Assembly (NCBI GenBank): GCA_050173015.1
Contig: JBFXLE010000009.1
Span: 98,913 to 162,912, forward strand
Source: Calditrichaceae bacterium
GTDB lineage: Bacteria; Calditrichota; Calditrichia; Calditrichales; JBFXGD01
Length of the DNA stretch: 64,000 nt
Reading direction: 5' to 3'
Shown here: piece after piece, positions 1 to 64,000 of the stretch
How positions within the stretch are numbered: position 1 is the first letter of the stretch
How the letters are laid out: the number at the start of each line of letters is the position of its first letter
Position numbers and translations under genes: made by a program
The notes under the pieces: model-generated
The model's input: the letters and a program-made list of their open reading frames with translations, nothing else
Told to the model about the DNA's origin: nothing
Database searches by the model: none

Positions 1-292
1 TTTTATCCGGGATTGTAAATATTGCCTTATACCCTCTAACCGCGGCTACAATGGCCAGCCCGGCCCCGGTGTTACCGGATGTGTTCTCGACAATCGTGCC
101 GCCTTTTTTGAGCGCTCCGGTTTTCTCCGCCTTGTTGATGATATGCAGGGCAATACGGTCTTTGATGCTCCCCCCGGGATTCAGAAATTCAAGTTTCGCG
201 TAAACATTTGCTTCGGAAGCGCCGGCTATTTTGTTTAGCCTGACTATTGGTGTCTCACCTATAACATCGAGAATATTATTATATACCTTCAT
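1..292 (-). CDS. PLP-dependent cysteine synthase / cystathionine beta-synthase family protein (N-terminal part; gene runs off the window start)
   Basis: Manual reverse translation from the ATG at 292-290 gives [22 protein letters not shown]...[20 protein letters not shown]...[12 protein letters not shown]. The GGSIKDR lysine motif and the SGNTG loop are hallmarks of the CysK/CBS PLP family. It is absent from the ORF track because the window edge truncates it. Confidence 0.8.
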
Positions 293-706
293 CAAAATTC
301 CTCTGAAATAATTTATATAATGCGGATCATTCTGTTTTGAACAACCACAATAATGTGGAAAATAATCCGTATTAGGCTCTAATTAATTTAGATATTAAGT
401 TAAATTTTCTGCTAAAATAAAGGAATCATATGATTTTTGCACAAAAAAGTTTCCCGAAAGTGATATTTTTTTATAAACCTGATGGTATGAATGGATGTTT
501 TTTGATATCTCATGAGGATATCAGCGGGAAATTGACCATTCAGTATATCGGGGAAAATCATGAAAAATATTTTGCGTCATATCCTTCGACAGGCGTATCT
601 TGTCAAACCAAAATCAATTCAAATTAACCGGATGACATCAATTTATTATTCTTACGATTTAAAATAATTATTTATATTTAATCTTTCTGTCAGGAAAGGA
701 AAAAAG

Positions 707-2176
707 ATGATTTATACGCGCATAATATTAATGATTATCATAGGTGTTAACGGATTATTCGCCGCTTCGAAGGTAAGTTTTAATGATTTTTTCGTTGACC
801 GTACCATGAGGATCGATTATTTCCACATCGGAAACGCGGTGGACGATATCATTACAGTTGACCGCATATACATGGGAGGAGTCTGGGCCGGGAATCCGGA
901 TAAACTGGTAGAAACAGTTAATACGGGAAGATATGTTGTCAAAGTATATGATGAAAAATCAGGGGCTCTTATTTATTCAAAAGGCTACGACAGTTATTTT
1001 GGAGAATATAAAACGACCGCTCCGGCGATAAACGGGATTCAGCGTGTTTACCATGAATCAGCCCTGATCCCTTATCCCAAAAACAAAATTTTGTTTACGA
1101 TCGAGGCACGGGATCGACAAAATAATATGAATGTGATTTTTAAAAACGTCGTGGAGCCGGATAACGTCGGGATCATTAGAGAAAACGCGGACAGCCGTAT
1201 AGAGGTGTATGAAATGGTGAAGAATGGAAATCCGCATAAAAAAGTTGATCTTGCTATCATTGCGGAAGGCTACACTGAAAGTGAAAGAGATAAACTTCAA
1301 AAAGATCTCACGCATTTCACCGAAGTATTTTTCAATAATGAGCCTTATAAATCCTATAAAGATCATTTTAACGTATATGGAGTATTCAGACCCTCCGCGG
1401 AATCGGGATGTGATCAGCCGACGCATAATGTTTACCGGAATACAAGTCTGAACGCAACGTTTAACTCTCTGGAATCACCTCGTTATTTGCTCACAGAAGA
1501 CAATAAAAGTTTACATGATATCGCCTCTGCCGTACCTTATGACGCGTTATTGATTATGGTAAATCATGAGCGCTATGGGGGAGGTGGAATTTATAATTTC
1601 TACCTGACTTTTACTACGGACAATGAATGGCGTGACTATGTGTTTTTACATGAATTTGGTCATTCCTTCGCCGGTCTCGCGGATGAATATTACTCATCTT
1701 CGACGGCATACAATGATTTTTATCCGAAGGGAATAGAACCGGTCGAACCCAATATTACGGCGCTGCTGGATCCTGCTAAACTTAAATGGGGCCATTTGGT
1801 CGAAAAAAATATGCCGGTTCCCACACCCTGGGACAAAGATGCCTATGATGGAGCCGAGATGGACTATCAGAAAAGCCGTAGGGACATCAATGAAAAAATT
1901 GCTGAAATGAACCGTCGTGGAGCACCGGAGGAGGAGATAAAAAAAATGCAGGAAACGGCGATCCTTTTATCAAAAGAAAACTCAAAAAAACTGGATTCAT
2001 TGTTGTATAACAGCAGATACAGCGGTAAAGTTGGCGCGTTTGAAGGCGCCGGATATTCATCAAAAGGACTGTACCGGCCGGCTCTTGATTGTACGATGTT
2101 CAGCAAGGGGAAAAAGGGATTTTGCCCCGTATGCCGGGAAGCGATAATCAGAACAATTGAGTATTACACTGAGTAA
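707..2176 (+). CDS. M64 family (IgA-peptidase-like) zinc metallopeptidase, secreted
   Basis: 489-aa ORF with an N-terminal hydrophobic signal and the zinc motif FLHEFGHSFAGLADEY, typical of peptidase M64. Confidence 0.75.
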   Translation: MIYTRIILMIIIGVNGLFAASKVSFNDFFVDRTMRIDYFHIGNAVDDIITVDRIYMGGVWAGNPDKLVETVNTGRYVVKVYDEKSGALIYSKGYDSYFGEYKTTAPAINGIQRVYHESALIPYPKNKILFTIEARDRQNNMNVIFKNVVEPDNVGIIRENADSRIEVYEMVKNGNPHKKVDLAIIAEGYTESERDKLQKDLTHFTEVFFNNEPYKSYKDHFNVYGVFRPSAESGCDQPTHNVYRNTSLNATFNSLESPRYLLTEDNKSLHDIASAVPYDALLIMVNHERYGGGGIYNFYLTFTTDNEWRDYVFLHEFGHSFAGLADEYYSSSTAYNDFYPKGIEPVEPNITALLDPAKLKWGHLVEKNMPVPTPWDKDAYDGAEMDYQKSRRDINEKIAEMNRRGAPEEEIKKMQETAILLSKENSKKLDSLLYNSRYSGKVGAFEGAGYSSKGLYRPALDCTMFSKGKKGFCPVCREAIIRTIEYYTE

Positions 2177-2267
2177 AAGTCCTTTTGGCATAAAAATTTC
2201 AATAAGGTTATCTGAGCCAGCAGGTTAGATAGAGATTAGACGATCAACCAGAGGAGAAGGAACTAGA

Positions 2268-3494
2268 GTGAATCCGGAATATGATGTCATTATTGTCGGT
2301 GGCGGTCCCGCCGGGGCGACTGCCGCGTTATACGCGAAAAGAGCCGGATTAAAAAGCTTGTTATTGGATAAAGACAAATTTCCCAGAGATAAGATCTGCG
2401 GCGACGCTGTTTCGGGAAAATCAATGAATATTCTGAAAGATCTCGGTTTGCTCGAAAAAGCATGCGCTCTGCCCGGCGCGGAAATCAGATCAATTACATT
2501 TGGCAGTCCCGCCGGCACAACGATCAATATCGGCCTGATGAGTGAAAAGCGGAAGGGGATGCCCGGCGGAATGGTCATCCGAAGGGAAGTGTTTGATCAG
2601 TTTTTACTTGCTGAAGCATCAAGAGCCGCGGATCGGGTGATCCAGGGATTTAAGGTTATAGATGTTGTTAAAGAGAACGGATTTGTACGCGGTGTTCGCG
2701 GAATTAATTCTGAAACGGCCAAAGAAGAAGTTTACCGCGGTAAAATAGTCATTGGAGCGGATGGTTTTAATTCGGTTGTGTCACGAAAAACAGGTCTTTA
2801 CCGGCACGAACCCGGCCACCTGATTATTGCCCTGAGACAGTATTATAAAAATGTTTCAGAGTTATCGGATCAGATAGAAATTCATTATTTAAAAGATGTA
2901 CAGCCGGGGTATTTTTGGGTTTTCCCGCTTGATAACGGCACGGCAAACGTTGGAATAGGAATGCTTCATGAAACGATTACAAAACGTAATATTGATCTCA
3001 AACTTTTGCTCAGGAAAGCCATTACAAGTGATAAATTCAAAGATCGTTTCGCGGAGGCGGAGCCGTTGGAGAGCCCAAAAGGCTGGAATCTTCCGATCGC
3101 CAGTAAACACAGAAAAATTCACGGCAATGGATTTCTGCTGATTGGAGACGCCGCGGGATTGATAGACCCGTTTACCGGAGAAGGTATCGGAAACGCCCTA
3201 TACTCCGCAAAAATAGCTGTCCGCTCCGCGGAGAAAGCAATTTCTTTTGATGATTATAGTGAAAAAATGCTTGCAGAATATGATCATCAGCTTTGGAAAA
3301 CAATGGGAAATGAATTTAAAACCAGTACCCGGTTACAAAAAATCGGACGTTTTCACTTCCTTTTAAATTTTGTTATAAACAGAGCAGCGCGCAGCGCTGA
3401 GGTCAGTGAGATTATCAGTGGAATGATGGCAAATCAAATACCAAAAACGAAACTGGCAAATCCGTTTTTTTATTTAAAAATTTTGTTTAGCTAA
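2268..3494 (+). CDS. Geranylgeranyl reductase family FAD-dependent oxidoreductase
   Basis: GTG start. Contains the N-terminal dinucleotide fold [16 protein letters not shown], then GADGFNSVV and [18 protein letters not shown], the typical GG-reductase family pattern. Confidence 0.75.
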
Positions 3495-3508
3495 ATTTTA
3501 TATCATTT

Positions 3509-3958
3509 ATGATAAGGATATCTAAAATGGAAGAATCTCATTACAGAAAACTCGAAAAAATGTATGCTTCGGCTCCGATCAACCATTTCTATCACCCTGA
3601 AATGGTGGTTAGTAATGGAATAAGTGAGATTACAATAACAAACCGTCCGGATTTCTTTCATGCCGCCCACGCGGTCCACGGCTCCGTATATTTTAAGATG
3701 CTGGATGACGCCGCTTTCTTTGCGGTCAATTCGCTTGTGCCCGATGTATTTGTGCTGACGGTATCATTTAATATCTATCTGATCAGACCTGTAACAGAAG
3801 GACAATTAATCTCCAGGGGCCGCGTTGTGAACGAATCTAAGCGTCTTTATATTGCCGAGTCAGAATTATATGATTCTGAGGGAAGAATCATCGCCCGCGG
3901 CAGCGGAACCTTTATGAAGAGTAAAATACCATTGTCCGCGGAAGTTGGTTACAGATAA
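3509..3958 (+). CDS. PaaI-family hotdog-fold thioesterase
   Basis: 149 aa. The HGSVYFKMLDDAAFFA segment resembles the PaaI/uncharacterized-domain-1 thioesterase core. The true start may be the internal Met at 3527. Confidence 0.55.
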   Translation: MIRISKMEESHYRKLEKMYASAPINHFYHPEMVVSNGISEITITNRPDFFHAAHAVHGSVYFKMLDDAAFFAVNSLVPDVFVLTVSFNIYLIRPVTEGQLISRGRVVNESKRLYIAESELYDSEGRIIARGSGTFMKSKIPLSAEVGYR

Positions 3959-4155
3959 TTTTCATCTTTTAATTGTTTTAAGAGCTGAGGCAAAATTGAC
4001 TATCAGTGTTTTTGATTTTTCTGACAAACTTGTTAAATTCAATAAAGAAGACCAATGGATTTGCACCGGTTCTGAAGAATGTGTTTCAGGTATATTATAT
4101 CCGATAATTTTAAGATTAAAACAGCAAAATAAATTTTCGAGAATGAGGAGAAATC

Positions 4156-5004
4156 ATGATCAAACGTATATTAGTACCCCTTGATCCGTCGCCTTACACC
4201 GATAAAGTGATAGAACTCGCCTGTAAACTGGCCAAAAACAATAAAGCTGAATTAACCGGACTGGTAATTCTTGATATACCCGGTATTGAAAAATCAATTG
4301 GACCGGTACCGGCGGGAGCGCTTTATTATGCTGAAAAACTGGAAAAGAAAAAAGAAACGCAGGCCTCAGAAAGAATAAAGGCGCTTCTTGAAAAATTCGT
4401 AGAATCCTGCAAAGCCTCCGGCGTCACTTGTCATACCGCTCATTCCCAGGGAAGCCCGAGCGAAAGAATTATCGCGGAATCAATATACTATGACGCCATC
4501 ATGGTGGGGCTGCGTACTTTTTACCACTTCCAGGCGGATGACAGGCCCGGGGATTCGCTCACCGAGATCATGAACCATTCAATTACTCCGGTTTATGGAG
4601 TCCCTGAAACATTTTCGGTGCCCGATATCCCTGCCGAAAAACTGAAAGTTCTACTGGCGTTTGACGGAAGTCTGCCGGCGGCAAGGGCCATGCAACGGCT
4701 GGCCCAGTTAGCCAACGCCGATTTAATGGAAGTGATGATTTTGACATCAAACGCGAACAAAGAGACGGCGGATTACTACCTGGATAATGCCGAAGCTTAT
4801 CTCAGGGCGCATAACTTCAAAAATATTCAAAAGACCCGGATTACCGGGAATATTATAGACGCGGTTGAAAAGAAATATCTGGATTGGGCGCACGTCGTGG
4901 TAGTCGGAGCTCACTCAAAGCAGGGTATCTTTGATTTTATGCTTGGGAGTTTGACCAAATTTCTGATCAAGGCAGATAAAAAACCCGTAATCATCGGGCA
5001 GTAG
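4156..5004 (+). CDS. Universal stress protein, tandem UspA domains
   Basis: 282 aa. It starts MIKRILVPLDPS and ends VVVGAHSKQGIFDFMLGSLTKFLIKADKKPVII. Both halves show the Usp pattern. Confidence 0.7.
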   Translation: MIKRILVPLDPSPYTDKVIELACKLAKNNKAELTGLVILDIPGIEKSIGPVPAGALYYAEKLEKKKETQASERIKALLEKFVESCKASGVTCHTAHSQGSPSERIIAESIYYDAIMVGLRTFYHFQADDRPGDSLTEIMNHSITPVYGVPETFSVPDIPAEKLKVLLAFDGSLPAARAMQRLAQLANADLMEVMILTSNANKETADYYLDNAEAYLRAHNFKNIQKTRITGNIIDAVEKKYLDWAHVVVVGAHSKQGIFDFMLGSLTKFLIKADKKPVIIGQ

Positions 5005-5064
5005 ATTTGTAAGAATGAAAGCGACTAATCGTATAAAATTTATTTTTTCGGCACTAAGCGATAA

Positions 5065-6786
5065 ATGAAAAATTTAATTTATTGTAATCCCGGAGTTTAT
5101 AAAAGGAACATGTTTATGAAAAATATTTTATCCTTAATGATGATAACGGTAACCGGATTAACAATTTTCTCGTGCGGCGGGAAACAAGGTGATGAGGTAC
5201 CTATGCTTCAGCAGAAAATTAACCAGTTCGCGTCAACCGAACTAAAATATGATGAATCTCTTCTCGACGACCGCCAAAAAATGGTCGTTGAAAAACTATT
5301 CATGGCGGCAAAAATCATGGATGAAATATACCTGGATCAAGTATATTCAAAAAATAATGATCTAAAAGCAACCCTTATGGAGGCTACAGACGAAAACAGC
5401 CGGCTCATCCTTGATTATTTTGACATCATGTTTGGTCCCTTTGACCGGCTGGACCATGATAAGCCATTTTACGGAAATGCCTCCAAACCCGCGGGCGCGA
5501 ATTTTTATCCGGAAGATATGACCAAGGAAGAATTTCAGGAATGGTTAAAAAATCATCCCGAAGATGAGCCGGCCTTTACATCGGAATTCACCGTCATCCG
5601 TCGGGATGGGGACAAACTTGTTGCCATTCCCTATTCAGAATATTATAAAGAGCCTTTGAGCAGAGCGGCAAAATATCTTCGCCAGGCCGCGGAATATGCC
5701 GATAACGCTTCCCTTAAAAAATATCTGATCACCCGGGCGGATGGATTTGAATCAAATGATTATTTCGAGAGTGACATGGCCTGGATGGATTTAAAAGATC
5801 ATTCTATCGAGTTCATCATTGGTCCCTATGAAGTTTACGAAGACGAATTATTTAACTATAAAGCATCCTTTGAGAGCTTTCTGACCTTGAAAGATCCTGC
5901 TGAAAGCGCGAAACTGGCTGTTTTTGGCAGTTATCTGAATGATATCGAAAAGAATTTGCCAATCCCCGATGAATATAAAAATTTTAGCAGAGGCAGTGAG
6001 TCACCCATTATGGTGGTCCAGGAAGTTTTTTCAGCAGGCGATACAAAGGCGGGAGTCCAGACTCTGGCATTCAATCTGCCCAATGATGAGAGAGTGCGTG
6101 AAGCCAAAGGGTCAAAAAAAGTGATGCTGAAGAATATGCATGAAGCAAAATATAATAAATTACTGTTACCGATCGCCGAGCTGATTATCGCTCCGGATCA
6201 GCTTCAGTATGTCAGTTTTGATGGTTTTTTCAATCATACTTTGATGCATGAGATGTCCCACGGAGTCGGACCGGGCAAAATCACTATTAATGGAAAACAG
6301 ACTGAGGTCAAAAAAGAACTCAAGGAAACCTATTCCAAGCTGGAAGAATGTAAAGCTGATCTCCTTGGTATGTATAACAATATGTTTATGATCAGTAAGG
6401 GCGTTTATCCCGAATCATTTGAAAAGGAAACATGGGTCACATTCCTCGCCGGTACATTTCGCTCAGTACGGTTTGGTATCAATGAAGCGCACGGCGCCGG
6501 CAACGCGATTATTTATAATTTCCTTCTGGAAAAAGGCGCGTATGCATATGATGAGGCAAGCCAGAAAGTCAGCGTCAATTTTGACCGGATATATGATGTG
6601 GTCACCGAGCTTTCTTCTCTTATATTGACAATCCAGGCGGAAGGTGATTATGAAGGGGCAAAAAAACTGATCGAAACATACGCGGTTGAGACACCTTCAA
6701 TGAAAACGCTCAGAGAAAAATTGACCGTGCTTCCGGTTGATATTAAACCGGTCTTCCAGATAGAGAAAACCCTGGCGTCGCGATAG
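5065..6786 (+). CDS. M49 (dipeptidyl-peptidase III)-like zinc peptidase, probable lipoprotein
   Basis: Has HEMSHG (HExxH) plus the downstream EECKAD motif (the EExK/RAE/D second zinc motif of M49). The lipobox-like LTIFSCGG lies near the N-terminus. The real start is probably an internal Met near 5110. Confidence 0.6.
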   Translation: MKNLIYCNPGVYKRNMFMKNILSLMMITVTGLTIFSCGGKQGDEVPMLQQKINQFASTELKYDESLLDDRQKMVVEKLFMAAKIMDEIYLDQVYSKNNDLKATLMEATDENSRLILDYFDIMFGPFDRLDHDKPFYGNASKPAGANFYPEDMTKEEFQEWLKNHPEDEPAFTSEFTVIRRDGDKLVAIPYSEYYKEPLSRAAKYLRQAAEYADNASLKKYLITRADGFESNDYFESDMAWMDLKDHSIEFIIGPYEVYEDELFNYKASFESFLTLKDPAESAKLAVFGSYLNDIEKNLPIPDEYKNFSRGSESPIMVVQEVFSAGDTKAGVQTLAFNLPNDERVREAKGSKKVMLKNMHEAKYNKLLLPIAELIIAPDQLQYVSFDGFFNHTLMHEMSHGVGPGKITINGKQTEVKKELKETYSKLEECKADLLGMYNNMFMISKGVYPESFEKETWVTFLAGTFRSVRFGINEAHGAGNAIIYNFLLEKGAYAYDEASQKVSVNFDRIYDVVTELSSLILTIQAEGDYEGAKKLIETYAVETPSMKTLREKLTVLPVDIKPVFQIEKTLASR

Positions 6787-6864
6787 CGGGTTACTTATCT
6801 GTTATACGCCGGTATCGACATAAGTATTGTATATAAGTTATAAACCGGAGGTTTGTCTTTTTGA

Positions 6865-7130
6865 AGACTCAGGGGTGGAAAGTATTCTGCCACAAGCATA
6901 GCAAATATTTTAAAAAAATCAGCTCAAAAAGCAGGAATAACAAAAACGATAACGCCGCCTACGCGGCGTTCTTGTTTTGCGACGCGGTTGCTTGCGCAGG
7001 GTAGGGATTTAAGGTATATTCAGGAGTAGTTAGGTCAAAATAGTCCCGGGAAGACTGAACTGCACCCGTTTCGAATAAGTCTATTGATTGAATAAGGAAT
7101 TCTGTTGATGATATTTTTGAAAAGGATTAG
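6865..7130 (+). pseudogene. 3' vestige of a tyrosine recombinase (integrase) gene, reading towards the cassette array
   Basis: The frame starting at 6865 reads ...GGKYSATSIANILKKSAQKAGITKTITPPTRRSCFATRLLAQGRDLRYIQE*LGQNSPGKTELH. After a frame shift it continues PVSNKSID*IRNSVDDIFEKD*. This parallels the box II C-terminus of Xer/integrase proteins (HTLRHSFATHLLE.G.DLRYIQELLGH...TTEIYTHVSNK...). It contains stops, has lost the His/Arg positions, and the catalytic Tyr codon is deleted. About three quarters of the gene is missing upstream. Confidence 0.7.
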
Positions 7131-7220
7131 TTAATTGTAAAAAAAATATATAAACAATGGTTCATACACCGCCAATTTGGGGGGATAAGAACAATGGGAT
7201 ATATACGAACGTTATGGGCA
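6951..7220 (+). repeat. Scaffold repeat copy 1: integrase vestige, hairpin, then GTT core (attI-like junction)
   Basis: About 270 bp that aligns with 11399-11669 and 20268-20540. It starts with the perfect hairpin AACGCCGC-ctac-GCGGCGTT followed by cttgtttt. It ends with the hairpin aatggttc..ccgccaatttgggggg..gaacaat and then GTTATGG at 7211. Confidence 0.85.
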
Positions 7221-7342
7221 AGGCAATGAAAGAAAACGCAATGGGAGTAATATTGTCAGGAAATAGAAAGTTGGAGACTAAAAATAGCTAATATAGATGA
7301 ATGTTTTGAGAAAATAAAAATAGATTCTAAAGAGAAAATATT

Positions 7343-7849
7343 ATGAGTATATACACAGATAAAACATATGTTGCTTTTGATGCTGATAATGATATCCACT
7401 ACTACAGATTGATGCAAGCTTGGAAAAAAAATGATAATTCTTCATTTAACTTTTATGATGCTCACGATTTGAATAATTTGATGTCTTGGTCTTCAGAAGA
7501 AACAATAAAAGCGAGACTTGCTGAAAGAATGAAAAACTCAAAAGTCTTTATTTTACTTGTAGGAAATAACACAAAATTTCTATACAAATTTGTTCGATGG
7601 GAAATTGATCAAGCTTTAAAAAGAGAAAAACCTATTATAGTTGTTAACTTAAATAAAAAGAGAAGCAGGGATACCGAACGATGTCCTGCTATTTTAAATA
7701 GTGAATTAGCGGTTCATATAAGTTTTAATCAAAAGATAATTGAATACGCAATAAATAATTGGCCTAGCTCTGAGGAGTATTACCGTAAGAACAATGAAAA
7801 AGGAGATTATTATTACAAAGATTCTGTTTATAAAGAATTAGGAATATGA
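7343..7849 (+). CDS. thsB: ThsB-like TIR domain protein (DUF1863/MTH538 TIR-like), type II Thoeris
   Basis: 168 aa. KTYVAFDADND...SKVFILLVGNNTKF..FVRWEIDQALKREKPIIVVNL matches the DUF1863 TIR-like pattern, including the conserved WEI glutamate. Its stop overlaps the next start (ATGA). Confidence 0.7.
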   Translation: MSIYTDKTYVAFDADNDIHYYRLMQAWKKNDNSSFNFYDAHDLNNLMSWSSEETIKARLAERMKNSKVFILLVGNNTKFLYKFVRWEIDQALKREKPIIVVNLNKKRSRDTERCPAILNSELAVHISFNQKIIEYAINNWPSSEEYYRKNNEKGDYYYKDSVYKELGI

Positions 7850-8751
7850 AAATGGGTATTTACAGATGGTTGTCGAAATATAAATCTATCCTTACAGATT
7901 TGATGTCTGGTATAGGCCTTTTTTGGCTATTTGTTGAAATAGCAAGTTATTCGACAAATGGACAAATTGACAAATACACGAAAAGCATAGCTTTTTTCTT
8001 AGTAGGGTTTGTATTAATCATTATTATAGTGCTAATAAAAAATAGGCCTAGAACATCTTTTTCCTATAAATTACGAGATAAAGATAATTTCATAGAAGTT
8101 AAAGTAGGTGATGCTTTTGATAATAATGGAGCTTTAATAATTCCATTCAATAATTATCTTGATGTATCTCTCGGTGGTAATGTAAAAAAGGCTAATAGTC
8201 TGCAAAACAAACTTATAAAACAATATTATTTTGATAAAGAAGAACATTTAGTTCAAGATATTTTAAAAAAAACAAATCTAACTGCACCATTTGATATTGG
8301 TACGACTGTAGAAATTGAACAAAAAGGTAAAAGTTTTTTTCTACTAGTTAATTCTCATAAAAAAGAAAATAACCGAGTTGTATCGACAGTTGATGACTTC
8401 TTATTGAGTTTATCGAAGGTTTGGGATTTCATTGCTTTGGAATCCGGAAGAAAAAGTATAGTAACAATTCCAATAATAAGTACAAATCACGGCAGAATAA
8501 CAGACTTAAACAGAATGAATGCGATAAAAGAAATTATTAATAGCTACGTTGAGGCTTCAAAGTTTCTAAATATTGCAGATAAATTGATAATCAGCATTTT
8601 TCCAGACGATATAAATAAAGGAAATATTAAACTTGATGAAGTAGATGAATATTTAAAGTTTCAGTGTAATCATTATAGAAAAGTTCATTTTTCACCTAAA
8701 CTAGAAGGTAAAGAAGTAAGTCCTTCAGTTACAAAGGGTATTAATAATTAA
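7846..8751 (+). CDS. thsA: ThsA-like effector: two N-terminal TM helices plus a Macro-like domain (type II Thoeris)
   Basis: 301 aa. Two hydrophobic helices (GIGLFWLFVEIASY and IAFFLVGFVLIIIIVLI) are followed by IEVKVGDAFDNNGALIIPFNN, which resembles the Macro-domain start (GDIT...AIVNAAN). It is translationally coupled to the TIR gene. Confidence 0.6.
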   Translation: MKMGIYRWLSKYKSILTDLMSGIGLFWLFVEIASYSTNGQIDKYTKSIAFFLVGFVLIIIIVLIKNRPRTSFSYKLRDKDNFIEVKVGDAFDNNGALIIPFNNYLDVSLGGNVKKANSLQNKLIKQYYFDKEEHLVQDILKKTNLTAPFDIGTTVEIEQKGKSFFLLVNSHKKENNRVVSTVDDFLLSLSKVWDFIALESGRKSIVTIPIISTNHGRITDLNRMNAIKEIINSYVEASKFLNIADKLIISIFPDDINKGNIKLDEVDEYLKFQCNHYRKVHFSPKLEGKEVSPSVTKGINN

Positions 8752-8811
8752 TTACAAGAATAATAGGAAATACAATAGGAAATTTTAATTAAGGAAATTA
8801 AGAAGCCCAGC

Positions 8812-8942
8812 CCATAACAATGCATATACTTTATGGCGGGTTCCGTTATGAAAATGAGTATTTTAGTTTCAAATATAAATCAGTGTGGACAGAAAGATTT
8901 GTCTTCCAAAGTCCGCCACAAAGCATATGCTTCCCGTTATGC
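8812..8942 (+). repeat. attC-like site 1
   Basis: The left arm cATAACaatgcatatactttatggcgg pairs with the right arm ccgccacaaagcatatgcttcccGTTATgc. It is an imperfect inverted repeat with a bulge and about 75 bp of variable centre. Confidence 0.65.
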
Positions 8943-8967
8943 ACAAGCTAAAAAAAGAATATAGTTA

Positions 8968-9825
8968 ATGATTATAATAAATGACAAGTCAATAGAGAAA
9001 CTCAGAGACCTGATAAATGAAGAAACTGAATATCGGTCAGGTCCGAAACTCATCGAGTTTTTTAAAGACTTGGGCTTCAATGACTCTTATGGTCAAGGAT
9101 TTCCTTCTCGTTGGAAATATACTGATGATCGCCTTCGCAAAATTAACGGTAAACCAGAATTAGATAAGTGCATCAGAAAATTATTCAATCCAGTTAATTT
9201 CATTGGCAAAACTTCTGAACTTGATAACCACATCAAAAATCTGAATCAATATTTAGCTTTTGATAAATGGCAGGTAGTTCGTAATGGTACAGAAATAACT
9301 TTCAAAAAGAAAGATAAGGTTGAACTGCATGATGATTATGCAGAACTGAAAGCAGATGAATTTTTAGATAAAGAATTTGATGATATTTCAATAGATGCTC
9401 TAGGTCTTGATTCTATAGTTTCAGAAGTTCTCAAAATTCGTTTTGTAGAAATAAAGAATTGTTTTGCAGCAAAAGCACATTTGTCGGTCATTTTTCTTTC
9501 AGGCAGTAGTCTTGAAGGAATCCTACTAGGAATTGCTTTGAAGTCACCTACGGAATTCAACCAAGCTAAATCTGCACCTAAAGACAAGGAAGGCAAAGTC
9601 AAACAATTTCCTGATTGGACTTTGAGCCAACTAATTGACGTTACGTTTGAAGTTGGTCTCATCAAGGATGATGTGAAAAAATTTAGTCATGCTCTTCGAG
9701 ACTTCAGAAACTACATTCACCCATATCAGCAAGTAAGCTCGGGATTTAATCCTGATCACCATACAGCAAAAATTTGCTTTCAAGTATTGAAGGCAGGAGT
9801 ATTTCAACTATCAAAAAACAAATAA
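8968..9825 (+). CDS. Possible HEPN-domain protein (Abi-like RNase candidate) with an uncharacterized N-terminal domain
   Basis: 285 aa. The C-terminal helical region contains SHALRDFRNYIHPYQQ, an R-x6-H arrangement compatible with the HEPN Rx4-6H motif. The N-terminus (EYRSGPKLIEFFKDLGFNDSYGQGFPSRWKYT) is reminiscent of N-terminal domains of Abi/HEPN proteins. No search was run. Confidence 0.4.
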   Translation: MIIINDKSIEKLRDLINEETEYRSGPKLIEFFKDLGFNDSYGQGFPSRWKYTDDRLRKINGKPELDKCIRKLFNPVNFIGKTSELDNHIKNLNQYLAFDKWQVVRNGTEITFKKKDKVELHDDYAELKADEFLDKEFDDISIDALGLDSIVSEVLKIRFVEIKNCFAAKAHLSVIFLSGSSLEGILLGIALKSPTEFNQAKSAPKDKEGKVKQFPDWTLSQLIDVTFEVGLIKDDVKKFSHALRDFRNYIHPYQQVSSGFNPDHHTAKICFQVLKAGVFQLSKNK

Positions 9826-10164
9826 ATGGATACTACACAATTTAAAAACGGCTATTTCATTGAGAGAGTTTATCAACCAATCTCAGAAACTGAATTCAAG
9901 TGTCGACTAATAGTTAAATCAAAGGCGAATAATCAAGAAATTACAGGAATAGAGACTAAAATAAATACCGTTGAGATTGGTCAGGGATTAGCAGACTCAC
10001 AATTTAGCGTTAATCCAATAAGTTGGGAGAGATATTTGAACCAGACAATTACAATGTTATTCAACATGTTGATGCTTCGTCTGAATATTACCGACTTGCA
10101 TAATGTTGACGGAGAAGATAAAATTTCTGAATTCTTTGACGAAAATCCGTTTCACCAAAATTAA
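9826..10164 (+). CDS. Hypothetical protein, partner of the putative HEPN protein
   Basis: 112 aa. Its ATG directly abuts the upstream TAA (TAAATG). It lies in the same cassette, between attC-1 and attC-2. I recognise no motif. Confidence 0.5.
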   Translation: MDTTQFKNGYFIERVYQPISETEFKCRLIVKSKANNQEITGIETKINTVEIGQGLADSQFSVNPISWERYLNQTITMLFNMLMLRLNITDLHNVDGEDKISEFFDENPFHQN

Positions 10165-10174
10165 AAAAGCCAGT

Positions 10175-10305
10175 GCCTAACATCGGCTATAGCAAATGCG
10201 GGCTAAAGTGCTATAATGAAAGTAATTACACATAATAAACCAACTGCTAGTCGGACAAGTAAGTACCTTGAAACCCCGCACTTTCCATAGCCATGACCGT
10301 TAGCT
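10175..10305 (+). repeat. attC-like site 2
   Basis: GCCTAACatcggctatagcaaatgcgggc pairs with ccccgcactttccatagccatgaccGTTAGCt. GCCTAAC/GTTAGC is the textbook inverse-core/core pair. Confidence 0.7.
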
Positions 10306-10345
10306 GCAAGGTTAAGAGCGATACTGCAAAATTGAAAATTAAGAA

Positions 10346-11230
10346 ATGATTTTAGACTATTTAAATAAAACATTTAATAACAGAGAAATCGTATTGATTT
10401 CCTATTTGACAATTTTCATTATATGGACACTTACACAGAAAAATATTAGACAGTCCATAGTGTCTGTGATTAAAGCATTTATGGCATGGAAGATACTTGT
10501 TTCAATATTTGTGTTGTTACTATATATTGCATTGATTGCTTTTGGATTATTTAAAATTGGACTTTGGGATAAATCCATGATTAAAGATACTGTTTATTGG
10601 ACTTTTGGGGTCGGATTCATTATTATGATGAATTTTGACAAAGCATTGAAGGAAGAACACTATTTTAAGAACCTTGTCAAAGAAAATTTTAAAGTCCTTA
10701 TAATCATTGAATTTATAGTTGGAATTTATGTTTTTGGTATCATCACTGAATTTATTTTAATGCCATTTGTGATTCTATTTTCAATGTTATTAGGATACAC
10801 TGAAGTTTATAAAGAGCATGGACAAGTTCGCAAATTTTTAAATGGAATCTTTGGCATCATAGGTACGATTTATTTAATTTATTCCGGTTATCATATTTAC
10901 TCTGATTTTACTGGATTTGCAACTCTGGGGAATCTTAAAACATTTTTATTCCCTTTAATAATGTTTGTTCTATTTTTACCATTTGCATATTCCTTTGCAC
11001 TATTGGCTCATTACGAGAGCTTATTCGTTCGATTAGGTTTTTTCCTTAAAGACAAAAAATTGAGAAGATTCGCTAAGTGGAGAATATTATTGTCAGTAAA
11101 TTTTAGCATTTTAAGATTAAAACGAATAACACCTGGAATGTTATTTAGTGACTGTTCTACTAGAGAAGATATAAAAAATGAGATAAAAAATAAAATAAAC
11201 CCAGCAGCTAACACACAATATAGCCAATAA
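10346..11230 (+). CDS. Polytopic membrane protein, unknown function (single-gene cassette)
   Basis: 294 aa with about 7-8 hydrophobic segments (for example IVLISYLTIFIIWTL, ILVSIFVLLLYIALIAFGLF, FILMPFVILFSMLLGY). Its last codons overlap the inverse core of attC-3. Confidence 0.55.
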   Translation: MILDYLNKTFNNREIVLISYLTIFIIWTLTQKNIRQSIVSVIKAFMAWKILVSIFVLLLYIALIAFGLFKIGLWDKSMIKDTVYWTFGVGFIIMMNFDKALKEEHYFKNLVKENFKVLIIIEFIVGIYVFGIITEFILMPFVILFSMLLGYTEVYKEHGQVRKFLNGIFGIIGTIYLIYSGYHIYSDFTGFATLGNLKTFLFPLIMFVLFLPFAYSFALLAHYESLFVRLGFFLKDKKLRRFAKWRILLSVNFSILRLKRITPGMLFSDCSTREDIKNEIKNKINPAANTQYSQ

Positions 11231-11340
11231 GGGTTTCAGTGGTATGCAAAGGGTTGTAGTGTAGCCCGCTCCAACTTTTCGTGTAACTTGATAGGAAATC
11301 ACCCGCAATCCCTTACTGGCCATATTGTCAAGCGTTAGCT
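11207..11340 (+). repeat. attC-like site 3 (subtype Y)
   Basis: GCTAACacacaatatagccaataaggg pairs with cccttactggccatattgtcaagcGTTAGCt. It shares the gcaatcccttac right arm and the gtaacttgata centre with the sites at 20082 and 28024. Confidence 0.7.
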
Positions 11341-11669
11341 CCAAGGCTAAAAAATAGAAACAAAAAGAATAAAATATTTGCCAAAAGGATGAAAATAGAA
11401 CGCCGCCTATGCGGCGTTATTGTTTTGCGACGCGGTTGCTTGCGCAGGGTACGGATTTAAGATATATTCAGGAGTAGTTATGTCATATTAGTCCCGGGAC
11501 GACTGAACTGCACACGTCTCAAATAAGTCAATTGATTGAATAAGGAATTCTGTTGATGATATTTTTGAAAGGGATTAGTTAATCGTAAAAAAAATATATA
11601 AACAATTGTTCATATACCGCTGATTTGGGTGGATAAGAACAATAACATATACACGCACGTTAGGTTGCA
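11341..11669 (+). repeat. Scaffold repeat copy 2: leader, integrase vestige, hairpin, GTT core
   Basis: Starts immediately after the attC-3 core. It translates as TPPMRRYCFATRLLAQGTDLRYIQE*. It carries the hairpin AACGCCGC-ctat-GCGGCGTT followed by attgtttt, and ends GTTAGGT at 11659, 25 bp before the next ATG. Confidence 0.85.
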
Positions 11670-11683
11670 TTAAAAAAGAAACC

Positions 11684-12268
11684 ATGAAACTATATCACAG
11701 ATACAACATAAAGAGAAAACAAGAACATTTATTTTTGGAGTTTATCTTGAATAATATTCCAGGAATAAATTATTTAAAAGAGAATTATCGTCTTACAGAA
11801 AATGAATATGATTCATCAATTGAGATAAAACCCATAATTGATTCATTAAAAAATGACACTTGGTTACCAAAAAAGCGTAAACAAAATTGCATTGACATTT
11901 TACAGGACATTAAACTTAATCATGACAAGGTCGTAGTATTTGAATCGGTTAATAAAATATCATTTGATTTCACTATTAAAATAGATAGTGACTTGTTTTT
12001 CTTTGAATTACACGAAGACCAACACAAGAAGTTAAAAGTAAATAGACAGTCAAAAATATTTGATATCCAAGGAAATGAAATTTTTGTTCCTCGTTATTTA
12101 CAAAGATTATTAAAGGATATTTGGCGCTGGGAGAATCTTGACAACTACAAGATAATTTGGGCTGACTGGTTTATTTCATCATCAAATAAACTTTCTAACT
12201 TGTTGGAAAAAGGAAAAATCGAATACGGAATAGATAATACATTTCAATTTAAAAACTTAGGAATATGA
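11684..12268 (+). CDS. Hypothetical protein, possibly a DUF559/Vsr-like (PD-(D/E)xK-fold) endonuclease
   Basis: 194 aa. SFDFTIKIDSDLFFFELHEDQHKK followed by RYLQRLLKDIWRWENL loosely resembles the DF...(hydrophobic)E.DG..H...D..R..L pattern of DUF559. This is weak, by-eye evidence only. Confidence 0.3.
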   Translation: MKLYHRYNIKRKQEHLFLEFILNNIPGINYLKENYRLTENEYDSSIEIKPIIDSLKNDTWLPKKRKQNCIDILQDIKLNHDKVVVFESVNKISFDFTIKIDSDLFFFELHEDQHKKLKVNRQSKIFDIQGNEIFVPRYLQRLLKDIWRWENLDNYKIIWADWFISSSNKLSNLLEKGKIEYGIDNTFQFKNLGI

Positions 12269-12717
12269 ATATTGAAGAATTGGAACAAAAGATTGCGAAA
12301 CTTAGAAACGAAATAAAAAAGGATACTCTAGAACTTGAGAATGTTCCCGAAAGATTTATTTCAGTAATCAAAGGAGAACTGAAAACAAAAGAAGGTAGAT
12401 TAATTGATTTGGAGTTAAAACTGGATGATTTAATTGAAAATGGAATTACTGATAGGCTGCAAAAGCCAATTGATGAATTACAAGAGAAAATTAAATCGTT
12501 TATTCTTGATTATCAATTTCAATATCCACAGGACAAAGAAATGTTTATCTATCAAATTGCATTTGAAGAAAATGATGATGAACTCTTGATAAGCTTAAAA
12601 CCAAAGGAAAAAACCACAAATCGATTGAACAAATACAACAAGGATTTACTAAAAGTTACAATAGAGAACAAAGTAATACAAGAACCAAAAGCTACTGACC
12701 TTTTATTAAGACTTTAA
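12265..12717 (+). CDS. Hypothetical coiled-coil protein
   Basis: 150 aa. ATGA start/stop overlap with the upstream ORF. The N-terminal 80 aa are heptad-like and charged (EELEQKIAKLRNEIKKDTLELEN...). No motif recognised. Confidence 0.5.
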   Translation: MNIEELEQKIAKLRNEIKKDTLELENVPERFISVIKGELKTKEGRLIDLELKLDDLIENGITDRLQKPIDELQEKIKSFILDYQFQYPQDKEMFIYQIAFEENDDELLISLKPKEKTTNRLNKYNKDLLKVTIENKVIQEPKATDLLLRL

Positions 12718-12792
12718 AGCACTTTTCAATTAAAAAAGTTAAATCACTTGACCTTGTATTCTTAGGAGTTCCCTTAATCGCTGAATATAGCC

Positions 12793-12932
12793 ATGACAAA
12801 TATCAATAGAAACAAATATCAAACAACCTTTTCGTTTTGACTCAGATTTCCAAAGATAAAAAGAAAGAAATTCTTGAATATATTGCAGAAAAATTCAATC
12901 AGAGTATAAAAATCGAATTTGTGAAGAAATAA
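12793..12932 (+). pseudogene. Possible frameshifted small ORF at the end of the cassette
   Basis: ATG at 12793 gives MTNINRNKYQTTFSF then a stop. The -1 frame continues LTQISKDKKKEILEYIAEKFNQSIKIEFVKK*. That stop (12930-12932) lies inside the inverse core of attC-4, mirroring the overlap of the 3' end of ORF 10346-11230 with the inverse core of attC-3. Confidence 0.25.
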
Positions 12933-13074
12933 CGCAACCTAGCACGCAATAAAAAACATAGGGCAGAAAGTGCAAAAATTGAACGACATAACATTTAATA
13001 AACGACTTGGTAACTTGACAGGGAAGTGCTTCGAAATGCCAAACGTTTCATATACGTAACCGATAGCGTTCATT
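12928..13074 (+). repeat. attC-like site 4 (subtype X)
   Basis: AATAACgcaacctagcacgcaataaaaaacatagggca pairs imperfectly with tgccaaacgtttcatatacgtaaccgatagcGTTcATT. It shares aataacgc and gaaatgccaaacg with the site at 21575. The core is weaker than in the other sites. Confidence 0.5.
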
Positions 13075-13149
13075 GTAAGGAGACAAAACAACCGTCAGAA
13101 TAATTATGGTATTTTTGCTGCATGAAGAAAAAAGAAAATATGGAAATAG

Positions 13150-13227
13150 CCACCGCACAAATGGCATATTTGGTTTTTGCCGACGCACAGCCAAACGCTG
13201 AAAAAACCAAAAGAGCCATTTCTTGCC
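13150..13227 (+). repeat. IR-B1: structured inverted repeat of about 75 bp forming the 5' leader of hsdR
   Basis: The arms aaatggcatatttggttttt and aaaaaccaaaagagccattt are 17/20 complementary around a spacer of about 23 nt (gccgacgcacagccaaacgctg). It is homologous to 21722-21795 through to the start codon. Confidence 0.75.
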
Positions 13228-13251
13228 ATCTCACGACTGAAAGATAATGAT

Positions 13252-16098
13252 ATGACAACATATAAAAATCAAAATCCTGAACAAATAGCCAGAGACAAAA
13301 TTGACAAAATGTTAATTGAAGCTGGTTGGATTGTTCAATCTAAAAATGAAGTTGACTTGGGTGCAGGCAGAGGTGTTGCGTTGAGAGAATACCAAACGGA
13401 AACAAAATTTGCGGATTATGTGCTGTTTGTTGACAAAAACCCTGTTGGAATTATTGAGGCAAAAAAAGAAGACGAAGGACATAAACTAACCGTAGCGGAA
13501 GACCAAGCCTCTGAATATGCCAAAGCAAAACTAAAATATTTGGATAACGACCCATTGCCTTTTGTTTTTGAGAGTACCGGAACAATAACCCGTTTTAGAG
13601 ATACACGAGACCCAAAACCAAGAGGGCGACATATTTTTTGGTTTTACCGTCCCGAAACATTGGCGGAATGGCTACAAAAAGATAAAAGTTTAAGAGGTAG
13701 ATTATTAGATATTCCGCAATTAAATGAGACTGGGCTTCGCCCTGCTCAAATTAAGGCGATTAATAACCTTGAACAATCTTTTAAAAAGAACAAGCCAAAA
13801 GCTTTAATACAAATGGCTACCGGAGCAGGTAAAACTTTTACTGCCTGTACTTTTGTGTATCGCTTATTGGAACACGCCAAAGCCAAACGGATTTTATTTT
13901 TGGTTGACACCAAAAACTTAGGAGAACAAGCAGAACAGGAGTTTATGGCTTTTCAGCCCAACGACAGCAATCGCAAATTCACAGAATTGTATAATGTACA
14001 GCGTCTTACTTCAAGCTACATAGCAAGCGATAGTCAGGTTTGTATCTCTACCATTCAACGGATGTATGCCATTTTAAAAGGTGAAGAACTAGACGAAGGA
14101 GCCGAAGATACAAACCCGAACGAATCGACCTGGATGGAACAACAGCGAAATAAAAAACAGGCAATGCCTGTGGAATATTCTGCCAAAGTACCCATTGAAC
14201 AATTCGATTTTATTGTAATTGATGAATGCCACCGCTCTATTTACAATCTTTGGAAACAAGTGTTGGATTATTTCGATGCTTTCCTTATCGGCTTAACTGC
14301 CACACCCGATAAGCGAACTTTTGGCTTTTTTGAGGAAAATGTAGTGAGCGAATATACCTATGAAGAATCTGTGTTGGATGGTGTAAATGTTCCTTACGAT
14401 GTGTACAATATTGAAACTGAAATTTCGCAAAAAGGCAGTGTGATAAAAGCAGGTTGGTTTGTGGACAGACGAGATAAGCTCACCCGAAAAACGCGTTGGC
14501 AACAAGAAGATGAAGACACCGAATATTTGAAAAACGATTTGGATAAAAAGGTCGTTAATCCAAGCCAGATACGGAATATTATTCGCCAATACAAAAAAGC
14601 ATTGGAAACCGAAATTTTCCCGAACAGAAAAGACGAAAATGGAGAATACGAAGTTCCTAAAACACTGGTTTTTGCAAAAACTGACAGCCACGCGGATGAT
14701 ATAATCAAAATCATTCGTAAAGAATTTGACGAAGGCGATGATTTCTGCAAAAAACTGACTTATAAAATAAAAGAAGACCCAAAATCGGTGTTAAACCGTT
14801 TTCGGAATTCATATCATCCCCGCATTGCGGTTACGGTAGATATGATTGCAACGGGAACCGATGTAAAACCTTTGGAAGTGTTGTTGTTTATGCGTGATGT
14901 TAAAAGCACCAACTACTTTGAACAAATGAAGGGTAGAGGAACACGCACCATTAACAAAGATGCTTTTCAGGCAAACAACACCAATGTAAAAGGGGCTTGC
15001 AAAACCCATTTTATTATTGTGGATGCAGTTGGCGTAACAAAGTCGAAGAAAACCGACAGCCGGCCTTTGGAACGCAAACCAACTGTAGCCTTAAAAGATT
15101 TATTGGGAGCGGTAACAATGGGAGTTACCGAAGAAGATTTGTTTCTTTCGCTTGCAAATCGTTTGATACGATTAGAAAAAGAAATTACCGACAAGGAAAA
15201 AGATAAATTACTGGAACATTCCAAAGGCAAAAATCTGAAACAAATCAGCAAAGAATTATTATCGGCTTTTGATAAAGATGAAATTGAAAACAGAGCACAG
15301 GAAAAAATTGAAAAATTCTGTAAAGACGCCCTACAGGGCGTCTCTTCTGCTGCCGATTTATCTCCGGCACAAATAGAATCTTTCCGACAGGACGCACAGA
15401 AAGAATTGATTAATACCGCCGCTTCTACTTTTAACGGAAAGCTGAACGATTATATTGAAAAAGTGCGTATGGAACACGAGCAAATTATCGACAGCCACAA
15501 TATCGACACCGTAACAAAATCGGAATGGGACACCGCTTCGGTGGATAAAGCCAAAGAAACTGTAAAAGATTTTAACGAATACCTCGAAGCCAATCAGGAC
15601 GAGATAAAAGCATTGACCATTTTTTACAAACAACCCTACAACCGCCGAAACATTACCTTTAAAATGATTAAAGATGTGTTTGATAAACTGAAATTGGATA
15701 AACCCACCCTTGCCCCCGATTATGTTTGGGCGGCATACAGCCAATTGGAAGAGGTAAAAAGCAAACAACCGATTGACGAACTCACCGCGTTAATTTCGTT
15801 AATTCGCAGGGCTTGCGGAATTGACAGCGAGTTGAAAGCTTTTGATTCCACCATTGACGAAAATTTCAAAAACTGGATTTTCAAACAAAACGCAGGCAAG
15901 CACAACCGCTTTACAACCGAACAAATGGACTGGCTGCGAGAACTGAAAAATCACGTAGTAAATTCGTATCACATAGAAATTGAAGACCTCGATTATACAC
16001 CCTTTGATGAAAAAGGAGGACGTGGCAAAATGTACCAACTCTTTGGTGCCGAAATGAACGATATTATTAATGAACTTAACGAGGTATTAGCAGCATAA
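13252..16098 (+). CDS. hsdR: Type I restriction enzyme R subunit (HsdR), with an EcoEI-type C-terminal domain
   Basis: The N-terminus KIDKMLIEAGWIV...ADYVLFVD..PVGIIEAKKE is the HsdR_N nuclease fold. It also has helicase motif I (MATGAGKTFT), DECH (IVIDECHRS) and TATP, plus a C-terminal tail like EcoEI_R_C. I prefer the ATG at 13252 over the track start at 13177, which lies inside IR-B1. Confidence 0.85.
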   Translation: MTTYKNQNPEQIARDKIDKMLIEAGWIVQSKNEVDLGAGRGVALREYQTETKFADYVLFVDKNPVGIIEAKKEDEGHKLTVAEDQASEYAKAKLKYLDNDPLPFVFESTGTITRFRDTRDPKPRGRHIFWFYRPETLAEWLQKDKSLRGRLLDIPQLNETGLRPAQIKAINNLEQSFKKNKPKALIQMATGAGKTFTACTFVYRLLEHAKAKRILFLVDTKNLGEQAEQEFMAFQPNDSNRKFTELYNVQRLTSSYIASDSQVCISTIQRMYAILKGEELDEGAEDTNPNESTWMEQQRNKKQAMPVEYSAKVPIEQFDFIVIDECHRSIYNLWKQVLDYFDAFLIGLTATPDKRTFGFFEENVVSEYTYEESVLDGVNVPYDVYNIETEISQKGSVIKAGWFVDRRDKLTRKTRWQQEDEDTEYLKNDLDKKVVNPSQIRNIIRQYKKALETEIFPNRKDENGEYEVPKTLVFAKTDSHADDIIKIIRKEFDEGDDFCKKLTYKIKEDPKSVLNRFRNSYHPRIAVTVDMIATGTDVKPLEVLLFMRDVKSTNYFEQMKGRGTRTINKDAFQANNTNVKGACKTHFIIVDAVGVTKSKKTDSRPLERKPTVALKDLLGAVTMGVTEEDLFLSLANRLIRLEKEITDKEKDKLLEHSKGKNLKQISKELLSAFDKDEIENRAQEKIEKFCKDALQGVSSAADLSPAQIESFRQDAQKELINTAASTFNGKLNDYIEKVRMEHEQIIDSHNIDTVTKSEWDTASVDKAKETVKDFNEYLEANQDEIKALTIFYKQPYNRRNITFKMIKDVFDKLKLDKPTLAPDYVWAAYSQLEEVKSKQPIDELTALISLIRRACGIDSELKAFDSTIDENFKNWIFKQNAGKHNRFTTEQMDWLRELKNHVVNSYHIEIEDLDYTPFDEKGGRGKMYQLFGAEMNDIINELNEVLAA

Positions 16099-17636
16099 TG
16101 AGAGAAGATTGGATTGACGTTGAATTAAAAGATGTTTGCCTAAGTTCAAAGGGAAAGAAACCAAGTGTTTTAGAAAAAAATAATTCTGAAACTGCTAATG
16201 TGCCATATATAAATATCAAAGCTTTTGAGAAAGGTATAATAGAAGAATACACTGATGGTGAAAAATGCAATTTATGTGAAGATGGTGACTTGTTAATGGT
16301 TTGGGATGGTGCAAGGGCTGGGCTTACAGGTAAAGCTAAAAAAGGTGCTGTTGGTTCAACACTAATGAGAATTGAAGAAGTAAAAGGTATTGAAAAGGAA
16401 TATTTATATTATTTTCTTTTATCACTTTTTACAAAGATTAATACAAATCCAAGAGGTGTTGGTATTCCACATGTTGAACCACGAATACTATGGTTGTCAA
16501 AAGTATTAATTGTTAGCAGTCCCATCCAACGAGCAATAGTATCCAAAATCGAAGCCCTGTTTTCCGATTTGGACAACGGCATCGCCAATTTAAAAAAAGC
16601 ACAGGAGCAATTAAAAATATACCGTCAAGCGGTTTTGAAAAAGGCCTTTGAGGGCGAACTCACAAAAGAATGGCGTGAAAAGATTGTACAGACGCCCAAT
16701 TTGGGCGTATCAACGCCCCTGCCAACAGCCGAAGAACTGCTAAAACAAATAAAAGAAGAACGCCAAAACCACTACAACCAACAAATTGAAGACTGGAAAA
16801 AAGCGGTTAAGGAATGGGAGAAAAATGGGAAAGTTGGGAAGAAGCCAAGTAAGCCTAAGCAGCAAAAAGAATTGCCACCTTTAAATGAGGAAGAATTGAA
16901 TGAGCTGCCGAAATTGCCAAAGTCAATGGTATGGACACAACTTGGAAATGTGGTTTGGTCTGTAAAAGATGGACCTCATTTTAGCCCTAAATATTCAAAA
17001 ACTGGTATACCCTTTATCTCAGGTGGGAATATTAGACCAGAAAAAATTGACTTTGAAAAAGTAAAATATATTTCAGAAGAGCTTCATAAGGAACTAAGTC
17101 GAAGATGTAAACCACAATTAGATGACATTCTATACACCAAAGGCGGAACAACTGGAATTGCAAAAGTTAATACATATAAATTTGATTTTAATGTTTGGGT
17201 GCATGTAGCAGTATTAAGACCAATCCAAATGATTTTACCATTATATTTACAACATGTTTTAAATTCTTCTCATTGTTATAAACAATCGCAAGAATATACA
17301 CATGGGGTTGGTAATCAAGATTTAGGTTTAACAAGAATGATTTTAATCACACTGCCTATTTGTTGTAAAGAAGAACAAACCCAAATCGTCCAAGAAATAG
17401 AAAGCCGTTTATCGGTTTGCGACAAAGTAGAGCAAAGCATAACCGAAAGCCTTGAAAAAGCCGAAGCCCTTCGCCAAAGCATTCTTAAAAAAGCATTTGA
17501 GGGCAAATTATTAAGCGAAGCTGAAATAGAACAATGCAAAAAGGCAGCCGATTACGAACCTGCGGCAAAATTGTTGGAACGAATAAAACAGGAAAAAATA
17601 AATAAGGATAATAATAAAAAAACAAAATCAAAATAA
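16098..17636 (+). CDS. hsdS: Type I restriction-modification specificity subunit (HsdS)
   Basis: 512 aa. Two target-recognition halves are each followed by the conserved helix LKKAFEG(E/K)L (at about aa 180 and about aa 470). TAATG overlap with hsdR. The central linker carries a REP-like insertion. Confidence 0.85.
   Translation: MREDWIDVELKDVCLSSKGKKPSVLEKNNSETANVPYINIKAFEKGIIEEYTDGEKCNLCEDGDLLMVWDGARAGLTGKAKKGAVGSTLMRIEEVKGIEKEYLYYFLLSLFTKINTNPRGVGIPHVEPRILWLSKVLIVSSPIQRAIVSKIEALFSDLDNGIANLKKAQEQLKIYRQAVLKKAFEGELTKEWREKIVQTPNLGVSTPLPTAEELLKQIKEERQNHYNQQIEDWKKAVKEWEKNGKVGKKPSKPKQQKELPPLNEEELNELPKLPKSMVWTQLGNVVWSVKDGPHFSPKYSKTGIPFISGGNIRPEKIDFEKVKYISEELHKELSRRCKPQLDDILYTKGGTTGIAKVNTYKFDFNVWVHVAVLRPIQMILPLYLQHVLNSSHCYKQSQEYTHGVGNQDLGLTRMILITLPICCKEEQTQIVQEIESRLSVCDKVEQSITESLEKAEALRQSILKKAFEGKLLSEAEIEQCKKAADYEPAAKLLERIKQEKINKDNNKKTKSK
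16691..16708. repeat. REP-like palindrome a (partial), in frame inside hsdS
   Basis: GACGCCCAATTTGGGCGT, translated as QTPNLGVS in the HsdS central linker. Confidence 0.8.
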
Positions 17637-17687
17637 TTGTGAAACGCGTTGGACGTATTTGTCGCATTTGACGCGTTGGACGCATTG

Positions 17688-17716
17688 GTAGAGACGCCCA
17701 ATTTGGGCGTCTCTAC
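17688..17716. repeat. REP-like palindrome b (29 nt)
   Basis: GTAGAGACGCCCAATTTGGGCGTCTCTAC. It lies between hsdS and the RAYT gene, flanked by cgttggacg motifs and gatccc/gacgac short repeats. Confidence 0.85.
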
Positions 17717-17788
17717 GACGACGATCCCTACGATCCCGATCCCGACGACGACAATATCGTTCACGTTCACAATAACGAAAACAAAAAT

Positions 17789-18400
17789 ATGCCCGATAAA
17801 TTTCAAAACAAATACCGCATACCATCGGCACGATTGCAAACATGGGATTATGGAAGCAATGGAACCTATTTTATAACCATTTGCACCCAAAACCGTGAAC
17901 ATTATTTTGGTGAAATTACAGACGGTAATATGATATTATCCGAAATAGGAATTTTGGCGAACAAATATTGGAATGAAATACCAGAACATTTTCCATTTGT
18001 CAATTTGGATGAATTTGTGGTAATGCCCAACCACGTGCATGGGATTATTATCATTGATAAACCCGATGATGGACGGGATGATGGGCGGGACGTTGGACGG
18101 GACGTTGGACGGGACGTAGAGACGCCCAAATTGGGCGTCTCTACCAATACCAATACCAATACCAATACCAATCATCAAACCGCCACGGCATCCGAAAAAT
18201 GGAAACCGGCATCATTGGGGGTAATTATCAACCAATATAAACGAATGGCAACCATTAAATCGCGTAAAATCCACGCTGATTTTGGTTGGCAATCCCGTTT
18301 TTACGACCAGATCATACGAAACAACGAATCGTATGAAAAAATCAGAAATTATATTGTCAACAACCCATTGAAATGGGAAGAAGATAAATTTTACAATTAA
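17789..18400 (+). CDS. IS200/IS605-family Y1 (HUH) transposase of the REP-associated (RAYT) type
   Basis: 203 aa. NKYRIPSARLQTWDYGSNGTYFITICTQNREHYFG, the HUH motif VVMPNHVHGIIII, and the C-terminal catalytic-Tyr region GWQSRFYDQIIRN. It is interrupted in frame by a low-complexity/REP insert of about 35 aa. Confidence 0.8.
   Translation: MPDKFQNKYRIPSARLQTWDYGSNGTYFITICTQNREHYFGEITDGNMILSEIGILANKYWNEIPEHFPFVNLDEFVVMPNHVHGIIIIDKPDDGRDDGRDVGRDVGRDVETPKLGVSTNTNTNTNTNHQTATASEKWKPASLGVIINQYKRMATIKSRKIHADFGWQSRFYDQIIRNNESYEKIRNYIVNNPLKWEEDKFYN
18071..18172 (+). repeat. Composite in-frame insert in the RAYT gene: 12-mer x4, REP hairpin, hexamer x4.7
   Basis: GGACGGGATGAT/GGGCGGGACGTT/GGACGGGACGTT/GGACGGGACGTA at 18071-18118, the REP palindrome at 18116-18144, and (CAATAC)n at 18145-18172. 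Together these translate as GRDDGRDVGRDVGRDVETPKLGVSTNTNTNTNTN. Confidence 0.9.
18116..18144. repeat. REP-like palindrome c (29 nt), in frame inside the RAYT ORF
   Basis: GTAGAGACGCCCAAATTGGGCGTCTCTAC. Identical to palindrome b except for the flipped centre (aaatt versus aattt). Confidence 0.85.
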
Positions 18401-18415
18401 ATTGAAAGAAATAAT

Positions 18416-19936
18416 ATGTCAGAAAGTGCAATAGTATCAAAAGTGTGGAATTTCGCCAATGTTCTTAGAGACGATGGAGTGGGTTATGGTGATTATTTAG
18501 AGCAAATCACCTATTTGCTTTTCCTAAAAATGGCAGACGAACTTAACAAACCGCCCTACAATAAAGGTTTAAAATTTCCGAAACTCAAAAATGCTGAGGG
18601 TGTTGAATTGCCCGATGCCGAAACCTGCGACTGGCAAACGCTGTCGCAAAAACGTGGTTTGGAATTGGAAAATTTTTACAACCAAATGCTACGAAGTTTG
18701 GGAAGCGAAAAAGGAACGTTGGGGCAAATTTTCGTAAAAAGTCAAAACAAAATACAAGACCCATCAAAACTCTTAAAAATCATTGATATGATTGATAAAG
18801 AGCAATGGAGCTTAATGGGAACCGATGTAAAAGGGAAAATTTACGAAGGTCTTTTAGAGAAAAATGCCGAAGACACCAAAAGCGGTGCAGGGCAATATTT
18901 TACGCCTCGTTCGCTCATCAAAACAATGGTGGCTTGTGTTCGTCCCAAACCCATGAAAACCATTATAGACCCTGCTTGTGGCACTGGCGGTTTCTTTTTG
19001 GCAGCTTACGATTATATCAAAAGTCAGAATTTAGACCAGGAAGAAAAGGAGTTTTTGAAAAACAAAACTTTCTACGGAAACGAAATTGTAGCCAATACAC
19101 GCAGAATGTGTTTGATGAACATGTTTTTGCACAACATTGGCGAAATTGATGGCGAAACACTCATTTCTTCAGCTGATGCTTTGGTTTCGGACAATGGCAT
19201 ACGCTACGATTATGTGCTGGCAAATCCGCCTTTTGGTAAAAAAAGCAGTATGACCATTACCAACGAAGAGGGCAAACTGGAAAAGCAGGATTATACTATC
19301 AATCGTCAGGATTTTGTGGCTACCACAGCCAACAAGCAACTAAACTTTTTGCAACACATAAAAACGCTTTTAAAACTCACAGGCGAAGCAGCCGTTGTAC
19401 TTCCCGATAATGTTTTGTTTGAGGGCGGAGCAGGCGAAACGGTTCGGAAAGAATTGATGAAAACAACCGAATTGCATACAATTTTAAGACTTCCAACAGG
19501 TATATTTTACGCACAAGGTGTAAAAGCAAATGTTTTGTTTTTCGACAACAAACCAGCTTCAAAAGAGGCTTGGACAAAAGATGTTTGGATTTATGATTAT
19601 CGAAGTAACATAAGCCACACATTAAAGAAAAACCCAATGCGATTTGAGCATCTACAGGAATTCGTAAAACTCTACAATCCCGAAAACCGAAATAAAAGAA
19701 CAGAAACGTGGAGCGAAACAAATCCCGAAGGCAGATGGAGAAAGTATAGTTATGCTGAAATCATTGAACGAGATAAAACCAACTTGGATATATTTTGGAT
19801 TAAAGACAAAAGCTTAACCGACTTAGATAATTTACCCGACCCCGATATTTTGGCAAACGAAATCATTGAAAACATTGAAGCCGGATTAAATAGTTTTAAA
19901 GAAATAATGGAAACAATAAACGGAGATGAAAGCTAA
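18416..19936 (+). CDS. hsdM: Type I restriction-modification N6-adenine DNA methyltransferase (HsdM)
   Basis: 506 aa with an HsdM_N-like N-terminus, the SAM motif IIDPACGTGGFF and the catalytic motif LANPPFG. Confidence 0.9.
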   Translation: MSESAIVSKVWNFANVLRDDGVGYGDYLEQITYLLFLKMADELNKPPYNKGLKFPKLKNAEGVELPDAETCDWQTLSQKRGLELENFYNQMLRSLGSEKGTLGQIFVKSQNKIQDPSKLLKIIDMIDKEQWSLMGTDVKGKIYEGLLEKNAEDTKSGAGQYFTPRSLIKTMVACVRPKPMKTIIDPACGTGGFFLAAYDYIKSQNLDQEEKEFLKNKTFYGNEIVANTRRMCLMNMFLHNIGEIDGETLISSADALVSDNGIRYDYVLANPPFGKKSSMTITNEEGKLEKQDYTINRQDFVATTANKQLNFLQHIKTLLKLTGEAAVVLPDNVLFEGGAGETVRKELMKTTELHTILRLPTGIFYAQGVKANVLFFDNKPASKEAWTKDVWIYDYRSNISHTLKKNPMRFEHLQEFVKLYNPENRNKRTETWSETNPEGRWRKYSYAEIIERDKTNLDIFWIKDKSLTDLDNLPDPDILANEIIENIEAGLNSFKEIMETINGDES

Positions 19937-19939
19937 GCC

Positions 19940-20020
19940 CAGCCCAAAAACCATACACATTTGCAATTCGCGCGAGCCAACGCTTGACCAAAAATTGCAA
20001 AAGAGTATGTCTTGCCAACG
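19940..20020 (+). repeat. IR-B2: structured inverted repeat immediately downstream of hsdM
   Basis: The arms catacacatttgcaatt and aattgcaaaagagtatg flank the spacer cgcgcgagccaacgcttgaccaa. The element is preceded by agcccagcccaaaaac and followed by cttgcc. Confidence 0.75.
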
Positions 20021-20081
20021 CACGGACAGAGAATGCAGCAAAAATGAAAGATAAATTGGCTGGAAAAATAAACAACGAAAC

Positions 20082-20209
20082 GCTAACACGCGGTATAAAA
20101 CATTGGGGTTTAAGTATTTATTCGAGCGTTCTACCCCGCATCAAGTTCGGTGTAACTCGACAGGATAGTAGCCCGCAATCCCTTACGAGTCATACACTCA
20201 AAGTTAGTT
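20082..20209 (+). repeat. attC-like site 5 (subtype Y)
   Basis: GCTAACacgcggtataaaacattgggg pairs with cccttacgagtcatacactcaaaGTTAGTt. The centre is homologous to attC-3 and attC-7. Confidence 0.65.
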
Positions 20210-20540
20210 CCAAGCCTAAAAAATAGAAACAACAAGAATAAAATATTTGCCAAAAGGATGAAAATAGAACGCCGCCTATGCGGCGTTATTGTTTTGCAAC
20301 GCGGTTGCTTGCACAGGATAGGGATTTAAGGTATATTCAGGAGTAGTTAGGTCATAATCGTTCCGGGACTACTGAAATTTGCGCACATCTCAAAAAAGTC
20401 TATTGATAAAAACAGTAATCCTACGGATGATATCTTTGAAAGGGATTAGATAATTGTAAAAGAAATATATAAACAATTGTTCATACACCGCCAATTTGGG
20501 CGGATAAGAACAATAGAATATATACGAACGTTGTGTGGCA
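20210..20540 (+). repeat. Scaffold repeat copy 3: leader, integrase vestige, hairpin, GTT core
   Basis: Same order as copy 2. It has the hairpin AACGCCGC-ctat-GCGGCGTT, the integrase-like frame FATRLLAQDRDLRYIQE*, the terminal hairpin ATTGTTC-ataca-CCGCC-aatttg-GGCGG-ataa-GAACAAT, and then GTTGTGT at 20530. Confidence 0.85.
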
Positions 20541-20572
20541 TTAGAAGTAACTTACATAAAAAAGGGTGACTT

Positions 20573-21160
20573 ATGGAAATAAAATTTGATGTGGAAATAC
20601 AAGATGAAGAGAAAGAACTTCTGAAAACGATATTACATTGTGATAATGATGAAGACTTAAATAATCTCTTGAATAAATTAGGCCGTTCTTCATTTGAAGA
20701 TATTAGAAGAATGACAATTGGACAAAAAGTATTTACTCGTGGAAGAGATATTTTAGAATATCGGTTATTTAATTTAATAAAGTTTTTCTTCGATGGGAAA
20801 ATACCAGACGAACAAAAAATATGTGATTTATTCCAAATAACGGCAACTGAAAGTCGAGCATTTATTCGCTCAATAATGTCAAAGTATCAATATGACTTAA
20901 AAGAAACAATATCTTCAACATTAAAAGAACAAGTAGAAAATATTCAAAAAGAAGAAAATGAAGAAGTTTATAAACTTTCCATTCAAAACCAGTATTTCAA
21001 AGATGAATTAAATAGAATATTAGGAACAATAGACACAAGTTTACCGATTATTGAAAAAGAGCGGGGAACTATTTCTACTTATGTAATTCAAACATCATCT
21101 TACCAGAAGTTATGTGAACATTTTGGCATTGAACTAGAAGAAGAAAACAATGAAAACTGA
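20573..21160 (+). CDS. Hypothetical protein (possible HTH-containing regulator or sensor)
   Basis: 195 aa with an acidic N-terminus. The ICDLFQITATESRAFIRSIMSKY segment looks like a helix-turn-helix. No family recognised. Confidence 0.45.
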   Translation: MEIKFDVEIQDEEKELLKTILHCDNDEDLNNLLNKLGRSSFEDIRRMTIGQKVFTRGRDILEYRLFNLIKFFFDGKIPDEQKICDLFQITATESRAFIRSIMSKYQYDLKETISSTLKEQVENIQKEENEEVYKLSIQNQYFKDELNRILGTIDTSLPIIEKERGTISTYVIQTSSYQKLCEHFGIELEEENNEN

Positions 21161-21569
21161 TTTACCTAATTTATTAACTGCATCAAGTATTCTATTGGGA
21201 ATTATTACTGCATTATATGGTTTATTTTTTCCTGCGATTAATTCAATTTTAGTAATAAAATCTAAGCCCCATAAGGTTGATAATAAGAAGGCCTACAGTG
21301 AAAGCAAGGATATTATAAAAGCAAAATATATTCCATTATTAATTGGTTCGTTAGTAATTACATTGATAAACATACCAGAGCTGTTTTCTCAATTAAGAAA
21401 TAGTTTTGTTGCAATAAAAACTAGTGGAATAGAGAACACAACATATGATACGTTAACAGCATCATTTATTGTCGTTTGCCTTTTTATGATTTTCATTACG
21501 ATAATGATGATAGCAACTGGTTTTAAGTTAAGAAAGAAAATAAAAGAACTTAATCCAAATGAACAATAA
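21150..21569 (+). CDS. Small 3-TM membrane protein, unknown function
   Basis: 139 aa. It overlaps the upstream ORF by 11 nt. Hydrophobic helices: SSILLGIITALYGLFFPAI, IPLLIGSLVITLINIP and FIVVCLFMIFITIMMIATGF. Confidence 0.5.
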   Translation: MKTDLPNLLTASSILLGIITALYGLFFPAINSILVIKSKPHKVDNKKAYSESKDIIKAKYIPLLIGSLVITLINIPELFSQLRNSFVAIKTSGIENTTYDTLTASFIVVCLFMIFITIMMIATGFKLRKKIKELNPNEQ

Positions 21570-21574
21570 CGCCA

Positions 21575-21704
21575 CACAACAAAAAATATAGTGCATTTGG
21601 CAGATGGTGCTAAAAATGAAAATGATTGCAATAAATGAACATAGTAGTAAATTGAAAGCTTGGAGCGTTGAAATGCCAAACGCACCATATTCAAACCGTT
21701 GTAT
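21575..21704 (+). repeat. attC-like site 6 (subtype X)
   Basis: CACAACaaaaaatatagtgcatttggca pairs with tgccaaacgcaccatattcaaaccGTTGTAt. It begins 6 nt after the stop of the 139-aa ORF. Confidence 0.6.
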
Positions 21705-21721
21705 GCCATGCTGGAAACGAG

Positions 21722-21795
21722 CTAACCGCACAAATAGCACATTTGGTTATTGCTGACACAAAAGCAAAGGCTGAAAAACTAAAAGAGCTATTTTA
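21722..21795 (+). repeat. IR-B3: structured inverted repeat forming the 5' leader of the STAND gene
   Basis: The arms aaatagcacatttggttatt and aaaaactaaaagagctattt form the repeat. It aligns with IR-B1, including the preceding accgcaca and the following ...acgcaca.agact.aaa...ATG. Confidence 0.7.
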
Positions 21796-21825
21796 TTGTC
21801 AAACGCACATAGACTAAAACTAAAA

Positions 21826-24800
21826 ATGAATGAAGAAATAGTATCAGCAAGTGGAGAAAGAGCAGCAATGGGAGGCTATTTGCCTCAATTTGATGAGTTC
21901 GCTTGGTTTGTCTATTTGAATCTAATAAATAAAAAGCTTGAATGGATACGAATAGCAGACTCCAAGGCTGAAAAACTAGATGATATACAGTATTCTACTC
22001 ATTCAGAAATTCATGCATACCAAGTAAAATGGACTATCGCTGATGCAAATATATCATTTGCAAATTTTACGGATTTGTTTCCTCTTATCACCTCTAGTTG
22101 GAAGAGTTTAAAAACAGCTAATCCTAGCAAAAAAATAATTCCTCATTTAATCACTAACAAACCTATTTCCTCCCACGACAGCTTAAAGGTAGGCGATACA
22201 AAAATCGGTTCATTTCAAGACTTCGTCTCAGAAGTTTGGGTAAAGCTAAAATCAAATCAATCAATTGATGATAAGTGGAAACAAGTTCTTGAGGAACTCA
22301 AAAAGAGTTCAAAACTCAATGATTCTGAATTTGGAGAATTTATCATCTCTTTTGATTTTCAACCAGACTATAAACAAAAACAGTTTAGTATAGGAAATAT
22401 TAAATACTCTAAAGAAGACGAAGACCTTCAACAGATCAGTCGATATATAGTACAAAAAGTTGCTAGCCCGAAAAGAGTCGTTGAATTTACTCGCCAAGAA
22501 ATTATTAAAGAATTAGGTTGGTCTGATAGATTTAAAACAATTTTTAATCACGAGTTAATAGTCGATAGACAAAGATACCAGCCGATTCAATCGACAATTG
22601 ACCTGTTAAATTCAAAGTTAGAGGAGCATAAAAATGGATACCTGTTTTTGCTAGGTGGCCCAGGTTCTGGAAAATCTACCTTATTGAATCAATGGTCAAA
22701 AGGCCTTAAAACACGAATAATACGATACTACGCCTTTGATTTCGTTAATCCATCTTCACACTTAAACTTTTATGAAAGAGGAAATGCTACCCATCTTTTT
22801 TTCGATTTAGTTTTTCAATTAAAGGAAGCTGGAATATATAAAAGAGACATTCTTCCATATAAAGACTTACTTTTTCTAAAAGATGTATTCAATGAGCAAT
22901 TAAGTGCAATTGGAGAGGACTTTGTGACAAATGGTCAATCGACCATAATATTGATTGATGGTCTAGATCATGTTCCTAGGGAATACAAATCAACAACTAA
23001 TAGTTTCCTACGAGAACTTCCTTTACCATCTTCTCTCCCAAACGGGGTCTTCATCATTTTAGGTAGTCAATCTTATGAACTTGAAGACATTCAACAGGAA
23101 ATTAAAACTGAATTTCAGAAAGGAAATAGAACCATTCAAATTGATCCACTTAAAAAGGAGGAAGTATACAAGTACATTGATAATCTTGATACTTCAATTC
23201 AACTTAATGGTTCTCAAAAGCTGCAAATATTTGAGAAATCAGAAGGACACCCGTTATACCTGTCATACTTAATTGAAAAAATCAATAACGCAGATTCTAT
23301 TAACGATACAATCGAATCTTTTGAAGTTATTGATGGTAGTATTGATAATTATTACAAAAAAATATGGGAGCCTATCCAGAAAGAAGATAGCCAAATTCAA
23401 TTCTTAGGTTTAATTGCGAGAATTAATGGTTTGATCAAACTTCAGTTCATTCAGGAATGGGACTTCCAACCGAGTGTTTTAAAGTCCTTTCGTGAAAAGG
23501 CCAGATTTCTGTTTAATGAAACCGAAAAAACTTTGTCTTTCTTTCATAATTCGTTCAAGCAATTCCTTCTTCATCATACCTCTTTAAATTACTTAACAGA
23601 TGAGTTTGATCCGACAATTAACGTCAATTATCATAGTCAACTTACTGATTATTATGTAAAATCAGAGATTGAAAAATCCTGGAAACAGAATCATCACCTA
23701 TTTCAGGCTAAACAATATGATAAGTTTATTTCAGAAGTTACCCCAAATAGTATTACTGAACAGTTACTTAACTTCAGACCAGCAGAAGAAATTAAGCAGG
23801 ATGCAAAATTGGGAGTTGAAATAGCAAGACAGAATAAGGACATTAATACTCTGGTAAGATATCTGTTTTCATTAGCAGAAATTGAAAGAAGATTATTCAA
23901 TATTGATCCCACATCCTTTATAGAAGAACTTTTGTACCTAAATAAATACGACTTAGCAAGGGATTATCTAAGAACTGGCAACACCCTCCATTGTAGCGAA
24001 TCGTACGCATTTAAAGCATGTCGATTGTTTATTGAATCTGGGCACAAATCAGAAGGAGCAACTTTATACAATTTGGCTTATCCAGAAATCATTACAGATT
24101 CCGGGATACATATTGATGATTCTCACAGATATGAAGAAATAAGAGATTCTTTAGAAGAATGGATTTATACTTCTCCCTATTTTGAAGCAACCGAGAATAT
24201 TTTCTCAATAATTGAGAAAATTCAATTCTCAGGTAGCATACGGAAAAACAGGTTTGAAGAAGAAGAATCTGATTTACTTTTAAGGTTACTCTCTAATCTT
24301 GGTTATAGTTTAGTGGATCAAAACAAGTGGGATGATTTTAATAAAGTCATAGAAAAAATAGATTCGAGGTCTTCAAGAGGAAGGAATTCTCTTTTCCAAC
24401 TTATAAAGTACGCTATCGAGCAATGCCTTGACTTAAAAGATAGTAGTCGAGTGAATGAATATCTGTCATTTTTAACCACTCATTTCACAAAAGAGAAGAC
24501 AAAATCCATTGGCAAAATATTCATTGCAGATTTAGTCTATAAAGTCACTAGAGACCTAAATGAAACATATAGTTGGATTAAGGAAGTTGAGCAACCATCT
24601 AATGTGGGTAAAGACCAGCTAGGATATGATGATTCGTTAGACGCCTTTCTTCCATTAATCAAACTTAACAAGTTACTTAACCTATGTGGAAAAGGAGTTT
24701 CGATTACGTCTGCAATTCCATCTGTTGCGAAAGGTACTGATGAAGAAGTTTTAGTGGAGTTTGAACGAATGTTATGTATTACCACTCAAATTCTAGCCGA

Positions 24801-27800
24801 GGGCATTCTTCAAACACCAATGCCAGGTGATCCTATTAAAAGAGTATTTCCAATTGTTCGGTTTTATTACAAAGAAATATCCCACCGAAACAGCTATTGG
24901 TATAAGCTGACACAAGCAAAAGGCCAATATTATGATTTTTTGATTTCGGCGGTGTCTGAATTGGGTACTGAAAAATTAGAATTATTAGGAGATTATTTGT
25001 TCAGTGAGTTTAAGAATATTCCAAAATATTGGAGTACAAGTGTCCAGCGGAAAATCATTAAATCCCTCTTGAATAAAGGGTTTAATGCTAAAAAAGCAGT
25101 AATAAAGTTGAGATCCATAGAGGATTCCATGTTGGAAGGTCACGATATAGATGGCCGTATAACCGAATGCTTGGCCCACTCAAAAGTATGGTTCATTTTA
25201 GGCAAGCTAGATGAAGGTGAAATATGGCTCAAACAGGCTATTCAAGAATCTATTGGAGTAGGATATAGAAAAGATTATCAATTTAGTACATGGATTGAAT
25301 GGTTAAGAAAAATAAACCATAAAGACCCATCAAAAGCTACTGAAAGAATAAAGTGGTTCTTATCTCATTTAAAACATATTAAAGAAACCACGGAGGGAAG
25401 GGCTTATTGGAATGCTTCTGAAGAATTATTAGAAGTCGCATATGAACACAATCTGGAAGATGGCTTAGAGCAGGCTATTTGGCAATTAAAGAACGATCTA
25501 ATAGACTTTAAAGATTCAATTGCTCTTTTCATAAAATATTTTATGATAAAAACAAAAAGTAAAGAAGAGTTCAAAAGTATTGTTCAACTATATAGTGATT
25601 TATATCTGCTTCTTGCTGAATCTGCCAATTCTTCCCTGCTCAAATCTATCTTAGAAAAAGGGCATGAAATTTTAAAAGAAGATTTTTTAGTAGAACATGC
25701 TCAAGCCATTATTTCGGCAATAGAAATTAAAGCTTACGAAGAAACCAGACATTACTTACTATCTGAAATTGATAACTTCTATACATCAAAAGGGCTAAAA
25801 GCAGAAGACTATTATTCACGGTTTAATATACCGGCAAAAAGCGAAAGAAATAGTTCATCAACATCTTCTAACACATTGACTTTAAAGACAGATCATGAAA
25901 AGATTGATGAAAGTGAAGTACTAAAACGAGTTACAAATTTTGAAGATTTCAAAAAAATCATTCAAGAAGAAGATCAGGCAAATTCATTTTTTAATTGGTC
26001 AAAGGTTATAGATAAAATAGCTCCATTATTGTCTTCAAGTCAAATTGAAGAAATCACCAAACTGGCTAGAATAGGAAGGAGAGAGTCAGATTTCTATGCT
26101 AAATTAAGTGAGGCTGCCTTGGAGCTAGAAAACACAGAACTCGCAACTAGTTTAGCCAATAAAAGTATTGAGTTATCGAGCGAATCGGGGTGGGTAAAAT
26201 ATTATGATGGAGGAACAAGAATCAATGCATTTAATGCACTAAAACGAATCAATCCTGCAATATCATCTAATAAGGCATTTGAAGTATTTGCTCATGATAT
26301 AGTAACCAGTAATTATCCAAGTTCATATATCGAACATCTTGAAGACATCGTTCCACTTTTAACAGAAAATTATGTTGAGGAAGAGCTTTGGCATGAAATA
26401 TATGGTTACCTGCAAAGACTGATGTCGAATAGTAAACCGGTTGAGGATTTACCTGTTCTTCCATCATTAAATCGTCCAATCATAGAAACCTTAGTCGATT
26501 ATATGGTGTATTTATCACAGAGTCCCGTCTCAATAATAAAGGAGCAATCTTTACAGCTATTGGCAAAATATATAAATCAAGATAATGACTATGCTTTGAC
26601 TCAATTACTGAATGGACGTTTAGATGATTACTCAAGTATGAACGTGATGATGAAATTAACTGCGTTCAACTCCCCCAAAGTCCATTTGCTTAAATCAAAG
26701 ATCAATAGTTTAGCTATATCAAATGACTATCAATTAAGAGAAAGCTCAAAACAAATACTTTCCTCAATTCAAGAAGAAATTCCAACTCCCAAAAACATCG
26801 AATTATCTAAAGTATACTCTTTCCATATTCCAGAAACTGAAAAACCAGATTTTAGAAAAGAGATTGACCCTTATTTCCCAGAAGTTGATACTAATGACCC
26901 CCGTGATCTGATACGACCATTTGAATTTTTAATCAAAATCTTATCTGAGGAGTCTGGGATTAATGAATCTAACCTTATATATAGAGCCTACTCGATCATG
27001 AAAGAAATTGGTCGAGAGGAGGAATGGTCCGTTGAGTATGAAAAAAAGCTTAGAAATCATTTAGAAGAAATTTACCTAAGATACTCTTACCCTAGACCAA
27101 GGGTAATTGCGGCTCGAAGAGCCATAATGCATGTCACCAATGAATTAATAGATTCTGGAACAATTGATGATGAGCGAATTCAGAAACCTTTTATATCACA
27201 TGATTATGCGGTTCTGTTTTTTAATGAAATAGCAAAACCTGAATTCATTCAAACTATTAAAGAGAGAGATTTTGGAGGAGTTGGCAATGATTGGTTAGAT
27301 CGAATAGGTGAATCAGAAAGATTAAACGAATCAATATTAGACTATAATGATAACTTCAAGATTATTGCAGAATATAATCAAGTTAAAAATTTAGATTGGG
27401 GTTCTCCTACTGAAGAATACATGTACCAAATTGCGGTTAATGAGGAGTTGGATGAAGAAGATAATTACATTTTTGGCTCTGTTTTTCACCAATTAAGCAG
27501 TAACTATCATGATTTGAGAAGTGGTGGACATTTTATTGTTGTAGTCAGGGATCATAGATTTGACCAATTTGATCTGAAATCTAAGTGGATTGCAATTAAC
27601 CCTGTTTTGGCTAGATACTTAGGATGGGAGCCTGAAACAACCAAATTATTTGCTTGGAAAAACTCGCAAGGTGAATTGATGGCGGAATCAATTTATTGGT
27701 CAAATGGAAATATTAACATGACACCTCGTAAGGATGGAGAAGTCGGGGAAGGGTGGTTTGTTATTGTTTCCAAAGATGGATTAGAGAAGATAAAATCTAT

Positions 27801-27897
27801 CGAGAAGAAATTGTTTCTGCAAAAGAAATTAACAAGATCTAAATTTGAAGATTCAGTTCTAATGAATAATCAAGCAATTAGTGTGACAAAAATTTGA
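21826..27897 (+). CDS. Giant STAND-type P-loop NTPase with an N-terminal Cap4/DUF4297-like PD-(D/E)xK nuclease and a long helical-repeat C-terminus (Avs-like antiviral ATPase candidate)
   Basis: The N-terminus SGERAAMGGYLPQFDEFAW...AEKLDDIQYS..EIHAYQVKW matches the DUF4297 pattern (GG..GF.YQ ... E..DD ... QVK). Walker A is FLLGGPGSGKSTLLNQW and Walker B is TIILIDGLDHV, followed by about 1500 aa of helical sequence. I prefer the ATG at 21826 over the TTG at 21796. Confidence 0.65.
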   Translation: MNEEIVSASGERAAMGGYLPQFDEFAWFVYLNLINKKLEWIRIADSKAEKLDDIQYSTHSEIHAYQVKWTIADANISFANFTDLFPLITSSWKSLKTANPSKKIIPHLITNKPISSHDSLKVGDTKIGSFQDFVSEVWVKLKSNQSIDDKWKQVLEELKKSSKLNDSEFGEFIISFDFQPDYKQKQFSIGNIKYSKEDEDLQQISRYIVQKVASPKRVVEFTRQEIIKELGWSDRFKTIFNHELIVDRQRYQPIQSTIDLLNSKLEEHKNGYLFLLGGPGSGKSTLLNQWSKGLKTRIIRYYAFDFVNPSSHLNFYERGNATHLFFDLVFQLKEAGIYKRDILPYKDLLFLKDVFNEQLSAIGEDFVTNGQSTIILIDGLDHVPREYKSTTNSFLRELPLPSSLPNGVFIILGSQSYELEDIQQEIKTEFQKGNRTIQIDPLKKEEVYKYIDNLDTSIQLNGSQKLQIFEKSEGHPLYLSYLIEKINNADSINDTIESFEVIDGSIDNYYKKIWEPIQKEDSQIQFLGLIARINGLIKLQFIQEWDFQPSVLKSFREKARFLFNETEKTLSFFHNSFKQFLLHHTSLNYLTDEFDPTINVNYHSQLTDYYVKSEIEKSWKQNHHLFQAKQYDKFISEVTPNSITEQLLNFRPAEEIKQDAKLGVEIARQNKDINTLVRYLFSLAEIERRLFNIDPTSFIEELLYLNKYDLARDYLRTGNTLHCSESYAFKACRLFIESGHKSEGATLYNLAYPEIITDSGIHIDDSHRYEEIRDSLEEWIYTSPYFEATENIFSIIEKIQFSGSIRKNRFEEEESDLLLRLLSNLGYSLVDQNKWDDFNKVIEKIDSRSSRGRNSLFQLIKYAIEQCLDLKDSSRVNEYLSFLTTHFTKEKTKSIGKIFIADLVYKVTRDLNETYSWIKEVEQPSNVGKDQLGYDDSLDAFLPLIKLNKLLNLCGKGVSITSAIPSVAKGTDEEVLVEFERMLCITTQILAEGILQTPMPGDPIKRVFPIVRFYYKEISHRNSYWYKLTQAKGQYYDFLISAVSELGTEKLELLGDYLFSEFKNIPKYWSTSVQRKIIKSLLNKGFNAKKAVIKLRSIEDSMLEGHDIDGRITECLAHSKVWFILGKLDEGEIWLKQAIQESIGVGYRKDYQFSTWIEWLRKINHKDPSKATERIKWFLSHLKHIKETTEGRAYWNASEELLEVAYEHNLEDGLEQAIWQLKNDLIDFKDSIALFIKYFMIKTKSKEEFKSIVQLYSDLYLLLAESANSSLLKSILEKGHEILKEDFLVEHAQAIISAIEIKAYEETRHYLLSEIDNFYTSKGLKAEDYYSRFNIPAKSERNSSSTSSNTLTLKTDHEKIDESEVLKRVTNFEDFKKIIQEEDQANSFFNWSKVIDKIAPLLSSSQIEEITKLARIGRRESDFYAKLSEAALELENTELATSLANKSIELSSESGWVKYYDGGTRINAFNALKRINPAISSNKAFEVFAHDIVTSNYPSSYIEHLEDIVPLLTENYVEEELWHEIYGYLQRLMSNSKPVEDLPVLPSLNRPIIETLVDYMVYLSQSPVSIIKEQSLQLLAKYINQDNDYALTQLLNGRLDDYSSMNVMMKLTAFNSPKVHLLKSKINSLAISNDYQLRESSKQILSSIQEEIPTPKNIELSKVYSFHIPETEKPDFRKEIDPYFPEVDTNDPRDLIRPFEFLIKILSEESGINESNLIYRAYSIMKEIGREEEWSVEYEKKLRNHLEEIYLRYSYPRPRVIAARRAIMHVTNELIDSGTIDDERIQKPFISHDYAVLFFNEIAKPEFIQTIKERDFGGVGNDWLDRIGESERLNESILDYNDNFKIIAEYNQVKNLDWGSPTEEYMYQIAVNEELDEEDNYIFGSVFHQLSSNYHDLRSGGHFIVVVRDHRFDQFDLKSKWIAINPVLARYLGWEPETTKLFAWKNSQGELMAESIYWSNGNINMTPRKDGEVGEGWFVIVSKDGLEKIKSIEKKLFLQKKLTRSKFEDSVLMNNQAISVTKI

Positions 27898-27904
27898 CCA
27901 TGAA

Positions 27905-27990
27905 TCCAAACGCTCGCATCCATACACATTGGCAAATCGCACAGGACAGCCACACCAGCCAAAATTTGCCAAAGAGTATGGCTGCACCAA
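27905..27990 (+). repeat. IR-B4: structured inverted repeat immediately downstream of the STAND gene
   Basis: The arms catacacattggcaaat and atttgccaaagagtatg form the repeat. Relative to IR-B2, both arms changed together (tttgcaatt/aattgcaaa became ttggcaaat/atttgccaa). Confidence 0.75.
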
Positions 27991-28023
27991 CGCCGCCAGA
28001 AAAGAAAATGAAAAAGCACGGGC

Positions 28024-28145
28024 ATACAACAATGTGTATAATTCATAAGGGTTTCAGCGGATTGCAAGCCGTATCACCCGCATCAAATTCGGGTGGTAAC
28101 TTGATAAGTAAAAAGTTCGCAATCCCTTACGAATCATAGTTAGCT
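28024..28145 (+). repeat. attC-like site 7 (subtype Y), last in the array
   Basis: catACAACaatgtgtataattcataaggg pairs with cccttacgaatcataGTTAGCt. The centre (gggtttcagcgg...ggtaacttgataag) is homologous to attC-3. Confidence 0.6.
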
Positions 28146-28285
28146 CCAAGGCTAAAAAATAGAAACAAAAAGAATAAAATGTTTGCCAAAAGAATAGAAA
28201 TAAAAGCCACCGCACAGTAAGCACATTTGCAATTCGCGCGAGCCGGCGCGAAAACCAAAAATTGCAAAAGATTGCAATCTTGCCG
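28146..28285 (+). repeat. Terminal scaffold leader plus IR-B5 (no cargo)
   Basis: ccaaggctaaaaaatagaaacaaaaagaataaaatgtttgccaaaag matches the leader of scaffold copies 2 and 3. It is followed not by the integrase vestige but by gccaccgcaca..cacatttgcaattcgcgcgagccggcgcgaaaaccaaaaattgcaaaag..cttgcc. That sequence combines the left edge of IR-B1/B3 with the body of IR-B2. Confidence 0.7.
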
Positions 28286-28659
28286 GCGCGTGACTGAATA
28301 CGAATAGAAAACTATATAATTTGGAATTGAACTAATGAAATTATCACCCGCGCGATTAGAGAACTTGATCCCGGAATTTATCGGATATCTTATCCGTTAA
28401 GTATAAATAATATCGAAATTATAACTGTACGACATAACACTTTTATCAGAAACAGATCCTAAAAAATAAATCAAAGGCGATACAACAACACAATCAAGGT
28501 AACAAAAAAGCGGTTACTGTAGATTGTCTCCCTATTATTACACACCGTGGTAGATCATCAGAAACCCGACAAGCGCCGGACGCCGGTTTTTTGCGCCAAA
28601 ACGTGGAGGTGATACCTTATGCAAAAAACGATTTTAAAAAATAGTACAGGATTTAAACT

Positions 28660-30057
28660 ATGATAAAAACGATCATTTTTCTCATCGCCATAAGTATTGC
28701 ATCGCAACTCAATGCTCAAAGCAAAGAATCTCTTTCTCCAATAATATTTATTTATGATGCCAGTGGCTCTATGTGGGGTCGGATACAAGGCGAAACAAAA
28801 ATGGAGATTGGCGCTGATGTCTTATCTGCCGCTGTAAATAGCCTTCCCGATAATCAAAAAACAGGATTTGTCGTCTACGGTCACCGTAAGGAGGGTGATT
28901 GCGCCGATGTGGAGTTTCTGGTTGATGTTGAAAGTGGAACAAAAGCTGATGTTATTCAAGCGGTTAAGGGGATAAAGCCGCTCGGAAAAACGCCTTTGGC
29001 ATATTCCGCTTTACAGGTGATGAATAGAATGCGTCAAACCAAATTTAAAGCAACCATTATATTAATTACTGATGGAATAGAATCTTGTGACGGAGATATT
29101 TGTGATGTGATACAAGCTGCTAAAAAAGAAGGTATTGATTTTAAACTTCATATAGTTGGGTTTGGTTTAAAAGACGCAGATACCCGGCAATTAAAATGCG
29201 CTGCCGACGCGGGAGGCGGAAATTATTATAACGCGGAAGATGCCGGTGGTTTAGGTGATGTTTTAGGTGAAGCGTCTAGTATGACTGTTGACGAGCCGAA
29301 AGGAAATTTTTCGGTATTTGCCGGAAAAAATGGTGTGGCTATAGATGCCTGGGTAAAAGCCTTTGATATTGTAAGCAAACGAAAGCCGGTCATGGTTCGA
29401 ACCTACCAGGATACCGCCTATTTTTATTTACCTCCCGGTACATACAATTTTGAAGTGGTCCCTTTGGAGGGGAGTGATATGGATATGATAACCGTTTCTA
29501 ACATTGAAAGTTTTGAAAATAAAATGACGCATCAAACCATTTCTTTCGATGGAGGAAAACTTGGTATTACCACAACCAACAATGGAAAAAACTGGGATTG
29601 TATCGTGAAATTAATCGACCAAAAAGGAAAGGTCGCCGCGTCAGTTCGAACCTACTCCGCGCCAAAAGAAGTGGAAGTAAATCCAGGCTCTTATAAAGTT
29701 TCCATTCAGGCATTAGCTATGGAAGGAATAAATACCTATACAGAATTAGAAAATAATGTTATCCGGGCTGGCGGTATGACACCGGTTTCGTATGATTTCA
29801 AAACCGGTAATTTTGAAATATTTACAAAAGCAGGTAATGAAAATATAGACGCTGCTGTCTCCTTAAAAGAAATGATTTCCGGTAAAAGCGTCGCCGGGTC
29901 ACGTACCTACACGAAAGGGGCAAAATTTCTGCTCAATCCCGGCACATATGAAGTAAAAGTTGTGCCGCTGGGATCTCATAAGGGTAAAGACGCTCAAATA
30001 TTTACTATACAGGTAAAACAAGGTGAACTTACCACTAAAGAAGTGAAATTTTTCTGA
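28660..30057 (+). CDS. Secreted von Willebrand factor type A (vWA) domain protein
   Basis: Signal peptide, the MIDAS motif IFIYDASGSMWG, ILITDGIESCDG, and a repetitive beta-rich C-terminus. Confidence 0.75.
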   Translation: MIKTIIFLIAISIASQLNAQSKESLSPIIFIYDASGSMWGRIQGETKMEIGADVLSAAVNSLPDNQKTGFVVYGHRKEGDCADVEFLVDVESGTKADVIQAVKGIKPLGKTPLAYSALQVMNRMRQTKFKATIILITDGIESCDGDICDVIQAAKKEGIDFKLHIVGFGLKDADTRQLKCAADAGGGNYYNAEDAGGLGDVLGEASSMTVDEPKGNFSVFAGKNGVAIDAWVKAFDIVSKRKPVMVRTYQDTAYFYLPPGTYNFEVVPLEGSDMDMITVSNIESFENKMTHQTISFDGGKLGITTTNNGKNWDCIVKLIDQKGKVAASVRTYSAPKEVEVNPGSYKVSIQALAMEGINTYTELENNVIRAGGMTPVSYDFKTGNFEIFTKAGNENIDAAVSLKEMISGKSVAGSRTYTKGAKFLLNPGTYEVKVVPLGSHKGKDAQIFTIQVKQGELTTKEVKFF

Positions 30058-30479
30058 TGAAAAAAGGATTTAAACCAGCCGGTATTGCCTTTTATTTTTT
30101 AACGCTTATTGTATTTTTTATTATTGGGATTTACATAGCGGGATTTGTCGGAGCAGGAAAGAATCAAATGTTAGCCGGGGGAGCCATCGTTGTAGGATGG
30201 GGAGTTTTATTTGCCGCTATTGCCTTTTTTGCTTCTTTCTTTATCGCTTATTATGCGCAGCACAGGAACATCGTACGCCTTAATTGGATATTATTAGTGT
30301 TGTTAGTGATTCTCTACGGAATTACTCAGTATCGTTATATCGAACGTCAAAAAGAAAAGAAAAATGAGGAGATCAGGAAAGAACAGCCCCAAAAGAAAAC
30401 GACAAAGTCTGTTCCTGTGGAGCCATCTTCAATGACCTATGAAAAAATTGCATTGAAAAAGAGTCCCATTGAAATATAG
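30057..30479 (+). CDS. Small membrane protein
   Basis: 140 aa. TGATG overlap with the vWA gene. Four hydrophobic helices and a charged C-terminal tail. Confidence 0.55.
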   Translation: MKKGFKPAGIAFYFLTLIVFFIIGIYIAGFVGAGKNQMLAGGAIVVGWGVLFAAIAFFASFFIAYYAQHRNIVRLNWILLVLLVILYGITQYRYIERQKEKKNEEIRKEQPQKKTTKSVPVEPSSMTYEKIALKKSPIEI

Positions 30480-30555
30480 CCCGAAGCATTTCAGGTTTGA
30501 GATTCAATAATGGGAATTGGTTTCTTTAGCCAACAATTATTTGAACATTCCAGTT

Positions 30556-32418
30556 TTATTGTCGTTCCATTGTTTTTTTTCCGAATTCCGAATCAAGTGG
30601 TATCAAAGTCAGCAAAATAAATCCGGGAATCGTGGCCAGCAGAATCCATATAAAAAAGTGCTGGTAACCAATAAGTTCCTGCAGCCAGCCGCTAAACATG
30701 CCCGGTATCATCATGCCAAGAGCCATAAATCCTGTTGTAATGGCAAAATGAGCCGTTTTATGAGTCCCTTCCGAAACATAGATCATATATAACATAAAGG
30801 CTGTAAATCCAAAACCGTAACCGAATTGTTCGATCGCGACACATAGATTGATTATCAGGAAATTATCCGGTTGGGCATAAGCGAGATAGATATAAACAAC
30901 ATTTGGCAGATTCATGGCGATTGCCATAGGCCACAACCAGAATTTTAATCCGTGCCGGGCGGCGACAAATCCACCCAGTAATCCCCCGGCAACAAGCATA
31001 ATTAATCCGGCGGTTCCATATACAACCCCCACCTGACCTGTTGTCAGAGCCAGACCTCCCGCTTCCTGGCTATCCAGCAGAAACGGCGCGGCGAGTTTCA
31101 CAAGCTGTGCTTCCGCAAAACGGTACAATAAAAGAAAACTGATAATTATGATAATTTTATCTTTTTTGAAAAATACCAGAAAAGTTTGAAAAAAATCCCG
31201 GATAAAGTCATCAGCTTTTCCTCTTTTTGCCGCGCGATCAGAATCAGGAAAGGGCAGCATATATTTATGATATATAAAAAAGATAACAAAAAGTACGGTG
31301 AGTATTGTGAAAGTCAGCGACCAGGCCAGCGGGATATTTCCCGACTGCGCTTTAAAATAAGCGCCGGCGGAGTGCTTTAGCCTGTGATCCGCCTGTATGA
31401 CCGCCACGGCAGGCCGGTTCCAGTTTGATTGATTAAAGACAAACCGGTTTTCGCCCGGGAGTGAAATACTTTTATCGCCTGATTCCCTTCCGAAATTAAC
31501 AACCACTTCCTTACCCGGTTCCGGAGGAGCGGAAAGTTTTAAAAAAATCAATCCGGCATTATCCGCCAGATCAGCATTTTTTTTAGGTTTTGTCTTGCCA
31601 AAATATTTTTTCAGAAAGGTCTCGATCCGGGATGATTTATCGGTTTTTGCGGCTTCCGGGGGATCTGAACCAGATATTTCGGGATTCTGTAGAACCTCGA
31701 TCTTTGCATGTCCGTTCAAGCTGTTTTGTAATTTGGCAAAATGAATCAGGGAGTCGATTACTTCTTTTGGACGCGGGATCGAACTGATCGTCAACACTTT
31801 AGGAGTTATGATAATTCCGTTTTGATCCTCCACGGTCAAATCCGGTATTTTATCCGGTGTCTGCTCCCGGGCAAGTTCCTGATTGACGGTTTTGACAACA
31901 ACTCCGGTATCAGGGAATCCGCTGTGGCTTTCAATGAATCCGGCAAAAATGATTAAAACACCCTGACCGGTAATCATCGCCAGGCGGTAAAATGTACTGC
32001 GCACTCCCACAAACCAGGCTTGCTGATGTTTGGTGAGACCGAGCATATAAAATCCATCGGCTGCGATGTCATGCGTTGCCGAACTAAACGCCAGTAACCA
32101 GAGAAATCCCAGTGTAAATTTAAAAAATCCGGGTAAAGGAAGAGTAAGGGCAACTCCTCCGAGTCCGGCGCCGATGATCAGCTGCATGGAAATAATCCAT
32201 AATCGCCTTGTTTTCAGAAGATCGACTACAGGGCTCCATAACGGTTTGATTACCCAGGGGAGATACAGCCAGCTGGTATATAGCGCGATATCAGTATTTG
32301 AAATACCCATCCTTTTGTACATAACCACCGATACCATCATCACAACGACATAGGGCATACCTTCGGCATAATAAAGAGATGGCAGCCACCACCAGGGTGA
32401 CCGTTTGTCTGAAGCCAT
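30556..32418 (-). CDS. AmpG-family MFS permease (muropeptide transporter-like) with a large hydrophilic central insert
   Basis: The N-terminus WWWLPSLYYAEGMPYVVV...YTSWLYLPWVIKPLWSPVVD is typical of AmpG. It is 620 aa, with about 200 hydrophilic residues between the two six-helix halves. Confidence 0.7.
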   Translation of the reverse strand: MASDKRSPWWWLPSLYYAEGMPYVVVMMVSVVMYKRMGISNTDIALYTSWLYLPWVIKPLWSPVVDLLKTRRLWIISMQLIIGAGLGGVALTLPLPGFFKFTLGFLWLLAFSSATHDIAADGFYMLGLTKHQQAWFVGVRSTFYRLAMITGQGVLIIFAGFIESHSGFPDTGVVVKTVNQELAREQTPDKIPDLTVEDQNGIIITPKVLTISSIPRPKEVIDSLIHFAKLQNSLNGHAKIEVLQNPEISGSDPPEAAKTDKSSRIETFLKKYFGKTKPKKNADLADNAGLIFLKLSAPPEPGKEVVVNFGRESGDKSISLPGENRFVFNQSNWNRPAVAVIQADHRLKHSAGAYFKAQSGNIPLAWSLTFTILTVLFVIFFIYHKYMLPFPDSDRAAKRGKADDFIRDFFQTFLVFFKKDKIIIIISFLLLYRFAEAQLVKLAAPFLLDSQEAGGLALTTGQVGVVYGTAGLIMLVAGGLLGGFVAARHGLKFWLWPMAIAMNLPNVVYIYLAYAQPDNFLIINLCVAIEQFGYGFGFTAFMLYMIYVSEGTHKTAHFAITTGFMALGMMIPGMFSGWLQELIGYQHFFIWILLATIPGFILLTLIPLDSEFGKKTMERQ

Positions 32419-32459
32419 GGTTTCTCCTGAATTAATCGTTAAGCAACAGCGGGGAAAAT

Positions 32460-33818
32460 TTATTCATAAATCCTTTTAAGATGGGCGCCGGGGTAGTAGT
32501 GAGAGAGAATCTGTTCTGTAGAATGGTTGCTTAGCGCCATTCCCAGAGCGCCGATTTGACATAATCCTACCCCATGGCCCCAACCGGCACCCTGTAAGGA
32601 AAAACTGACAGGAATCCCGGTCTGTCCCTCAATAGCGGTGACATTGAAAGCGGAACTATATAAAAACTTCCTGTATAATGACTGCCGGATTAAATATTCG
32701 CTATTCAGGACCAGATCTTTTTTTACGCGGTTTTGATCCAGATATTTGATTGCTAATTGTGTTATCCGGCCTGAATGTCCCCGTTTAAGGGGCTTTATAG
32801 ACAAAATGTATTTGGCGGAGATTTGATTAAATCGGTTAATTACAGAAGTGATTTCAACCTGCGGAATGGTAATGTTCCATCTGAAATATTGTCCCGATTC
32901 ATCCACTGTCCCAAGGAACTCTCCAAGCCGGTTTTCAGGTATGGTTAATGAACTGCAAAACGTTTCCGGTGTGTTCTCTACCCATTTCTGAAAAAAACGA
33001 TCATCGGTCAGCGGTCCTTCTAACTGAGGCGGTTTCGTTTCCGCGTCAATGATAGAAGTAAGATAGGGGACAGCCTCACCATTCCACAAGGATTCAAATG
33101 ACTCGGTAATGCCCCCACAGCTTTTTGAGTAACGGGCATCGCAAATATAGTCCTTAAACATCAGAACCAGTCCGGCGGTATTTTTGGCGCCATCAACGGA
33201 TTGATTTGTGAGTTGACCGGTGCCCTGGTAGCGTTGACAGCAGTCATCGTTACATACATCCATGTCCAGACTTCTGTGTTTCTGTTCGATATTGGCCAGT
33301 AGCCAGGAACGCGCGGCGATTGTTTGCGATTCAATCAGCGCGGAAGGGCAGGATGCTCCCATTTCCGATGTGGCCACGCACATAAGATACTCTTCAAGTC
33401 TCAGTTCATTTATCAATATTAAACGATCTTTATACGGTCTTATCTTTAGGCTGCCGGGCAAAAACACATCAATGTATTTATTCCAGTGAAAACCGCGTCC
33501 GGCAATGATGTTTTTAATGCGGATACCGTCTCCGGATTTTATTTTAGGGTCAGTTTTGGCGGGAAAAATGAAAACTTCTTGCTCGAATTTGTATTCTTTG
33601 CCCTGAAGCCGGAAATGGATCGATCCTTTTTCCAGGCGAAAATATATATCTTCTTCCGGGGGAATGGGGATACTACGCTCATAAAACTTTACAAGATAAG
33701 CCTTATCGGCCGGTGTCCTTATCGCGACCGAGGTAAAATCATCTTCAGGCAGAATAATGCCGACATTGATAATCGGTTCTGTTGAGGGTATAACATCCGG
33801 TGTAAGCATCTCCATCAA
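32460..33818 (-). CDS. SpoIID/LytB domain protein
   Basis: VCNDDCCQRYQG and GWGHGVGLCQIGA motifs. Confidence 0.8.
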   Translation of the reverse strand: MMEMLTPDVIPSTEPIINVGIILPEDDFTSVAIRTPADKAYLVKFYERSIPIPPEEDIYFRLEKGSIHFRLQGKEYKFEQEVFIFPAKTDPKIKSGDGIRIKNIIAGRGFHWNKYIDVFLPGSLKIRPYKDRLILINELRLEEYLMCVATSEMGASCPSALIESQTIAARSWLLANIEQKHRSLDMDVCNDDCCQRYQGTGQLTNQSVDGAKNTAGLVLMFKDYICDARYSKSCGGITESFESLWNGEAVPYLTSIIDAETKPPQLEGPLTDDRFFQKWVENTPETFCSSLTIPENRLGEFLGTVDESGQYFRWNITIPQVEITSVINRFNQISAKYILSIKPLKRGHSGRITQLAIKYLDQNRVKKDLVLNSEYLIRQSLYRKFLYSSAFNVTAIEGQTGIPVSFSLQGAGWGHGVGLCQIGALGMALSNHSTEQILSHYYPGAHLKRIYE

Positions 33819-35011
33819 TCCTTCTTTTGTTGTTTCCAGTTCAGAAAAGCGTCAATTCCCGCTCCAATAGCCGGCGCGTCGCGCAATTCGGAAATTTGAA
33901 TAAGCCTGCCGGGAGATTTGTAATATTCCTTCGCCGAGGAGTCGAGCGCGGGTTCTTTTTGGATTAAATCCTCCAGTGTCTTTTCAACCGGAACCCGGAT
34001 CAGCTTTTCTCCGGCCGGAGAATTCCACAATTCACCAAGCCGTTGACCGATGACAATCCGGTCAAGAATTTTCCCGCGGTACGGATGATTTTTTTTCGGC
34101 ATCTGCCGTCCCGGATTCAAAAAGGTGAACTTTGAGAGCCATCCGACATAGAGGGTAGTGATACGCTCAAATAAAAGCATGGCAAGATTTTCTGATATCT
34201 GACTAAACGTTTCCTGTGCCGCGGAATCTCCATTGATGGCGCGTATAGCTATCTCACTCGGGAATATATTCTTTTCTGTTATTTCAGCCGGTTCAATCCC
34301 CAGGTTGGCAGCGTATAATTTTTGAATACCCCCTGCGGAAGCAAATTGCTCCATCGAAATATTTTTGGAGTTTTTCATTTCCCAGGATTTCGCCATCCAG
34401 TCTTTAATTCCGTCAAAAGGGAAAAGCTCATTGTCTATTTTTAAGGCATCGGCGGCACCCGTGCCCCCTCCAAGATAATATGCGGTGGATACGTCCCTGA
34501 AAAGTCCGTCCTGAGAAAAATTCTCACCGATTCCGCAATAATCAGCATCACTCCCCAATTGATGAACAGGAGTAATAAAATTAATTGATCTCATCTTCAA
34601 CCGTTTTTCGAGCAACTCCGAAAAATGTACCATTCTCGGTCCGTTGGCCATTGCTTCTATGCCTCGTTTATCGCCGGTTTTCAGACCGGGAAAGCCGATA
34701 CCGGCAATGATATTCTTATGACCGCTTTTTTGAGTGATTGCCTCGATTGCCTGAGCACAGGCCTCGACGATTACCGCGCCTTGCTGCTCTTCTTCGGGAG
34801 TTGGTTTGACGGAATGATTCTCCCGTTCAAATAATTGTGCGCGTATGTCTACGGGAGTAAAATTACTAAGATAGCCTGGTATTTCCGAATACGCTAATTC
34901 AACAGAAAAATTTCCGCGTGAAAATAGTTTTGATTGATTTACATTGATAACACAGGCATTGATTTTCGTAGCTCCCCCGTCAACACCGATAAGTAAATAA
35001 TGATCAGGCAT
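33815..35011 (-). CDS. BadF/BadG/BcrA/BcrD-type ATPase (N-acetylglucosamine kinase-like)
   Basis: LIGVDGGATK phosphate-1 motif, GLGGGTGA-like YLGGGTGAAD, 398 aa. It overlaps the SpoIID gene by 4 nt. Confidence 0.6.
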   Translation of the reverse strand: MPDHYLLIGVDGGATKINACVINVNQSKLFSRGNFSVELAYSEIPGYLSNFTPVDIRAQLFERENHSVKPTPEEEQQGAVIVEACAQAIEAITQKSGHKNIIAGIGFPGLKTGDKRGIEAMANGPRMVHFSELLEKRLKMRSINFITPVHQLGSDADYCGIGENFSQDGLFRDVSTAYYLGGGTGAADALKIDNELFPFDGIKDWMAKSWEMKNSKNISMEQFASAGGIQKLYAANLGIEPAEITEKNIFPSEIAIRAINGDSAAQETFSQISENLAMLLFERITTLYVGWLSKFTFLNPGRQMPKKNHPYRGKILDRIVIGQRLGELWNSPAGEKLIRVPVEKTLEDLIQKEPALDSSAKEYYKSPGRLIQISELRDAPAIGAGIDAFLNWKQQKKD

Positions 35012-35041
35012 ATATTTTACCTTTACTCAATTTGCAGAGAT

Positions 35042-36604
35042 TTAATCCTGATTTTCGTTGCGTTCAGCTCTGCGCAGCATCGCCTCAAATCGCATGAAAT
35101 CTTTTGCTTCGTCATTTCGGTCAATTGTAATCTGATCTATGCTGTGATCGGTCCCACCGGAGTGCCTGATGACTTCATAGATAGGTTCCCATACGCGGCC
35201 GATGCGGTGTGTTTCGCTTATTTTTAGCACCATGGCATAATCTTCACCGTAATTACGCGCGAAGGGTTCCTCGTTTAAACCAAAACCGATTTGACGAATA
35301 AGGCTTATAGGTATTGATCGCGGCGCGCCGGCGCCGTTTATCCTTAAAAGATTGTTTCTGCCGTTTTCTTCGGTCCACTCATCATGCGTTACCACCGGTA
35401 TGTCACTCAGTCGTTTAATGCTGTCATCAGCTTGTTTCTCCCAGACTTCGTACGAACCGATTACCATTCCGATCAATGGATCGGATTCATAGACCTTGAG
35501 TATTTTTTCCACCGCATCCGGCTTCAAACGGTCATCCGAGTCAAGCTGGACGTAATATTCACCGCGCGCCGCCTTGGCGCCCATATTCAGACACAGACCG
35601 ATATTATTGATGTCGTAAACCAGAAGTACCACTTCAGGTAGAGATTCATCATAGCAATCTCCGCCCGGCATATGGCGCCTGACCTGCGCGGTTGTGGGAT
35701 CCGAAACGCCTCCATTGACCACGACAATGACTTCAATCTCCTTCACCGTTTGATTTTGTACACTTTCAATAGCGGCGCTGATAAATTCAGGACGATTGTT
35801 CACCGGGATGATAACCGATGCCTTTAGTGTCGCTTCTGCCGATGGGGAGGGGCGGGGGACAAAGTGTTTTCCCGGAGCAAGGTATGAACCTATCCGCTTC
35901 AGATGTTCCGTTAGCACCATTTCAGCTTCAAGCTGACTTTCTTTGCTTGCCATTAGATAATCAAAGACGTTATGTCTTTGGCCTTTTGCAACAACACGAT
36001 AGGCCGAACCCGCGTATCGGCTGGCAATATGGATTAATTCATAATTTTCAGAAATTTTTAAACGCAAATCATAAAGGGTCGCGTACTTGAGTGATTTATC
36101 AATATATCCGATATCCTGAAGAATACGTTTCCTAAAAAAATAAACTTTTCCAAAATCCTGATTATCCCGAACACGTCCAAAGTGGTGTTTGAGCAAGTGA
36201 ATATCTCTTGTCTGCCCATTTTCTTCAAGCTCGTAATCTGAATAAATCATACCTGCATTTCTATTACGCTTCGCGGCCGATAAAAACAAATCAATTGCCC
36301 CGTATTTCAGAAAAATCGGGATTTTCCTGTTATCCATATACAAGATAAAGGGAGTCTCGGCTTGTTTGAAGACCTGATAGAGAGAATCGCTATAGGAATT
36401 TTTCCCTGAAAAGAAGAACTTGACAGAGAACGATTCAGTGTTGATTTCGGAAACACTTCGTTTGAGTCTCTCATCCGGTTCCGCACCAATGATCAACACT
36501 TCAAAGTTGTTATTCGTTTGACCGAAAACGGTTTGAAGCAATTTAAGAAAAATGTCCTGTGGCTCTGAATAGTGCAAAACAATTGCAACACCTTTATCTG
36601 ACAT
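35042..36604 (-). CDS. Family 2 glycosyltransferase (two GT-A-like halves)
   Basis: SVIIPVNNRPEFISAAIESVQNQT and YVQLDSDD motifs. The N-terminal half also looks GT-like. Confidence 0.7.
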   Translation of the reverse strand: MSDKGVAIVLHYSEPQDIFLKLLQTVFGQTNNNFEVLIIGAEPDERLKRSVSEINTESFSVKFFFSGKNSYSDSLYQVFKQAETPFILYMDNRKIPIFLKYGAIDLFLSAAKRNRNAGMIYSDYELEENGQTRDIHLLKHHFGRVRDNQDFGKVYFFRKRILQDIGYIDKSLKYATLYDLRLKISENYELIHIASRYAGSAYRVVAKGQRHNVFDYLMASKESQLEAEMVLTEHLKRIGSYLAPGKHFVPRPSPSAEATLKASVIIPVNNRPEFISAAIESVQNQTVKEIEVIVVVNGGVSDPTTAQVRRHMPGGDCYDESLPEVVLLVYDINNIGLCLNMGAKAARGEYYVQLDSDDRLKPDAVEKILKVYESDPLIGMVIGSYEVWEKQADDSIKRLSDIPVVTHDEWTEENGRNNLLRINGAGAPRSIPISLIRQIGFGLNEEPFARNYGEDYAMVLKISETHRIGRVWEPIYEVIRHSGGTDHSIDQITIDRNDEAKDFMRFEAMLRRAERNENQD

Positions 36605-36826
36605 TGGATTCTCCTAAAATTCATCTTTGTAAGTTATAACTATGAATGCTGTGAATTTGAATTGCCGGTATCAGTCGTCATGATTTAAATCTGAATGTAA
36701 TCGGTCTATTCCTGAAATGATGATCAATGCTAAATAAAACAAATTAAATACCAATCCAATATTAATAATAACTTGGCTAAAATTCAAAAAGAATCATACA
36801 CAAACGATACTTCAAGTAAATAAATA

Positions 36827-38032
36827 TTAAAACACTCTGATACAATATCCCTTCAAATAAGCGGATTCAGGAAAGCTGGCGCTTACCGGATGATCCAGTC
36901 CCGCCCCAAATCCTTTAACATAGTGCAGATTGCGTCCTGATTCGACGCCTGCCGAGTGCAGCACCTGGCGGAATAGTTTTTCATCCATAAAATGAGAGCA
37001 GGAGAAAGTGAATAGCAATCCATCTTTCTTTAGCAGCTTCATCGCCAAACGGTTAAGATTTTGATAACCGCGGGCGCCGGCCTGAATTTGTGTCCTTTTC
37101 TTTATAAATGCCGGAGGATCAAGAATAATAATATCAAATTCACCGTCCTGCTTCCCGTTCAGATACTGGAAAACATCCCGAACGATAAGTTCATGTTTAG
37201 AAGGATCCTGCTCATTGCTCTCAATATTTGCCTTTGCCAGTTCGATAGCCTGAGAGGATGAATCTACTGAAATGACATTTCGGGCGCCGCCTGCGACAGC
37301 GTAAATAGAGAATCCGGCGCTGTAACTGAAACAGTTCAATATTTGAGTATCGTCGCAAAACTGACGAAGTATTTGCCGGTTTTCCCTCTGGTCCAAAAAA
37401 AATCCTGTTTTTTGACCTGCGGAAACATCGACTATAAAGTTCAGATCATTTTCTTTTATCGTAATCAGGGGAGTGTGCAATGTACCGCTGAGCAGGCCCT
37501 GAAATGGTTTAAATCCTTCGAGAAGGGCGGCTTTTTCATCCGCGTGCTCTAAAATAGCCGTTGGATGGAACATATCATTCAGGATTTGGATGACAACGGG
37601 TTTAATACGCTGCGCGCCCGCCGATAAAAACTGGCATGACAAAACATCGTTATACTTATCAATGATGACACCCGGAATTCCATCACTTTCGGAGAAAAAT
37701 AATCTGAATGAATCCGTTTTTGTCGGATCAATGTGACGATTCCTGAACGAATAGGCTGAATGGATTTGTTCTTTAAAATAATTTTCATCCGGTTCACCGG
37801 TTCCGAAGGTGACGATACGAGCGCGGATTTGAGAATTCGGGCTGTAGAATCCCGTCCCGAGCAGTTCTCCGGAAGAGCTTGTTATCCTAATATAGTCTCC
37901 GTTATCCGGTGTCCCTTTGAGCGAATGTATCGCGCCTGAAAAGATCCATGGATGCCTGTTTATGACAGATTTTTCCCGGCCTTTTTTCAATATCAGTGTA
38001 GGAGACATATAATCCCTTTCTTCAAAAATCAC
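36827..38032 (-). CDS. rlmI: Class I SAM-dependent 23S rRNA (cytosine-C5) methyltransferase, RlmI-like
   Basis: PUA-like N-terminus LKKGREKSVINRHPWIFSGAI, the methyltransferase core NCFSYSAGFS and DIIILDPPAF. The start may be the internal Met at 38008. Confidence 0.7.
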   Translation of the reverse strand: MIFEERDYMSPTLILKKGREKSVINRHPWIFSGAIHSLKGTPDNGDYIRITSSSGELLGTGFYSPNSQIRARIVTFGTGEPDENYFKEQIHSAYSFRNRHIDPTKTDSFRLFFSESDGIPGVIIDKYNDVLSCQFLSAGAQRIKPVVIQILNDMFHPTAILEHADEKAALLEGFKPFQGLLSGTLHTPLITIKENDLNFIVDVSAGQKTGFFLDQRENRQILRQFCDDTQILNCFSYSAGFSIYAVAGGARNVISVDSSSQAIELAKANIESNEQDPSKHELIVRDVFQYLNGKQDGEFDIIILDPPAFIKKRTQIQAGARGYQNLNRLAMKLLKKDGLLFTFSCSHFMDEKLFRQVLHSAGVESGRNLHYVKGFGAGLDHPVSASFPESAYLKGYCIRVF

Positions 38033-38214
38033 TTTTCTTTGCGAATAAGTTACAAAATTAAAAAAGCATAGATAATTAAACCATTATTTATTATATTTTT
38101 GTAGGCGCACTTTAATATATGCAAGAAAAAAATCAGACAAAATATCTTTATAAGCAGAATTGAACGGAAATGGTTAATTCCCGAATTTTTATTTAATTAG
38201 AATCGGAAAATGTT

Positions 38215-41200
38215 GTGAATTTTAAAATATTGGTTATAACACACAAATCTGCCATCGATGAAAATATCATAGAAGATCTTATTAAAAATAGTAGTGATAT
38301 CGAATATCTCTCTTATGAATCAATTGAAGAGTTACCATTAAGATACGACAACAAGTTATATGCCGGTATCATTTTTTTACGCAAAGAAATTGATAAAGAT
38401 ATCGTGAGGTACATTGATCTACTTAGAGCTGAGCACAATAAACACACTATATACGTTGTCGGAAAACCAATTGGAAAAGCAGTTTATCTGTCATTTGCCA
38501 AGTTCACAGATACGTTCCTGTTCGAAGCATCTGAATTTTTGTATGAGCAACTAAAATATATTGTTCAGCATCTGAAAAATATTTTTGACACAAAAATAAA
38601 ATATCAAAACAGGTATGATAAGTATTTAGGATTAATTCAGGAAAGTCCCATGCCTGTTCTCGCCGTTAAAAGGTCCGGAAAAATTGAATATACAAATAAA
38701 GCCTTTTTGAAATTATTTAAGTATGAGCCGAAGCTTTTATCTGAAGTCAATCTTGAAAATTGCGTACCCGCGAACATTTATGAAGAAATATCAGCCGGTT
38801 TTTTAAGCTCATCCGATCACAATTCGATCTATCTGCGGGAAACGACCTTCCTTGACGGTAAACAAAGCCTGATTCCATGCGGCATTTATGCAGTTTTTGA
38901 AAAGTTTTTAGATGAACCGCTTTGTTTTCTTTTCCTTTCTGATCACCGGCAATCTGATTCGGGACGTCAGGAACTGAAAAACCGGGTTGAGACTTTTAAA
39001 GAAGTTGCGGAGATTATAAAGATTATTTCTTTGACCCATGAACTGCAGTTTCCTCTGAAATCCCTTGCTGAACGTATAAAAAAAGTATTCAAAAGTGATT
39101 TTCTGCTCGTAAATATGGTAAATGATGATGAAACATCCCTTATGCGGAATCAGGAAGACAAAAATAATAATCATTTGCTTGATGATTTTGAAGAAATCAT
39201 TCTGAGCGGAGCAAAAACGATTGATGTCTGTTTGATCCATAAAAACAGGTTTCCTGCAGAAAAGGTAAATAAATCAAACATAAGCAGTATTATGATTTTG
39301 CCGCTTTCAGCAGGTGATAAGTTATATGGCGTCATTACTCTGTTTTTTGTCAATCCATATGAGGATCAAAAAAGCTGGTATGAGCCGGCGACAATCATAG
39401 GTAGAATAATTTCACTTGGAATAGCAAAATCACGTCTTATTTCTGAGCTCAGTATTTCAAGACAAAATTATAGGGAAATAGTGGAAAACGCTCTGGACGG
39501 AATATATAGAAGCAGCCCGGACGGAAAAATTCTCTATGCCAATCCCGCACTGCTCAAAATGCTTGAATATGATTCATTGGAAGACCTTCAGCAGTTACCC
39601 ATTGAAGACGCGCTGTACAGGGATGCCGTACAGAGGGAACAATTCACAACCGAAATTGAAAAAAATCAGAAAGTCCGGAATTATGTGCTCAATTTAAAAA
39701 CAAAAAATAATAGAGAACTGAAAGTTATTGAGCATGCCCATGTGATCACCGGAGCAAACGGCGCAAAGTTTTATGAGGGGATTATACGTGACATCACCGA
39801 ATATGCAGAACTCGAAAAGTCGTTAAAAAACACACAGAATTTCGCGGATGAACTTATTGAAAAAGCCAGTATCATTATGAATGCGTTCGATTCGGAAGGC
39901 AATATCATCATCTGGAATAAAAAAGCAGAAGAAATTACCGGTTATAAAAAAGAGGAAGTTCTGGGCCGGAAAGATTTTTTAAAAAAAATATATCGGGATC
40001 AATCATATTATCGCTATGTGATGGAATCTTCTGAAATTTCTAATAAGGATAATCTTAACGATCCTATTGAATATACGCTTACCGCGAAAAATGGTGAAGA
40101 AAAAAAGATTCGCTGGACAGGTATGCGGATCAAATCGGAACCTTACGGGGAAGTGGATGTCAGCTTCGGAGTGGACATGACGGAGACCCGTCGGTTAGAA
40201 AAAAGACTGCTCGACGCGCAAAAAATTGAAACTTACAGCTCTATATCGGCAAGTATCGCTGAAGATTTTAACCAGGTGCTCCGGTCAATAATTGAAAATG
40301 TCTCGAACGCCAAAGTCAATCTTGGCAGCGAAAATACTCTTTTAAAACATTTGGAACTCATAGACGAATCGGTTCACACCGGCGGCCAATTGACCGGTCA
40401 GCTTCTCAGCCTGACTCAAAAATCAGAGCCAAGGCTTATAATCGTTGATCCCAATCAGATAATTGAGCAGTCCGTAAATGTAATTGAACATACCATTCCG
40501 GAAGGAATTGAGATGGAGGCGGAACTGCAGACCAGGGATTATATTATGGTGGATCCGGCACAATTAAATCAGGTTATATTAAATCTGGCATTAAATTCTG
40601 TTGAGGCCATGCCTGAGGGCGGCAAGATTGTGATTCGGTCTGAATCGGTTAAAACCGCTCAGGAGGCGCGACTTACGGAAAATCATGCAGCCGGTGATCA
40701 ATATGTGAAGATTTCGGTTTCGGATACCGGTACAGGTATGAGCGATGATGTCAAAAATCGTCTTTTCGAACCGTTTTTCTCGACAAAAAAGGGTACTAGT
40801 TCAAAAGGTCTCGGATTATCATTGATTTACCGCGTCGTCAGCAGTCATAAAGGATTTATCTTTTTTGACTCGACAATAGGGAAGGGGACCGAATTTTCTC
40901 TCTACTTTCCCACCGCCTGGAAAAACCATGAAGAGGAACCAAAAAAACAGGTAAAATATACAATCCTGGTGGTTGACGATGAATCCATTATACGTGACTT
41001 AATACGTGATGTTCTTGTCACTAATGATTTCGATGTACTGTTAGCGGATGACGGATTGACGGGACTCGAATTGTTTGAGAAAAATATGGAAAAAATTGAT
41101 CTCGTGATATTGGATATCATCATGCCGAATATGGACGGACTTGCTCTTTATAACAAAATTAAAAAGATAAAACCTTCTGCCAGGGTACTTATTACATCGG

Positions 41201-41316
41201 GATACAGCAAATCTGATGTTAAAAATGAACTCGTGACAAGGGGAATAGACGGTTTTTTGCCAAAACCGTTTAATATTCGGAGTCTTATGGATATGATATC
41301 CAATATTTTGAAATAA
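38215..41316 (+). CDS. Hybrid sensor histidine kinase / response regulator with PAS and GAF-like domains
   Basis: 1033 aa. PAS-like segments, HATPase_c motifs (LNLALNSVEAM, DTGTGM, GLGLSL) and a C-terminal receiver (ILVVDDE...LDIIMPNMDG...KP). Confidence 0.8.
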   Translation: MNFKILVITHKSAIDENIIEDLIKNSSDIEYLSYESIEELPLRYDNKLYAGIIFLRKEIDKDIVRYIDLLRAEHNKHTIYVVGKPIGKAVYLSFAKFTDTFLFEASEFLYEQLKYIVQHLKNIFDTKIKYQNRYDKYLGLIQESPMPVLAVKRSGKIEYTNKAFLKLFKYEPKLLSEVNLENCVPANIYEEISAGFLSSSDHNSIYLRETTFLDGKQSLIPCGIYAVFEKFLDEPLCFLFLSDHRQSDSGRQELKNRVETFKEVAEIIKIISLTHELQFPLKSLAERIKKVFKSDFLLVNMVNDDETSLMRNQEDKNNNHLLDDFEEIILSGAKTIDVCLIHKNRFPAEKVNKSNISSIMILPLSAGDKLYGVITLFFVNPYEDQKSWYEPATIIGRIISLGIAKSRLISELSISRQNYREIVENALDGIYRSSPDGKILYANPALLKMLEYDSLEDLQQLPIEDALYRDAVQREQFTTEIEKNQKVRNYVLNLKTKNNRELKVIEHAHVITGANGAKFYEGIIRDITEYAELEKSLKNTQNFADELIEKASIIMNAFDSEGNIIIWNKKAEEITGYKKEEVLGRKDFLKKIYRDQSYYRYVMESSEISNKDNLNDPIEYTLTAKNGEEKKIRWTGMRIKSEPYGEVDVSFGVDMTETRRLEKRLLDAQKIETYSSISASIAEDFNQVLRSIIENVSNAKVNLGSENTLLKHLELIDESVHTGGQLTGQLLSLTQKSEPRLIIVDPNQIIEQSVNVIEHTIPEGIEMEAELQTRDYIMVDPAQLNQVILNLALNSVEAMPEGGKIVIRSESVKTAQEARLTENHAAGDQYVKISVSDTGTGMSDDVKNRLFEPFFSTKKGTSSKGLGLSLIYRVVSSHKGFIFFDSTIGKGTEFSLYFPTAWKNHEEEPKKQVKYTILVVDDESIIRDLIRDVLVTNDFDVLLADDGLTGLELFEKNMEKIDLVILDIIMPNMDGLALYNKIKKIKPSARVLITSGYSKSDVKNELVTRGIDGFLPKPFNIRSLMDMISNILK

Positions 41317-41427
41317 ATAAAAATTAATGGAAAAAATTGATTTTCCTTGGTATCTTTATTGATAGTTTACGTATTGTATTGTTTGGTACTTTTGAAGCGA
41401 CAGATCTGTAAGACGGAGAATCTATAA

Positions 41428-41847
41428 ATGAAAAGGGTGTTGGTGCTTGGAACGGATAATGCCTGCATCAGCCAGATGATGGCCGCACTTCTGAAACATA
41501 TTACTTTTAATCGTGTAGAAGTTGCTAGCGCAGGTGTAACACCAAAAAAAATTGACAAGACTTTGATTAAGGTATTGCAGGAAATAGGAATAGATCTTTC
41601 AAAAGAAAAATCAAAAATGTTTAATGAATTTGTGCATAACCGATTTGAGATAATAATTTCTACATCCGAAGAATCACGACCGCTTGTAGATCATTTTGTG
41701 GGCAGCATCACCAAAATTCATAAAGAGTTTGATGATCCGAGATATTTTAAGGGGAACTCACTTGAAAAAACCAATGAGTTTAGGAGACTTCGGGATGAAA
41801 TGAATGAATGGTTAAACGATTTTGTTTCGAGACACCGGTTGGTTTAA
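41428..41847 (+). CDS. LMW phosphotyrosine phosphatase / ArsC-fold protein with a degenerate active-site loop
   Basis: 139 aa. RVLVLGTDNACISQMMAAL aligns with the canonical (I/V)LFVCTGNSCRSQMAE P-loop, but the catalytic Cys is replaced by Gly and the Arg by Ile. Confidence 0.55.
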   Translation: MKRVLVLGTDNACISQMMAALLKHITFNRVEVASAGVTPKKIDKTLIKVLQEIGIDLSKEKSKMFNEFVHNRFEIIISTSEESRPLVDHFVGSITKIHKEFDDPRYFKGNSLEKTNEFRRLRDEMNEWLNDFVSRHRLV

Positions 41848-41987
41848 CCCATTAATAATTTAAAATTAATTGGAATATTATCTGAACTTTTGATAAAATT
41901 TGTAGTTTAGAACAGAATTGTTTTTGGTTATCTCGAACTTCAAAAAACTTCTGAGATTGAATTTCCTGTAATTTTCTGGAGGCGACA

Positions 41988-43514
41988 ATGAGTTTTCGTT
42001 TTGGTAGCGGATTGCGGACCGCGATAATTTATACTTTTCTATTCATTTTACCAGTTTTGGCAAATAATCCCGATAACGTCGCCGCATCGGCGGAAGGTGA
42101 CACCGTTCAAGCGAATGCAGTGATAGAACATTCCACGGATGGACATTCGGAAGGCCCCGCATTAGGTGAACAATTGGCTTTATGGACAACGATACCATTT
42201 ATTGGGATTCTGCTCTCAATCGCCTTGTTTCCATTAATCGCGCCGCATTTTTGGCATAAACATTTCCCAAAAGTCTCAGCATTTTGGGCGCTGCTGTTTG
42301 CAATCCCATTTTTGATCGCGTATAAGGATCAAGCCATCTATCAAATCCTGCACATATATTTACTGGATTACATTCCTTTTATCATATTGCTGTGGGGATT
42401 ATTTACCGTCTCGGGTGGCATTCTTGTCAAAGGTACCCTTAAAGGCACGCCCGTTGTCAATGTATTATTGATTCTCATAGGCACACTTCTCTCATCCTGG
42501 ATCGGAACAACAGGATCGGCAATGGTCATGATCAGACCTCTGATACGCGCGAACGAGCATAGAAAACACAAGGTTCACCTTATCGTGTTTTTTATCTTTC
42601 TTGTCGCCAATATTGGTGGATCGTTAACACCTCTTGGTGATCCGCCGCTCTTTCTGGGATTTTTGCATGGAGTCAGTTTCTTCTGGACGTTCAATCTCTT
42701 CCCGGATATGATGGTCGCGTCGGGTATCTTGTTAATTCTTCTGTACGCGTTTGACACCTACTATTACCGGAAAGAAAAGAATTTACCCACAGATCCGGAA
42801 GAAAAATCTCCGATTCGAATCGAAGGAGCATATAATTTTCTGATGCTTGGGGGAATTATTGCCGGTGTTTTGTTCAGCGGATTTGTCCACCTGCCACATG
42901 TAAATGTATTTGGCGTTCATATGGCGCTTCAGGGTATTGTAAGAGATGTCTGGATTATTTTTATGGGACTGCTTTCCCTTAAATTGACTTCAAAAGATAT
43001 CCGTGAAGGTAACGGATTCAGTTGGTTTCCCATTCAGGAAGTCGCTTATCTCTTTGCCGGTATTTTTATGACGATCATTCCGGCGCTGGCTATTCTGCAG
43101 GCCGGAGATAAGGGAGCGTTTGCTGCTTTGGTAAATGCTGTAAAAGAGCCGTCTCATTATTTCTGGGTCACAGGCGGCCTTTCGAGTTTTCTCGATAACG
43201 CACCGACATATCTCACGTTTTTTAATAGCGCCCTGGGAAAACTTGGCCTTACTGAGATGCAGATAAGGGAAGCCTTTATTGCCGGAGACGTGACCGCCAA
43301 ATTCCCGGAATTTATTTCCTATCTTAAAGCAATTTCTGTTGGCGCCGTATTTATGGGAGCCAATACATATATAGGAAACGCTCCGAATTTTATGGTGAAA
43401 TCCATTGCGGAAGAATCCGGCATATCAATGCCGAGCTTCTTTGGATATATTCTCAAATATTCCCTACCTATCCTGATTCCGGTATTTATTATCATTACGA
43501 TAATATTCTTCTAG
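41988..43514 (+). CDS. ArsB/NhaD-superfamily permease (sodium:proton antiporter-like)
   Basis: 508 aa and polytopic. The motifs GGSLTPLGDPPLFLGF and LDNAPTYLTF are typical of this family. Confidence 0.6.
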   Translation: MSFRFGSGLRTAIIYTFLFILPVLANNPDNVAASAEGDTVQANAVIEHSTDGHSEGPALGEQLALWTTIPFIGILLSIALFPLIAPHFWHKHFPKVSAFWALLFAIPFLIAYKDQAIYQILHIYLLDYIPFIILLWGLFTVSGGILVKGTLKGTPVVNVLLILIGTLLSSWIGTTGSAMVMIRPLIRANEHRKHKVHLIVFFIFLVANIGGSLTPLGDPPLFLGFLHGVSFFWTFNLFPDMMVASGILLILLYAFDTYYYRKEKNLPTDPEEKSPIRIEGAYNFLMLGGIIAGVLFSGFVHLPHVNVFGVHMALQGIVRDVWIIFMGLLSLKLTSKDIREGNGFSWFPIQEVAYLFAGIFMTIIPALAILQAGDKGAFAALVNAVKEPSHYFWVTGGLSSFLDNAPTYLTFFNSALGKLGLTEMQIREAFIAGDVTAKFPEFISYLKAISVGAVFMGANTYIGNAPNFMVKSIAEESGISMPSFFGYILKYSLPILIPVFIIITIIFF

Positions 43515-43643
43515 ATTTATTAAGGCGGATTGATGAAAATCAATCCGCTTTTTCCTACTTTCGATTTTCATTGCATTGCTATTTTATTTATATTTCACGT
43601 GGTTTCGAAAAGCGAATCCCGCAAACACAATTTTATTACAGGC

Positions 43644-45473
43644 ATGGATATGATTTCAGATCAGAAAGAAGTCAGAAATAAAATAAAAATTCTCCCGCAG
43701 AATTTAGCAAATAAAATAGCTGCCGGCGAAGTCGTTGAGCGTCCCGCCTCAGTCGTGAAAGAACTTGTCGAGAACGCCATTGATGCCGGTGCGACAAAGA
43801 TATCAGTTGTCATTGAAACGGGTGGAAAAAAGCTCATTCAGATTATTGATAACGGCAGCGGTATGAGCGTATCCGATTTAACACTGGCATTTGAGCGCCA
43901 TGCAACCAGTAAAATTCAGGATGAATCGGATCTTGGCCATATATTGACTCTTGGCTTTCGCGGAGAAGCTCTTCCCAGTATCGCCTCTGTTTCTCAGATT
44001 GAGATAAAAACACGCCGCAAAGAAGACAATATGGGAAGCGTTTTTACACTGAACGGCGGGAGAGATGGACAGATGAAAAAAATTGCAGCGAATGTCGGCA
44101 CCGGCATCTCTGTAAAAAATCTGTTTTTCAATACGCCGGCCAGAAGAAATTTTCTTCGCGCCGACAGTACGGAGAATCAGCAGATATTGATTGTCTTAAA
44201 AAGGTTTTTTTTAGCTTATCCTGACATCGCGTTTGATGTAGTTATTGATGACAAGCAGTTGTTTGATCTGAAAAGCGGCATGATTGATCAGCGGGTCAGG
44301 GATATTTTCGGCGATCAGATTTTTCCCGGATTGATTCCTTTGTCTGCAAGTGTCGGCGGCATCGAATTGACGGGATTTATAAGCCGTCCGGATGTGGTGA
44401 GGCGGTCAAGAGGAAACCAGCATCTGTATCTGAATGGCAGGCCCATTCAGGATAAAAGCCTTAACCATGCTGTTTTTCAGGGATACGCTAACCTGATTTC
44501 ACCGGGAGAGTACCCCATTTATGTGCTTTTTCTTGAAATAGACCCGGGCATGGTGGATGTAAATGTCCATCCCACGAAAATGGAAGTCCGTTTTTCCAAT
44601 GACAGAAGTTTGTACTATTTCTTTATGAGTACGGTAAAGAACGCTCTGAATAAAGAGGGGGTCATTCCCGAACTGAATGAAGGATTGACGGGGAGCGCTA
44701 TTCAAAAATCTCTGCAGGATTCGTCTTTCCCGACTGAAAACAAGCCCAGGGATATCATTGATGAATTAAAGACAAAAAACCGTTCCATGGCCAGGTATTC
44801 AGGCGATCAATTGAGCCTGACATACTTCAAACCGGATGTTAAAAAAGACGAGAATGAACAAAAGAATAACTGGGCGCCGGACAAGATTACTTTAGACAAT
44901 GTCGATGTTACCTTCTGGCAAATACACAGACGATATATTGTTTCTGAGATTAAAAGCGGTCTCGTAATAATAGATCAGCATGTGGCGCACGAGAGAATTC
45001 TTTTTGAACGTATCATGCATGTATTGAGGGAAGGCGGTCAGTCATTTGGACAAAAATTGCTCTTTCCACAAAAAATAACACTGGCGTATGATGATTTTAT
45101 GGTATTTAAAGACATATATCAGGTGTTGAATAAAATAGGTTTTAGTATAAAAGTCTTTAGCGGCACGACTATTGTAATCGAAGCAATGCCGGCTGACGTT
45201 AAAGTGGGTAGAGAATCTCAGATATTATTGGATATCATCGATTATTACCGGAATGAGCCTCTCCGGGATTTTGATCAGTATGAAAAAATCGGCGCTGCTT
45301 TTGCCTGTAAAAATGCCATAAAATCAGGCGAAGTTTTGTCTAAAGTTGAAATGCATAATATGGTGGATCAATTGTTTGCCTGCGAAACCCCGTTTTTTTG
45401 CCCGCATGGCCGGCCGGTGATCATTACGATAGACACCGAAGAACTGGATCGCAAATTTAAGCGGATTCCTTAG
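43644..45473 (+). CDS. mutL: DNA mismatch repair protein MutL
   Basis: IKILPQNLANKIAAGEVVERPASVVKELVENAIDAG, GFRGEAL and the C-terminal FACKNAIK...CPHGRP. I prefer the Met at 43644 over the track start at 43530. Confidence 0.9.
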   Translation: MDMISDQKEVRNKIKILPQNLANKIAAGEVVERPASVVKELVENAIDAGATKISVVIETGGKKLIQIIDNGSGMSVSDLTLAFERHATSKIQDESDLGHILTLGFRGEALPSIASVSQIEIKTRRKEDNMGSVFTLNGGRDGQMKKIAANVGTGISVKNLFFNTPARRNFLRADSTENQQILIVLKRFFLAYPDIAFDVVIDDKQLFDLKSGMIDQRVRDIFGDQIFPGLIPLSASVGGIELTGFISRPDVVRRSRGNQHLYLNGRPIQDKSLNHAVFQGYANLISPGEYPIYVLFLEIDPGMVDVNVHPTKMEVRFSNDRSLYYFFMSTVKNALNKEGVIPELNEGLTGSAIQKSLQDSSFPTENKPRDIIDELKTKNRSMARYSGDQLSLTYFKPDVKKDENEQKNNWAPDKITLDNVDVTFWQIHRRYIVSEIKSGLVIIDQHVAHERILFERIMHVLREGGQSFGQKLLFPQKITLAYDDFMVFKDIYQVLNKIGFSIKVFSGTTIVIEAMPADVKVGRESQILLDIIDYYRNEPLRDFDQYEKIGAAFACKNAIKSGEVLSKVEMHNMVDQLFACETPFFCPHGRPVIITIDTEELDRKFKRIP

Positions 45474-45475
45474 CG

Positions 45476-46423
45476 ATGGAAAAAATTGTTCCGTTTATAG
45501 TTGGTCCGACAGGAGTGGGGAAAACCGGACTTTCAGTATTGCTTGCGGATCGTTTGCCAGTCGAGATCGTTTCGGCCGATTCGCGTCAAATTTACAGATA
45601 TATGAATATTGGTACCGCAAAACCGGGCGAAGATATATTAAAAAGAATTCCGCATCATTTTATTGACACACTGGATCCTGAAGACTATTATAGCTCCGGC
45701 ATGTATTCTGATGAAGCCAGAAAAGTCATCGATGAGATTTTTGACCGGGGAAAACTGCCGGTAGTGGTGGGAGGGTCCGGTTTTTACATTAATTCGCTTA
45801 TGGACGGCATCTGCAAACTGGACGCGCGGGATGAAAAAGTGCGCGTATCACTCAGGCATCGGATCATGCAGGAAGGCGTTCATGCCTTATATGAAGAACT
45901 GGCGGGAATAGACCCTGATTTTGCGCGATCCATCACTCCATCAGACCGGCAAAGAATTATCCGAGGATTGGAAGTTTTCATTGTTACCGGAAAAAAACTT
46001 TCGGAATGGCATGAAGACGATGGCGAGGCGGCCGGTTTCAAGCCGATGATCATTGGTCTCCATACAGACAGAAAACTTTTATACGAAAGAATAAACAATC
46101 GGGTGGATCAAATGATGGAGGATGGTCTGATTGTTGAAGTTACGCGCCTTGAAAAAATGGGATACGGTCCGGAATTAAATTCATTGAATACGGTTGGCTA
46201 CAAAGAAGTATTTCAATATTTTCAGAATGAGATTACCTTAGAGGAAATGATAGAATTAATTAAGCGCAATACGAGACACTATTCCAAGCGGCAAATGACC
46301 TGGTTTAAAAAAGATGATCGGATTTCCTGGAAAGAAATATGGGATGAGAATTCTGTCAAAAGCCTTTCTGAAGAGCTGATACCGATACTGGAATCGATCT
46401 TAGAACAAAATAATAAAGAATAA
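45476..46423 (+). CDS. miaA: tRNA dimethylallyltransferase
   Basis: GPTGVGKT P-loop, SADSRQIYRYMNIGTAKP and YSKRQMTWFK. Confidence 0.9.
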   Translation: MEKIVPFIVGPTGVGKTGLSVLLADRLPVEIVSADSRQIYRYMNIGTAKPGEDILKRIPHHFIDTLDPEDYYSSGMYSDEARKVIDEIFDRGKLPVVVGGSGFYINSLMDGICKLDARDEKVRVSLRHRIMQEGVHALYEELAGIDPDFARSITPSDRQRIIRGLEVFIVTGKKLSEWHEDDGEAAGFKPMIIGLHTDRKLLYERINNRVDQMMEDGLIVEVTRLEKMGYGPELNSLNTVGYKEVFQYFQNEITLEEMIELIKRNTRHYSKRQMTWFKKDDRISWKEIWDENSVKSLSEELIPILESILEQNNKE

Positions 46424-46496
46424 TTACAGAAAATAGCAAACACAATAAATCAATCCCGATCATAATAACGTGATCGTAAAAATACGAGAAATAGAT

Positions 46497-47906
46497 ATGA
46501 AATTAAATAATTTAATCCGCATATCCATCGGCTTGATGGCAGCCCTTTCGTTTGGACACGCGAATGAACCGCTCAGTTCCGGAATGCGAGGAAATGTATT
46601 TAACAGCGCTTATCTCTCTGCTGACAGCCTGGAACAGATCGCTCTGCCGGAGAACAGCGATGACTACGGCCAAAGTGAAACAAAAAAATCAAAAATGAGC
46701 ATTACCGCTCTTCCGTTTGGTGTTTACAGTGAAATATTTAAATGGGGGGTTGGAGCTTTTGTTGGGATTCAGGGACTCTCACAGGAAAATATGTCTCTTT
46801 ATATGGGGGGACTGATCAGCACCAATGATACCCGCTATGGTTTTATACAATTCAGGGAATTTTATCTGCCGTTTTTTCCGAGACTGTATTTTGAACCGGA
46901 TATCCTTGGAGGCTATTTTGGTATTCTGAAAATGTACAGAGACATGCCCGGCATGTTTCCGGATGCTGAGGCCAGGCCCGGAAGTAATGAATCAGATGAA
47001 GATGACTATATGGAAGTCAGCGGATCTGATCAATGGTATGAATTCAATATTCGCTATCTTCTTCCCATCGGGCATGGTAAAGAGAAAGCGCGTTTTCATC
47101 CTATCTTGAAAAACGGTATTTTGGTGTCAGGTGAAACCGGAGGAACGCACTGGAATCCGCTGAAAAGCGGACGCACTTTTATCGATTTGATGCCCTTTTA
47201 CAGAAAACGGATTTCATTCGCCACAACCGGTCTTGAATTCGCTTTGACACATGAGAATATGGATTTTTTCAATAATCCTACCAGGGGTAGTTACAAAAAG
47301 TTCGCGCTCCGGAGGGACTGGGGAGCGTTTGATAGCTCAGCGCCATGGACAGTGGTAGAAACCGACTGGAGATGGTATCTTCCGTTGAATGAGATCCTTT
47401 TCGGTTACAGCCAGGACGACCCCTCTAAGCCTTTACCGCGTGTGCTTGCCCTGAACTTCTGGACTATTCAGACATTAACCTGGGATGCCTGGCATATAGA
47501 CGGCACTAATCCGGATGGATCGCCAAAAGTAGTATATCACCGTCCGCCATCATATACGGGCGCCTATCTCGGTGGCCGTTACCGTATGCGGGCATTTTAT
47601 GAAGGACGATTTAATGACCGGGCGGCAATTTACTACGGAGCGGAATACCGGCAAATTATTAAATGGAATCCATTCAATTCATGGTCATTAACGAGAAAAT
47701 TAAAGATACAGTGGGTCCAGCTTGCCGCGTTCGGAGAGCTGGGGAGAGTCGCGCCGGAATGGAAACCATCTACTCTGCATGAGGATATGAAATGGAGCGC
47801 CGGCGGCGGTTTCCGGATAATGATGAACAATCTTGTGCTTAGAGTTGACGCCGGGATAAGCAGGGAAGGTCTTCTGACACAGATGTATGTGGATCATGCA
47901 TTCTAA
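46497..47906 (+). CDS. Outer-membrane beta-barrel protein (Omp85/surface-antigen-like)
   Basis: Signal peptide MKLNNLIRISIGLMAALSFGHA, an aromatic-rich alternating pattern, and a C-terminal ...VDHAF ending in Phe. Confidence 0.5.
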   Translation: MKLNNLIRISIGLMAALSFGHANEPLSSGMRGNVFNSAYLSADSLEQIALPENSDDYGQSETKKSKMSITALPFGVYSEIFKWGVGAFVGIQGLSQENMSLYMGGLISTNDTRYGFIQFREFYLPFFPRLYFEPDILGGYFGILKMYRDMPGMFPDAEARPGSNESDEDDYMEVSGSDQWYEFNIRYLLPIGHGKEKARFHPILKNGILVSGETGGTHWNPLKSGRTFIDLMPFYRKRISFATTGLEFALTHENMDFFNNPTRGSYKKFALRRDWGAFDSSAPWTVVETDWRWYLPLNEILFGYSQDDPSKPLPRVLALNFWTIQTLTWDAWHIDGTNPDGSPKVVYHRPPSYTGAYLGGRYRMRAFYEGRFNDRAAIYYGAEYRQIIKWNPFNSWSLTRKLKIQWVQLAAFGELGRVAPEWKPSTLHEDMKWSAGGGFRIMMNNLVLRVDAGISREGLLTQMYVDHAF

Positions 47907-47926
47907 AATAAGGATATGGTATTGAG

Positions 47927-49354
47927 ATGAATAAATCACACTTTATGGAAAAAAGAGCCAAAATGGTCTGTACCATTGGACCGGCGAGTCAGTCAGAGGA
48001 AATAATGACACAACTGATTATGGCCGGTATGGATGTGGCGCGTTTAAATTTTTCGCACGGAACTCACGATGAACACCTGAAAAGTATTGAAATGATCCGT
48101 CGGGTATCCGATAAACTCAATAAACCAATTGCCATTTTACAGGACCTTCAGGGGCCTAAAATAAGAATCGGGAAATTTAGCGATGGACCGGTTACTATCC
48201 AGCAGGGTGATGAATTCACTATATCTACCAAGGATCGGCCGGGTGATTCAAAAGGTGTCAGTACAACCTACAAAAATCTCTCCAATGATGTGTCCGCGGG
48301 TGACACTATTCTTATCAATGATGGATTGATAAAGCTCAATGTTAAAGAAAAAAACGAAACCGATGTAATATGTATCGTAGTTAACGGCGGTGTCTTGTAT
48401 GATCATAAGGGTATCAATCTTCCCGGTGTTAAGATATCGGAACCATCTTTGACGAAGAAAGATGAGAAGGATCTGAAATTTGGGCTTGAACACGGTATTG
48501 ATTATGTGGCGTTATCCTTTGTGCGGAATGCGGAAATTCTTCGGGAAATCAAAAGGAAAATGGGAAATAATGTCATTCCCGTAGTCGCGAAGCTGGAAAA
48601 ACCGGAAGCTCTCGAAAATCTGGATGAAATTATTGAAGAAGCAGATGTGATAATGGTCGCGAGGGGTGATCTTGGGGTTGAGATTTTACCTGAGAAAGTA
48701 CCTGTCGTCCAGAAACAAATCATCGAAAAGTGCAGATCAGCGGGAGTACCGGTGATCACGGCGACACAAATGCTCGATTCCATGATGGTAAATCCGGTTC
48801 CTACACGCGCTGAGGCATCAGATGTGGCAAATGCCATATTTGATGGTTCGGATGCAGTGATGCTGTCCGGTGAAACCGCATTCGGAAAATATCCTGTTGA
48901 ATCAGTGCAGATGATGCACCGCATTATCTGTGAAGCGGAGAAGGGGAAATACTTTCGTCTGAATAGTGATATTCTTCAGCGAGAGAAGCCGGATTCATTT
49001 TCGGAATCGATCTGCCATTCCGCGGCGGTCAGCGCCCGCGATATTAATGCCCGATACATTGTGGTTTTTACCGAGAGCGGATATACGGCAAAAATCATGT
49101 CAAAATTCCGGCCGTGCGTTCCTGTCCTGGCCTTAACGCGTCATTCGAAAACCTTGAGACGTCTGGCTTTATATTGGGGAACGGTACCGCTGCATATGGA
49201 CAAAAAGGTGGAAGTGAAACAGGGGCTTGAAAATCTGGAAAACCGTCTTTCTCAGGATAATTTAATAAGTAGTGATGACACACTGGTAATTATCGCGGGT
49301 TCTATGATGGAAGAGGGTGGCACAAATATGATGCGTCTCCATCGAGTGAAATAA
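47927..49354 (+). CDS. pyk: Pyruvate kinase
   Basis: KMVCTIGPAS, ARLNFSHG, MVARGDLGVE and the rest of the pattern. The start may be 47945. Confidence 0.9.
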   Translation: MNKSHFMEKRAKMVCTIGPASQSEEIMTQLIMAGMDVARLNFSHGTHDEHLKSIEMIRRVSDKLNKPIAILQDLQGPKIRIGKFSDGPVTIQQGDEFTISTKDRPGDSKGVSTTYKNLSNDVSAGDTILINDGLIKLNVKEKNETDVICIVVNGGVLYDHKGINLPGVKISEPSLTKKDEKDLKFGLEHGIDYVALSFVRNAEILREIKRKMGNNVIPVVAKLEKPEALENLDEIIEEADVIMVARGDLGVEILPEKVPVVQKQIIEKCRSAGVPVITATQMLDSMMVNPVPTRAEASDVANAIFDGSDAVMLSGETAFGKYPVESVQMMHRIICEAEKGKYFRLNSDILQREKPDSFSESICHSAAVSARDINARYIVVFTESGYTAKIMSKFRPCVPVLALTRHSKTLRRLALYWGTVPLHMDKKVEVKQGLENLENRLSQDNLISSDDTLVIIAGSMMEEGGTNMMRLHRVK

Positions 49355-49368
49355 ATGATTTGTACATC

Positions 49369-50379
49369 ATGAGCAATAAATTTAAGAAACTGTTTTTTAT
49401 TGATAATATGGATCAAATGGATCCTGCGGTTAATCTTGCCATCGAGGAATTTTCTGTCAGGAACCTGAGTATTGAAAATGATTACTTTTTTGTTTATCGA
49501 AATAACCCTTCCGTTATTGTAGGCAGACATCAGAATATTTTTGAGGAAGTCGATCAAAAGTATGCCCGGTTGACTAAAACTCCTGTATTTAGAAGAATTT
49601 CAGGCGGAGGCACGGTCTATCACGACCCGGGAAATATTAATTTCACATATATAACCCGCCACACTTTCGAAAAATTTAATAATTATCGTATGTTTATAAC
49701 GCCGGTGATCCGCTCATTGAAAGAGATGTCCGTCCCGGCCGTTTTAAACAACAGAAACGATATTATGGTTGAAAATAAAAAGGTATCAGGAAACGCGCAG
49801 TTTACCAGCAGGGACCGCATGATGAGTCATGGGACTCTATTGTTCGATACGGATTTAGCGCGTCTTCGGAAAGCGTTAAAAAAAACTGACGGCGAAATAG
49901 AATCAAAGAGTACAAAATCCGTTCGAAGCTCGGTTACTAATATTCGGGAATATTTTAGTCAAAAAATCGATATAAATACATTTACGCGACTATTGATAAA
50001 TAATGTCTCAAGCGAATGGCATGACTTTTCAATATATAAGTTTGATGACGCGCAATGGGATGAGATTTACCGACTGGCCAGGAATAAATATGATTCCTGG
50101 GACTGGAATTACGGTCAATCTCCAAAATTTAAAATAAAGAAATGTGATTACATCTCGGGAACACAGATTAAAGCAGAACTTGAGATACTGAACGGAATAA
50201 TTCATAGTTGTTTGTTAATATCTTCCGCTGACCAAATGGCTGATATGAATGAACTGGGACAACTTTTTAACGGTCACAGATATTATTATGACGATATCTG
50301 GCATCTGTTAAGCGGTGTCGATTTAAAGCACTACTTTAAGAATGTGACAAATATTGAATTTATCAATTTGCTATGTTAG
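49369..50379 (+). CDS. lplA: Lipoate-protein ligase A
   Basis: NLAIEE, VVGRHQN, RRISGGGTVYHDPGN and KVSGNAQ motifs. I prefer the ATG at 49369 over the TTG at 49360. Confidence 0.8.
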   Translation: MSNKFKKLFFIDNMDQMDPAVNLAIEEFSVRNLSIENDYFFVYRNNPSVIVGRHQNIFEEVDQKYARLTKTPVFRRISGGGTVYHDPGNINFTYITRHTFEKFNNYRMFITPVIRSLKEMSVPAVLNNRNDIMVENKKVSGNAQFTSRDRMMSHGTLLFDTDLARLRKALKKTDGEIESKSTKSVRSSVTNIREYFSQKIDINTFTRLLINNVSSEWHDFSIYKFDDAQWDEIYRLARNKYDSWDWNYGQSPKFKIKKCDYISGTQIKAELEILNGIIHSCLLISSADQMADMNELGQLFNGHRYYYDDIWHLLSGVDLKHYFKNVTNIEFINLLC

Positions 50380-50403
50380 GATCCATAATACAGAAGGTGT
50401 GGA

Positions 50404-51156
50404 ATGAGACCATTGGCAATCATTACAGGCGCGGGCTCCGGCATAGGAAAAGCGCTCACTCTTCGTCTTGCGGAAAAAAATGTGGATGTGATCGCGGTGG
50501 GCAGGAGAATATCAAAACTTGAGTCAACTCAAAAGGAAAATCCGGCGCGAATAAAAATTGTACAGGCGGATGTGGGTAACGATGATGGCCGTGAAAAAAT
50601 TGTCAAAGCCATTCCTTCAGGTCAGACGTTAAAATATCTTGTCCATAACGCGGCGGTGTTGGATCCGGTCATTCCTCTTAGCAGAATCAATATTAATGAC
50701 TGGAGAATTCATCAGGCGATTAATGTGGAGGGGCCGCTATTTCTCACACAAAAACTATTACCATCCATTAACGGCGGAAGAATCTTACATATATCATCAG
50801 GGGCGGCGCATCATCCTTACTCCGGCTGGGGAGCATACAGTACGTCCAAAGCGGCTCTTTATATGTTGTATCTTGTATTACGCGAGGAACTTAAGGACTC
50901 TGATATTCGAATAGGCAGTATTCGCCCCGGTGTGGTTGATACGCCGATGCAGGATAAAATCAGGGAAGTTCCTGAATCCGATTTCCCGGCATTACAAAAA
51001 TTTATCAATCTCAAAGAGCAAAATAAGTTGAGCGCGCCATCGATTGTCGCCAAATTCATATCATGGATTCTTTTGGAAACAGCGGATGACGAATTTTCAG
51101 CGCGGGAATGGGATATCCGGGATGAATCGCATCAGGAATTCTGGATGGAAGATTAG
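50404..51156 (+). CDS. SDR family oxidoreductase
   Basis: ITGAGSGIGKAL cofactor motif and YSTSKAAL catalytic motif. Confidence 0.8.
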   Translation: MRPLAIITGAGSGIGKALTLRLAEKNVDVIAVGRRISKLESTQKENPARIKIVQADVGNDDGREKIVKAIPSGQTLKYLVHNAAVLDPVIPLSRININDWRIHQAINVEGPLFLTQKLLPSINGGRILHISSGAAHHPYSGWGAYSTSKAALYMLYLVLREELKDSDIRIGSIRPGVVDTPMQDKIREVPESDFPALQKFINLKEQNKLSAPSIVAKFISWILLETADDEFSAREWDIRDESHQEFWMED

Positions 51157-51188
51157 AAATCTTATTCATTAAAACAACCGGGAGAGAA

Positions 51189-51662
51189 ATGAAATACTGG
51201 CTGCTTAAAACGGAACCTAACGCGTTTTCATGGTCTGATTTAAGAAACGAAACAGACTTGTCAACATCCTGGGAGGGTGTTCGTAATTATCAGGCGCGGA
51301 ATTATATCCGCGATGATATGAAAAAGGGTGATTTGGCATTTATTTATCATAGTGTTGTTAAACCAATGGCCATTATGGGGATTTCTAAAATAATTAAAGA
51401 AGCGTATCCTGACCATTTTGCTTTTGATCCGGGGCATAAGTATTTCGATCCAAAAAGCAAACCGGAAAATCCGGCCTGGATGATGGTTGACATCCGGGCA
51501 TACAAGGAATTTGAGTCACCCGTTACACTGGATGAATTAAAAACCATCCCGGGTTTGGAAGACATGGTATTGCTGCAAAAAGGCAGCCGGTTATCCGTAC
51601 AGCCCGTCTCCGAAAAGGAATGGAATATAATCATTTCCATCAGAAAATTACTTGATCTCTGA
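51189..51662 (+). CDS. EVE domain protein
   Basis: MKYWLLKTEPNAFSWSDL...GVRNYQARNYIRD, typical of the EVE/PUA-like fold. Confidence 0.75.
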   Translation: MKYWLLKTEPNAFSWSDLRNETDLSTSWEGVRNYQARNYIRDDMKKGDLAFIYHSVVKPMAIMGISKIIKEAYPDHFAFDPGHKYFDPKSKPENPAWMMVDIRAYKEFESPVTLDELKTIPGLEDMVLLQKGSRLSVQPVSEKEWNIIISIRKLLDL

Positions 51663-51733
51663 GAATTATTTTTAGGATCAGGTTTTGATATTAAATGAGA
51701 CAATCAATTTTATCTGTGATCTGAAAGGTTTTT

Positions 51734-52261
51734 ATGGGGGAAGAGTTTCGTAAGGTTGAAGCATCGTCAAAAAAAGACATATACGATTTACTGGTAAGGC
51801 AAGTAAAAAGTCTGCTGGAAAGCGAAAGGGATTTAATCGCCAATATGGCGAATATTTCCTCTGTCCTTTATCATACTTTATCAGATATAAACTGGGCCGG
51901 ATTTTATCTGCTGAAAGATAATCAGCTTGTTCTCGGACCATTTCAGGGGCTGCCCGCCTGTGTCCGGCTGCCGATGGGCGGGGGAGTGTGCGGTAAAAGC
52001 GCGGAAAGCGGGAAGACGGTTATTGTACCGAATGTGCATGAATTTGAAGGCCATATAGCCTGTGACAGCGCGTCAAATTCGGAAATTGTCGTGCCCGTCA
52101 TCTCGGAAAAGGGATTGTTCGGGGTACTGGATTTGGATAGCCCGAAGATTGCCACCTTTGATGAAACAGATAAAACGGGTCTTGAGGAAATTATATCTGT
52201 TTTTATACGTCATACGGATTTTGGAGGAAGAAAAAATCTTACTACCCGGAAGTCTAAATGA
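51734..52261 (+). CDS. msrC: GAF domain protein, free methionine-(R)-sulfoxide reductase-like
   Basis: NWAGFYL...LGPFQGLPACVRLPMGGGVCG...HIACDSASNSEIVVP matches the fRMsr family. Confidence 0.7.
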   Translation: MGEEFRKVEASSKKDIYDLLVRQVKSLLESERDLIANMANISSVLYHTLSDINWAGFYLLKDNQLVLGPFQGLPACVRLPMGGGVCGKSAESGKTVIVPNVHEFEGHIACDSASNSEIVVPVISEKGLFGVLDLDSPKIATFDETDKTGLEEIISVFIRHTDFGGRKNLTTRKSK

Positions 52262-52803
52262 ATTACTGCAGTAATTGCGGAGAAAAAGTTGCTCTCATGA
52301 TTCCGGCCGGAGACACCATTCCAAGATTTGTCTGTGAATCCTGCGGCGCCATCCATTACATTAATCCCAGGATGATTGTTGGGTGCATTCCTGTACTCAA
52401 TGATCAAATTATGCTTTGCAGGAGATCCATTGAACCGTGCATGGGGTTGTGGACTATTCCAGCGGGATTTATGGAGAATGATGAAACCGTTGAGGAAGGG
52501 GCTGTCAGGGAGACCATTGAAGAAACAAATTCACTGATAGAAATTGAGCGATTACACACGGTTTACAGTATCCCTCAGATAAATCAGGTTTATTTATTGT
52601 TTTTGGCAAAAATAAATAATTTTATTGAAAAACCAGGGCATGAATGTTCCGAGGTAAAATTATTTCATATTACAGAAATCCCCTGGGATCATATTGCTTT
52701 TAGCGCGGTAAAATACGCGCTTAGAAAATATATCGAGGACAATGACTCAAATAGCAAATCCATGGGAAACCAAGCGGTTCATCTTGGTGTACATGAAGAC
52801 TGA
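52258..52803 (+). CDS. NUDIX hydrolase with an N-terminal zinc ribbon
   Basis: CSNCG...CESCG, and the Nudix box GFMENDETVEEGAVRETIEET. Confidence 0.8.
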   Translation: MNYCSNCGEKVALMIPAGDTIPRFVCESCGAIHYINPRMIVGCIPVLNDQIMLCRRSIEPCMGLWTIPAGFMENDETVEEGAVRETIEETNSLIEIERLHTVYSIPQINQVYLLFLAKINNFIEKPGHECSEVKLFHITEIPWDHIAFSAVKYALRKYIEDNDSNSKSMGNQAVHLGVHED

Positions 52804-52820
52804 ATGGAGATTATAACGGG

Positions 52821-53852
52821 ATGATGTCTGAAAAAAGTTTCGCCAGTGATAATAATTCCGGTGTTCATAAAAACATCATGAACGCTATCTTAAAATGTAA
52901 TTCCGGACATACGATTGGTTATGGGGAGGATCCATATACTGAATCAGCGATCAAAAAATTCAAGACTGTTTTTGGCGAAGACGCGGATATTTATTTCGTG
53001 TATGGAGGTACCGGCGCCAATGTGCTGGGTTTGACGGCGGCGACTCAAACATATAATTCAATCATTTGCGCGGAAACCGCTCATATTAATGTTGATGAAT
53101 GCGGGGCGCCGGAAAAATTCAGCGGATGTAAGCTGTTGTCTATTCCTACCGAAGACGGGAAAATCCGGATCGGCCAGATAAAACCCCATATGCATGGATT
53201 CGGCTTTCCGCACCATTCGCAGCCCGGAGTGATCTCCATAACTCAGCCAACTGAAATGGGAACCCTGTATACCATCGATGAAATCAGAGAAATTGCGGAA
53301 TTTGCGCACCACTATGGTCTTTTTCTTCATATGGACGGAGCCAGAATATCAAATGCCGCTGCTGCGATGAACACCGGATTTAGAGAGATGACGCGGGATG
53401 CAGGTGTGGATTTACTGTCATTTGGCGGAACAAAAAATGGTCTCATGTTTGGTGAAGCAGTTATTTTTTTTCACAAAAACATGTCCGAAAATTTCAAATA
53501 TATCAGAAAGCAGGGAATGCAGCTGCACTCAAAAATGAGGTATATAGCCGTTCAGTTTGAAGCATTTTTGTCGGAGGATCTCTGGCTAAAAAATGCCCGG
53601 CATGCTAACAGCATGGCCGCGTTGCTGGCCATGAAACTTAAGGGTTTTGATCAAATCATTTTGACCCAACCGGTTCAGACAAACGCCGTTTTTGCAGTAA
53701 TCCCTAAAAATATTATAAAACCGTTGCAAAACGAGTATTTCTTTTATGTCTGGAATGAGAATACCAATGAAGTAAGATGGATGACTTCGTATGATACGGA
53801 AGAACAAGACGTGGACCGTTTTGTGATGTCCATAAAACACCATTTAAAATAA
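52821..53852 (+). CDS. ltaE: Low-specificity L-threonine aldolase
   Basis: FASDNNSGVH, HMDGARISNA and SFGGTKNG (PLP lysine). Confidence 0.8.
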   Translation: MMSEKSFASDNNSGVHKNIMNAILKCNSGHTIGYGEDPYTESAIKKFKTVFGEDADIYFVYGGTGANVLGLTAATQTYNSIICAETAHINVDECGAPEKFSGCKLLSIPTEDGKIRIGQIKPHMHGFGFPHHSQPGVISITQPTEMGTLYTIDEIREIAEFAHHYGLFLHMDGARISNAAAAMNTGFREMTRDAGVDLLSFGGTKNGLMFGEAVIFFHKNMSENFKYIRKQGMQLHSKMRYIAVQFEAFLSEDLWLKNARHANSMAALLAMKLKGFDQIILTQPVQTNAVFAVIPKNIIKPLQNEYFFYVWNENTNEVRWMTSYDTEEQDVDRFVMSIKHHLK

Positions 53853-53881
53853 AAAAAGCCGCTGAAACTATCAACGGCTTT
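53848..53881 (-). terminator. Rho-independent terminator downstream of tRNA-Ala
   Basis: On the minus strand: aaagccgttga-tagtt-tcagcggcttt, an 11-bp stem with one G-U pair, followed by a T run. Confidence 0.7.
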
Positions 53882-53885
53882 GATG

Positions 53886-53958
<73 letters not shown>

Positions 53959-54020
53959 AAAAGAGATGCCAAATATAAAGAAGGAATAAATTTGAGTCAA
54001 GAATATTTTTGTTGATTTTA

Positions 54021-54356
54021 CTATTTATAAATTTTGGTCTTTGCGCGCGCATTGTTGATGTAAATGATTTGATCCACACTCTCCCGAAGTCGCGCGAAAG
54101 ATTTTTTGCTTGAAAAAACAATTTCTTCCCTGTATTTCATCCCGTGTCGCTGTACATCAGACGCGTCGGCATAAAACAAAATTTTAGCATGATAAATTTG
54201 CTCCCAATACGCGTCAGACAAAAAATATACTCCATTATCTTCAAAATATATGTGAAGCAATTTTTTAGAACCGAGGTTCTCCTGAATAATTTTTAGTACT
54301 GATTTAACGCCGGAGTTGGTAGGTTGGGCATTTATAATAAATAAAATCTGTTTCAT
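54021..54356 (-). CDS. DsrE/DsrH (TusB)-like family protein
   Basis: 111 aa. LLHIYFEDNGVYFL...ILFYADASDVQRHGM loosely matches the DsrH/TusB pattern (DGVY ... D..aRG). This is a by-eye call. Confidence 0.35.
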   Translation of the reverse strand: MKQILFIINAQPTNSGVKSVLKIIQENLGSKKLLHIYFEDNGVYFLSDAYWEQIYHAKILFYADASDVQRHGMKYREEIVFSSKKSFARLRESVDQIIYINNARAKTKIYK

Positions 54357-54584
54357 TGTCCTAATTTTCCAATTAATTGAAAGTGACAGAAAAATAATTT
54401 GACTGGTCAGTTTGTATATTTGTTTTACATATAAAATTTCTCAAACAATTCAGTTCCATTTATACCTTGCTTCTGTTTTTTATTGAGTAGAAGTGGCAAG
54501 AAGTGTACCAAAAAAACAGGAAATAGATGATCGCTGATTAGAGTTTAATGAACATCGAATTGTTAAAAATAACCTAAAAAAATC

Positions 54585-54613
54585 TTGACAGATTTAGTTA
54601 ATCACTTTATATT
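54585..54613 (+). promoter_or_regulatory. Sigma-70-type promoter of the Rrf2-suf operon
   Basis: TTGACA, a 17-nt spacer, then TATATT, located about 95 bp upstream of the Rrf2 ATG. Confidence 0.6.
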
Positions 54614-54616
54614 TAG

Positions 54617-54686
54617 AAATGCGACAAAATTAGTCGGGTATCTGTCCCGATATTTTTTGGGAGCTAAATGCGACAAATTTGGTCGG
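54617..54686 (+). promoter_or_regulatory. Two direct copies of a palindromic operator candidate (Rrf2 binding sites)
   Basis: AAATGCGACAAAATTAGTCGG at 54617-54637 and AAATGCGACAAATTTGGTCGG at 54666-54686. Each contains CGAC-N7-GTCG dyad symmetry. Both lie between the promoter and the start codon. Confidence 0.55.
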
Positions 54687-54704
54687 ATATGGAGTGATTA
54701 AAAA

Positions 54705-55169
54705 ATGTTGAAATTGAGCAAAAAAATTGAATATGCGTTAATTGCAATGCTGGATCTGGCAAATCGTAATAAATACGACCTTGTGACCACAAAATTTCTG
54801 GCTAACAATTATCATATTCCTCAGGAAATTTTGGGAAAAGTATTGCAGTCATTGTCAAAAAAAGGACTGCTTGAATCAGTGCAGGGTGTTAAAGGCGGAT
54901 ATCTGCTATCCGGATCGATCGATGAAATTAATATTCGCGATGTCATCGAAGCCGTGGAAGGGCCGATTTCACTGATTTCGTGCAGTACGGGAAACATATG
55001 TGATTGTGAGCAAATAGCGAGGTGTAATATCAAAACACCCATGGAAATAATTCAGTATGAACTGGCCGAATTTTTTGGGGAAATTTCTTTAAGGGATGTA
55101 AAAGATCGGTATAAAAATATATTTCCGGTTAAATATTACGGTGTTGAAGGATCAACAAGTACTAACTAG
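54705..55169 (+). CDS. Rrf2 family transcriptional regulator (IscR/SufR-like)
   Basis: MLKLSKKIEYALIAMLDLA...LESVQGVKGGYLL, plus a Cys cluster (CSTGNICDCEQIARC). Confidence 0.8.
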   Translation: MLKLSKKIEYALIAMLDLANRNKYDLVTTKFLANNYHIPQEILGKVLQSLSKKGLLESVQGVKGGYLLSGSIDEINIRDVIEAVEGPISLISCSTGNICDCEQIARCNIKTPMEIIQYELAEFFGEISLRDVKDRYKNIFPVKYYGVEGSTSTN

Positions 55170-55197
55170 ACAGACTATATGCAGGAGATGATTTAGT

Positions 55198-55509
55198 ATG
55201 ACTACTGAACAAGAAATATTAGAATCCATGATGGTTGTTTATGACCCTGAAATTCGTGTGAATATTGTGGATCTCGGGTTGATATACAGTGTTGATTTAG
55301 CAGAAAACGGCCATGTTAAAATACGAATGACGCTCACATCGCCGGGGTGTCCGGTAAGCGGGCAAATTGAACGGGATATAAAAAAAGTAGTCAAACAGCA
55401 GGATGGTGTGCAGGATGTTGAAATTGAATTTGTCTGGGATCCGCCATGGGGTCCGGCAATGATGAGTGATGAAGCCAAATTGATGCTCGGCTATGATGTT
55501 GATATGTAA
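55198..55509 (+). CDS. DUF59/SufT-like Fe-S assembly protein (copy 1)
   Basis: VYDPEIRVNIVDLGLIY...MTLTSPGCP, the MIP18/DUF59 motif. Confidence 0.75.
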   Translation: MTTEQEILESMMVVYDPEIRVNIVDLGLIYSVDLAENGHVKIRMTLTSPGCPVSGQIERDIKKVVKQQDGVQDVEIEFVWDPPWGPAMMSDEAKLMLGYDVDM

Positions 55510-55536
55510 TCATTTAAACAAAAAGGCCATCATTAT

Positions 55537-56982
55537 ATGAGTAGTGAAGTAGAAAAATTAGAATCCCTGGCTAACAGGGAGTATAAATACGGTTTTATAA
55601 CCGATATTGAAACGGATTCCTTGCCACCCGGCTTAAACGAAGATGTAATTCGGGCCATTTCCGCAAAGAAAAATGAGCCGGAATTTATGCTTGAATGGCG
55701 GTTAAAAGGCTATCGTAACTGGCTTAATATGAATGAACCCAATTGGGCGAAGGTGAAATATCCAAAAATTGATTATCAGGATATGGTTTATTATTCAGCG
55801 CCCAGGAAGAAACCGAAATATGAGAGCCTTGATGAGGTTGATCCTGAGTTGCTTAAAACCTATGAAAAACTCGGAATTCCCCTAAAAGAACAGGAAATGC
55901 TCGCCGGTGTTGCCGTGGACGCGGTTTTTGACAGTGTCTCTGTCGCGACAACCTTTAAGGGGAAATTGTCCGAAATGGGCATCATCTTTTGCTCAATGAG
56001 CGATGCGATTCAGAATCACCCGGATTTGGTGAAGGAATATCTTGGTTCAGTGGTTCCCACGACAGATAATTTTTTTGCGGCCCTGAATTCAGCGGTTTTT
56101 AGCGACGGATCGTTTATATATATCCCGAAGGGCGTTCATTGTCCGATGGAGCTTTCAACTTATTTCAGAATAAACGCCGCGGATACGGGACAGTTTGAAA
56201 GAACGCTTATCATCGCGGATGAAGGAAGTTATGTAAGTTATCTCGAGGGATGTACCGCTCCCATGCGTGATGAGAATCAGCTTCATGCCGCGGTTGTTGA
56301 GCTTGTCGCCTTAAAGGACGCTAAAATTAAATATTCGACCGTACAAAACTGGTATCCCGGTGATAAGGACGGGAAAGGCGGAATTTATAATTTTGTAACT
56401 AAGCGCGGTATCTGTAAAGGTGACAATTCAAAGATCTCCTGGACGCAGGTTGAAACCGGTTCGGCAATTACATGGAAATACCCGAGTGTCATTCTGAAGG
56501 GTAATAATTCGGTTGGAGAATTTTATTCCGTTGCTCTGACGAACAACTATCAGCAGGCGGATACGGGTACAAAAATGATTCATTTAGGTAAAAATACAAA
56601 AAGCACGATTGTATCAAAGGGAATTTCCGCCGGGAAGAGCAATAATTCCTATCGCGGTTTGGTAAAAGTGACAAAAAACGCAACCAACGCGCGAAATTAC
56701 TCACAGTGCGATTCACTTCTGATAGGTGACAAATGCGGGGCGCATACTTTCCCTTATATCGAAGTCAAAAATACGAGTTCACAGATTGAGCATGAAGCAA
56801 CGACTTCAAAAATCAGCGAAGATCAGGTTTTCTACTGCAATCAGAGAGGAATATCCACTGAAGATGCCGTTTCAATGATTGTAAACGGTTATTGTAAAGA
56901 AGTATTTCGAGAATTACCAATGGAGTTTGCGGTCGAAGCTCAAAATCTGCTTAGCGTAAGCCTTGAGGGCAGTGTCGGTTAA
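55537..56982 (+). CDS. sufB: Fe-S cluster assembly scaffold SufB
   Basis: 481 aa with family-typical sequence throughout ([29 protein letters not shown]). Confidence 0.9.
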
Positions 56983-57016
56983 GTTGTTATGAAAATTTGA
57001 ATTGGAGAAAAATCGA

Positions 57017-57754
57017 ATGTTAGAAATAAAGAATTTGCATGCTTCAGTAGAAGGCAATGAGATACTGAAAGGTATCGATCTGAAGGTAAACGCGGGCGAA
57101 ATACATGCCATAATGGGGCCGAACGGATCCGGAAAAAGCACTTTGGCTAATGTGCTGGCCGGGAAGGAAGAGTATGAAGTAACAGCGGGAGAAGTGATCT
57201 ATAATAACACGGACCTGCTGGATTTGGCGGCGGAAGACCGCGCAAAGAGTGGAATATTTCTCGCGTTCCAATATCCGGTCGAAATACCCGGAGTCAGTAA
57301 TATCTATTTTTTGAAAACAGCGTTAAACGAGGTTAGAAAATTCAAAGGTATGGAAGAAATTGATGCCGCTGACTTTCTCGCGCTCGTCAAAGAAAAATCC
57401 GCTTTTGTGGAAATGGATCGCAGCCTGCTTAACCGATCAGTCAATGAGGGATTTTCAGGCGGCGAAAAGAAAAGAAATGAAATTTTTCAAATGGCTATAC
57501 TTGAACCAAAACTGGCTATTCTTGACGAAACGGATTCGGGTCTGGATATTGACGCGCTTAAAATTGTCGCAAACGGTGTAAATAAATTAAAAAGCAAGGA
57601 AAACGCGACGGTGGTCGTGACCCATTACCAGCGTTTGCTTGATTACATCATTCCTGATTTTGTGCATGTTCTTTATAAAGGGCGCATCATTAAATCAGGC
57701 GGCAAAGAACTCGCGCTTGAACTGGAAGAAAAAGGATACGATTGGTTAAAATAA
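57017..57754 (+). CDS. sufC: Fe-S cluster assembly ATPase SufC
   Basis: MLEIKNLHASV, GPNGSGKST, the SGGEKKRNEI signature and ILDETDSGLD. I prefer the ATG at 57017 over the TTG at 57002. Confidence 0.9.
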   Translation: MLEIKNLHASVEGNEILKGIDLKVNAGEIHAIMGPNGSGKSTLANVLAGKEEYEVTAGEVIYNNTDLLDLAAEDRAKSGIFLAFQYPVEIPGVSNIYFLKTALNEVRKFKGMEEIDAADFLALVKEKSAFVEMDRSLLNRSVNEGFSGGEKKRNEIFQMAILEPKLAILDETDSGLDIDALKIVANGVNKLKSKENATVVVTHYQRLLDYIIPDFVHVLYKGRIIKSGGKELALELEEKGYDWLK

Positions 57755-57782
57755 CTCAAATCCCTTGAATTGAGGATCTAAG

Positions 57783-59105
57783 ATGTCGAAAGAAATAAAA
57801 GAAACAGAAACATATATAAGAAATTTTGCAGAATTTGAGAAGGATCTGGACGAACAGGCGACCGGAGAAATTCACAATATGCGAAGAAATGCCATAAACC
57901 TGTTCAGTAAAGTCGGTTTTCCCGGTACGCGGGAAGAAGAATGGCGCTACACCAATGTGGCTCCGATCGCCAAAACCGAATTTATGCTTTTTAATGATTA
58001 TGACCGCCACGATCTTGATGTTGCCAGTATGGATAAGCTATATTTTAAGAACTGGCAGGGCTGGGTCCTGGTTTTTATAAACGGATTTTTCTCTGAAGAA
58101 TTTTCAAAATTGGAAAACATTCCGGATGGAATTAAGATCCTGAACATGGCGGAAGCTCTTCGGTCGGATTCTGAGATCGTCAGGGAAAACCTGAACAAAA
58201 GCGCGGGATATGAAAATGATCCATTTTTTGCTCTCAATACGGCATTCATGCGTGATGGGGCATTCATTACAGTCGCCGATAATACAGTTATTGAAAAAGA
58301 CATACATTTGATGTTTGTCTCCACGGAATCGAAAACAAAAGCTCATATGGCTTATCCAAGGAATCTTATCTCTGTGGGCCGGAACAGCCGTTTACAGGTG
58401 GTGGAAACGTACGTCGGAATTTCGGATAATATCTATTTTAATAATCATGCCACTGAAATTTTTCTTGACGAGAACGCGCAATTAGAATATAACAGAATTC
58501 AAAACGAGAGCCGGAATGCGTTTCATATCGAAAATATCAACATTCATCAGAAACGTTCAAGCGTGTTCCATTCAAATTCAATCGATTTTGGCGGGGCGCT
58601 TGTAAGGAATAACATATATAACACGCTCGACGCTGAAGGGGCCGAGACGACTTTGAACGGAATATATGTGGGAAGCGGTCAACAGCATATTGACAATCAC
58701 ACTTTTATTGATCATGCAAAACCCTATTGCAACAGTAAGGAATTATATCGGGGTATTCTGGATGACAAATCCGGAGGCGTGTTCAGCGGAAAGATTATGG
58801 TGCGTCAGGACGCGCAAAAAACAGACGCGAATCAATCAAATAACTGCCTGCTGCTTTCTGAAGACGCCACGATAGATTCTAAACCACAGCTTGAGATTTA
58901 TGCGGATGACGTGCGTTGTACGCACGGGGCAACGGTTGGGCAACTGGACAAGGATGCCATATTCTATCTTAAATCGCGCGGCATTTCCGAGAAACAGGCG
59001 CACAGCATCCTGACTTATGCCTTTGTGAAGGAAGTAATCGACCATATAAAAATTGATTCTGTCAGAGAATCGATTGATGAGATTCTACGTGATCGGCTGG
59101 CGTAA
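57783..59105 (+). CDS. sufD: Fe-S cluster assembly protein SufD
   Basis: 440 aa, positioned after sufC, with the C-terminal beta-helix pattern (LEIYADDVRCTHGATVGQLD). Confidence 0.85.
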   Translation: MSKEIKETETYIRNFAEFEKDLDEQATGEIHNMRRNAINLFSKVGFPGTREEEWRYTNVAPIAKTEFMLFNDYDRHDLDVASMDKLYFKNWQGWVLVFINGFFSEEFSKLENIPDGIKILNMAEALRSDSEIVRENLNKSAGYENDPFFALNTAFMRDGAFITVADNTVIEKDIHLMFVSTESKTKAHMAYPRNLISVGRNSRLQVVETYVGISDNIYFNNHATEIFLDENAQLEYNRIQNESRNAFHIENINIHQKRSSVFHSNSIDFGGALVRNNIYNTLDAEGAETTLNGIYVGSGQQHIDNHTFIDHAKPYCNSKELYRGILDDKSGGVFSGKIMVRQDAQKTDANQSNNCLLLSEDATIDSKPQLEIYADDVRCTHGATVGQLDKDAIFYLKSRGISEKQAHSILTYAFVKEVIDHIKIDSVRESIDEILRDRLA

Positions 59106-59224
59106 AAAGCTTTTTTGAGTGTGTTCAATAAATGTCATTGATAATTTCCATAATTGGAATTTATTATTTACATTTGTCGAATCATAAATTATGAAAAACT
59201 AAATATAGCAAAGGCATTTATCTG

Positions 59225-59677
59225 ATGGATGAGTTTCGGGAATTATATCAGGAAATCATCATGGATCACAACCGGTCGCCAAAAAATTTTCGAAAAATCG
59301 AGAACGCGGGCCGGGTGATTGATGGTACCAATCCGCTTTGCGGAGATCATTATACAATCTACCTTGTTTTGGAGAACGGTGTCATAAAGGATATTAGTTT
59401 TCAGGGCGCGGGGTGCGCTATATCCAAGGCGTCTGCATCGGTTATGAGCGAAACGCTAAAGGGCAAAACGGTCCGGGAAGCTGAACATTTGTTCGAACTG
59501 TTTCATGGTATTATAACCGGGGAAAAGGAAGCGGCGGAATTTGCAGATGAACTCGGTAAATTAATCGCGTTCGCCGGGGTCGCTGAATTTCCGGTGCGTG
59601 TAAAATGCGCAACTCTTCCCTGGCATACAATGCATACCGCGCTTAATAGTGAGGCCGGTACAATATCAACGGAATAG
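59225..59677 (+). CDS. sufU: SUF-type NifU/IscU-like scaffold (SufU)
   Basis: NPLCGD, GAGCAISKASAS and VKCATLPW motifs. Confidence 0.8.
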   Translation: MDEFRELYQEIIMDHNRSPKNFRKIENAGRVIDGTNPLCGDHYTIYLVLENGVIKDISFQGAGCAISKASASVMSETLKGKTVREAEHLFELFHGIITGEKEAAEFADELGKLIAFAGVAEFPVRVKCATLPWHTMHTALNSEAGTISTE

Positions 59678-59679
59678 CA

Positions 59680-60003
59680 GTGAAGCGCATGAGTGCAAAA
59701 ACGATGATCAAGACAGATGATATCATTGGTGTTTTGAAAAGTATATTCGATCCGGAGATCCCTGTTAACATTTACGAACTCGGACTAATCTACGATATCA
59801 AAATTGAAGCATCTGATATCAAAATCCAGATGACATTAACTTCTCCGAACTGTCCGGCAGCGCAGTCGTTGCCTGTTGAGGTTAAGAATAAAGTTGCTGA
59901 ATTGTCCGGAGTAAGTGACGTAAAAGTTGATATTGTCTGGGAACCCGGATGGGGGCCCGAAATGATGTCGGATGCCGCGAAACTGCAATTAGGATTTATG
60001 TAA
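59680..60003 (+). CDS. DUF59/SufT-like Fe-S assembly protein (copy 2)
   Basis: IFDPEIPVNIYELGLIY...MTLTSPNCP. Paralogous to 55198-55509. Confidence 0.75.
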   Translation: MKRMSAKTMIKTDDIIGVLKSIFDPEIPVNIYELGLIYDIKIEASDIKIQMTLTSPNCPAAQSLPVEVKNKVAELSGVSDVKVDIVWEPGWGPEMMSDAAKLQLGFM

Positions 60004-60050
60004 TTTATTTTGATACCATCAAGTTTATTCAATAATTAAAGGCGATTATC

Positions 60051-61316
60051 ATGGAAGTTATGAGACGCATAGAGGATAAATCAAATATCAGTGAAAAATT
60101 TGAAACGAATCAAATAAGAGCGGATTTTCCCATTCTAAATGAGCTGATTCACGGTAAGCCTCTGGTTTATTTTGATAACGCAGCGACAACTCATAAACCC
60201 AAAAGTGTGATTGACCGAATAGTTAATTACTATGAACATGAAAATGCCAATGTACATCGCGCTATTCATCAATTGGGCGAGCGCGCCACTTTGGGATATG
60301 AAAATGCAAGACAAATAGTCGCCCGCTTTATCGGGGCAAAGTCGGGAAAACAGATTGTCTTTACAAAGGGAACAACTGACGCCATTAATCTTGTCGCCAC
60401 CGCGTGGGGGAGAAAATTTATCGGCCAGGGCGACGAAATCATACTCAGCGAAATGGAACATCACAGCAACCTGATACCCTGGCAGCTCCTGGCAAAAGAT
60501 GTCGGAGCCACTCTCAGATTTATTCCCTTCAGGGAAGACGGTTCGCTTGAATTTCCTGTATTTGAACAGATATTATCAAATAAAACGAAGATCATCTCTA
60601 TCACTCACATGTCCAATGTCTTTGGCACCATAAATCCCGTTAAAAAAATCATCCGGATGGCTCATGACAGAGGTATCCCTGTGATGTTGGATGCGGCTCA
60701 AAGTGTGCCCCATTTACCCATCAATGTTGAACATCTGGATTGTGATTTTCTGGCGTTTTCCGGGCATAAGATGCTTGGTCCCACCGGAATCGGAGTGCTG
60801 TATGCAAAGGCCAGGATTTTAGAAAACATGAATCCCTACCAGGGTGGGGGAGAGATGATAAATTCCGTCTGGCTTGAAAATGCCACATGGAATGAAATTC
60901 CACATAAATTTGAAGCCGGAACACCCAATATCGCCGGCGCGATAGGCTTTTCGGCGGCGGTTGAATACCTCGAAAATATTGGCATGAACGCGATAACCAT
61001 GTACGAACAGGATATCACTACCTATGCTCTTGATAAGATGAGAGAACTTGAGAACATCAAAATTTACGGATCTGCCCCGGAACGCGGCGGCGTGATCTCG
61101 TTTAATCTCGGAAACATTCATCCTCACGATCTTTCTCATTTTCTGGACCAACAGGGAATTGCGGTCAGAGCCGGTCACCATTGCGCTCAGCCGATTATGC
61201 GCAAACTGGATATAGCCGCTACGACGAGAGCCAGTTTTTATTTTTATAATACCTTTGAGGAAGTTGATTATTTTATCGATCAATTACAAAAGGCCCAGAA
61301 ATTTTTCAAATTTTAA
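60051..61316 (+). CDS. sufS: Cysteine desulfurase SufS
   Basis: YFDNAATT, MEHHSN, SGHKMLGPTG (PLP lysine) and RAGHHCAQP. Confidence 0.9.
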   Translation: MEVMRRIEDKSNISEKFETNQIRADFPILNELIHGKPLVYFDNAATTHKPKSVIDRIVNYYEHENANVHRAIHQLGERATLGYENARQIVARFIGAKSGKQIVFTKGTTDAINLVATAWGRKFIGQGDEIILSEMEHHSNLIPWQLLAKDVGATLRFIPFREDGSLEFPVFEQILSNKTKIISITHMSNVFGTINPVKKIIRMAHDRGIPVMLDAAQSVPHLPINVEHLDCDFLAFSGHKMLGPTGIGVLYAKARILENMNPYQGGGEMINSVWLENATWNEIPHKFEAGTPNIAGAIGFSAAVEYLENIGMNAITMYEQDITTYALDKMRELENIKIYGSAPERGGVISFNLGNIHPHDLSHFLDQQGIAVRAGHHCAQPIMRKLDIAATTRASFYFYNTFEEVDYFIDQLQKAQKFFKF

Positions 61317-61340
61317 TGTTAAATTTTAACCATATTTATG

Positions 61341-61370
61341 AAATGCGCAGGTATTGCGCATTTCTTTTAA
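61341..61370 (+). terminator. Rho-independent terminator of the suf operon
   Basis: aaatgcgca-ggtat-tgcgcattt (9-bp stem) followed by cttttaagtttg. Confidence 0.7.
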
Positions 61371-61488
61371 GTTTGTTGCTTCTCCGACCGAAAATTAGCT
61401 TTATGATACTATCCCCCGATTATATTTTAAATAAAGTGACTCCGGGAACTTTAGTGTTGATTGAGTAATTCCACTTTACTATATTACA

Positions 61489-62670
61489 TTGCTGAAATCT
61501 GGCTGGAGGTTTGGTTTGGATTCAAAGCGAAAACTGAGTCATAGTGAGCAGAAAAAGTATATCTCATTAAGAAGAGCATTTAACAAACCCGTCATTGGGA
61601 TCACCGGTTATCTTGGAAAATCCACAACGCTGGAGATGCTGAGTACGATACTGGAATCAAGGGGAAAAGTACTCAAAAACGCTCACGGATTCGGCAACTG
61701 GCAGAATAATATTGCCACTCTCGAAAAATTAAATTCCGAATATGATTATGCCTTATTTGAGTTTGATTATCAACGCGGAAATCATTTTAGTGAGATTCTA
61801 CGGCTGATCAAGCCTACAATTGGTATTGTCACAAACATCGGTGATGCGCATTTGAATTACCTCGGGAATATGATGGAAATAGCGCTTGAAAAATCCGCTG
61901 TGGTAAAATATCTCGCAAGGGACGGAGTTGCCATTCTTAATAAGGATGATGAATTAAGCTCATCACTTGCAAATTATATTACAAAGGCAAAAGTTGTAAA
62001 ATACGGACTTAGCCCAAACTCCGATTACTTTGCGACGGATATCAGACAAGTGGGGCCGGAAGGTATAAATTTCCGTCTGAACGGCCACTATGAAATAACT
62101 TTACCCTTGTTTAGCGTACCTGATGTTTATAATTTCCTCGGAGCGGCTGCATCCGCTGTAAATCTTGGCTTCTCATTGCAGGAAATCGTCAATATTTTTA
62201 AGTCCGGTTACCAGATGTCAAGAGGGCGCGGCCGACTGATAAAAATAAACAATTTTTATGTCCTTGATGAAAGTTACGTCGGGACTCCCCGTTCCGTAAG
62301 CAAAGCGGCACGATCTTTGATAGCTTTTAAACCATATTCTAAAAAATTGATATATATTGTTGGCGACATGACGGAATCTGGGCCAAATATTGAGGAGCAG
62401 CATTTGAATATGGGTTATTTTTTATCCGCGCTGCCTATTGATTATCTGATTACTGTAGGTGAGTATGCCGGGTACATCGCCAAAGGAGCATCTCTCATCA
62501 TGACAAATCACAAAAAGATATTTTCATTAAATACAATTGATGAAATTTTATCGGTTCTTGATGATATCGTGGATGATAACGCGGCCATCTCCGTAAAAGG
62601 CATCGGATCGGTCGCCATGCACAGAATTGAAAAATATTTACAAACCCGTTTAGAAAGTGTTCATTTATAG
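61489..62670 (+). CDS. Mur ligase family protein lacking the usual N-terminal domain (MurF-like)
   Basis: VIGITGYLGKSTT P-loop about 35 aa from the start, and IGIVTNIGDAHL. TTG start and 393 aa. Confidence 0.55.
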   Translation: MLKSGWRFGLDSKRKLSHSEQKKYISLRRAFNKPVIGITGYLGKSTTLEMLSTILESRGKVLKNAHGFGNWQNNIATLEKLNSEYDYALFEFDYQRGNHFSEILRLIKPTIGIVTNIGDAHLNYLGNMMEIALEKSAVVKYLARDGVAILNKDDELSSSLANYITKAKVVKYGLSPNSDYFATDIRQVGPEGINFRLNGHYEITLPLFSVPDVYNFLGAAASAVNLGFSLQEIVNIFKSGYQMSRGRGRLIKINNFYVLDESYVGTPRSVSKAARSLIAFKPYSKKLIYIVGDMTESGPNIEEQHLNMGYFLSALPIDYLITVGEYAGYIAKGASLIMTNHKKIFSLNTIDEILSVLDDIVDDNAAISVKGIGSVAMHRIEKYLQTRLESVHL

Positions 62671-62696
62671 ATCGGATACAAGTGAGAGAGGAATGT

Positions 62697-64000
62697 ATGA
62701 GGAAATTTAATAAAAACTGGCTGTTTTCAATACTGATTCTGATTTCTACAGGTAATATCGCATTCGCGCAAATGTCACCTAAAGATAAGTTTTTTCAGGA
62801 TTATGAGAAACTGATCGAGGAAGTGCGCGCGCAGAACGGTGAGATACTTTCTCCAAAAAATTTTAAAAAAGCAATTGAGAAATATGAAGAGGCGAGTCGG
62901 GATTATGATTCCAAGAAGAGTATTAAAACCGTCAGGGAGAGTCTCGATGAAGCGTCCAAATATGCAAACAGAACTCTGGAAGTGATTAATCTGGCGAAGG
63001 TATCCCTCGCTTCGGCTATAGAAGCCCGCGATGCCGCGTTGTCAGCTGAAGCGCCTTTATATTCGGAAAAAAACTGGGAGGAAGCTGAGAAAAAATTCAG
63101 TGACGCTGCGCGGGAGCTTGAAGATGATGATATGAACGGAGCCCGAAAAAAGGGAAACGAATCTATCACCCTATACAAAAAAGCTGAACTGCTGGCTATT
63201 AAGAACGGAATATTGGGAGAAGCGAGGGAGCAGATCGCTCTTGCGGAAGAGGCAAATGCTAAAGAGTATTGTTTCCATACACTGAGCAATGCGCAAAATC
63301 TTCTCGCACAGGCTGAGCAGACTTTAAACAGAGACCGTTACGCCAGAGATGAAGCGATCAAAAAAGCTCAGGAAGCGGCCTATCAGGGACGTCATGCGCA
63401 ATATCTTGCAAAAACCATCAGCGTTTTGACAAAAAAACAACAAAACTGGGAAAATGTGATTCTTAAATTTGAAGAAATACTAACCAATCTAAGTTCTCTT
63501 TTTAATTATCAGCCGTCTTTTGAAGCAGGCATGGATAACGGGGTTAAATCCTTAACCGCCTACATTCAAAGTTTAAAAGAAGAGAAAAAAAGGCTGGTGG
63601 AGGAAAATTCAGAACTTGAAGAAGAACTCAATGCCGTGAGAGAGAGAGAAGCCAATTATTCTGCAGAGCTTCAGAAAAAGCTTAACCGCGAGAAGAAAAT
63701 TGAGAAAGTAAAATCTCTGTTTACTCCTGAAGAAGCAAAAGTGATTTATGAAGGAGATAATCTGATTATTCGTCTCGCCGGTTTTAATTTTCCGTCAGGG
63801 CAGGCTATTATTCAACCGGAATATTTTTCTCTACTCACAAAGATTCAGCGCGCGATAAATGAATTTCCGGGGAGTCACATACTTATTGAAGGGCATACCG
63901 ACTCGGTAGGAGATGCATACAAAAACAAAGTTTTGTCTGAACAGCGCGCGGGGGCTGTAAGAGAATATCTATTGGCGAATATGGATGTTCAGCCTGAGCA
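62697..64000 (+). CDS. OmpA-family protein with a long coiled-coil N-terminal region (C-terminus beyond the window)
   Basis: Manual translation gives MRKFNKNWLFSILILISTGNIAFAQ (signal peptide). The end of the window reads LIEGHTDSVGDAYKNKVLSEQRAGAVREYL, the OmpA_C motif. It is absent from the ORF track because it is open at the window edge. Confidence 0.75.
   Translation, partial: MRKFNKNWLFSILILISTGNIAFAQMSPKDKFFQDYEKLIEEVRAQNGEILSPKNFKKAIEKYEEASRDYDSKKSIKTVRESLDEASKYANRTLEVINLAKVSLASAIEARDAALSAEAPLYSEKNWEEAEKKFSDAARELEDDDMNGARKKGNESITLYKKAELLAIKNGILGEAREQIALAEEANAKEYCFHTLSNAQNLLAQAEQTLNRDRYARDEAIKKAQEAAYQGRHAQYLAKTISVLTKKQQNWENVILKFEEILTNLSSLFNYQPSFEAGMDNGVKSLTAYIQSLKEEKKRLVEENSELEEELNAVREREANYSAELQKKLNREKKIEKVKSLFTPEEAKVIYEGDNLIIRLAGFNFPSGQAIIQPEYFSLLTKIQRAINEFPGSHILIEGHTDSVGDAYKNKVLSEQRAGAVREYLLANMDVQPE

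Follow-up and report, generated by a model that had tools for sequence, protein, structure and literature searches.

A mobile two-gene module encoding a soluble HTH-like protein and a three-helix membrane protein is a candidate abortive-infection or toxin-antitoxin-like system

Two overlapping genes, here called A and B, were found in the window, by which we mean the whole 64,000-nucleotide stretch of a Calditrichaceae contig that was analysed. We propose, at a little under an even chance, that they make up a self-contained, horizontally mobile module that is a candidate abortive-infection or toxin-antitoxin-like system, in which A would be the sensor or controller and B the effector in the membrane. 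Constant pairing over at least 11 phyla, mobility in integrons and frequent anti-phage neighbours make the pair a good candidate for a phage-defence or toxin-antitoxin module. The abortive-infection reading we infer from gene architecture and neighbourhood, data that would also suit a plain addiction (toxin-antitoxin) role. More tentatively, A-B may be a new anti-phage abortive-infection system with no known fold relatives, combining a sensor or controller whose C-terminal module can multiply with a three-helix pore-forming effector, and spread over at least 11 phyla as cassette and island cargo.

Two overlapping genes conserved as a pair

Gene A (20573..21160, forward strand) encoded a soluble protein of 195 aa and gene B (21150..21569, forward strand) a predicted inner-membrane protein of 139 aa, with exactly the coordinates and the 11-nt overlap given by an earlier, sequence-only reading of this DNA. 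A had 72 homologues with identities down to 36% (E 1e-116 to 1e-25), and an exhaustive search placed its family at 531 clusters at 50% identity; the family of B comprised at least 95 homologous clusters. On these homologue counts, which exclude chance ORFs, A and B are real genes of sizeable uncharacterised families. The pair had a GC content of 27-30%, against 38-42% upstream, and thus formed a compositional island. That neither protein belongs to a named family was borne out by the lack of a match in Pfam, NCBIfam, PADLOC or PHROGs, scans of which returned sub-threshold noise only (MpPF26, AI-2E, GrpE, coiled-coil). None of the PADLOC-DB v2.0.0 (2023) models matched A or B at E<=0.1, neither protein scored above threshold against the curated toxin-antitoxin families in Pfam, NCBIfam and PADLOC, and profile searches of both against PDB sequences gave nothing significant. 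Profile and fold searches detected no recognisable enzymatic, pore-forming or sensor domain in either protein, and literature searches by protein accession and by topic found no published description of the pair.

Co-occurrence in other genomes had been named as a check on the pairing, and B directly followed A in all 34 loci (28/28 and 6/6), drawn from ~27 lineages and at least 11 phyla; when look-ups started from B, A was upstream in three of three. The genes are translationally coupled, the junction lying between -14 and +25 nt in every lineage, and partners still recognisably homologous at 27% identity kept their invariant residues. Sequence comparison supports A and B being one conserved functional unit. 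No third conserved gene accompanied them, and the candidates considered (upstream ORFs of 236-247 aa in Bacteroidota, and RmuC) were locus-specific. No A-B fusion proteins were found, the long family members being tandem repeats of the C-terminal domain of A. The 194+150-aa pair that occupies the same slot in the previous module, which had been set beside A-B, shared no homology with it.

Distribution of the pair was sparse across the at least 11 phyla and driven by horizontal transfer. A single one of 5,426 complete E. coli genomes carried it, marking it as a rare accessory gene. Homologues were absent from 50,697 phage records and from 2.9 M IMG/VR contigs, and on these searches a phage-borne or lysis (holin-type) function was rejected. 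In one Salmonella isolate A was frameshifted and B intact, which would be awkward if free B were lethal and speaks faintly against B being simply lethal.

Predicted structures of A and B

The AlphaFold model of A was confident (pLDDT 88) and comprised a strongly conserved N-terminal helical domain (residues ~1-108), containing an HTH-like element, and a more variable C-terminal alpha/beta module (~109-190), tandemly duplicated in some homologues. Conservation was 0.49 in the N-terminal and 0.37 in the C-terminal domain. Being duplicated in some members and less conserved than the N-terminal domain, the C-terminal module fits a recognition module. The helix-turn-helix suspected in A stood as geometry, with a helix at residues 80-87, a three-residue turn and a second helix at 91-104, the stretch in which family members vary least, but not as membership of an HTH family: Pfam gave no match, and the HTH-type Foldseek matches (ETS, ArgR, Lrp) were every one at E>0.9. 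Invariant residues of A were F54, R56, G57, D59, R64, F87, Q88, T90, R95, S103, K104, Y105 and Y107. No conserved operator or upstream motif was common to 25 A-B loci, and a GATTAATC palindrome upstream of A was confined to closely related enterobacterial copies. The acidic, charged C-terminal half remarked on earlier was real in this copy (net -9) but was not a trait of the family, in which net charge ranged from -9 to +6. Foldseek's top match for A was Lpg1083/SidN (E 8.5e-3, TM 0.51), a Legionella effector with an orphan fold and hence uninformative; a BFVD fold search returned no match.

B was modelled with confidence (pLDDT 92) as a bundle of three long helices (residues 5-34, 42-92 and 101-134). 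Its predicted topology was N-out/C-in, with cytoplasmic loop 1 and the C-terminal tail both basic; the description of B as a three-TM protein with a basic tail thus agreed with the model and with a positive-inside pattern conserved across the family. Conserved residues were S13, Y23, Y27, H41, D44, P62-L63, P76 and Y99. Fold searches with B found generic helical bundles only, and its likeness to the long-helix subunits of the ExbB/TolQ type was non-significant (E>1). Despite the confident models, neither protein had a significant structural relative. B also matched AI-2E/PerM-type permeases below threshold (E 0.004; 16.9 bits, cut-off 34.3), over three of the eight TM helices. One JGI label read 'PerM'. 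Electrostatic docking of an acidic A onto a basic B was considered and rejected, as charge complementarity was not conserved.

Cassette boundaries and mobility

Upstream of A lay the second copy of a scaffold repeat (20172..20546, forward strand), 83-93% identical to positions 11302-11675 and ending at a core site; a partial third copy was located at 28096-28260. Both the scaffold and the integrase vestige of the sequence-only reading held up, the former as this repeat and the latter as a decayed tyrosine-recombinase C-terminus (~20270-20400) with a box II remnant and stop codons. The same scaffold copy contained a terminator-like hairpin (20268-20287). Scaffold similarity ended just past the GTTRRRY-like core, and the scaffold is context for the cassette, outside the conserved module; A-B loci elsewhere did not have it.

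The 5' boundary of the putative cassette was an R'-like core site, GTTGTGTGGC (20530..20539, forward strand); scaffold copy 1 had GTTAGGT at the equivalent position, which fits GTTRRRY. An exact inverted copy of GTTGTGTGGC occurred at 21571-21580 and the window contained no others, although by chance alone two matches to a 10-mer, with <=1 mismatch allowed, would be nothing unusual. At the 3' end was an attC-like imperfect hairpin (21568..21716, reverse strand) with a 9-bp outer stem, an 18-bp inner L-box stem and a large variable loop, in which the R''-like GCCACACAAC (21571-21580) pairs with GTTGTATGC near 21703. Its folding energy was only modestly better than that of shuffled sequences (z -1.4), and the cores GCCACACAAC and GTTGTATGC deviate slightly from the RYYYAAC and GTTRRRY consensus. 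Related repeated elements (families D4, D5 and D15) followed other modules of the window. No intact tyrosine recombinase or IntI was present among the window ORFs scanned, and the recombinase remnants amounted to three decayed C-terminal pieces, all oriented towards cargo. With remnants and no intact integrase, the window resembles an integrase-less attC cluster (CALIN-like).

The cassette framing was corroborated in other genomes: in Vibrio, Pseudoalteromonas and Desulfacinum the same pair lay inside attC arrays and was a genuine integron cassette. On chromosome 2 of Vibrio chagasii it was embedded in an array between VCR-type attC sites, with at least seven attC copies around it; VCR-type attC sites also flanked it in Pseudoalteromonas, and in Desulfacinum it was accompanied by a short attC (z -2.3 and -3.4). 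A spirochaete had an attC repeat upstream of the pair, which is probably an integron cassette there too. These loci show that A-B moves as a single integron cassette, or elsewhere as cargo of integrase-bounded islands.

Genomic neighbourhoods

The neighbourhood of homologues had been set as a further check: the contexts of A-B were frequently defence islands or mobile elements with restriction-modification (R-M), retron, Zorya, Shedu and ATPase genes, an association that is a raw hand count over the ~27 lineages. In the window the neighbours were Thoeris, a type I R-M system and a STAND gene. Type IIG R-M recurred in Marinilabiliales (with RmuC and Shedu SduA_C), in Gaoshiqia (with a methyltransferase and a helicase) and in Anaerolineales (with a PLD-SNF2 helicase). 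The Franconibacter locus held ZorD, a retron RT and a P4-type primase; that of E. coli O128:H27 was an island with an RT, an AAA ATPase and an integrase, and that of Pantoea included an RT, AAA_13, a relaxase and integrases. AAA_21/AAA_15 proteins were encoded nearby in Solirubrobacterales and AAA_13 in Mucilaginibacter. Neutral neighbourhoods were seen at locus L035 and in the cassette flanks of Pseudoalteromonas, of Anaerolineaceae (L018) and of Acidimicrobiaceae (L024).

The earlier suggestion that the pair is linked to the STAND gene downstream fared differently. It would make A and B accessory sensor or effector partners of the 2033-aa, Avs-like STAND system next to them, and what speaks for it is adjacency in this window alone, with 227 nt between the stop of B and the STAND start. 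An attC-like element separates the two, the GC contents of pair and STAND gene differ, 38 other A-B loci (619 kb) contained no STAND relative, and neighbourhoods elsewhere were entirely different. We regard this link as effectively refuted.

Proposed mechanism and alternative explanations

In the mechanism that we favour, B, a small polytopic inner-membrane protein, would be the effector; its three long helices may oligomerise into a pore or channel, causing loss of membrane integrity or potential. A would be the cytoplasmic controller, whose invariant N-terminal HTH-like domain would keep B inactive or bind a conserved nucleic-acid or protein ligand, while the variable and sometimes tandemly repeated C-terminal module would sense an infection cue. 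Upon the trigger, or upon loss of A, B would be freed and growth arrest or death would ensue ahead of phage progeny. Casting B rather than A as the effector is an assumption.

A rather unlikely alternative is that the pair is a pure addiction cassette, with B as membrane toxin and A as labile, autoregulating antitoxin, selected because it stabilises integron arrays and islands and not for anti-phage activity. Toxin-antitoxin cassettes are common in sedentary chromosomal integron arrays and islands, and A-B sits in such arrays and in integrase-bounded islands; an antitoxin-first, translationally coupled operon, the HTH-like domain of A and a sparse distribution via horizontal transfer would all be in keeping with addiction. 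Against it stand zero similarity to toxin-antitoxin families in Pfam, NCBIfam and PADLOC, the atypical character of A as an antitoxin (195 aa, with a repeat-capable C-terminal module), an upstream operator that is not conserved although the 'recognition helix' is invariant, and the Salmonella copy in which A is frameshifted and B intact. An addiction module can at the same time be an abortive-infection one, so this alternative is partly the same hypothesis as the one we prefer. The roles may also be reversed, which we consider improbable: B would be a membrane sensor or anchor that sequesters A until membrane perturbation (phage DNA injection or envelope stress) frees it, whereupon the HTH-like domain of A would regulate or block a conserved target, either nucleic acid or protein. 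No surface of the system is better conserved than the HTH-like region of A, whose invariance argues for a universal ligand, and in B a conserved H41-x2-D44 motif on the cytoplasmic side, where helix 2 begins, could dock A; winged-helix regulators that carry C-terminal alpha/beta domains (ArgR, Lrp) were echoed weakly in the fold, all at E>0.9. Yet no HTH family match was significant, no conserved DNA motif lay by the operon, and A lacks an enzymatic domain with which to serve as effector.

Quite improbable, in our estimate, is an accessory function outside defence, such as that of a small transporter in the membrane or a stress protein, served by a cytoplasmic regulator or chaperone of its own and carried by integrons as many other adaptive cassettes are. 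Most integron cassettes have unknown and diverse functions, some A-B neighbourhoods are metabolic or neutral, and B has the sub-threshold AI-2E/PerM-type match and the single JGI 'PerM' label; that match, however, is far below threshold and covers only three of eight TM helices, and strict pairing, rarity (one in 5,426 E. coli genomes) and a frequent defence-island setting would be unexpected for a simple transporter.

Relation to known systems and significance

Among known systems, lambda RexA/RexB is likewise a two-gene operon in which the gene for a cytoplasmic protein precedes that for a small, polytopic inner-membrane protein (~140 aa). Its logic, in which a sensor activates a membrane effector and leads to abortive infection, is the same as the one inferred here. 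RexB has 144 aa and four TM helices, B 139 aa and three; RexA has 279 aa and A 195. Membership of this family was rejected on an hhalign probability of 0.3% both for the family profile of A against RexA and for that of B against RexB, and the RexA structure was absent among the Foldseek PDB matches of A. Whereas rexAB is a prophage locus, A-B was never phage-borne in the collections searched. Kiwa KwaAB, the TM effectors of CBASS/Pycsar and Zorya ZorAB likewise combine a membrane protein with one or more cytosolic components and occur in defence islands, but their PADLOC v2 models did not match A or B (E<=0.1). Type II-like toxin-antitoxin modules with membrane-acting toxins share with A-B small overlapping genes, an upstream soluble HTH-like partner, a downstream membrane protein and a location in integron arrays and genomic islands; A-B differs in lacking family similarity to them, in its large putative antitoxin with a repeat-capable C-terminal domain, and in that no operator was found. 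Of the unknown mobile-integron cassettes, one third or more make their host phage-resistant, and TM helices are a feature of roughly one third of those that do (10.1101/2024.07.02.601719). Like these phage-resistance cassettes (BRiCs, and the defence cassettes of sedentary chromosomal integrons), A-B is compact, attC-bounded cargo and includes a TM protein, as does about one third of BRiCs, a likeness by description in which the resistance of A-B is putative. It differs from BRiCs in being a two-gene cassette, and the window has no intact integron integrase.

Should A-B protect against phages, it would be a new and compact defence system that takes up ~1 kb, has two novel folds and ranges very widely over bacterial taxa. 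It would also illustrate clearly how integrons shuttle one defence cassette between distant groups (Calditrichota, Desulfobacterota, Spirochaetota, Vibrionaceae). Were the pair a toxin-antitoxin system and no more, it would still define a new family of membrane toxins, one by which integron arrays are stabilised. Standard coliphage panels can be applied to the pair directly, since it occurs naturally in E. coli (O128:H27 strain 90-9281, COG34_RS05165/05170) and in other enterobacteria.

Two coupled genes form a conserved unit

The overlapping ORF pair described in the sequence-only reading was re-found at the same positions: gene A (20573..21160, + strand), encoding a soluble protein of 195 aa, and gene B (21150..21569, + strand), encoding a membrane protein of 139 aa, shared 11 nt. 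On sequence evidence both are genes rather than chance ORFs, because homologues were retrieved for each. A had 72 homologues, ranging from 98% down to 36% identity, and an exhaustive HMM search (E<=1e-3) placed its family in 531 clusters at 50% identity, nearly all of them stand-alone proteins of ~190 aa. B had 20 close homologues, and a profile that included distant partners extended its family to 95 clusters of 125-150 aa; a protein identical to B has been recorded for a Calditrichaceae MAG. Neither protein matched anything above noise in Pfam, PADLOC v2, NCBIfam or PHROGs, their profiles found no match among PDB sequences, and no description of the pair was found in the literature searched. 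Both families are uncharacterised.

One test that the sequence-only reading had set for its proposal was that the two genes occur together in other genomes, and they did. All ORFs of the fetched loci were scanned with A and B HMMs, and B lay directly downstream of A, in the same orientation, in 28/28 loci where the sequence continued; all six further loci had the same arrangement. Look-ups begun from B homologues likewise found A directly upstream in 3/3 cases (Mucilaginibacter, Salmonella and a JGI metagenome). Junctions ranged from a 14-nt overlap to a 25-nt gap, and the pair occurred in Calditrichota, Bacteroidota, Desulfobacterota, Spirochaetota, Chloroflexota, Verrucomicrobiota, Actinomycetota, Acidobacteriota, Bacillota, Deinococcota and Gammaproteobacteria. 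No third gene was conserved across these loci. A-B is an obligate, translationally coupled two-gene unit that moves horizontally. It encodes one soluble and one small polytopic membrane protein, is cargo of integrons and islands, and often lies amid defence genes.

Predicted structures and conserved residues

The fold of A was predicted confidently (pLDDT 88, pTM 0.76), with a helical N-terminal domain containing a predicted HTH-like unit (helix 80-87, turn, helix 91-104) and a predicted alpha-beta-alpha-beta-alpha C-terminal module (~109-190). The conserved core read GQKVFTRGxDILEYRL...IPDEQ...LFQxTxxxSRxxxRSxxSKYQY, and F54, R56, G57, D59, R64, P78, F87, Q88, T90, R95, S103, K104, Y105, Y107 and N147 were invariant. 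The C-terminal module was more variable than the N-terminal domain (mean pairwise identity 0.37 vs 0.49), and in P0070, P0071, P0093 and P0190, all homologues of A, this ~75-aa alpha/beta module stood in two or three tandem copies behind a single N-domain. Foldseek returned one find for A, the orphan-fold Legionella effector Lpg1083/SidN (E 8.5e-3, TM 0.51); winged-helix regulators and LAGLIDADG-type alpha/beta domains appeared as non-significant echoes.

B was predicted to form three long helices (5-34, 42-92 and 101-134; pLDDT 92), and hydropathy gave three TM segments. Across 15 diverse pairs a positive-inside charge pattern was kept (N-terminus -0.5, loop 1 +2.3, loop 2 -0.2, C-tail +3.3), from which an N-out/C-in topology is predicted. 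S13, Y23, Y27, H41, D44, P62-L63 and P76 were conserved and Y99 invariant; the fold search found no significant structural relative of B.

Mobility and genomic neighbourhoods

On chromosome 2 of Vibrio chagasii, the chromosomal integron included A-B as a single cassette, with VCR-type attC repeats at either end (9811-9887 and 10963-11092); the 20-kb locus contained at least seven copies of this repeat type. VCR-type attC sites also lay on both sides of A-B in Pseudoalteromonas donghaensis. Those flanking the pair in Pseudoalteromonas locus L011 (11916-11990 and 12945-13066) were closely related to the Vibrio site at 10963-11092 (L022), a sequence kinship which suggests that the entire cassette, genes and attC, moved between the two genera. 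Short TAACAAC...GTTRRRY hairpins flanked A-B on both sides in Desulfacinum infernum (z -3.4 and -2.3), and a repeated attC-like element preceded it directly in a spirochaete MAG.

Elsewhere the pair sat in integrative elements or defence islands. It adjoined ZorD, a retron-type RT, Ogr/Delta and a P4-type primase in Franconibacter, other strains of which carried it at the proBA site, and an integrase next to mutS in Klebsiella and Salmonella. Its neighbours were an RT, recombinase, AAA ATPase and integrase in E. coli O128:H27; a relaxase, two integrases, RT and AAA_13 in Pantoea; RmuC, type IIG R-M and Shedu in Marinilabiliales; a methyltransferase, type IIG R-M and helicase in Gaoshiqia; a PLD-SNF2 helicase and type IIG R-M in Anaerolineales; and an AAA_21/AAA_15 ATPase in Solirubrobacterales. 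Counted by hand, recognisable defence genes stood within ~3 genes of A-B in at least 10 of ~27 lineages, and several neighbourhoods were neutral. A ~568-aa retron-type reverse transcriptase travelled with A-B, on the opposite strand, in Enterobacteriaceae (E. coli, Phytobacter, Pantoea; L010 17504-19210, L021 12501-14207, L032 11012-12718). Other phyla did not show this companion, and for that reason it and A-B probably share a hotspot as neighbours instead of forming one system. A-B was present in only 1/5,426 complete E. coli genomes and absent from 50,697 phage records and from IMG/VR.

Putative role of the module

A-B is a mobile module of a soluble and a membrane partner, a kind already known. 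In logic, lambda RexAB is the system nearest to it; membership of that family was rejected (hhalign probability 0.3% for both components). The pair behaves like phage-resistance integron cassettes: at least one third of unknown integron cassettes were protective against phage, and about one third of the protective ones have TM helices (10.1101/2024.07.02.601719). We regard A-B as a solid, well-delimited candidate for phage defence, and the natural copies in E. coli and other enterobacteria open it to experiment.

The sequence-only reading, of a sensor or regulator paired with a small membrane effector in the manner of abortive infection, was accurate in what it observed and is partly supported in what it proposed. 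We tentatively favour such an abortive-infection-type module. B would be the effector, oligomerising into a membrane-compromising assembly, and A its cytoplasmic controller or sensor, whose invariant N-domain may contact B or a universal ligand while the variable, repeat-capable C-module would recognise the cue. Weighing against this candidate reading, A and B have no recognisable effector chemistry, no conserved operator was found, A-B charge complementarity was not conserved, and in a Salmonella enterica isolate (GCA_008172165.1, L037 7384-8393) a frameshift near codon 35 split A beside an intact B. Three nanopore-derived MAGs (L025, L028, L029) likewise had an A that was split or truncated; these breaks may be assembly indel artefacts.

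Among the alternatives, a pure addiction toxin-antitoxin pair seems unlikely. A swap of roles, in which B is the anchor or sensor and A acts as effector, has a slim chance, and a non-defence accessory function, to be set beside the neutral neighbourhoods, a slimmer one. That A-B is an accessory of the large STAND gene downstream of B is most improbable, and we rejected the partnership: no STAND relative occurred at any of the other A-B loci examined. The repeated scaffold preceding A was absent from them too.

Anatomy of the putative cassette and its island

In the window, A-B lies in a defence island. At its left end stood a Thoeris-like pair (7343-8751; ThsB TIR, 168 aa, and ThsA-type Macro-domain protein, 301 aa), followed by a type I R-M locus (13177-19936) and, past B, the NACHT/STAND gene (21796-27897), encoding a 2033-aa protein with an Avs1b-like NTPase. 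This protein matched Avs1b over the NTPase region only (aa 269-597, PADLOC E 2.4e-39); no domain was assigned to the ~260 aa at its N-terminus or the ~1400 aa at its C-terminus. A VWA + TM pair also belonged to the island.

Three copies of the scaffold preceded three different cargoes. Copy 2 (~345 nt, 20172-20546), upstream of A, repeated copy 1 (11302-11675) at 83-93% identity; copy 1 preceded the 194+150 aa pair, which is unrelated to A-B, and repeat comparison placed a partial copy 3 (28096-28260) before a VWA-domain protein (465 aa) and a multi-TM protein (140 aa) at 28660-30479. The multi-TM gene started on the last base of the VWA gene, making a further soluble and membrane pair in the same array. 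Each scaffold copy carried a remnant pointing towards the cargo, a decayed tyrosine recombinase C-terminus. In copy 2 this remnant read ...RRYCFATRLLAQDRDLRYIQE*LGHNRSGTTEICAHL... and was broken by stop codons and a frameshift; copy 2 also contained a terminator-like hairpin (20268-20287). A GTTRRRY-like core closed the scaffold (GTTAGGT in copy 1, GTTGTGT in copy 2); inter-copy similarity stopped just past it, and therefore the repeat ends at the cargo start. GTTGTGTGGC at 20530 had one inverted copy (21571-21580), directly past the B stop codon. There the bottom strand (21568-21716) was predicted to fold as a bipartite, attC-like hairpin, its 9-bp outer stem, 18-bp inner stem and large loop arranged as in integron attC sites and its energy only modestly better than shuffles (z -1.4). 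At 27-30% GC, A-B fell below the STAND gene (32-35%) and further below the scaffold and the type I R-M genes (38-42%). As no intact integrase was found among the window ORFs scanned, the array resembles a cluster of attC sites that lacks an integrase and in which attI-like junctions have been duplicated.

The type I R-M locus contained an inverted repeat of 34 nt, perfectly complementary and with core GTAGAGACGCCCAATTTGGGCGTCTCTAC, whose arms enclosed a 397-nt stretch separating hsdS from an ORF of 203 aa. A further copy lay within hsdS, and the positions involved are 16686-16726, 17684-17717 and 18104-18148. The arrangement could represent a segment capable of inversion or a REP-like element. 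A related palindrome, CCGCCAATTTGGGCGG, was present in scaffold copy 2 (~20489-20504).

Follow-up and report, generated by a model that had tools for sequence, protein, structure and literature searches.

Gene structure and motif conservation

The gene occupies positions 21826..27897 on the forward (+) strand of the window (the whole stretch of 64,000 nucleotides that was analysed). According to the ORF list and the translation it is a complete coding sequence (2023 aa plus stop), predicted to encode a Cap4-STAND protein, probably of the Avs1 clade; all features described below lie on the same strand. The ORF extends over 21796-27897 when counted from the first in-frame TTG, and the ATG at 21826 was assigned as the true start because homologues open with M-[SN]-E-E-I at this point. 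The product is equal in length to its closest relatives (>100 homologues). A single ORF of about 2020 aa carrying a series of listed motifs had been proposed in the original prediction, and one intact ORF with all of these motifs was indeed found.

Motif conservation was at least 95% in >110 full-length homologues of 2011-2046 aa. In a broader alignment (35 sequences), residues D52, D53, Q66, K68, G277, G280, G282, K283, S284, D378, G379, L380 and D381 were invariant down to 22% identity. The motifs were considered as more than chance occurrences, since >110 homologues keep them and their core residues are invariant at this level of divergence.

N-terminal nuclease domain

The predicted effector, an N-terminal Cap4/DUF4297-like PD-(D/E)xK nuclease domain, is encoded at 21826..22590 (aa 1-255) and was delimited using an AF2 model, Foldseek and the matches of relatives to nuclease models. 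Its first helix carries the GERAAMGGYLPQFDEF motif (21853..21900, aa 10-25), in which G10, G17 and Q21 are invariant. The putative catalytic core, AEKLDDIQ...HAYQVKW (21967..22032, aa 48-69), is made up of AEKLDDIQYS (aa 48-57) and HAYQVKW (aa 63-69), and contains the invariant D52, D53, Q66 and K68. The AF2 model of aa 1-262 had a pLDDT of 77, and its best Foldseek match against the PDB was the Cap4 domain of SeAvs3 (8dgc_A, E 4.4e-6, probability 1.0), followed by HerA-DUF4297 (9c1m) and then Lamassu LmuA (9nxx, 9hr5).

Sequence links to known nucleases were obtained through relatives. A profile of the N-terminal region retrieved 759 cluster representatives, most of them 2000-2080 aa long. 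The full-length relative P0260 matched Pfam PF14130 (Cap4_nuclease) with E 3.9e-5, at 24.4 bits and under the cut-off of 26.2, and the relative P0225 matched the PADLOC model SAVED_PDDEXK (E 3.6e-9); PF14130 gave no match to the protein itself, even at E<=10. The model fold, these transitive links and the invariance of the predicted catalytic residues together identify aa 1-255 as a predicted Cap4/DUF4297-type PD-(D/E)xK nuclease, which bears out the initial assignment of this region.

The Cap4/DUF4297 nucleases of CBASS, LmuA and HerA-DUF4297 share with the N-terminal model both their fold (Foldseek matches 9c1m, 9nxx and 9hr5) and a motif pattern consisting of an N-terminal G..G(F/Y)..Q helix followed by E..DD and QxK. 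By analogy, non-specific DNA cleavage upon oligomerisation is a likely common function. The known nucleases of this group partner SAVED, SMC-like or HerA proteins, whereas the domain described here is joined to a STAND NTPase.

STAND NTPase module

Positions 22591..23625 (aa 256-600) correspond to a STAND NTPase module with nucleotide-binding, helical and winged-helix subdomains, as judged from matches to Pfam NACHT (27.8 bits for a cut-off of 26.7) and NPHP3_N and to the Avs1b models of PADLOC and NCBIfam. Walker A is GGPGSGKST (22654..22680, aa 277-285; G277, G280, G282, K283 and S284 invariant). Walker B, IILIDGLDHV (aa 374-383), forms with the next motif the segment IILIDGLDHVPREY (22945..22986, aa 374-387), in which D378, G379, L380, D381, R385 and E386 are invariant. 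The GxP motif of the helical subdomain, EGHPLYL (23242..23262, aa 473-479; G474, P476 and L477 invariant), aligns with GHPLYLRYL of Avs1b. The winged-helix motif FFHNSFKQFL (23539..23568, aa 572-581), with the conserved His574 and with F572, H574, S576 and F577 invariant, also aligns with an Avs1b motif. Pfam HTH_TANC1 gave a weak match at aa 559-647.

Sequence criteria place aa 256-600 among the NACHT-like STAND NTPases. [quoted passage not shown] Avs1b was the sole defence model matched in PADLOC (E 2.4e-39 over aa 259-587) and in NCBIfam, where the match (E 3e-30) covered model positions 211-532 alone and reached 104.3 bits, far under the equivalog cut-off of 1500.

Helical sensor region and relation to Avs1 and Avs3

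The NTPase is followed by a helical (TPR-like) sensor region at 23626..27339 (aa 601-1838), in which aa 1339-1350 form a Ser-rich linker. The region was defined by piecewise hhalign against Avs1b and, for aa 1345-1830, by AF2. The family alignment was compared by hhalign with 69 genuine Avs1b sequences (4 of the 69 from annotated avs1a-avs1b-avs1c operons). The two aligned over 1621 columns with a probability of 100% and E 2.8e-58, from aa 265-2016 of the protein to 230-1943 of Avs1b. Piecewise comparisons gave E 1.4e-16, 5.9e-6 and 3e-9 (0.03-0.18 for reversed controls), and were significant up to aa ~1750. Length beyond the effector is similar as well, with 1761 aa past the start of the NTPase for ~1708 aa in Avs1b.

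By profile comparison, homology to Avs1b extends through the NTPase and almost all of the sensor, over ~1600 aligned columns, and the sensor is not new. The expectation that the protein would match no typed Avs family end to end held in part: typed HMMs match the NTPase alone, and the profile-profile match is largely end to end except for the effector. The region of about 1500 aa originally described as helical was confirmed by AF2 for aa 1345-1830; for aa 600-1344, helicity would follow from homology to the Avs1b sensor, which is built of helical repeats.

The protein differs from Avs1 (AVAST type 1) in its effector. Avs1b carries a trypsin-like protease where the protein described here carries a Cap4-type nuclease, and the two N-termini gave an hhalign E of 0.36. 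True Avs1 operons also contain Avs1a (an MBL-fold hydrolase) and Avs1c, whereas this gene has neither: no MBL domain was found among its neighbours in the window, where the avs1a and avs1c partners are absent, and no neighbour is conserved in 70 homologous loci.

The AF2 model of aa 1345-2023 (mean pLDDT 86) is helical to about aa 1830. Its best Foldseek match was SeAvs3 (8dgc, E 7.5e-9 over 763 columns, with a high rmsd of 17 A), and the runner-up was a generic TPR protein (E 0.013), so that among solved structures the C-terminal 679 aa resemble SeAvs3 alone. At both ends of the protein, SeAvs3 (PDB 8DGC) ranks first among the structural matches and is the sole strong one. It also shares a Cap4-like effector, the domain order and the size (2028 aa, for 2023 aa here), and a tetramer-activated dsDNA nuclease is, by analogy, a likely common output. 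These likenesses could be read as orthology with Avs3 (AVAST type 3) instead of Avs1, which is considered very unlikely: the NTPase is nearer to Avs1b than to Avs3 by sequence, PADLOC and NCBIfam match Avs1b and their Avs3 models gave no match at E<=1, and the 8dgc sequence was found neither by phmmer nor by narrow and broad family profiles, which likewise retrieved no solved Avs structure. SeAvs3 may simply be the nearest available structure, as no solved Avs1 structure surfaced in the searches and the predicted structure of Avs1 is strongly similar to Avs3 (PMC13601566).

The three-part plan with a Cap4 effector is also common to SeAvs7 (Cap4-STAND-TPR), which senses the major capsid protein. 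No likeness between the SeAvs7 sensor and the present one was seen in the PDB copy searched, which may not include SeAvs7.

C-terminal domain and proposed target

The last part of the protein (27340..27894, aa 1839-2023) is a beta-strand-rich domain according to the AF2 strands, with WIAINP, LFAW, ESIYWSNGN and GEGW motifs; FIVVVRDHRFDQF (aa 1903-1915) and GEGWFVIVSKDG (aa 1974-1985) were located from motif positions in the translation. Strands dominate aa 1844-2022 in the AF2 model of aa 1345-2023, which agrees with the distinct beta-rich C-terminal module first described for this protein. The domain lies inside the 679-aa model that matches SeAvs3, a match obtained for the whole model and not for the domain on its own.

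The size of the protein and an extra C-terminal module had been taken as signs of a sensor specificity outside Avs1-4. This suggestion is countered by the homology to Avs1b, by the like length, by the match to SeAvs3 alone and by the C-termini of Avs2 and Avs3. The module is to be expected and not extra, because the structures of the terminase-sensing Avs2 and Avs3 likewise end in a shared beta-strand-rich sensor, which binds the terminase ATPase (PMC13601566). As Avs1, Avs2 and Avs3 are all terminase sensors (PMC13601566), the large terminase would by homology be the most likely trigger of the protein described here.

Less likely, the same Avs architecture and nuclease output would serve to sense some phage protein that is not the large terminase. 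Such a target could have been acquired through divergence of the beta-rich C-terminal domain, or the sensor may have been redirected at a lineage-specific trait of phages that infect Bacteroidota. Between the last ~190 aa and the Avs1b C-terminus, sequence similarity falls short of significance (hhalign E 0.0069, probability 5.6%, a weak match), and when eight family members were compared with the PADLOC models, none was matched in its final 700 aa. Even so, no other part of the sensor is as constrained as this domain, which has 9.2% near-invariant columns against 2-4% in the remaining sensor. Two reports also indicate that a single Avs2 is able to detect several proteins and that unrelated-looking Avs sensors can share a target (PMC11564622, PMC13581612). 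Against such a target stand the ~1500 aa of sensor homologous to Avs1b, the resemblance of the C-terminal 679 aa to SeAvs3, itself a terminase sensor, alone among solved structures, and the fact that Avs2 and Avs3 both still recognise terminase although their helical domains differ greatly (PMC13601566). It is somewhat more doubtful still that the beta-rich domain has retargeted an Avs1-type scaffold from the large terminase to another conserved Bacteroidota phage protein or to a protein of a competing conjugative element; if it had, the widespread Cap4-STAND family would represent a new sensor specificity.

Family distribution and genomic context

At least 480 family matches were found among 185,579 species genomes, and family members also occur on plasmids of Vibrio, on those of rhizobia and on IncHI2 plasmids. 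Within the window, the gene adjoins Thoeris and a type I R-M system. Homologues were located in CTnDOT-like elements, beside SIR2-HerA and AbiJ, and on conjugative plasmids. No conserved neighbour was found in a search across 70 loci; in 10 of them the same element gene (DUF4099/DUF3945/Toprim) lies upstream. The description of a stand-alone defence gene given in the original prediction is supported by this defence-island setting and by the 0 conserved neighbours in 70 loci. The gene would be expected to move as a stand-alone cassette via conjugative elements, plasmids and defence islands.

Many homologues are carried by CTnDOT-like conjugative elements or by conjugative plasmids, which, together with the recurrent element gene upstream, could also suggest a role other than anti-phage defence, either as a STAND regulator or as conjugative-element cargo involved, for example, in the exclusion of competing plasmids or elements. 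Such a role is considered extremely improbable given an effector nuclease of the kind used in CBASS, Lamassu and Avs, homology to a defence family that has been validated by experiment, and a setting among defence genes both within the window and at other loci. Defence cargo is the norm in mobile elements.

Proposed function

The gene probably belongs to the Avs1 clade and codes for an antiviral STAND (Avs) pattern-recognition receptor made up of one protein, in which a Cap4 nuclease replaces the protease and its MBL partner. It falls within a known defence class, as an ordinary though poorly annotated member. SeAvs7 is an autoinhibited monomer that is activated as a tetramer, and Cap4 domains activate by tetramerising in both SeAvs3 and SeAvs7 (PMC13581612). 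By analogy with these two proteins, the protein would be monomeric in the uninfected cell, with its nuclease held inactive. Once a tailed phage infects the cell, a conserved phage protein would be bound by the helical sensor (aa ~600-1838) together with the beta-rich domain (aa 1839-2023); in view of the Avs1b homology and the fold similarity to SeAvs3, the large terminase subunit is the most likely candidate. The ATP-bound NTPase, whose motifs (K283, D378/D381, GxP 474-476 and H574) are observed, would then oligomerise, probably as a tetramer. The assembled Cap4 domains, in which D52/D53, Q66 and K68 are conserved, would cut dsDNA indiscriminately and abort the infection.

The Cap4-STAND family does not challenge current understanding; it would extend the Avs1-3 group of terminase-type sensors by a large branch that spans a broad phylogenetic range and is currently unannotated. 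It would also represent a clear effector swap, in which a Cap4 nuclease takes the place of the protease and the MBL hydrolase on a sensor scaffold that is otherwise conserved, and could explain phage resistance borne by conjugative elements in marine and gut Bacteroidota. Of these proteins, current PADLOC and NCBIfam models match the NTPase alone. Members are at present labelled merely as "NACHT domain-containing" or "ATP-binding protein".

Open reading frame and gene model

A single very long open reading frame (ORF) is present on the forward strand of the window, at 21796-27897 when counted from the first in-frame TTG. The true start was assigned to the ATG at 21826, because homologues begin M-[SN]-E-E-I at this position, and the product is then 2023 aa long. 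All motifs quoted in the original prediction were located in the translation: GERAAMGGYLPQFDEF (aa 10-25), AEKLDDIQYS (aa 48-57), HAYQVKW (aa 63-69), GGPGSGKST (aa 277-285), IILIDGLDHV (aa 374-383), FIVVVRDHRFDQF (aa 1903-1915) and GEGWFVIVSKDG (aa 1974-1985). The gene itself is real: its ORF is intact, and more than 110 proteins related to it over their full length (2011-2046 aa, 41-100% identity) were recovered from 5.8 billion searched. They belong to Flavobacteriia, Cytophagia, Sphingobacteriia and Bacteroidia, these motifs are at least 95% conserved among them, and their only annotations are "NACHT domain-containing", "ATP-binding" and "hypothetical". A scan for promoters and terminators gave a signal no higher than the shuffled expectation.

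An 81-aa TTG-start ORF (27894-28139, forward strand) overlaps the large gene by 4 nt at its stop codon. This ORF is unlikely to be a gene, since it has no Pfam match and no counterpart at the homologous loci examined, where the following gene call is on the other strand.

NTPase and sensor regions

Pfam searches matched aa 257-481 to NACHT (27.8 bits, cut-off 26.7), NPHP3_N and related P-loop families. The Walker A and B motifs predicted from the sequence are both present and are invariant among homologues. The same holds for R385 and E386, for the "GxP" motif GHPL(Y)L and for the winged-helix motif FFHNSF, which includes His574. Avs1b was the only defence-system model to match the protein (PADLOC, 2.4e-39, aa 259-587 against model positions 211-533 of 1924), the NCBIfam Avs1b model scoring 104 bits where its cut-off is 1500. 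Distant relatives from Pantoea, Proteus and Pseudoalteromonas gave the same model matches.

The sensor was compared with the Avs1b proteins of four genuine avs1a-avs1b-avs1c operons, which are carried by plasmids of Vibrio, Cupriavidus, Priestia and Chimaeribacter, and with 65 full-length Avs1b proteins from metagenomes, giving 69 sequences. With the four sequences only, the hhalign alignment stopped at aa 1625 and left the C-terminus unaligned; with 69 it extends to the end, the whole family alignment pairing aa 265-2016 with Avs1b positions 230-1943 of 1961 (probability 100%, E 2.8e-58, 1621 columns). By segment, similarity was recovered for aa 600-1000 (probability 98.8%, E 1.4e-16, 372 columns), aa 1000-1344 (85.3%, E 5.9e-6, 178 columns) and aa 1345-1830 (96.1%, E 3e-9, 304 columns), against 0.3-1.6% (E 0.03-0.18) for reversed-sequence controls; the C-terminal domain (aa 1830-2023) taken alone reached 5.6% (E 0.0069, 103 columns), which is not significant. 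The sensor is therefore of Avs1 type across at least about 1150 aa. The N-termini (Cap4 in our protein, a protease in Avs1b) gave 0.2% (E 0.36, 56 columns), and the two effectors are unrelated. PADLOC searches with the last 700 aa of eight family members gave no Avs match.

C-terminal domain and structural comparison

Modelled with AlphaFold2, the segment aa 1345-2023 (mean pLDDT 86) consists of helices to about aa 1830 followed by a strand-rich domain at aa ~1844-2022, which is the distinct beta-rich module that had been proposed. The suggested Foldseek comparison of the sensor, run on this piece against the PDB, recovered two chains of SeAvs3, A at E 7.5e-9 and B at E 8.6e-9 (probability 1.0, 763-844 columns); the following match was a designed TPR protein (E 0.013). 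The rmsd was high (17 A), as would be expected for a flexible multi-domain fragment. The match applies to the modelled piece as a whole, its beta domain being a putative counterpart of the SeAvs3 C-terminal sensor. By sequence, searches with the protein, the N-terminal, close-family and broad profiles and two distant relatives recovered no solved Avs structure; word-indexed homologue searches with the C-terminal profile and with the N-terminal domain each returned same-family fragments only and no other architecture.

The original prediction had regarded the C-terminal module as "extra" and as a sign of a sensor specificity beyond Avs1-4. Neither view was upheld. From the start of the NTPase onward the protein measures 1761 aa against about 1708 aa in Avs1b, so nothing in it is additional; the sensor is homologous to that of Avs1b, and a beta-rich C-terminal module is, according to the literature, a hallmark of terminase-sensing Avs proteins and not a token of new specificity, the terminase sensors being Avs1, Avs2 and Avs3 (PMC13601566). 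Within the family, near-invariant columns make up 9.2% of the C-terminal domain versus 2-4% of the remaining sensor, which fits a domain contacting an invariant ligand.

N-terminal nuclease domain

Pfam scans of the whole protein and of aa 1-260 alone detected no DUF4297/Cap4 domain at E<=10, and fold and transitive evidence were therefore used; a 30-sequence N-terminal profile found no solved relative by sequence. The sole strong PDB match of the AlphaFold2 model of aa 1-262 (mean pLDDT 77) was SeAvs3 (Foldseek, 8dgc_A, E 4.4e-6, probability 1.0, 261 columns), followed by HerA-DUF4297 (9c1m) and Lamassu LmuA (9nxx, 9hr5, 9uxh), all of which are of Cap4 type. In exhaustive HMMER searches the N-terminal profile matched 759 cluster representatives, almost all of which are 1900-2100 aa long; 260 of the 759 had E<=1e-30. 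One of these relatives, P0260 (E 1.3e-43 to the profile), aligns with our protein from end to end at 26% identity and matches Pfam Cap4_nuclease PF14130 with E 3.9e-5 (24.4 bits, just under the cut-off of 26.2); another relative, P0225, matches the PADLOC SAVED_PDDEXK (Cap4) model (3.6e-9). Residues G10, G17, Q21, D52, D53, Q66 and K68 are invariant in a 35-sequence alignment reaching down to 22% identity, and constitute the helix-1 G..G(F/Y)..Q, DD and QxK pattern of Cap4/DUF4297 nucleases. Fold, transitive sequence links and invariant residues thus back the proposed Cap4/DUF4297-like nuclease.

Classification and proposed mechanism

The protein is very probably a Cap4-STAND member of the Avs1 clade. 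It resembles SeAvs3 in its Cap4 effector, plan, size and manner of working, whereas descent of its NTPase and sensor places it with Avs1. Compared with an already typed family from end to end, the NTPase and sensor proved homologous to Avs1b, but the strict definitions did not apply: in contrast to AVAST type 1 it lacks the protease as well as Avs1a and Avs1c and falls far under the equivalog cut-off, and it falls outside the Avs3 definition, having no sequence match to Avs3. Effector swapping between Avs families is documented. Gao et al. 2022 reportedly made it one of their main points. A recent catalogue lists 198 defence-associated STAND clades and 684 sensor clusters (Lee et al. 2026), and the Cap4-STAND family, being so common, is probably already in its tables. 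The protein was therefore rated as a further member of the known Avs class, effector swap included.

The protein carries intact signatures of a Cap4-type nuclease and of a STAND ATPase, joined to a sensor homologous to Avs1b and with a SeAvs3-like fold. By analogy with SeAvs3 and SeAvs7 (PMC13581612) and with the biology of Avs1-3 (PMC13601566), the monomer would be autoinhibited; once its helical sensor and C-terminal domain had bound a conserved phage protein, ATP-dependent tetramerisation would become possible. Terminase is a somewhat favoured candidate for the trigger, its large subunit being the most likely target. The tetramer would assemble the Cap4 domains as an active, non-specific dsDNA nuclease, with abortive infection as the predicted outcome.

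Distribution and homologous loci

Among 185,579 species genomes scanned, 480 hits were confirmed. Members from Bacteroidota share up to 88% identity between genera, which indicates recent horizontal transfer. Loci L005-L033 share 84-88% identity across Bacteroidota families and classes (e.g. Psychroflexus, Croceimicrobium, Marixanthomonas, Flexithrix), with matches also in bins labelled Hyphomicrobiales and Patescibacteria, a pattern pointing to recent horizontal transfer or mis-binned contigs. At 25-28% identity, relatives that are full-length are present in Pantoea, Proteus, Pseudoalteromonas, Acidobacteriota, Dehalococcoidia, Nitrospira and Geobacteraceae, among other taxa.

Plasmid-borne relatives were found in Vibrio cholerae, Nitrosococcus, rhizobia and on IncHI2 plasmids of Enterobacteriaceae. 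The clinically widespread IncHI2 lineage carries an unannotated Cap4-STAND, since its 2021-aa protein is a full-length relative; on the Salmonella plasmid pX1-88 (L084, 5938-12003) this "ATP-binding protein" has 22% identity, and the IncHI2 hits H9-H14 lie in Salmonella, Klebsiella, Enterobacter, Citrobacter and E. coli.

The gene is a stand-alone cargo of defence islands or mobile elements. The homologue of Tenacibaculum jejuense (L001, LT899436.1) lies inside a CTnDOT-like conjugative element, an Epilithonimonas homologue adjoins SIR2-HerA and a Chryseobacterium homologue is near AbiJ. Clustering of the flanking ORFs of 70 loci gave no widely conserved neighbour, the best cluster being an upstream DUF4099/DUF3945/Toprim conjugative-element gene (10 of 70 loci). 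L001 and the Epilithonimonas loci L002/L003 are cargo between the tra and the relaxase/coupling-protein genes of CTnDOT-like elements; other homologues lie directly 3' of the DUF4099/DUF3945/Toprim gene.

Genomic setting

In the window, the gene belongs to a low-G+C island (~0.31-0.39 versus 0.41-0.46 in the flanks) of ~7.0 to 30.5 kb, bordered by housekeeping genes (M49 peptidase and MFS transporter). No integrase or flanking tRNA was seen at the island, the only tRNA (Ala) being at 53885-53958, and the region ~7000-30500 looks like a defence island. All its features described here are on the forward strand. A Thoeris pair (7343-8751) comprises a ThsB TIR protein (PADLOC ThsB1, 1e-73) and a ThsA Macro protein (ThsA1, 1.7e-39), with ORFs overlapping by 4 nt. 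Beside it, a 285-aa ORF (8968-9825), with no Pfam match, matches the PADLOC Stk2 kinase model over its first ~120 aa (5e-10) and is perhaps a defence kinase that is truncated or has diverged. The genes of a type I restriction-modification system (13177-19936) are in the order hsdR (973 aa), hsdS (512 aa), a 203-aa ORF (17789-18400) with no Pfam or PADLOC match, and hsdM (506 aa). Five further ORFs of 139-294 aa (10346-12717 and 20573-21569) match nothing significantly in Pfam or PADLOC, the 139-aa one showing a sub-threshold MpPF26 match only; they may be defence genes or mobile-element genes that are as yet uncharacterised. The right edge of the island (28660-30479) encodes a 465-aa protein with a VWA domain and, after it, a DUF6077-like protein of 140 aa, their ORFs overlapping by one base.
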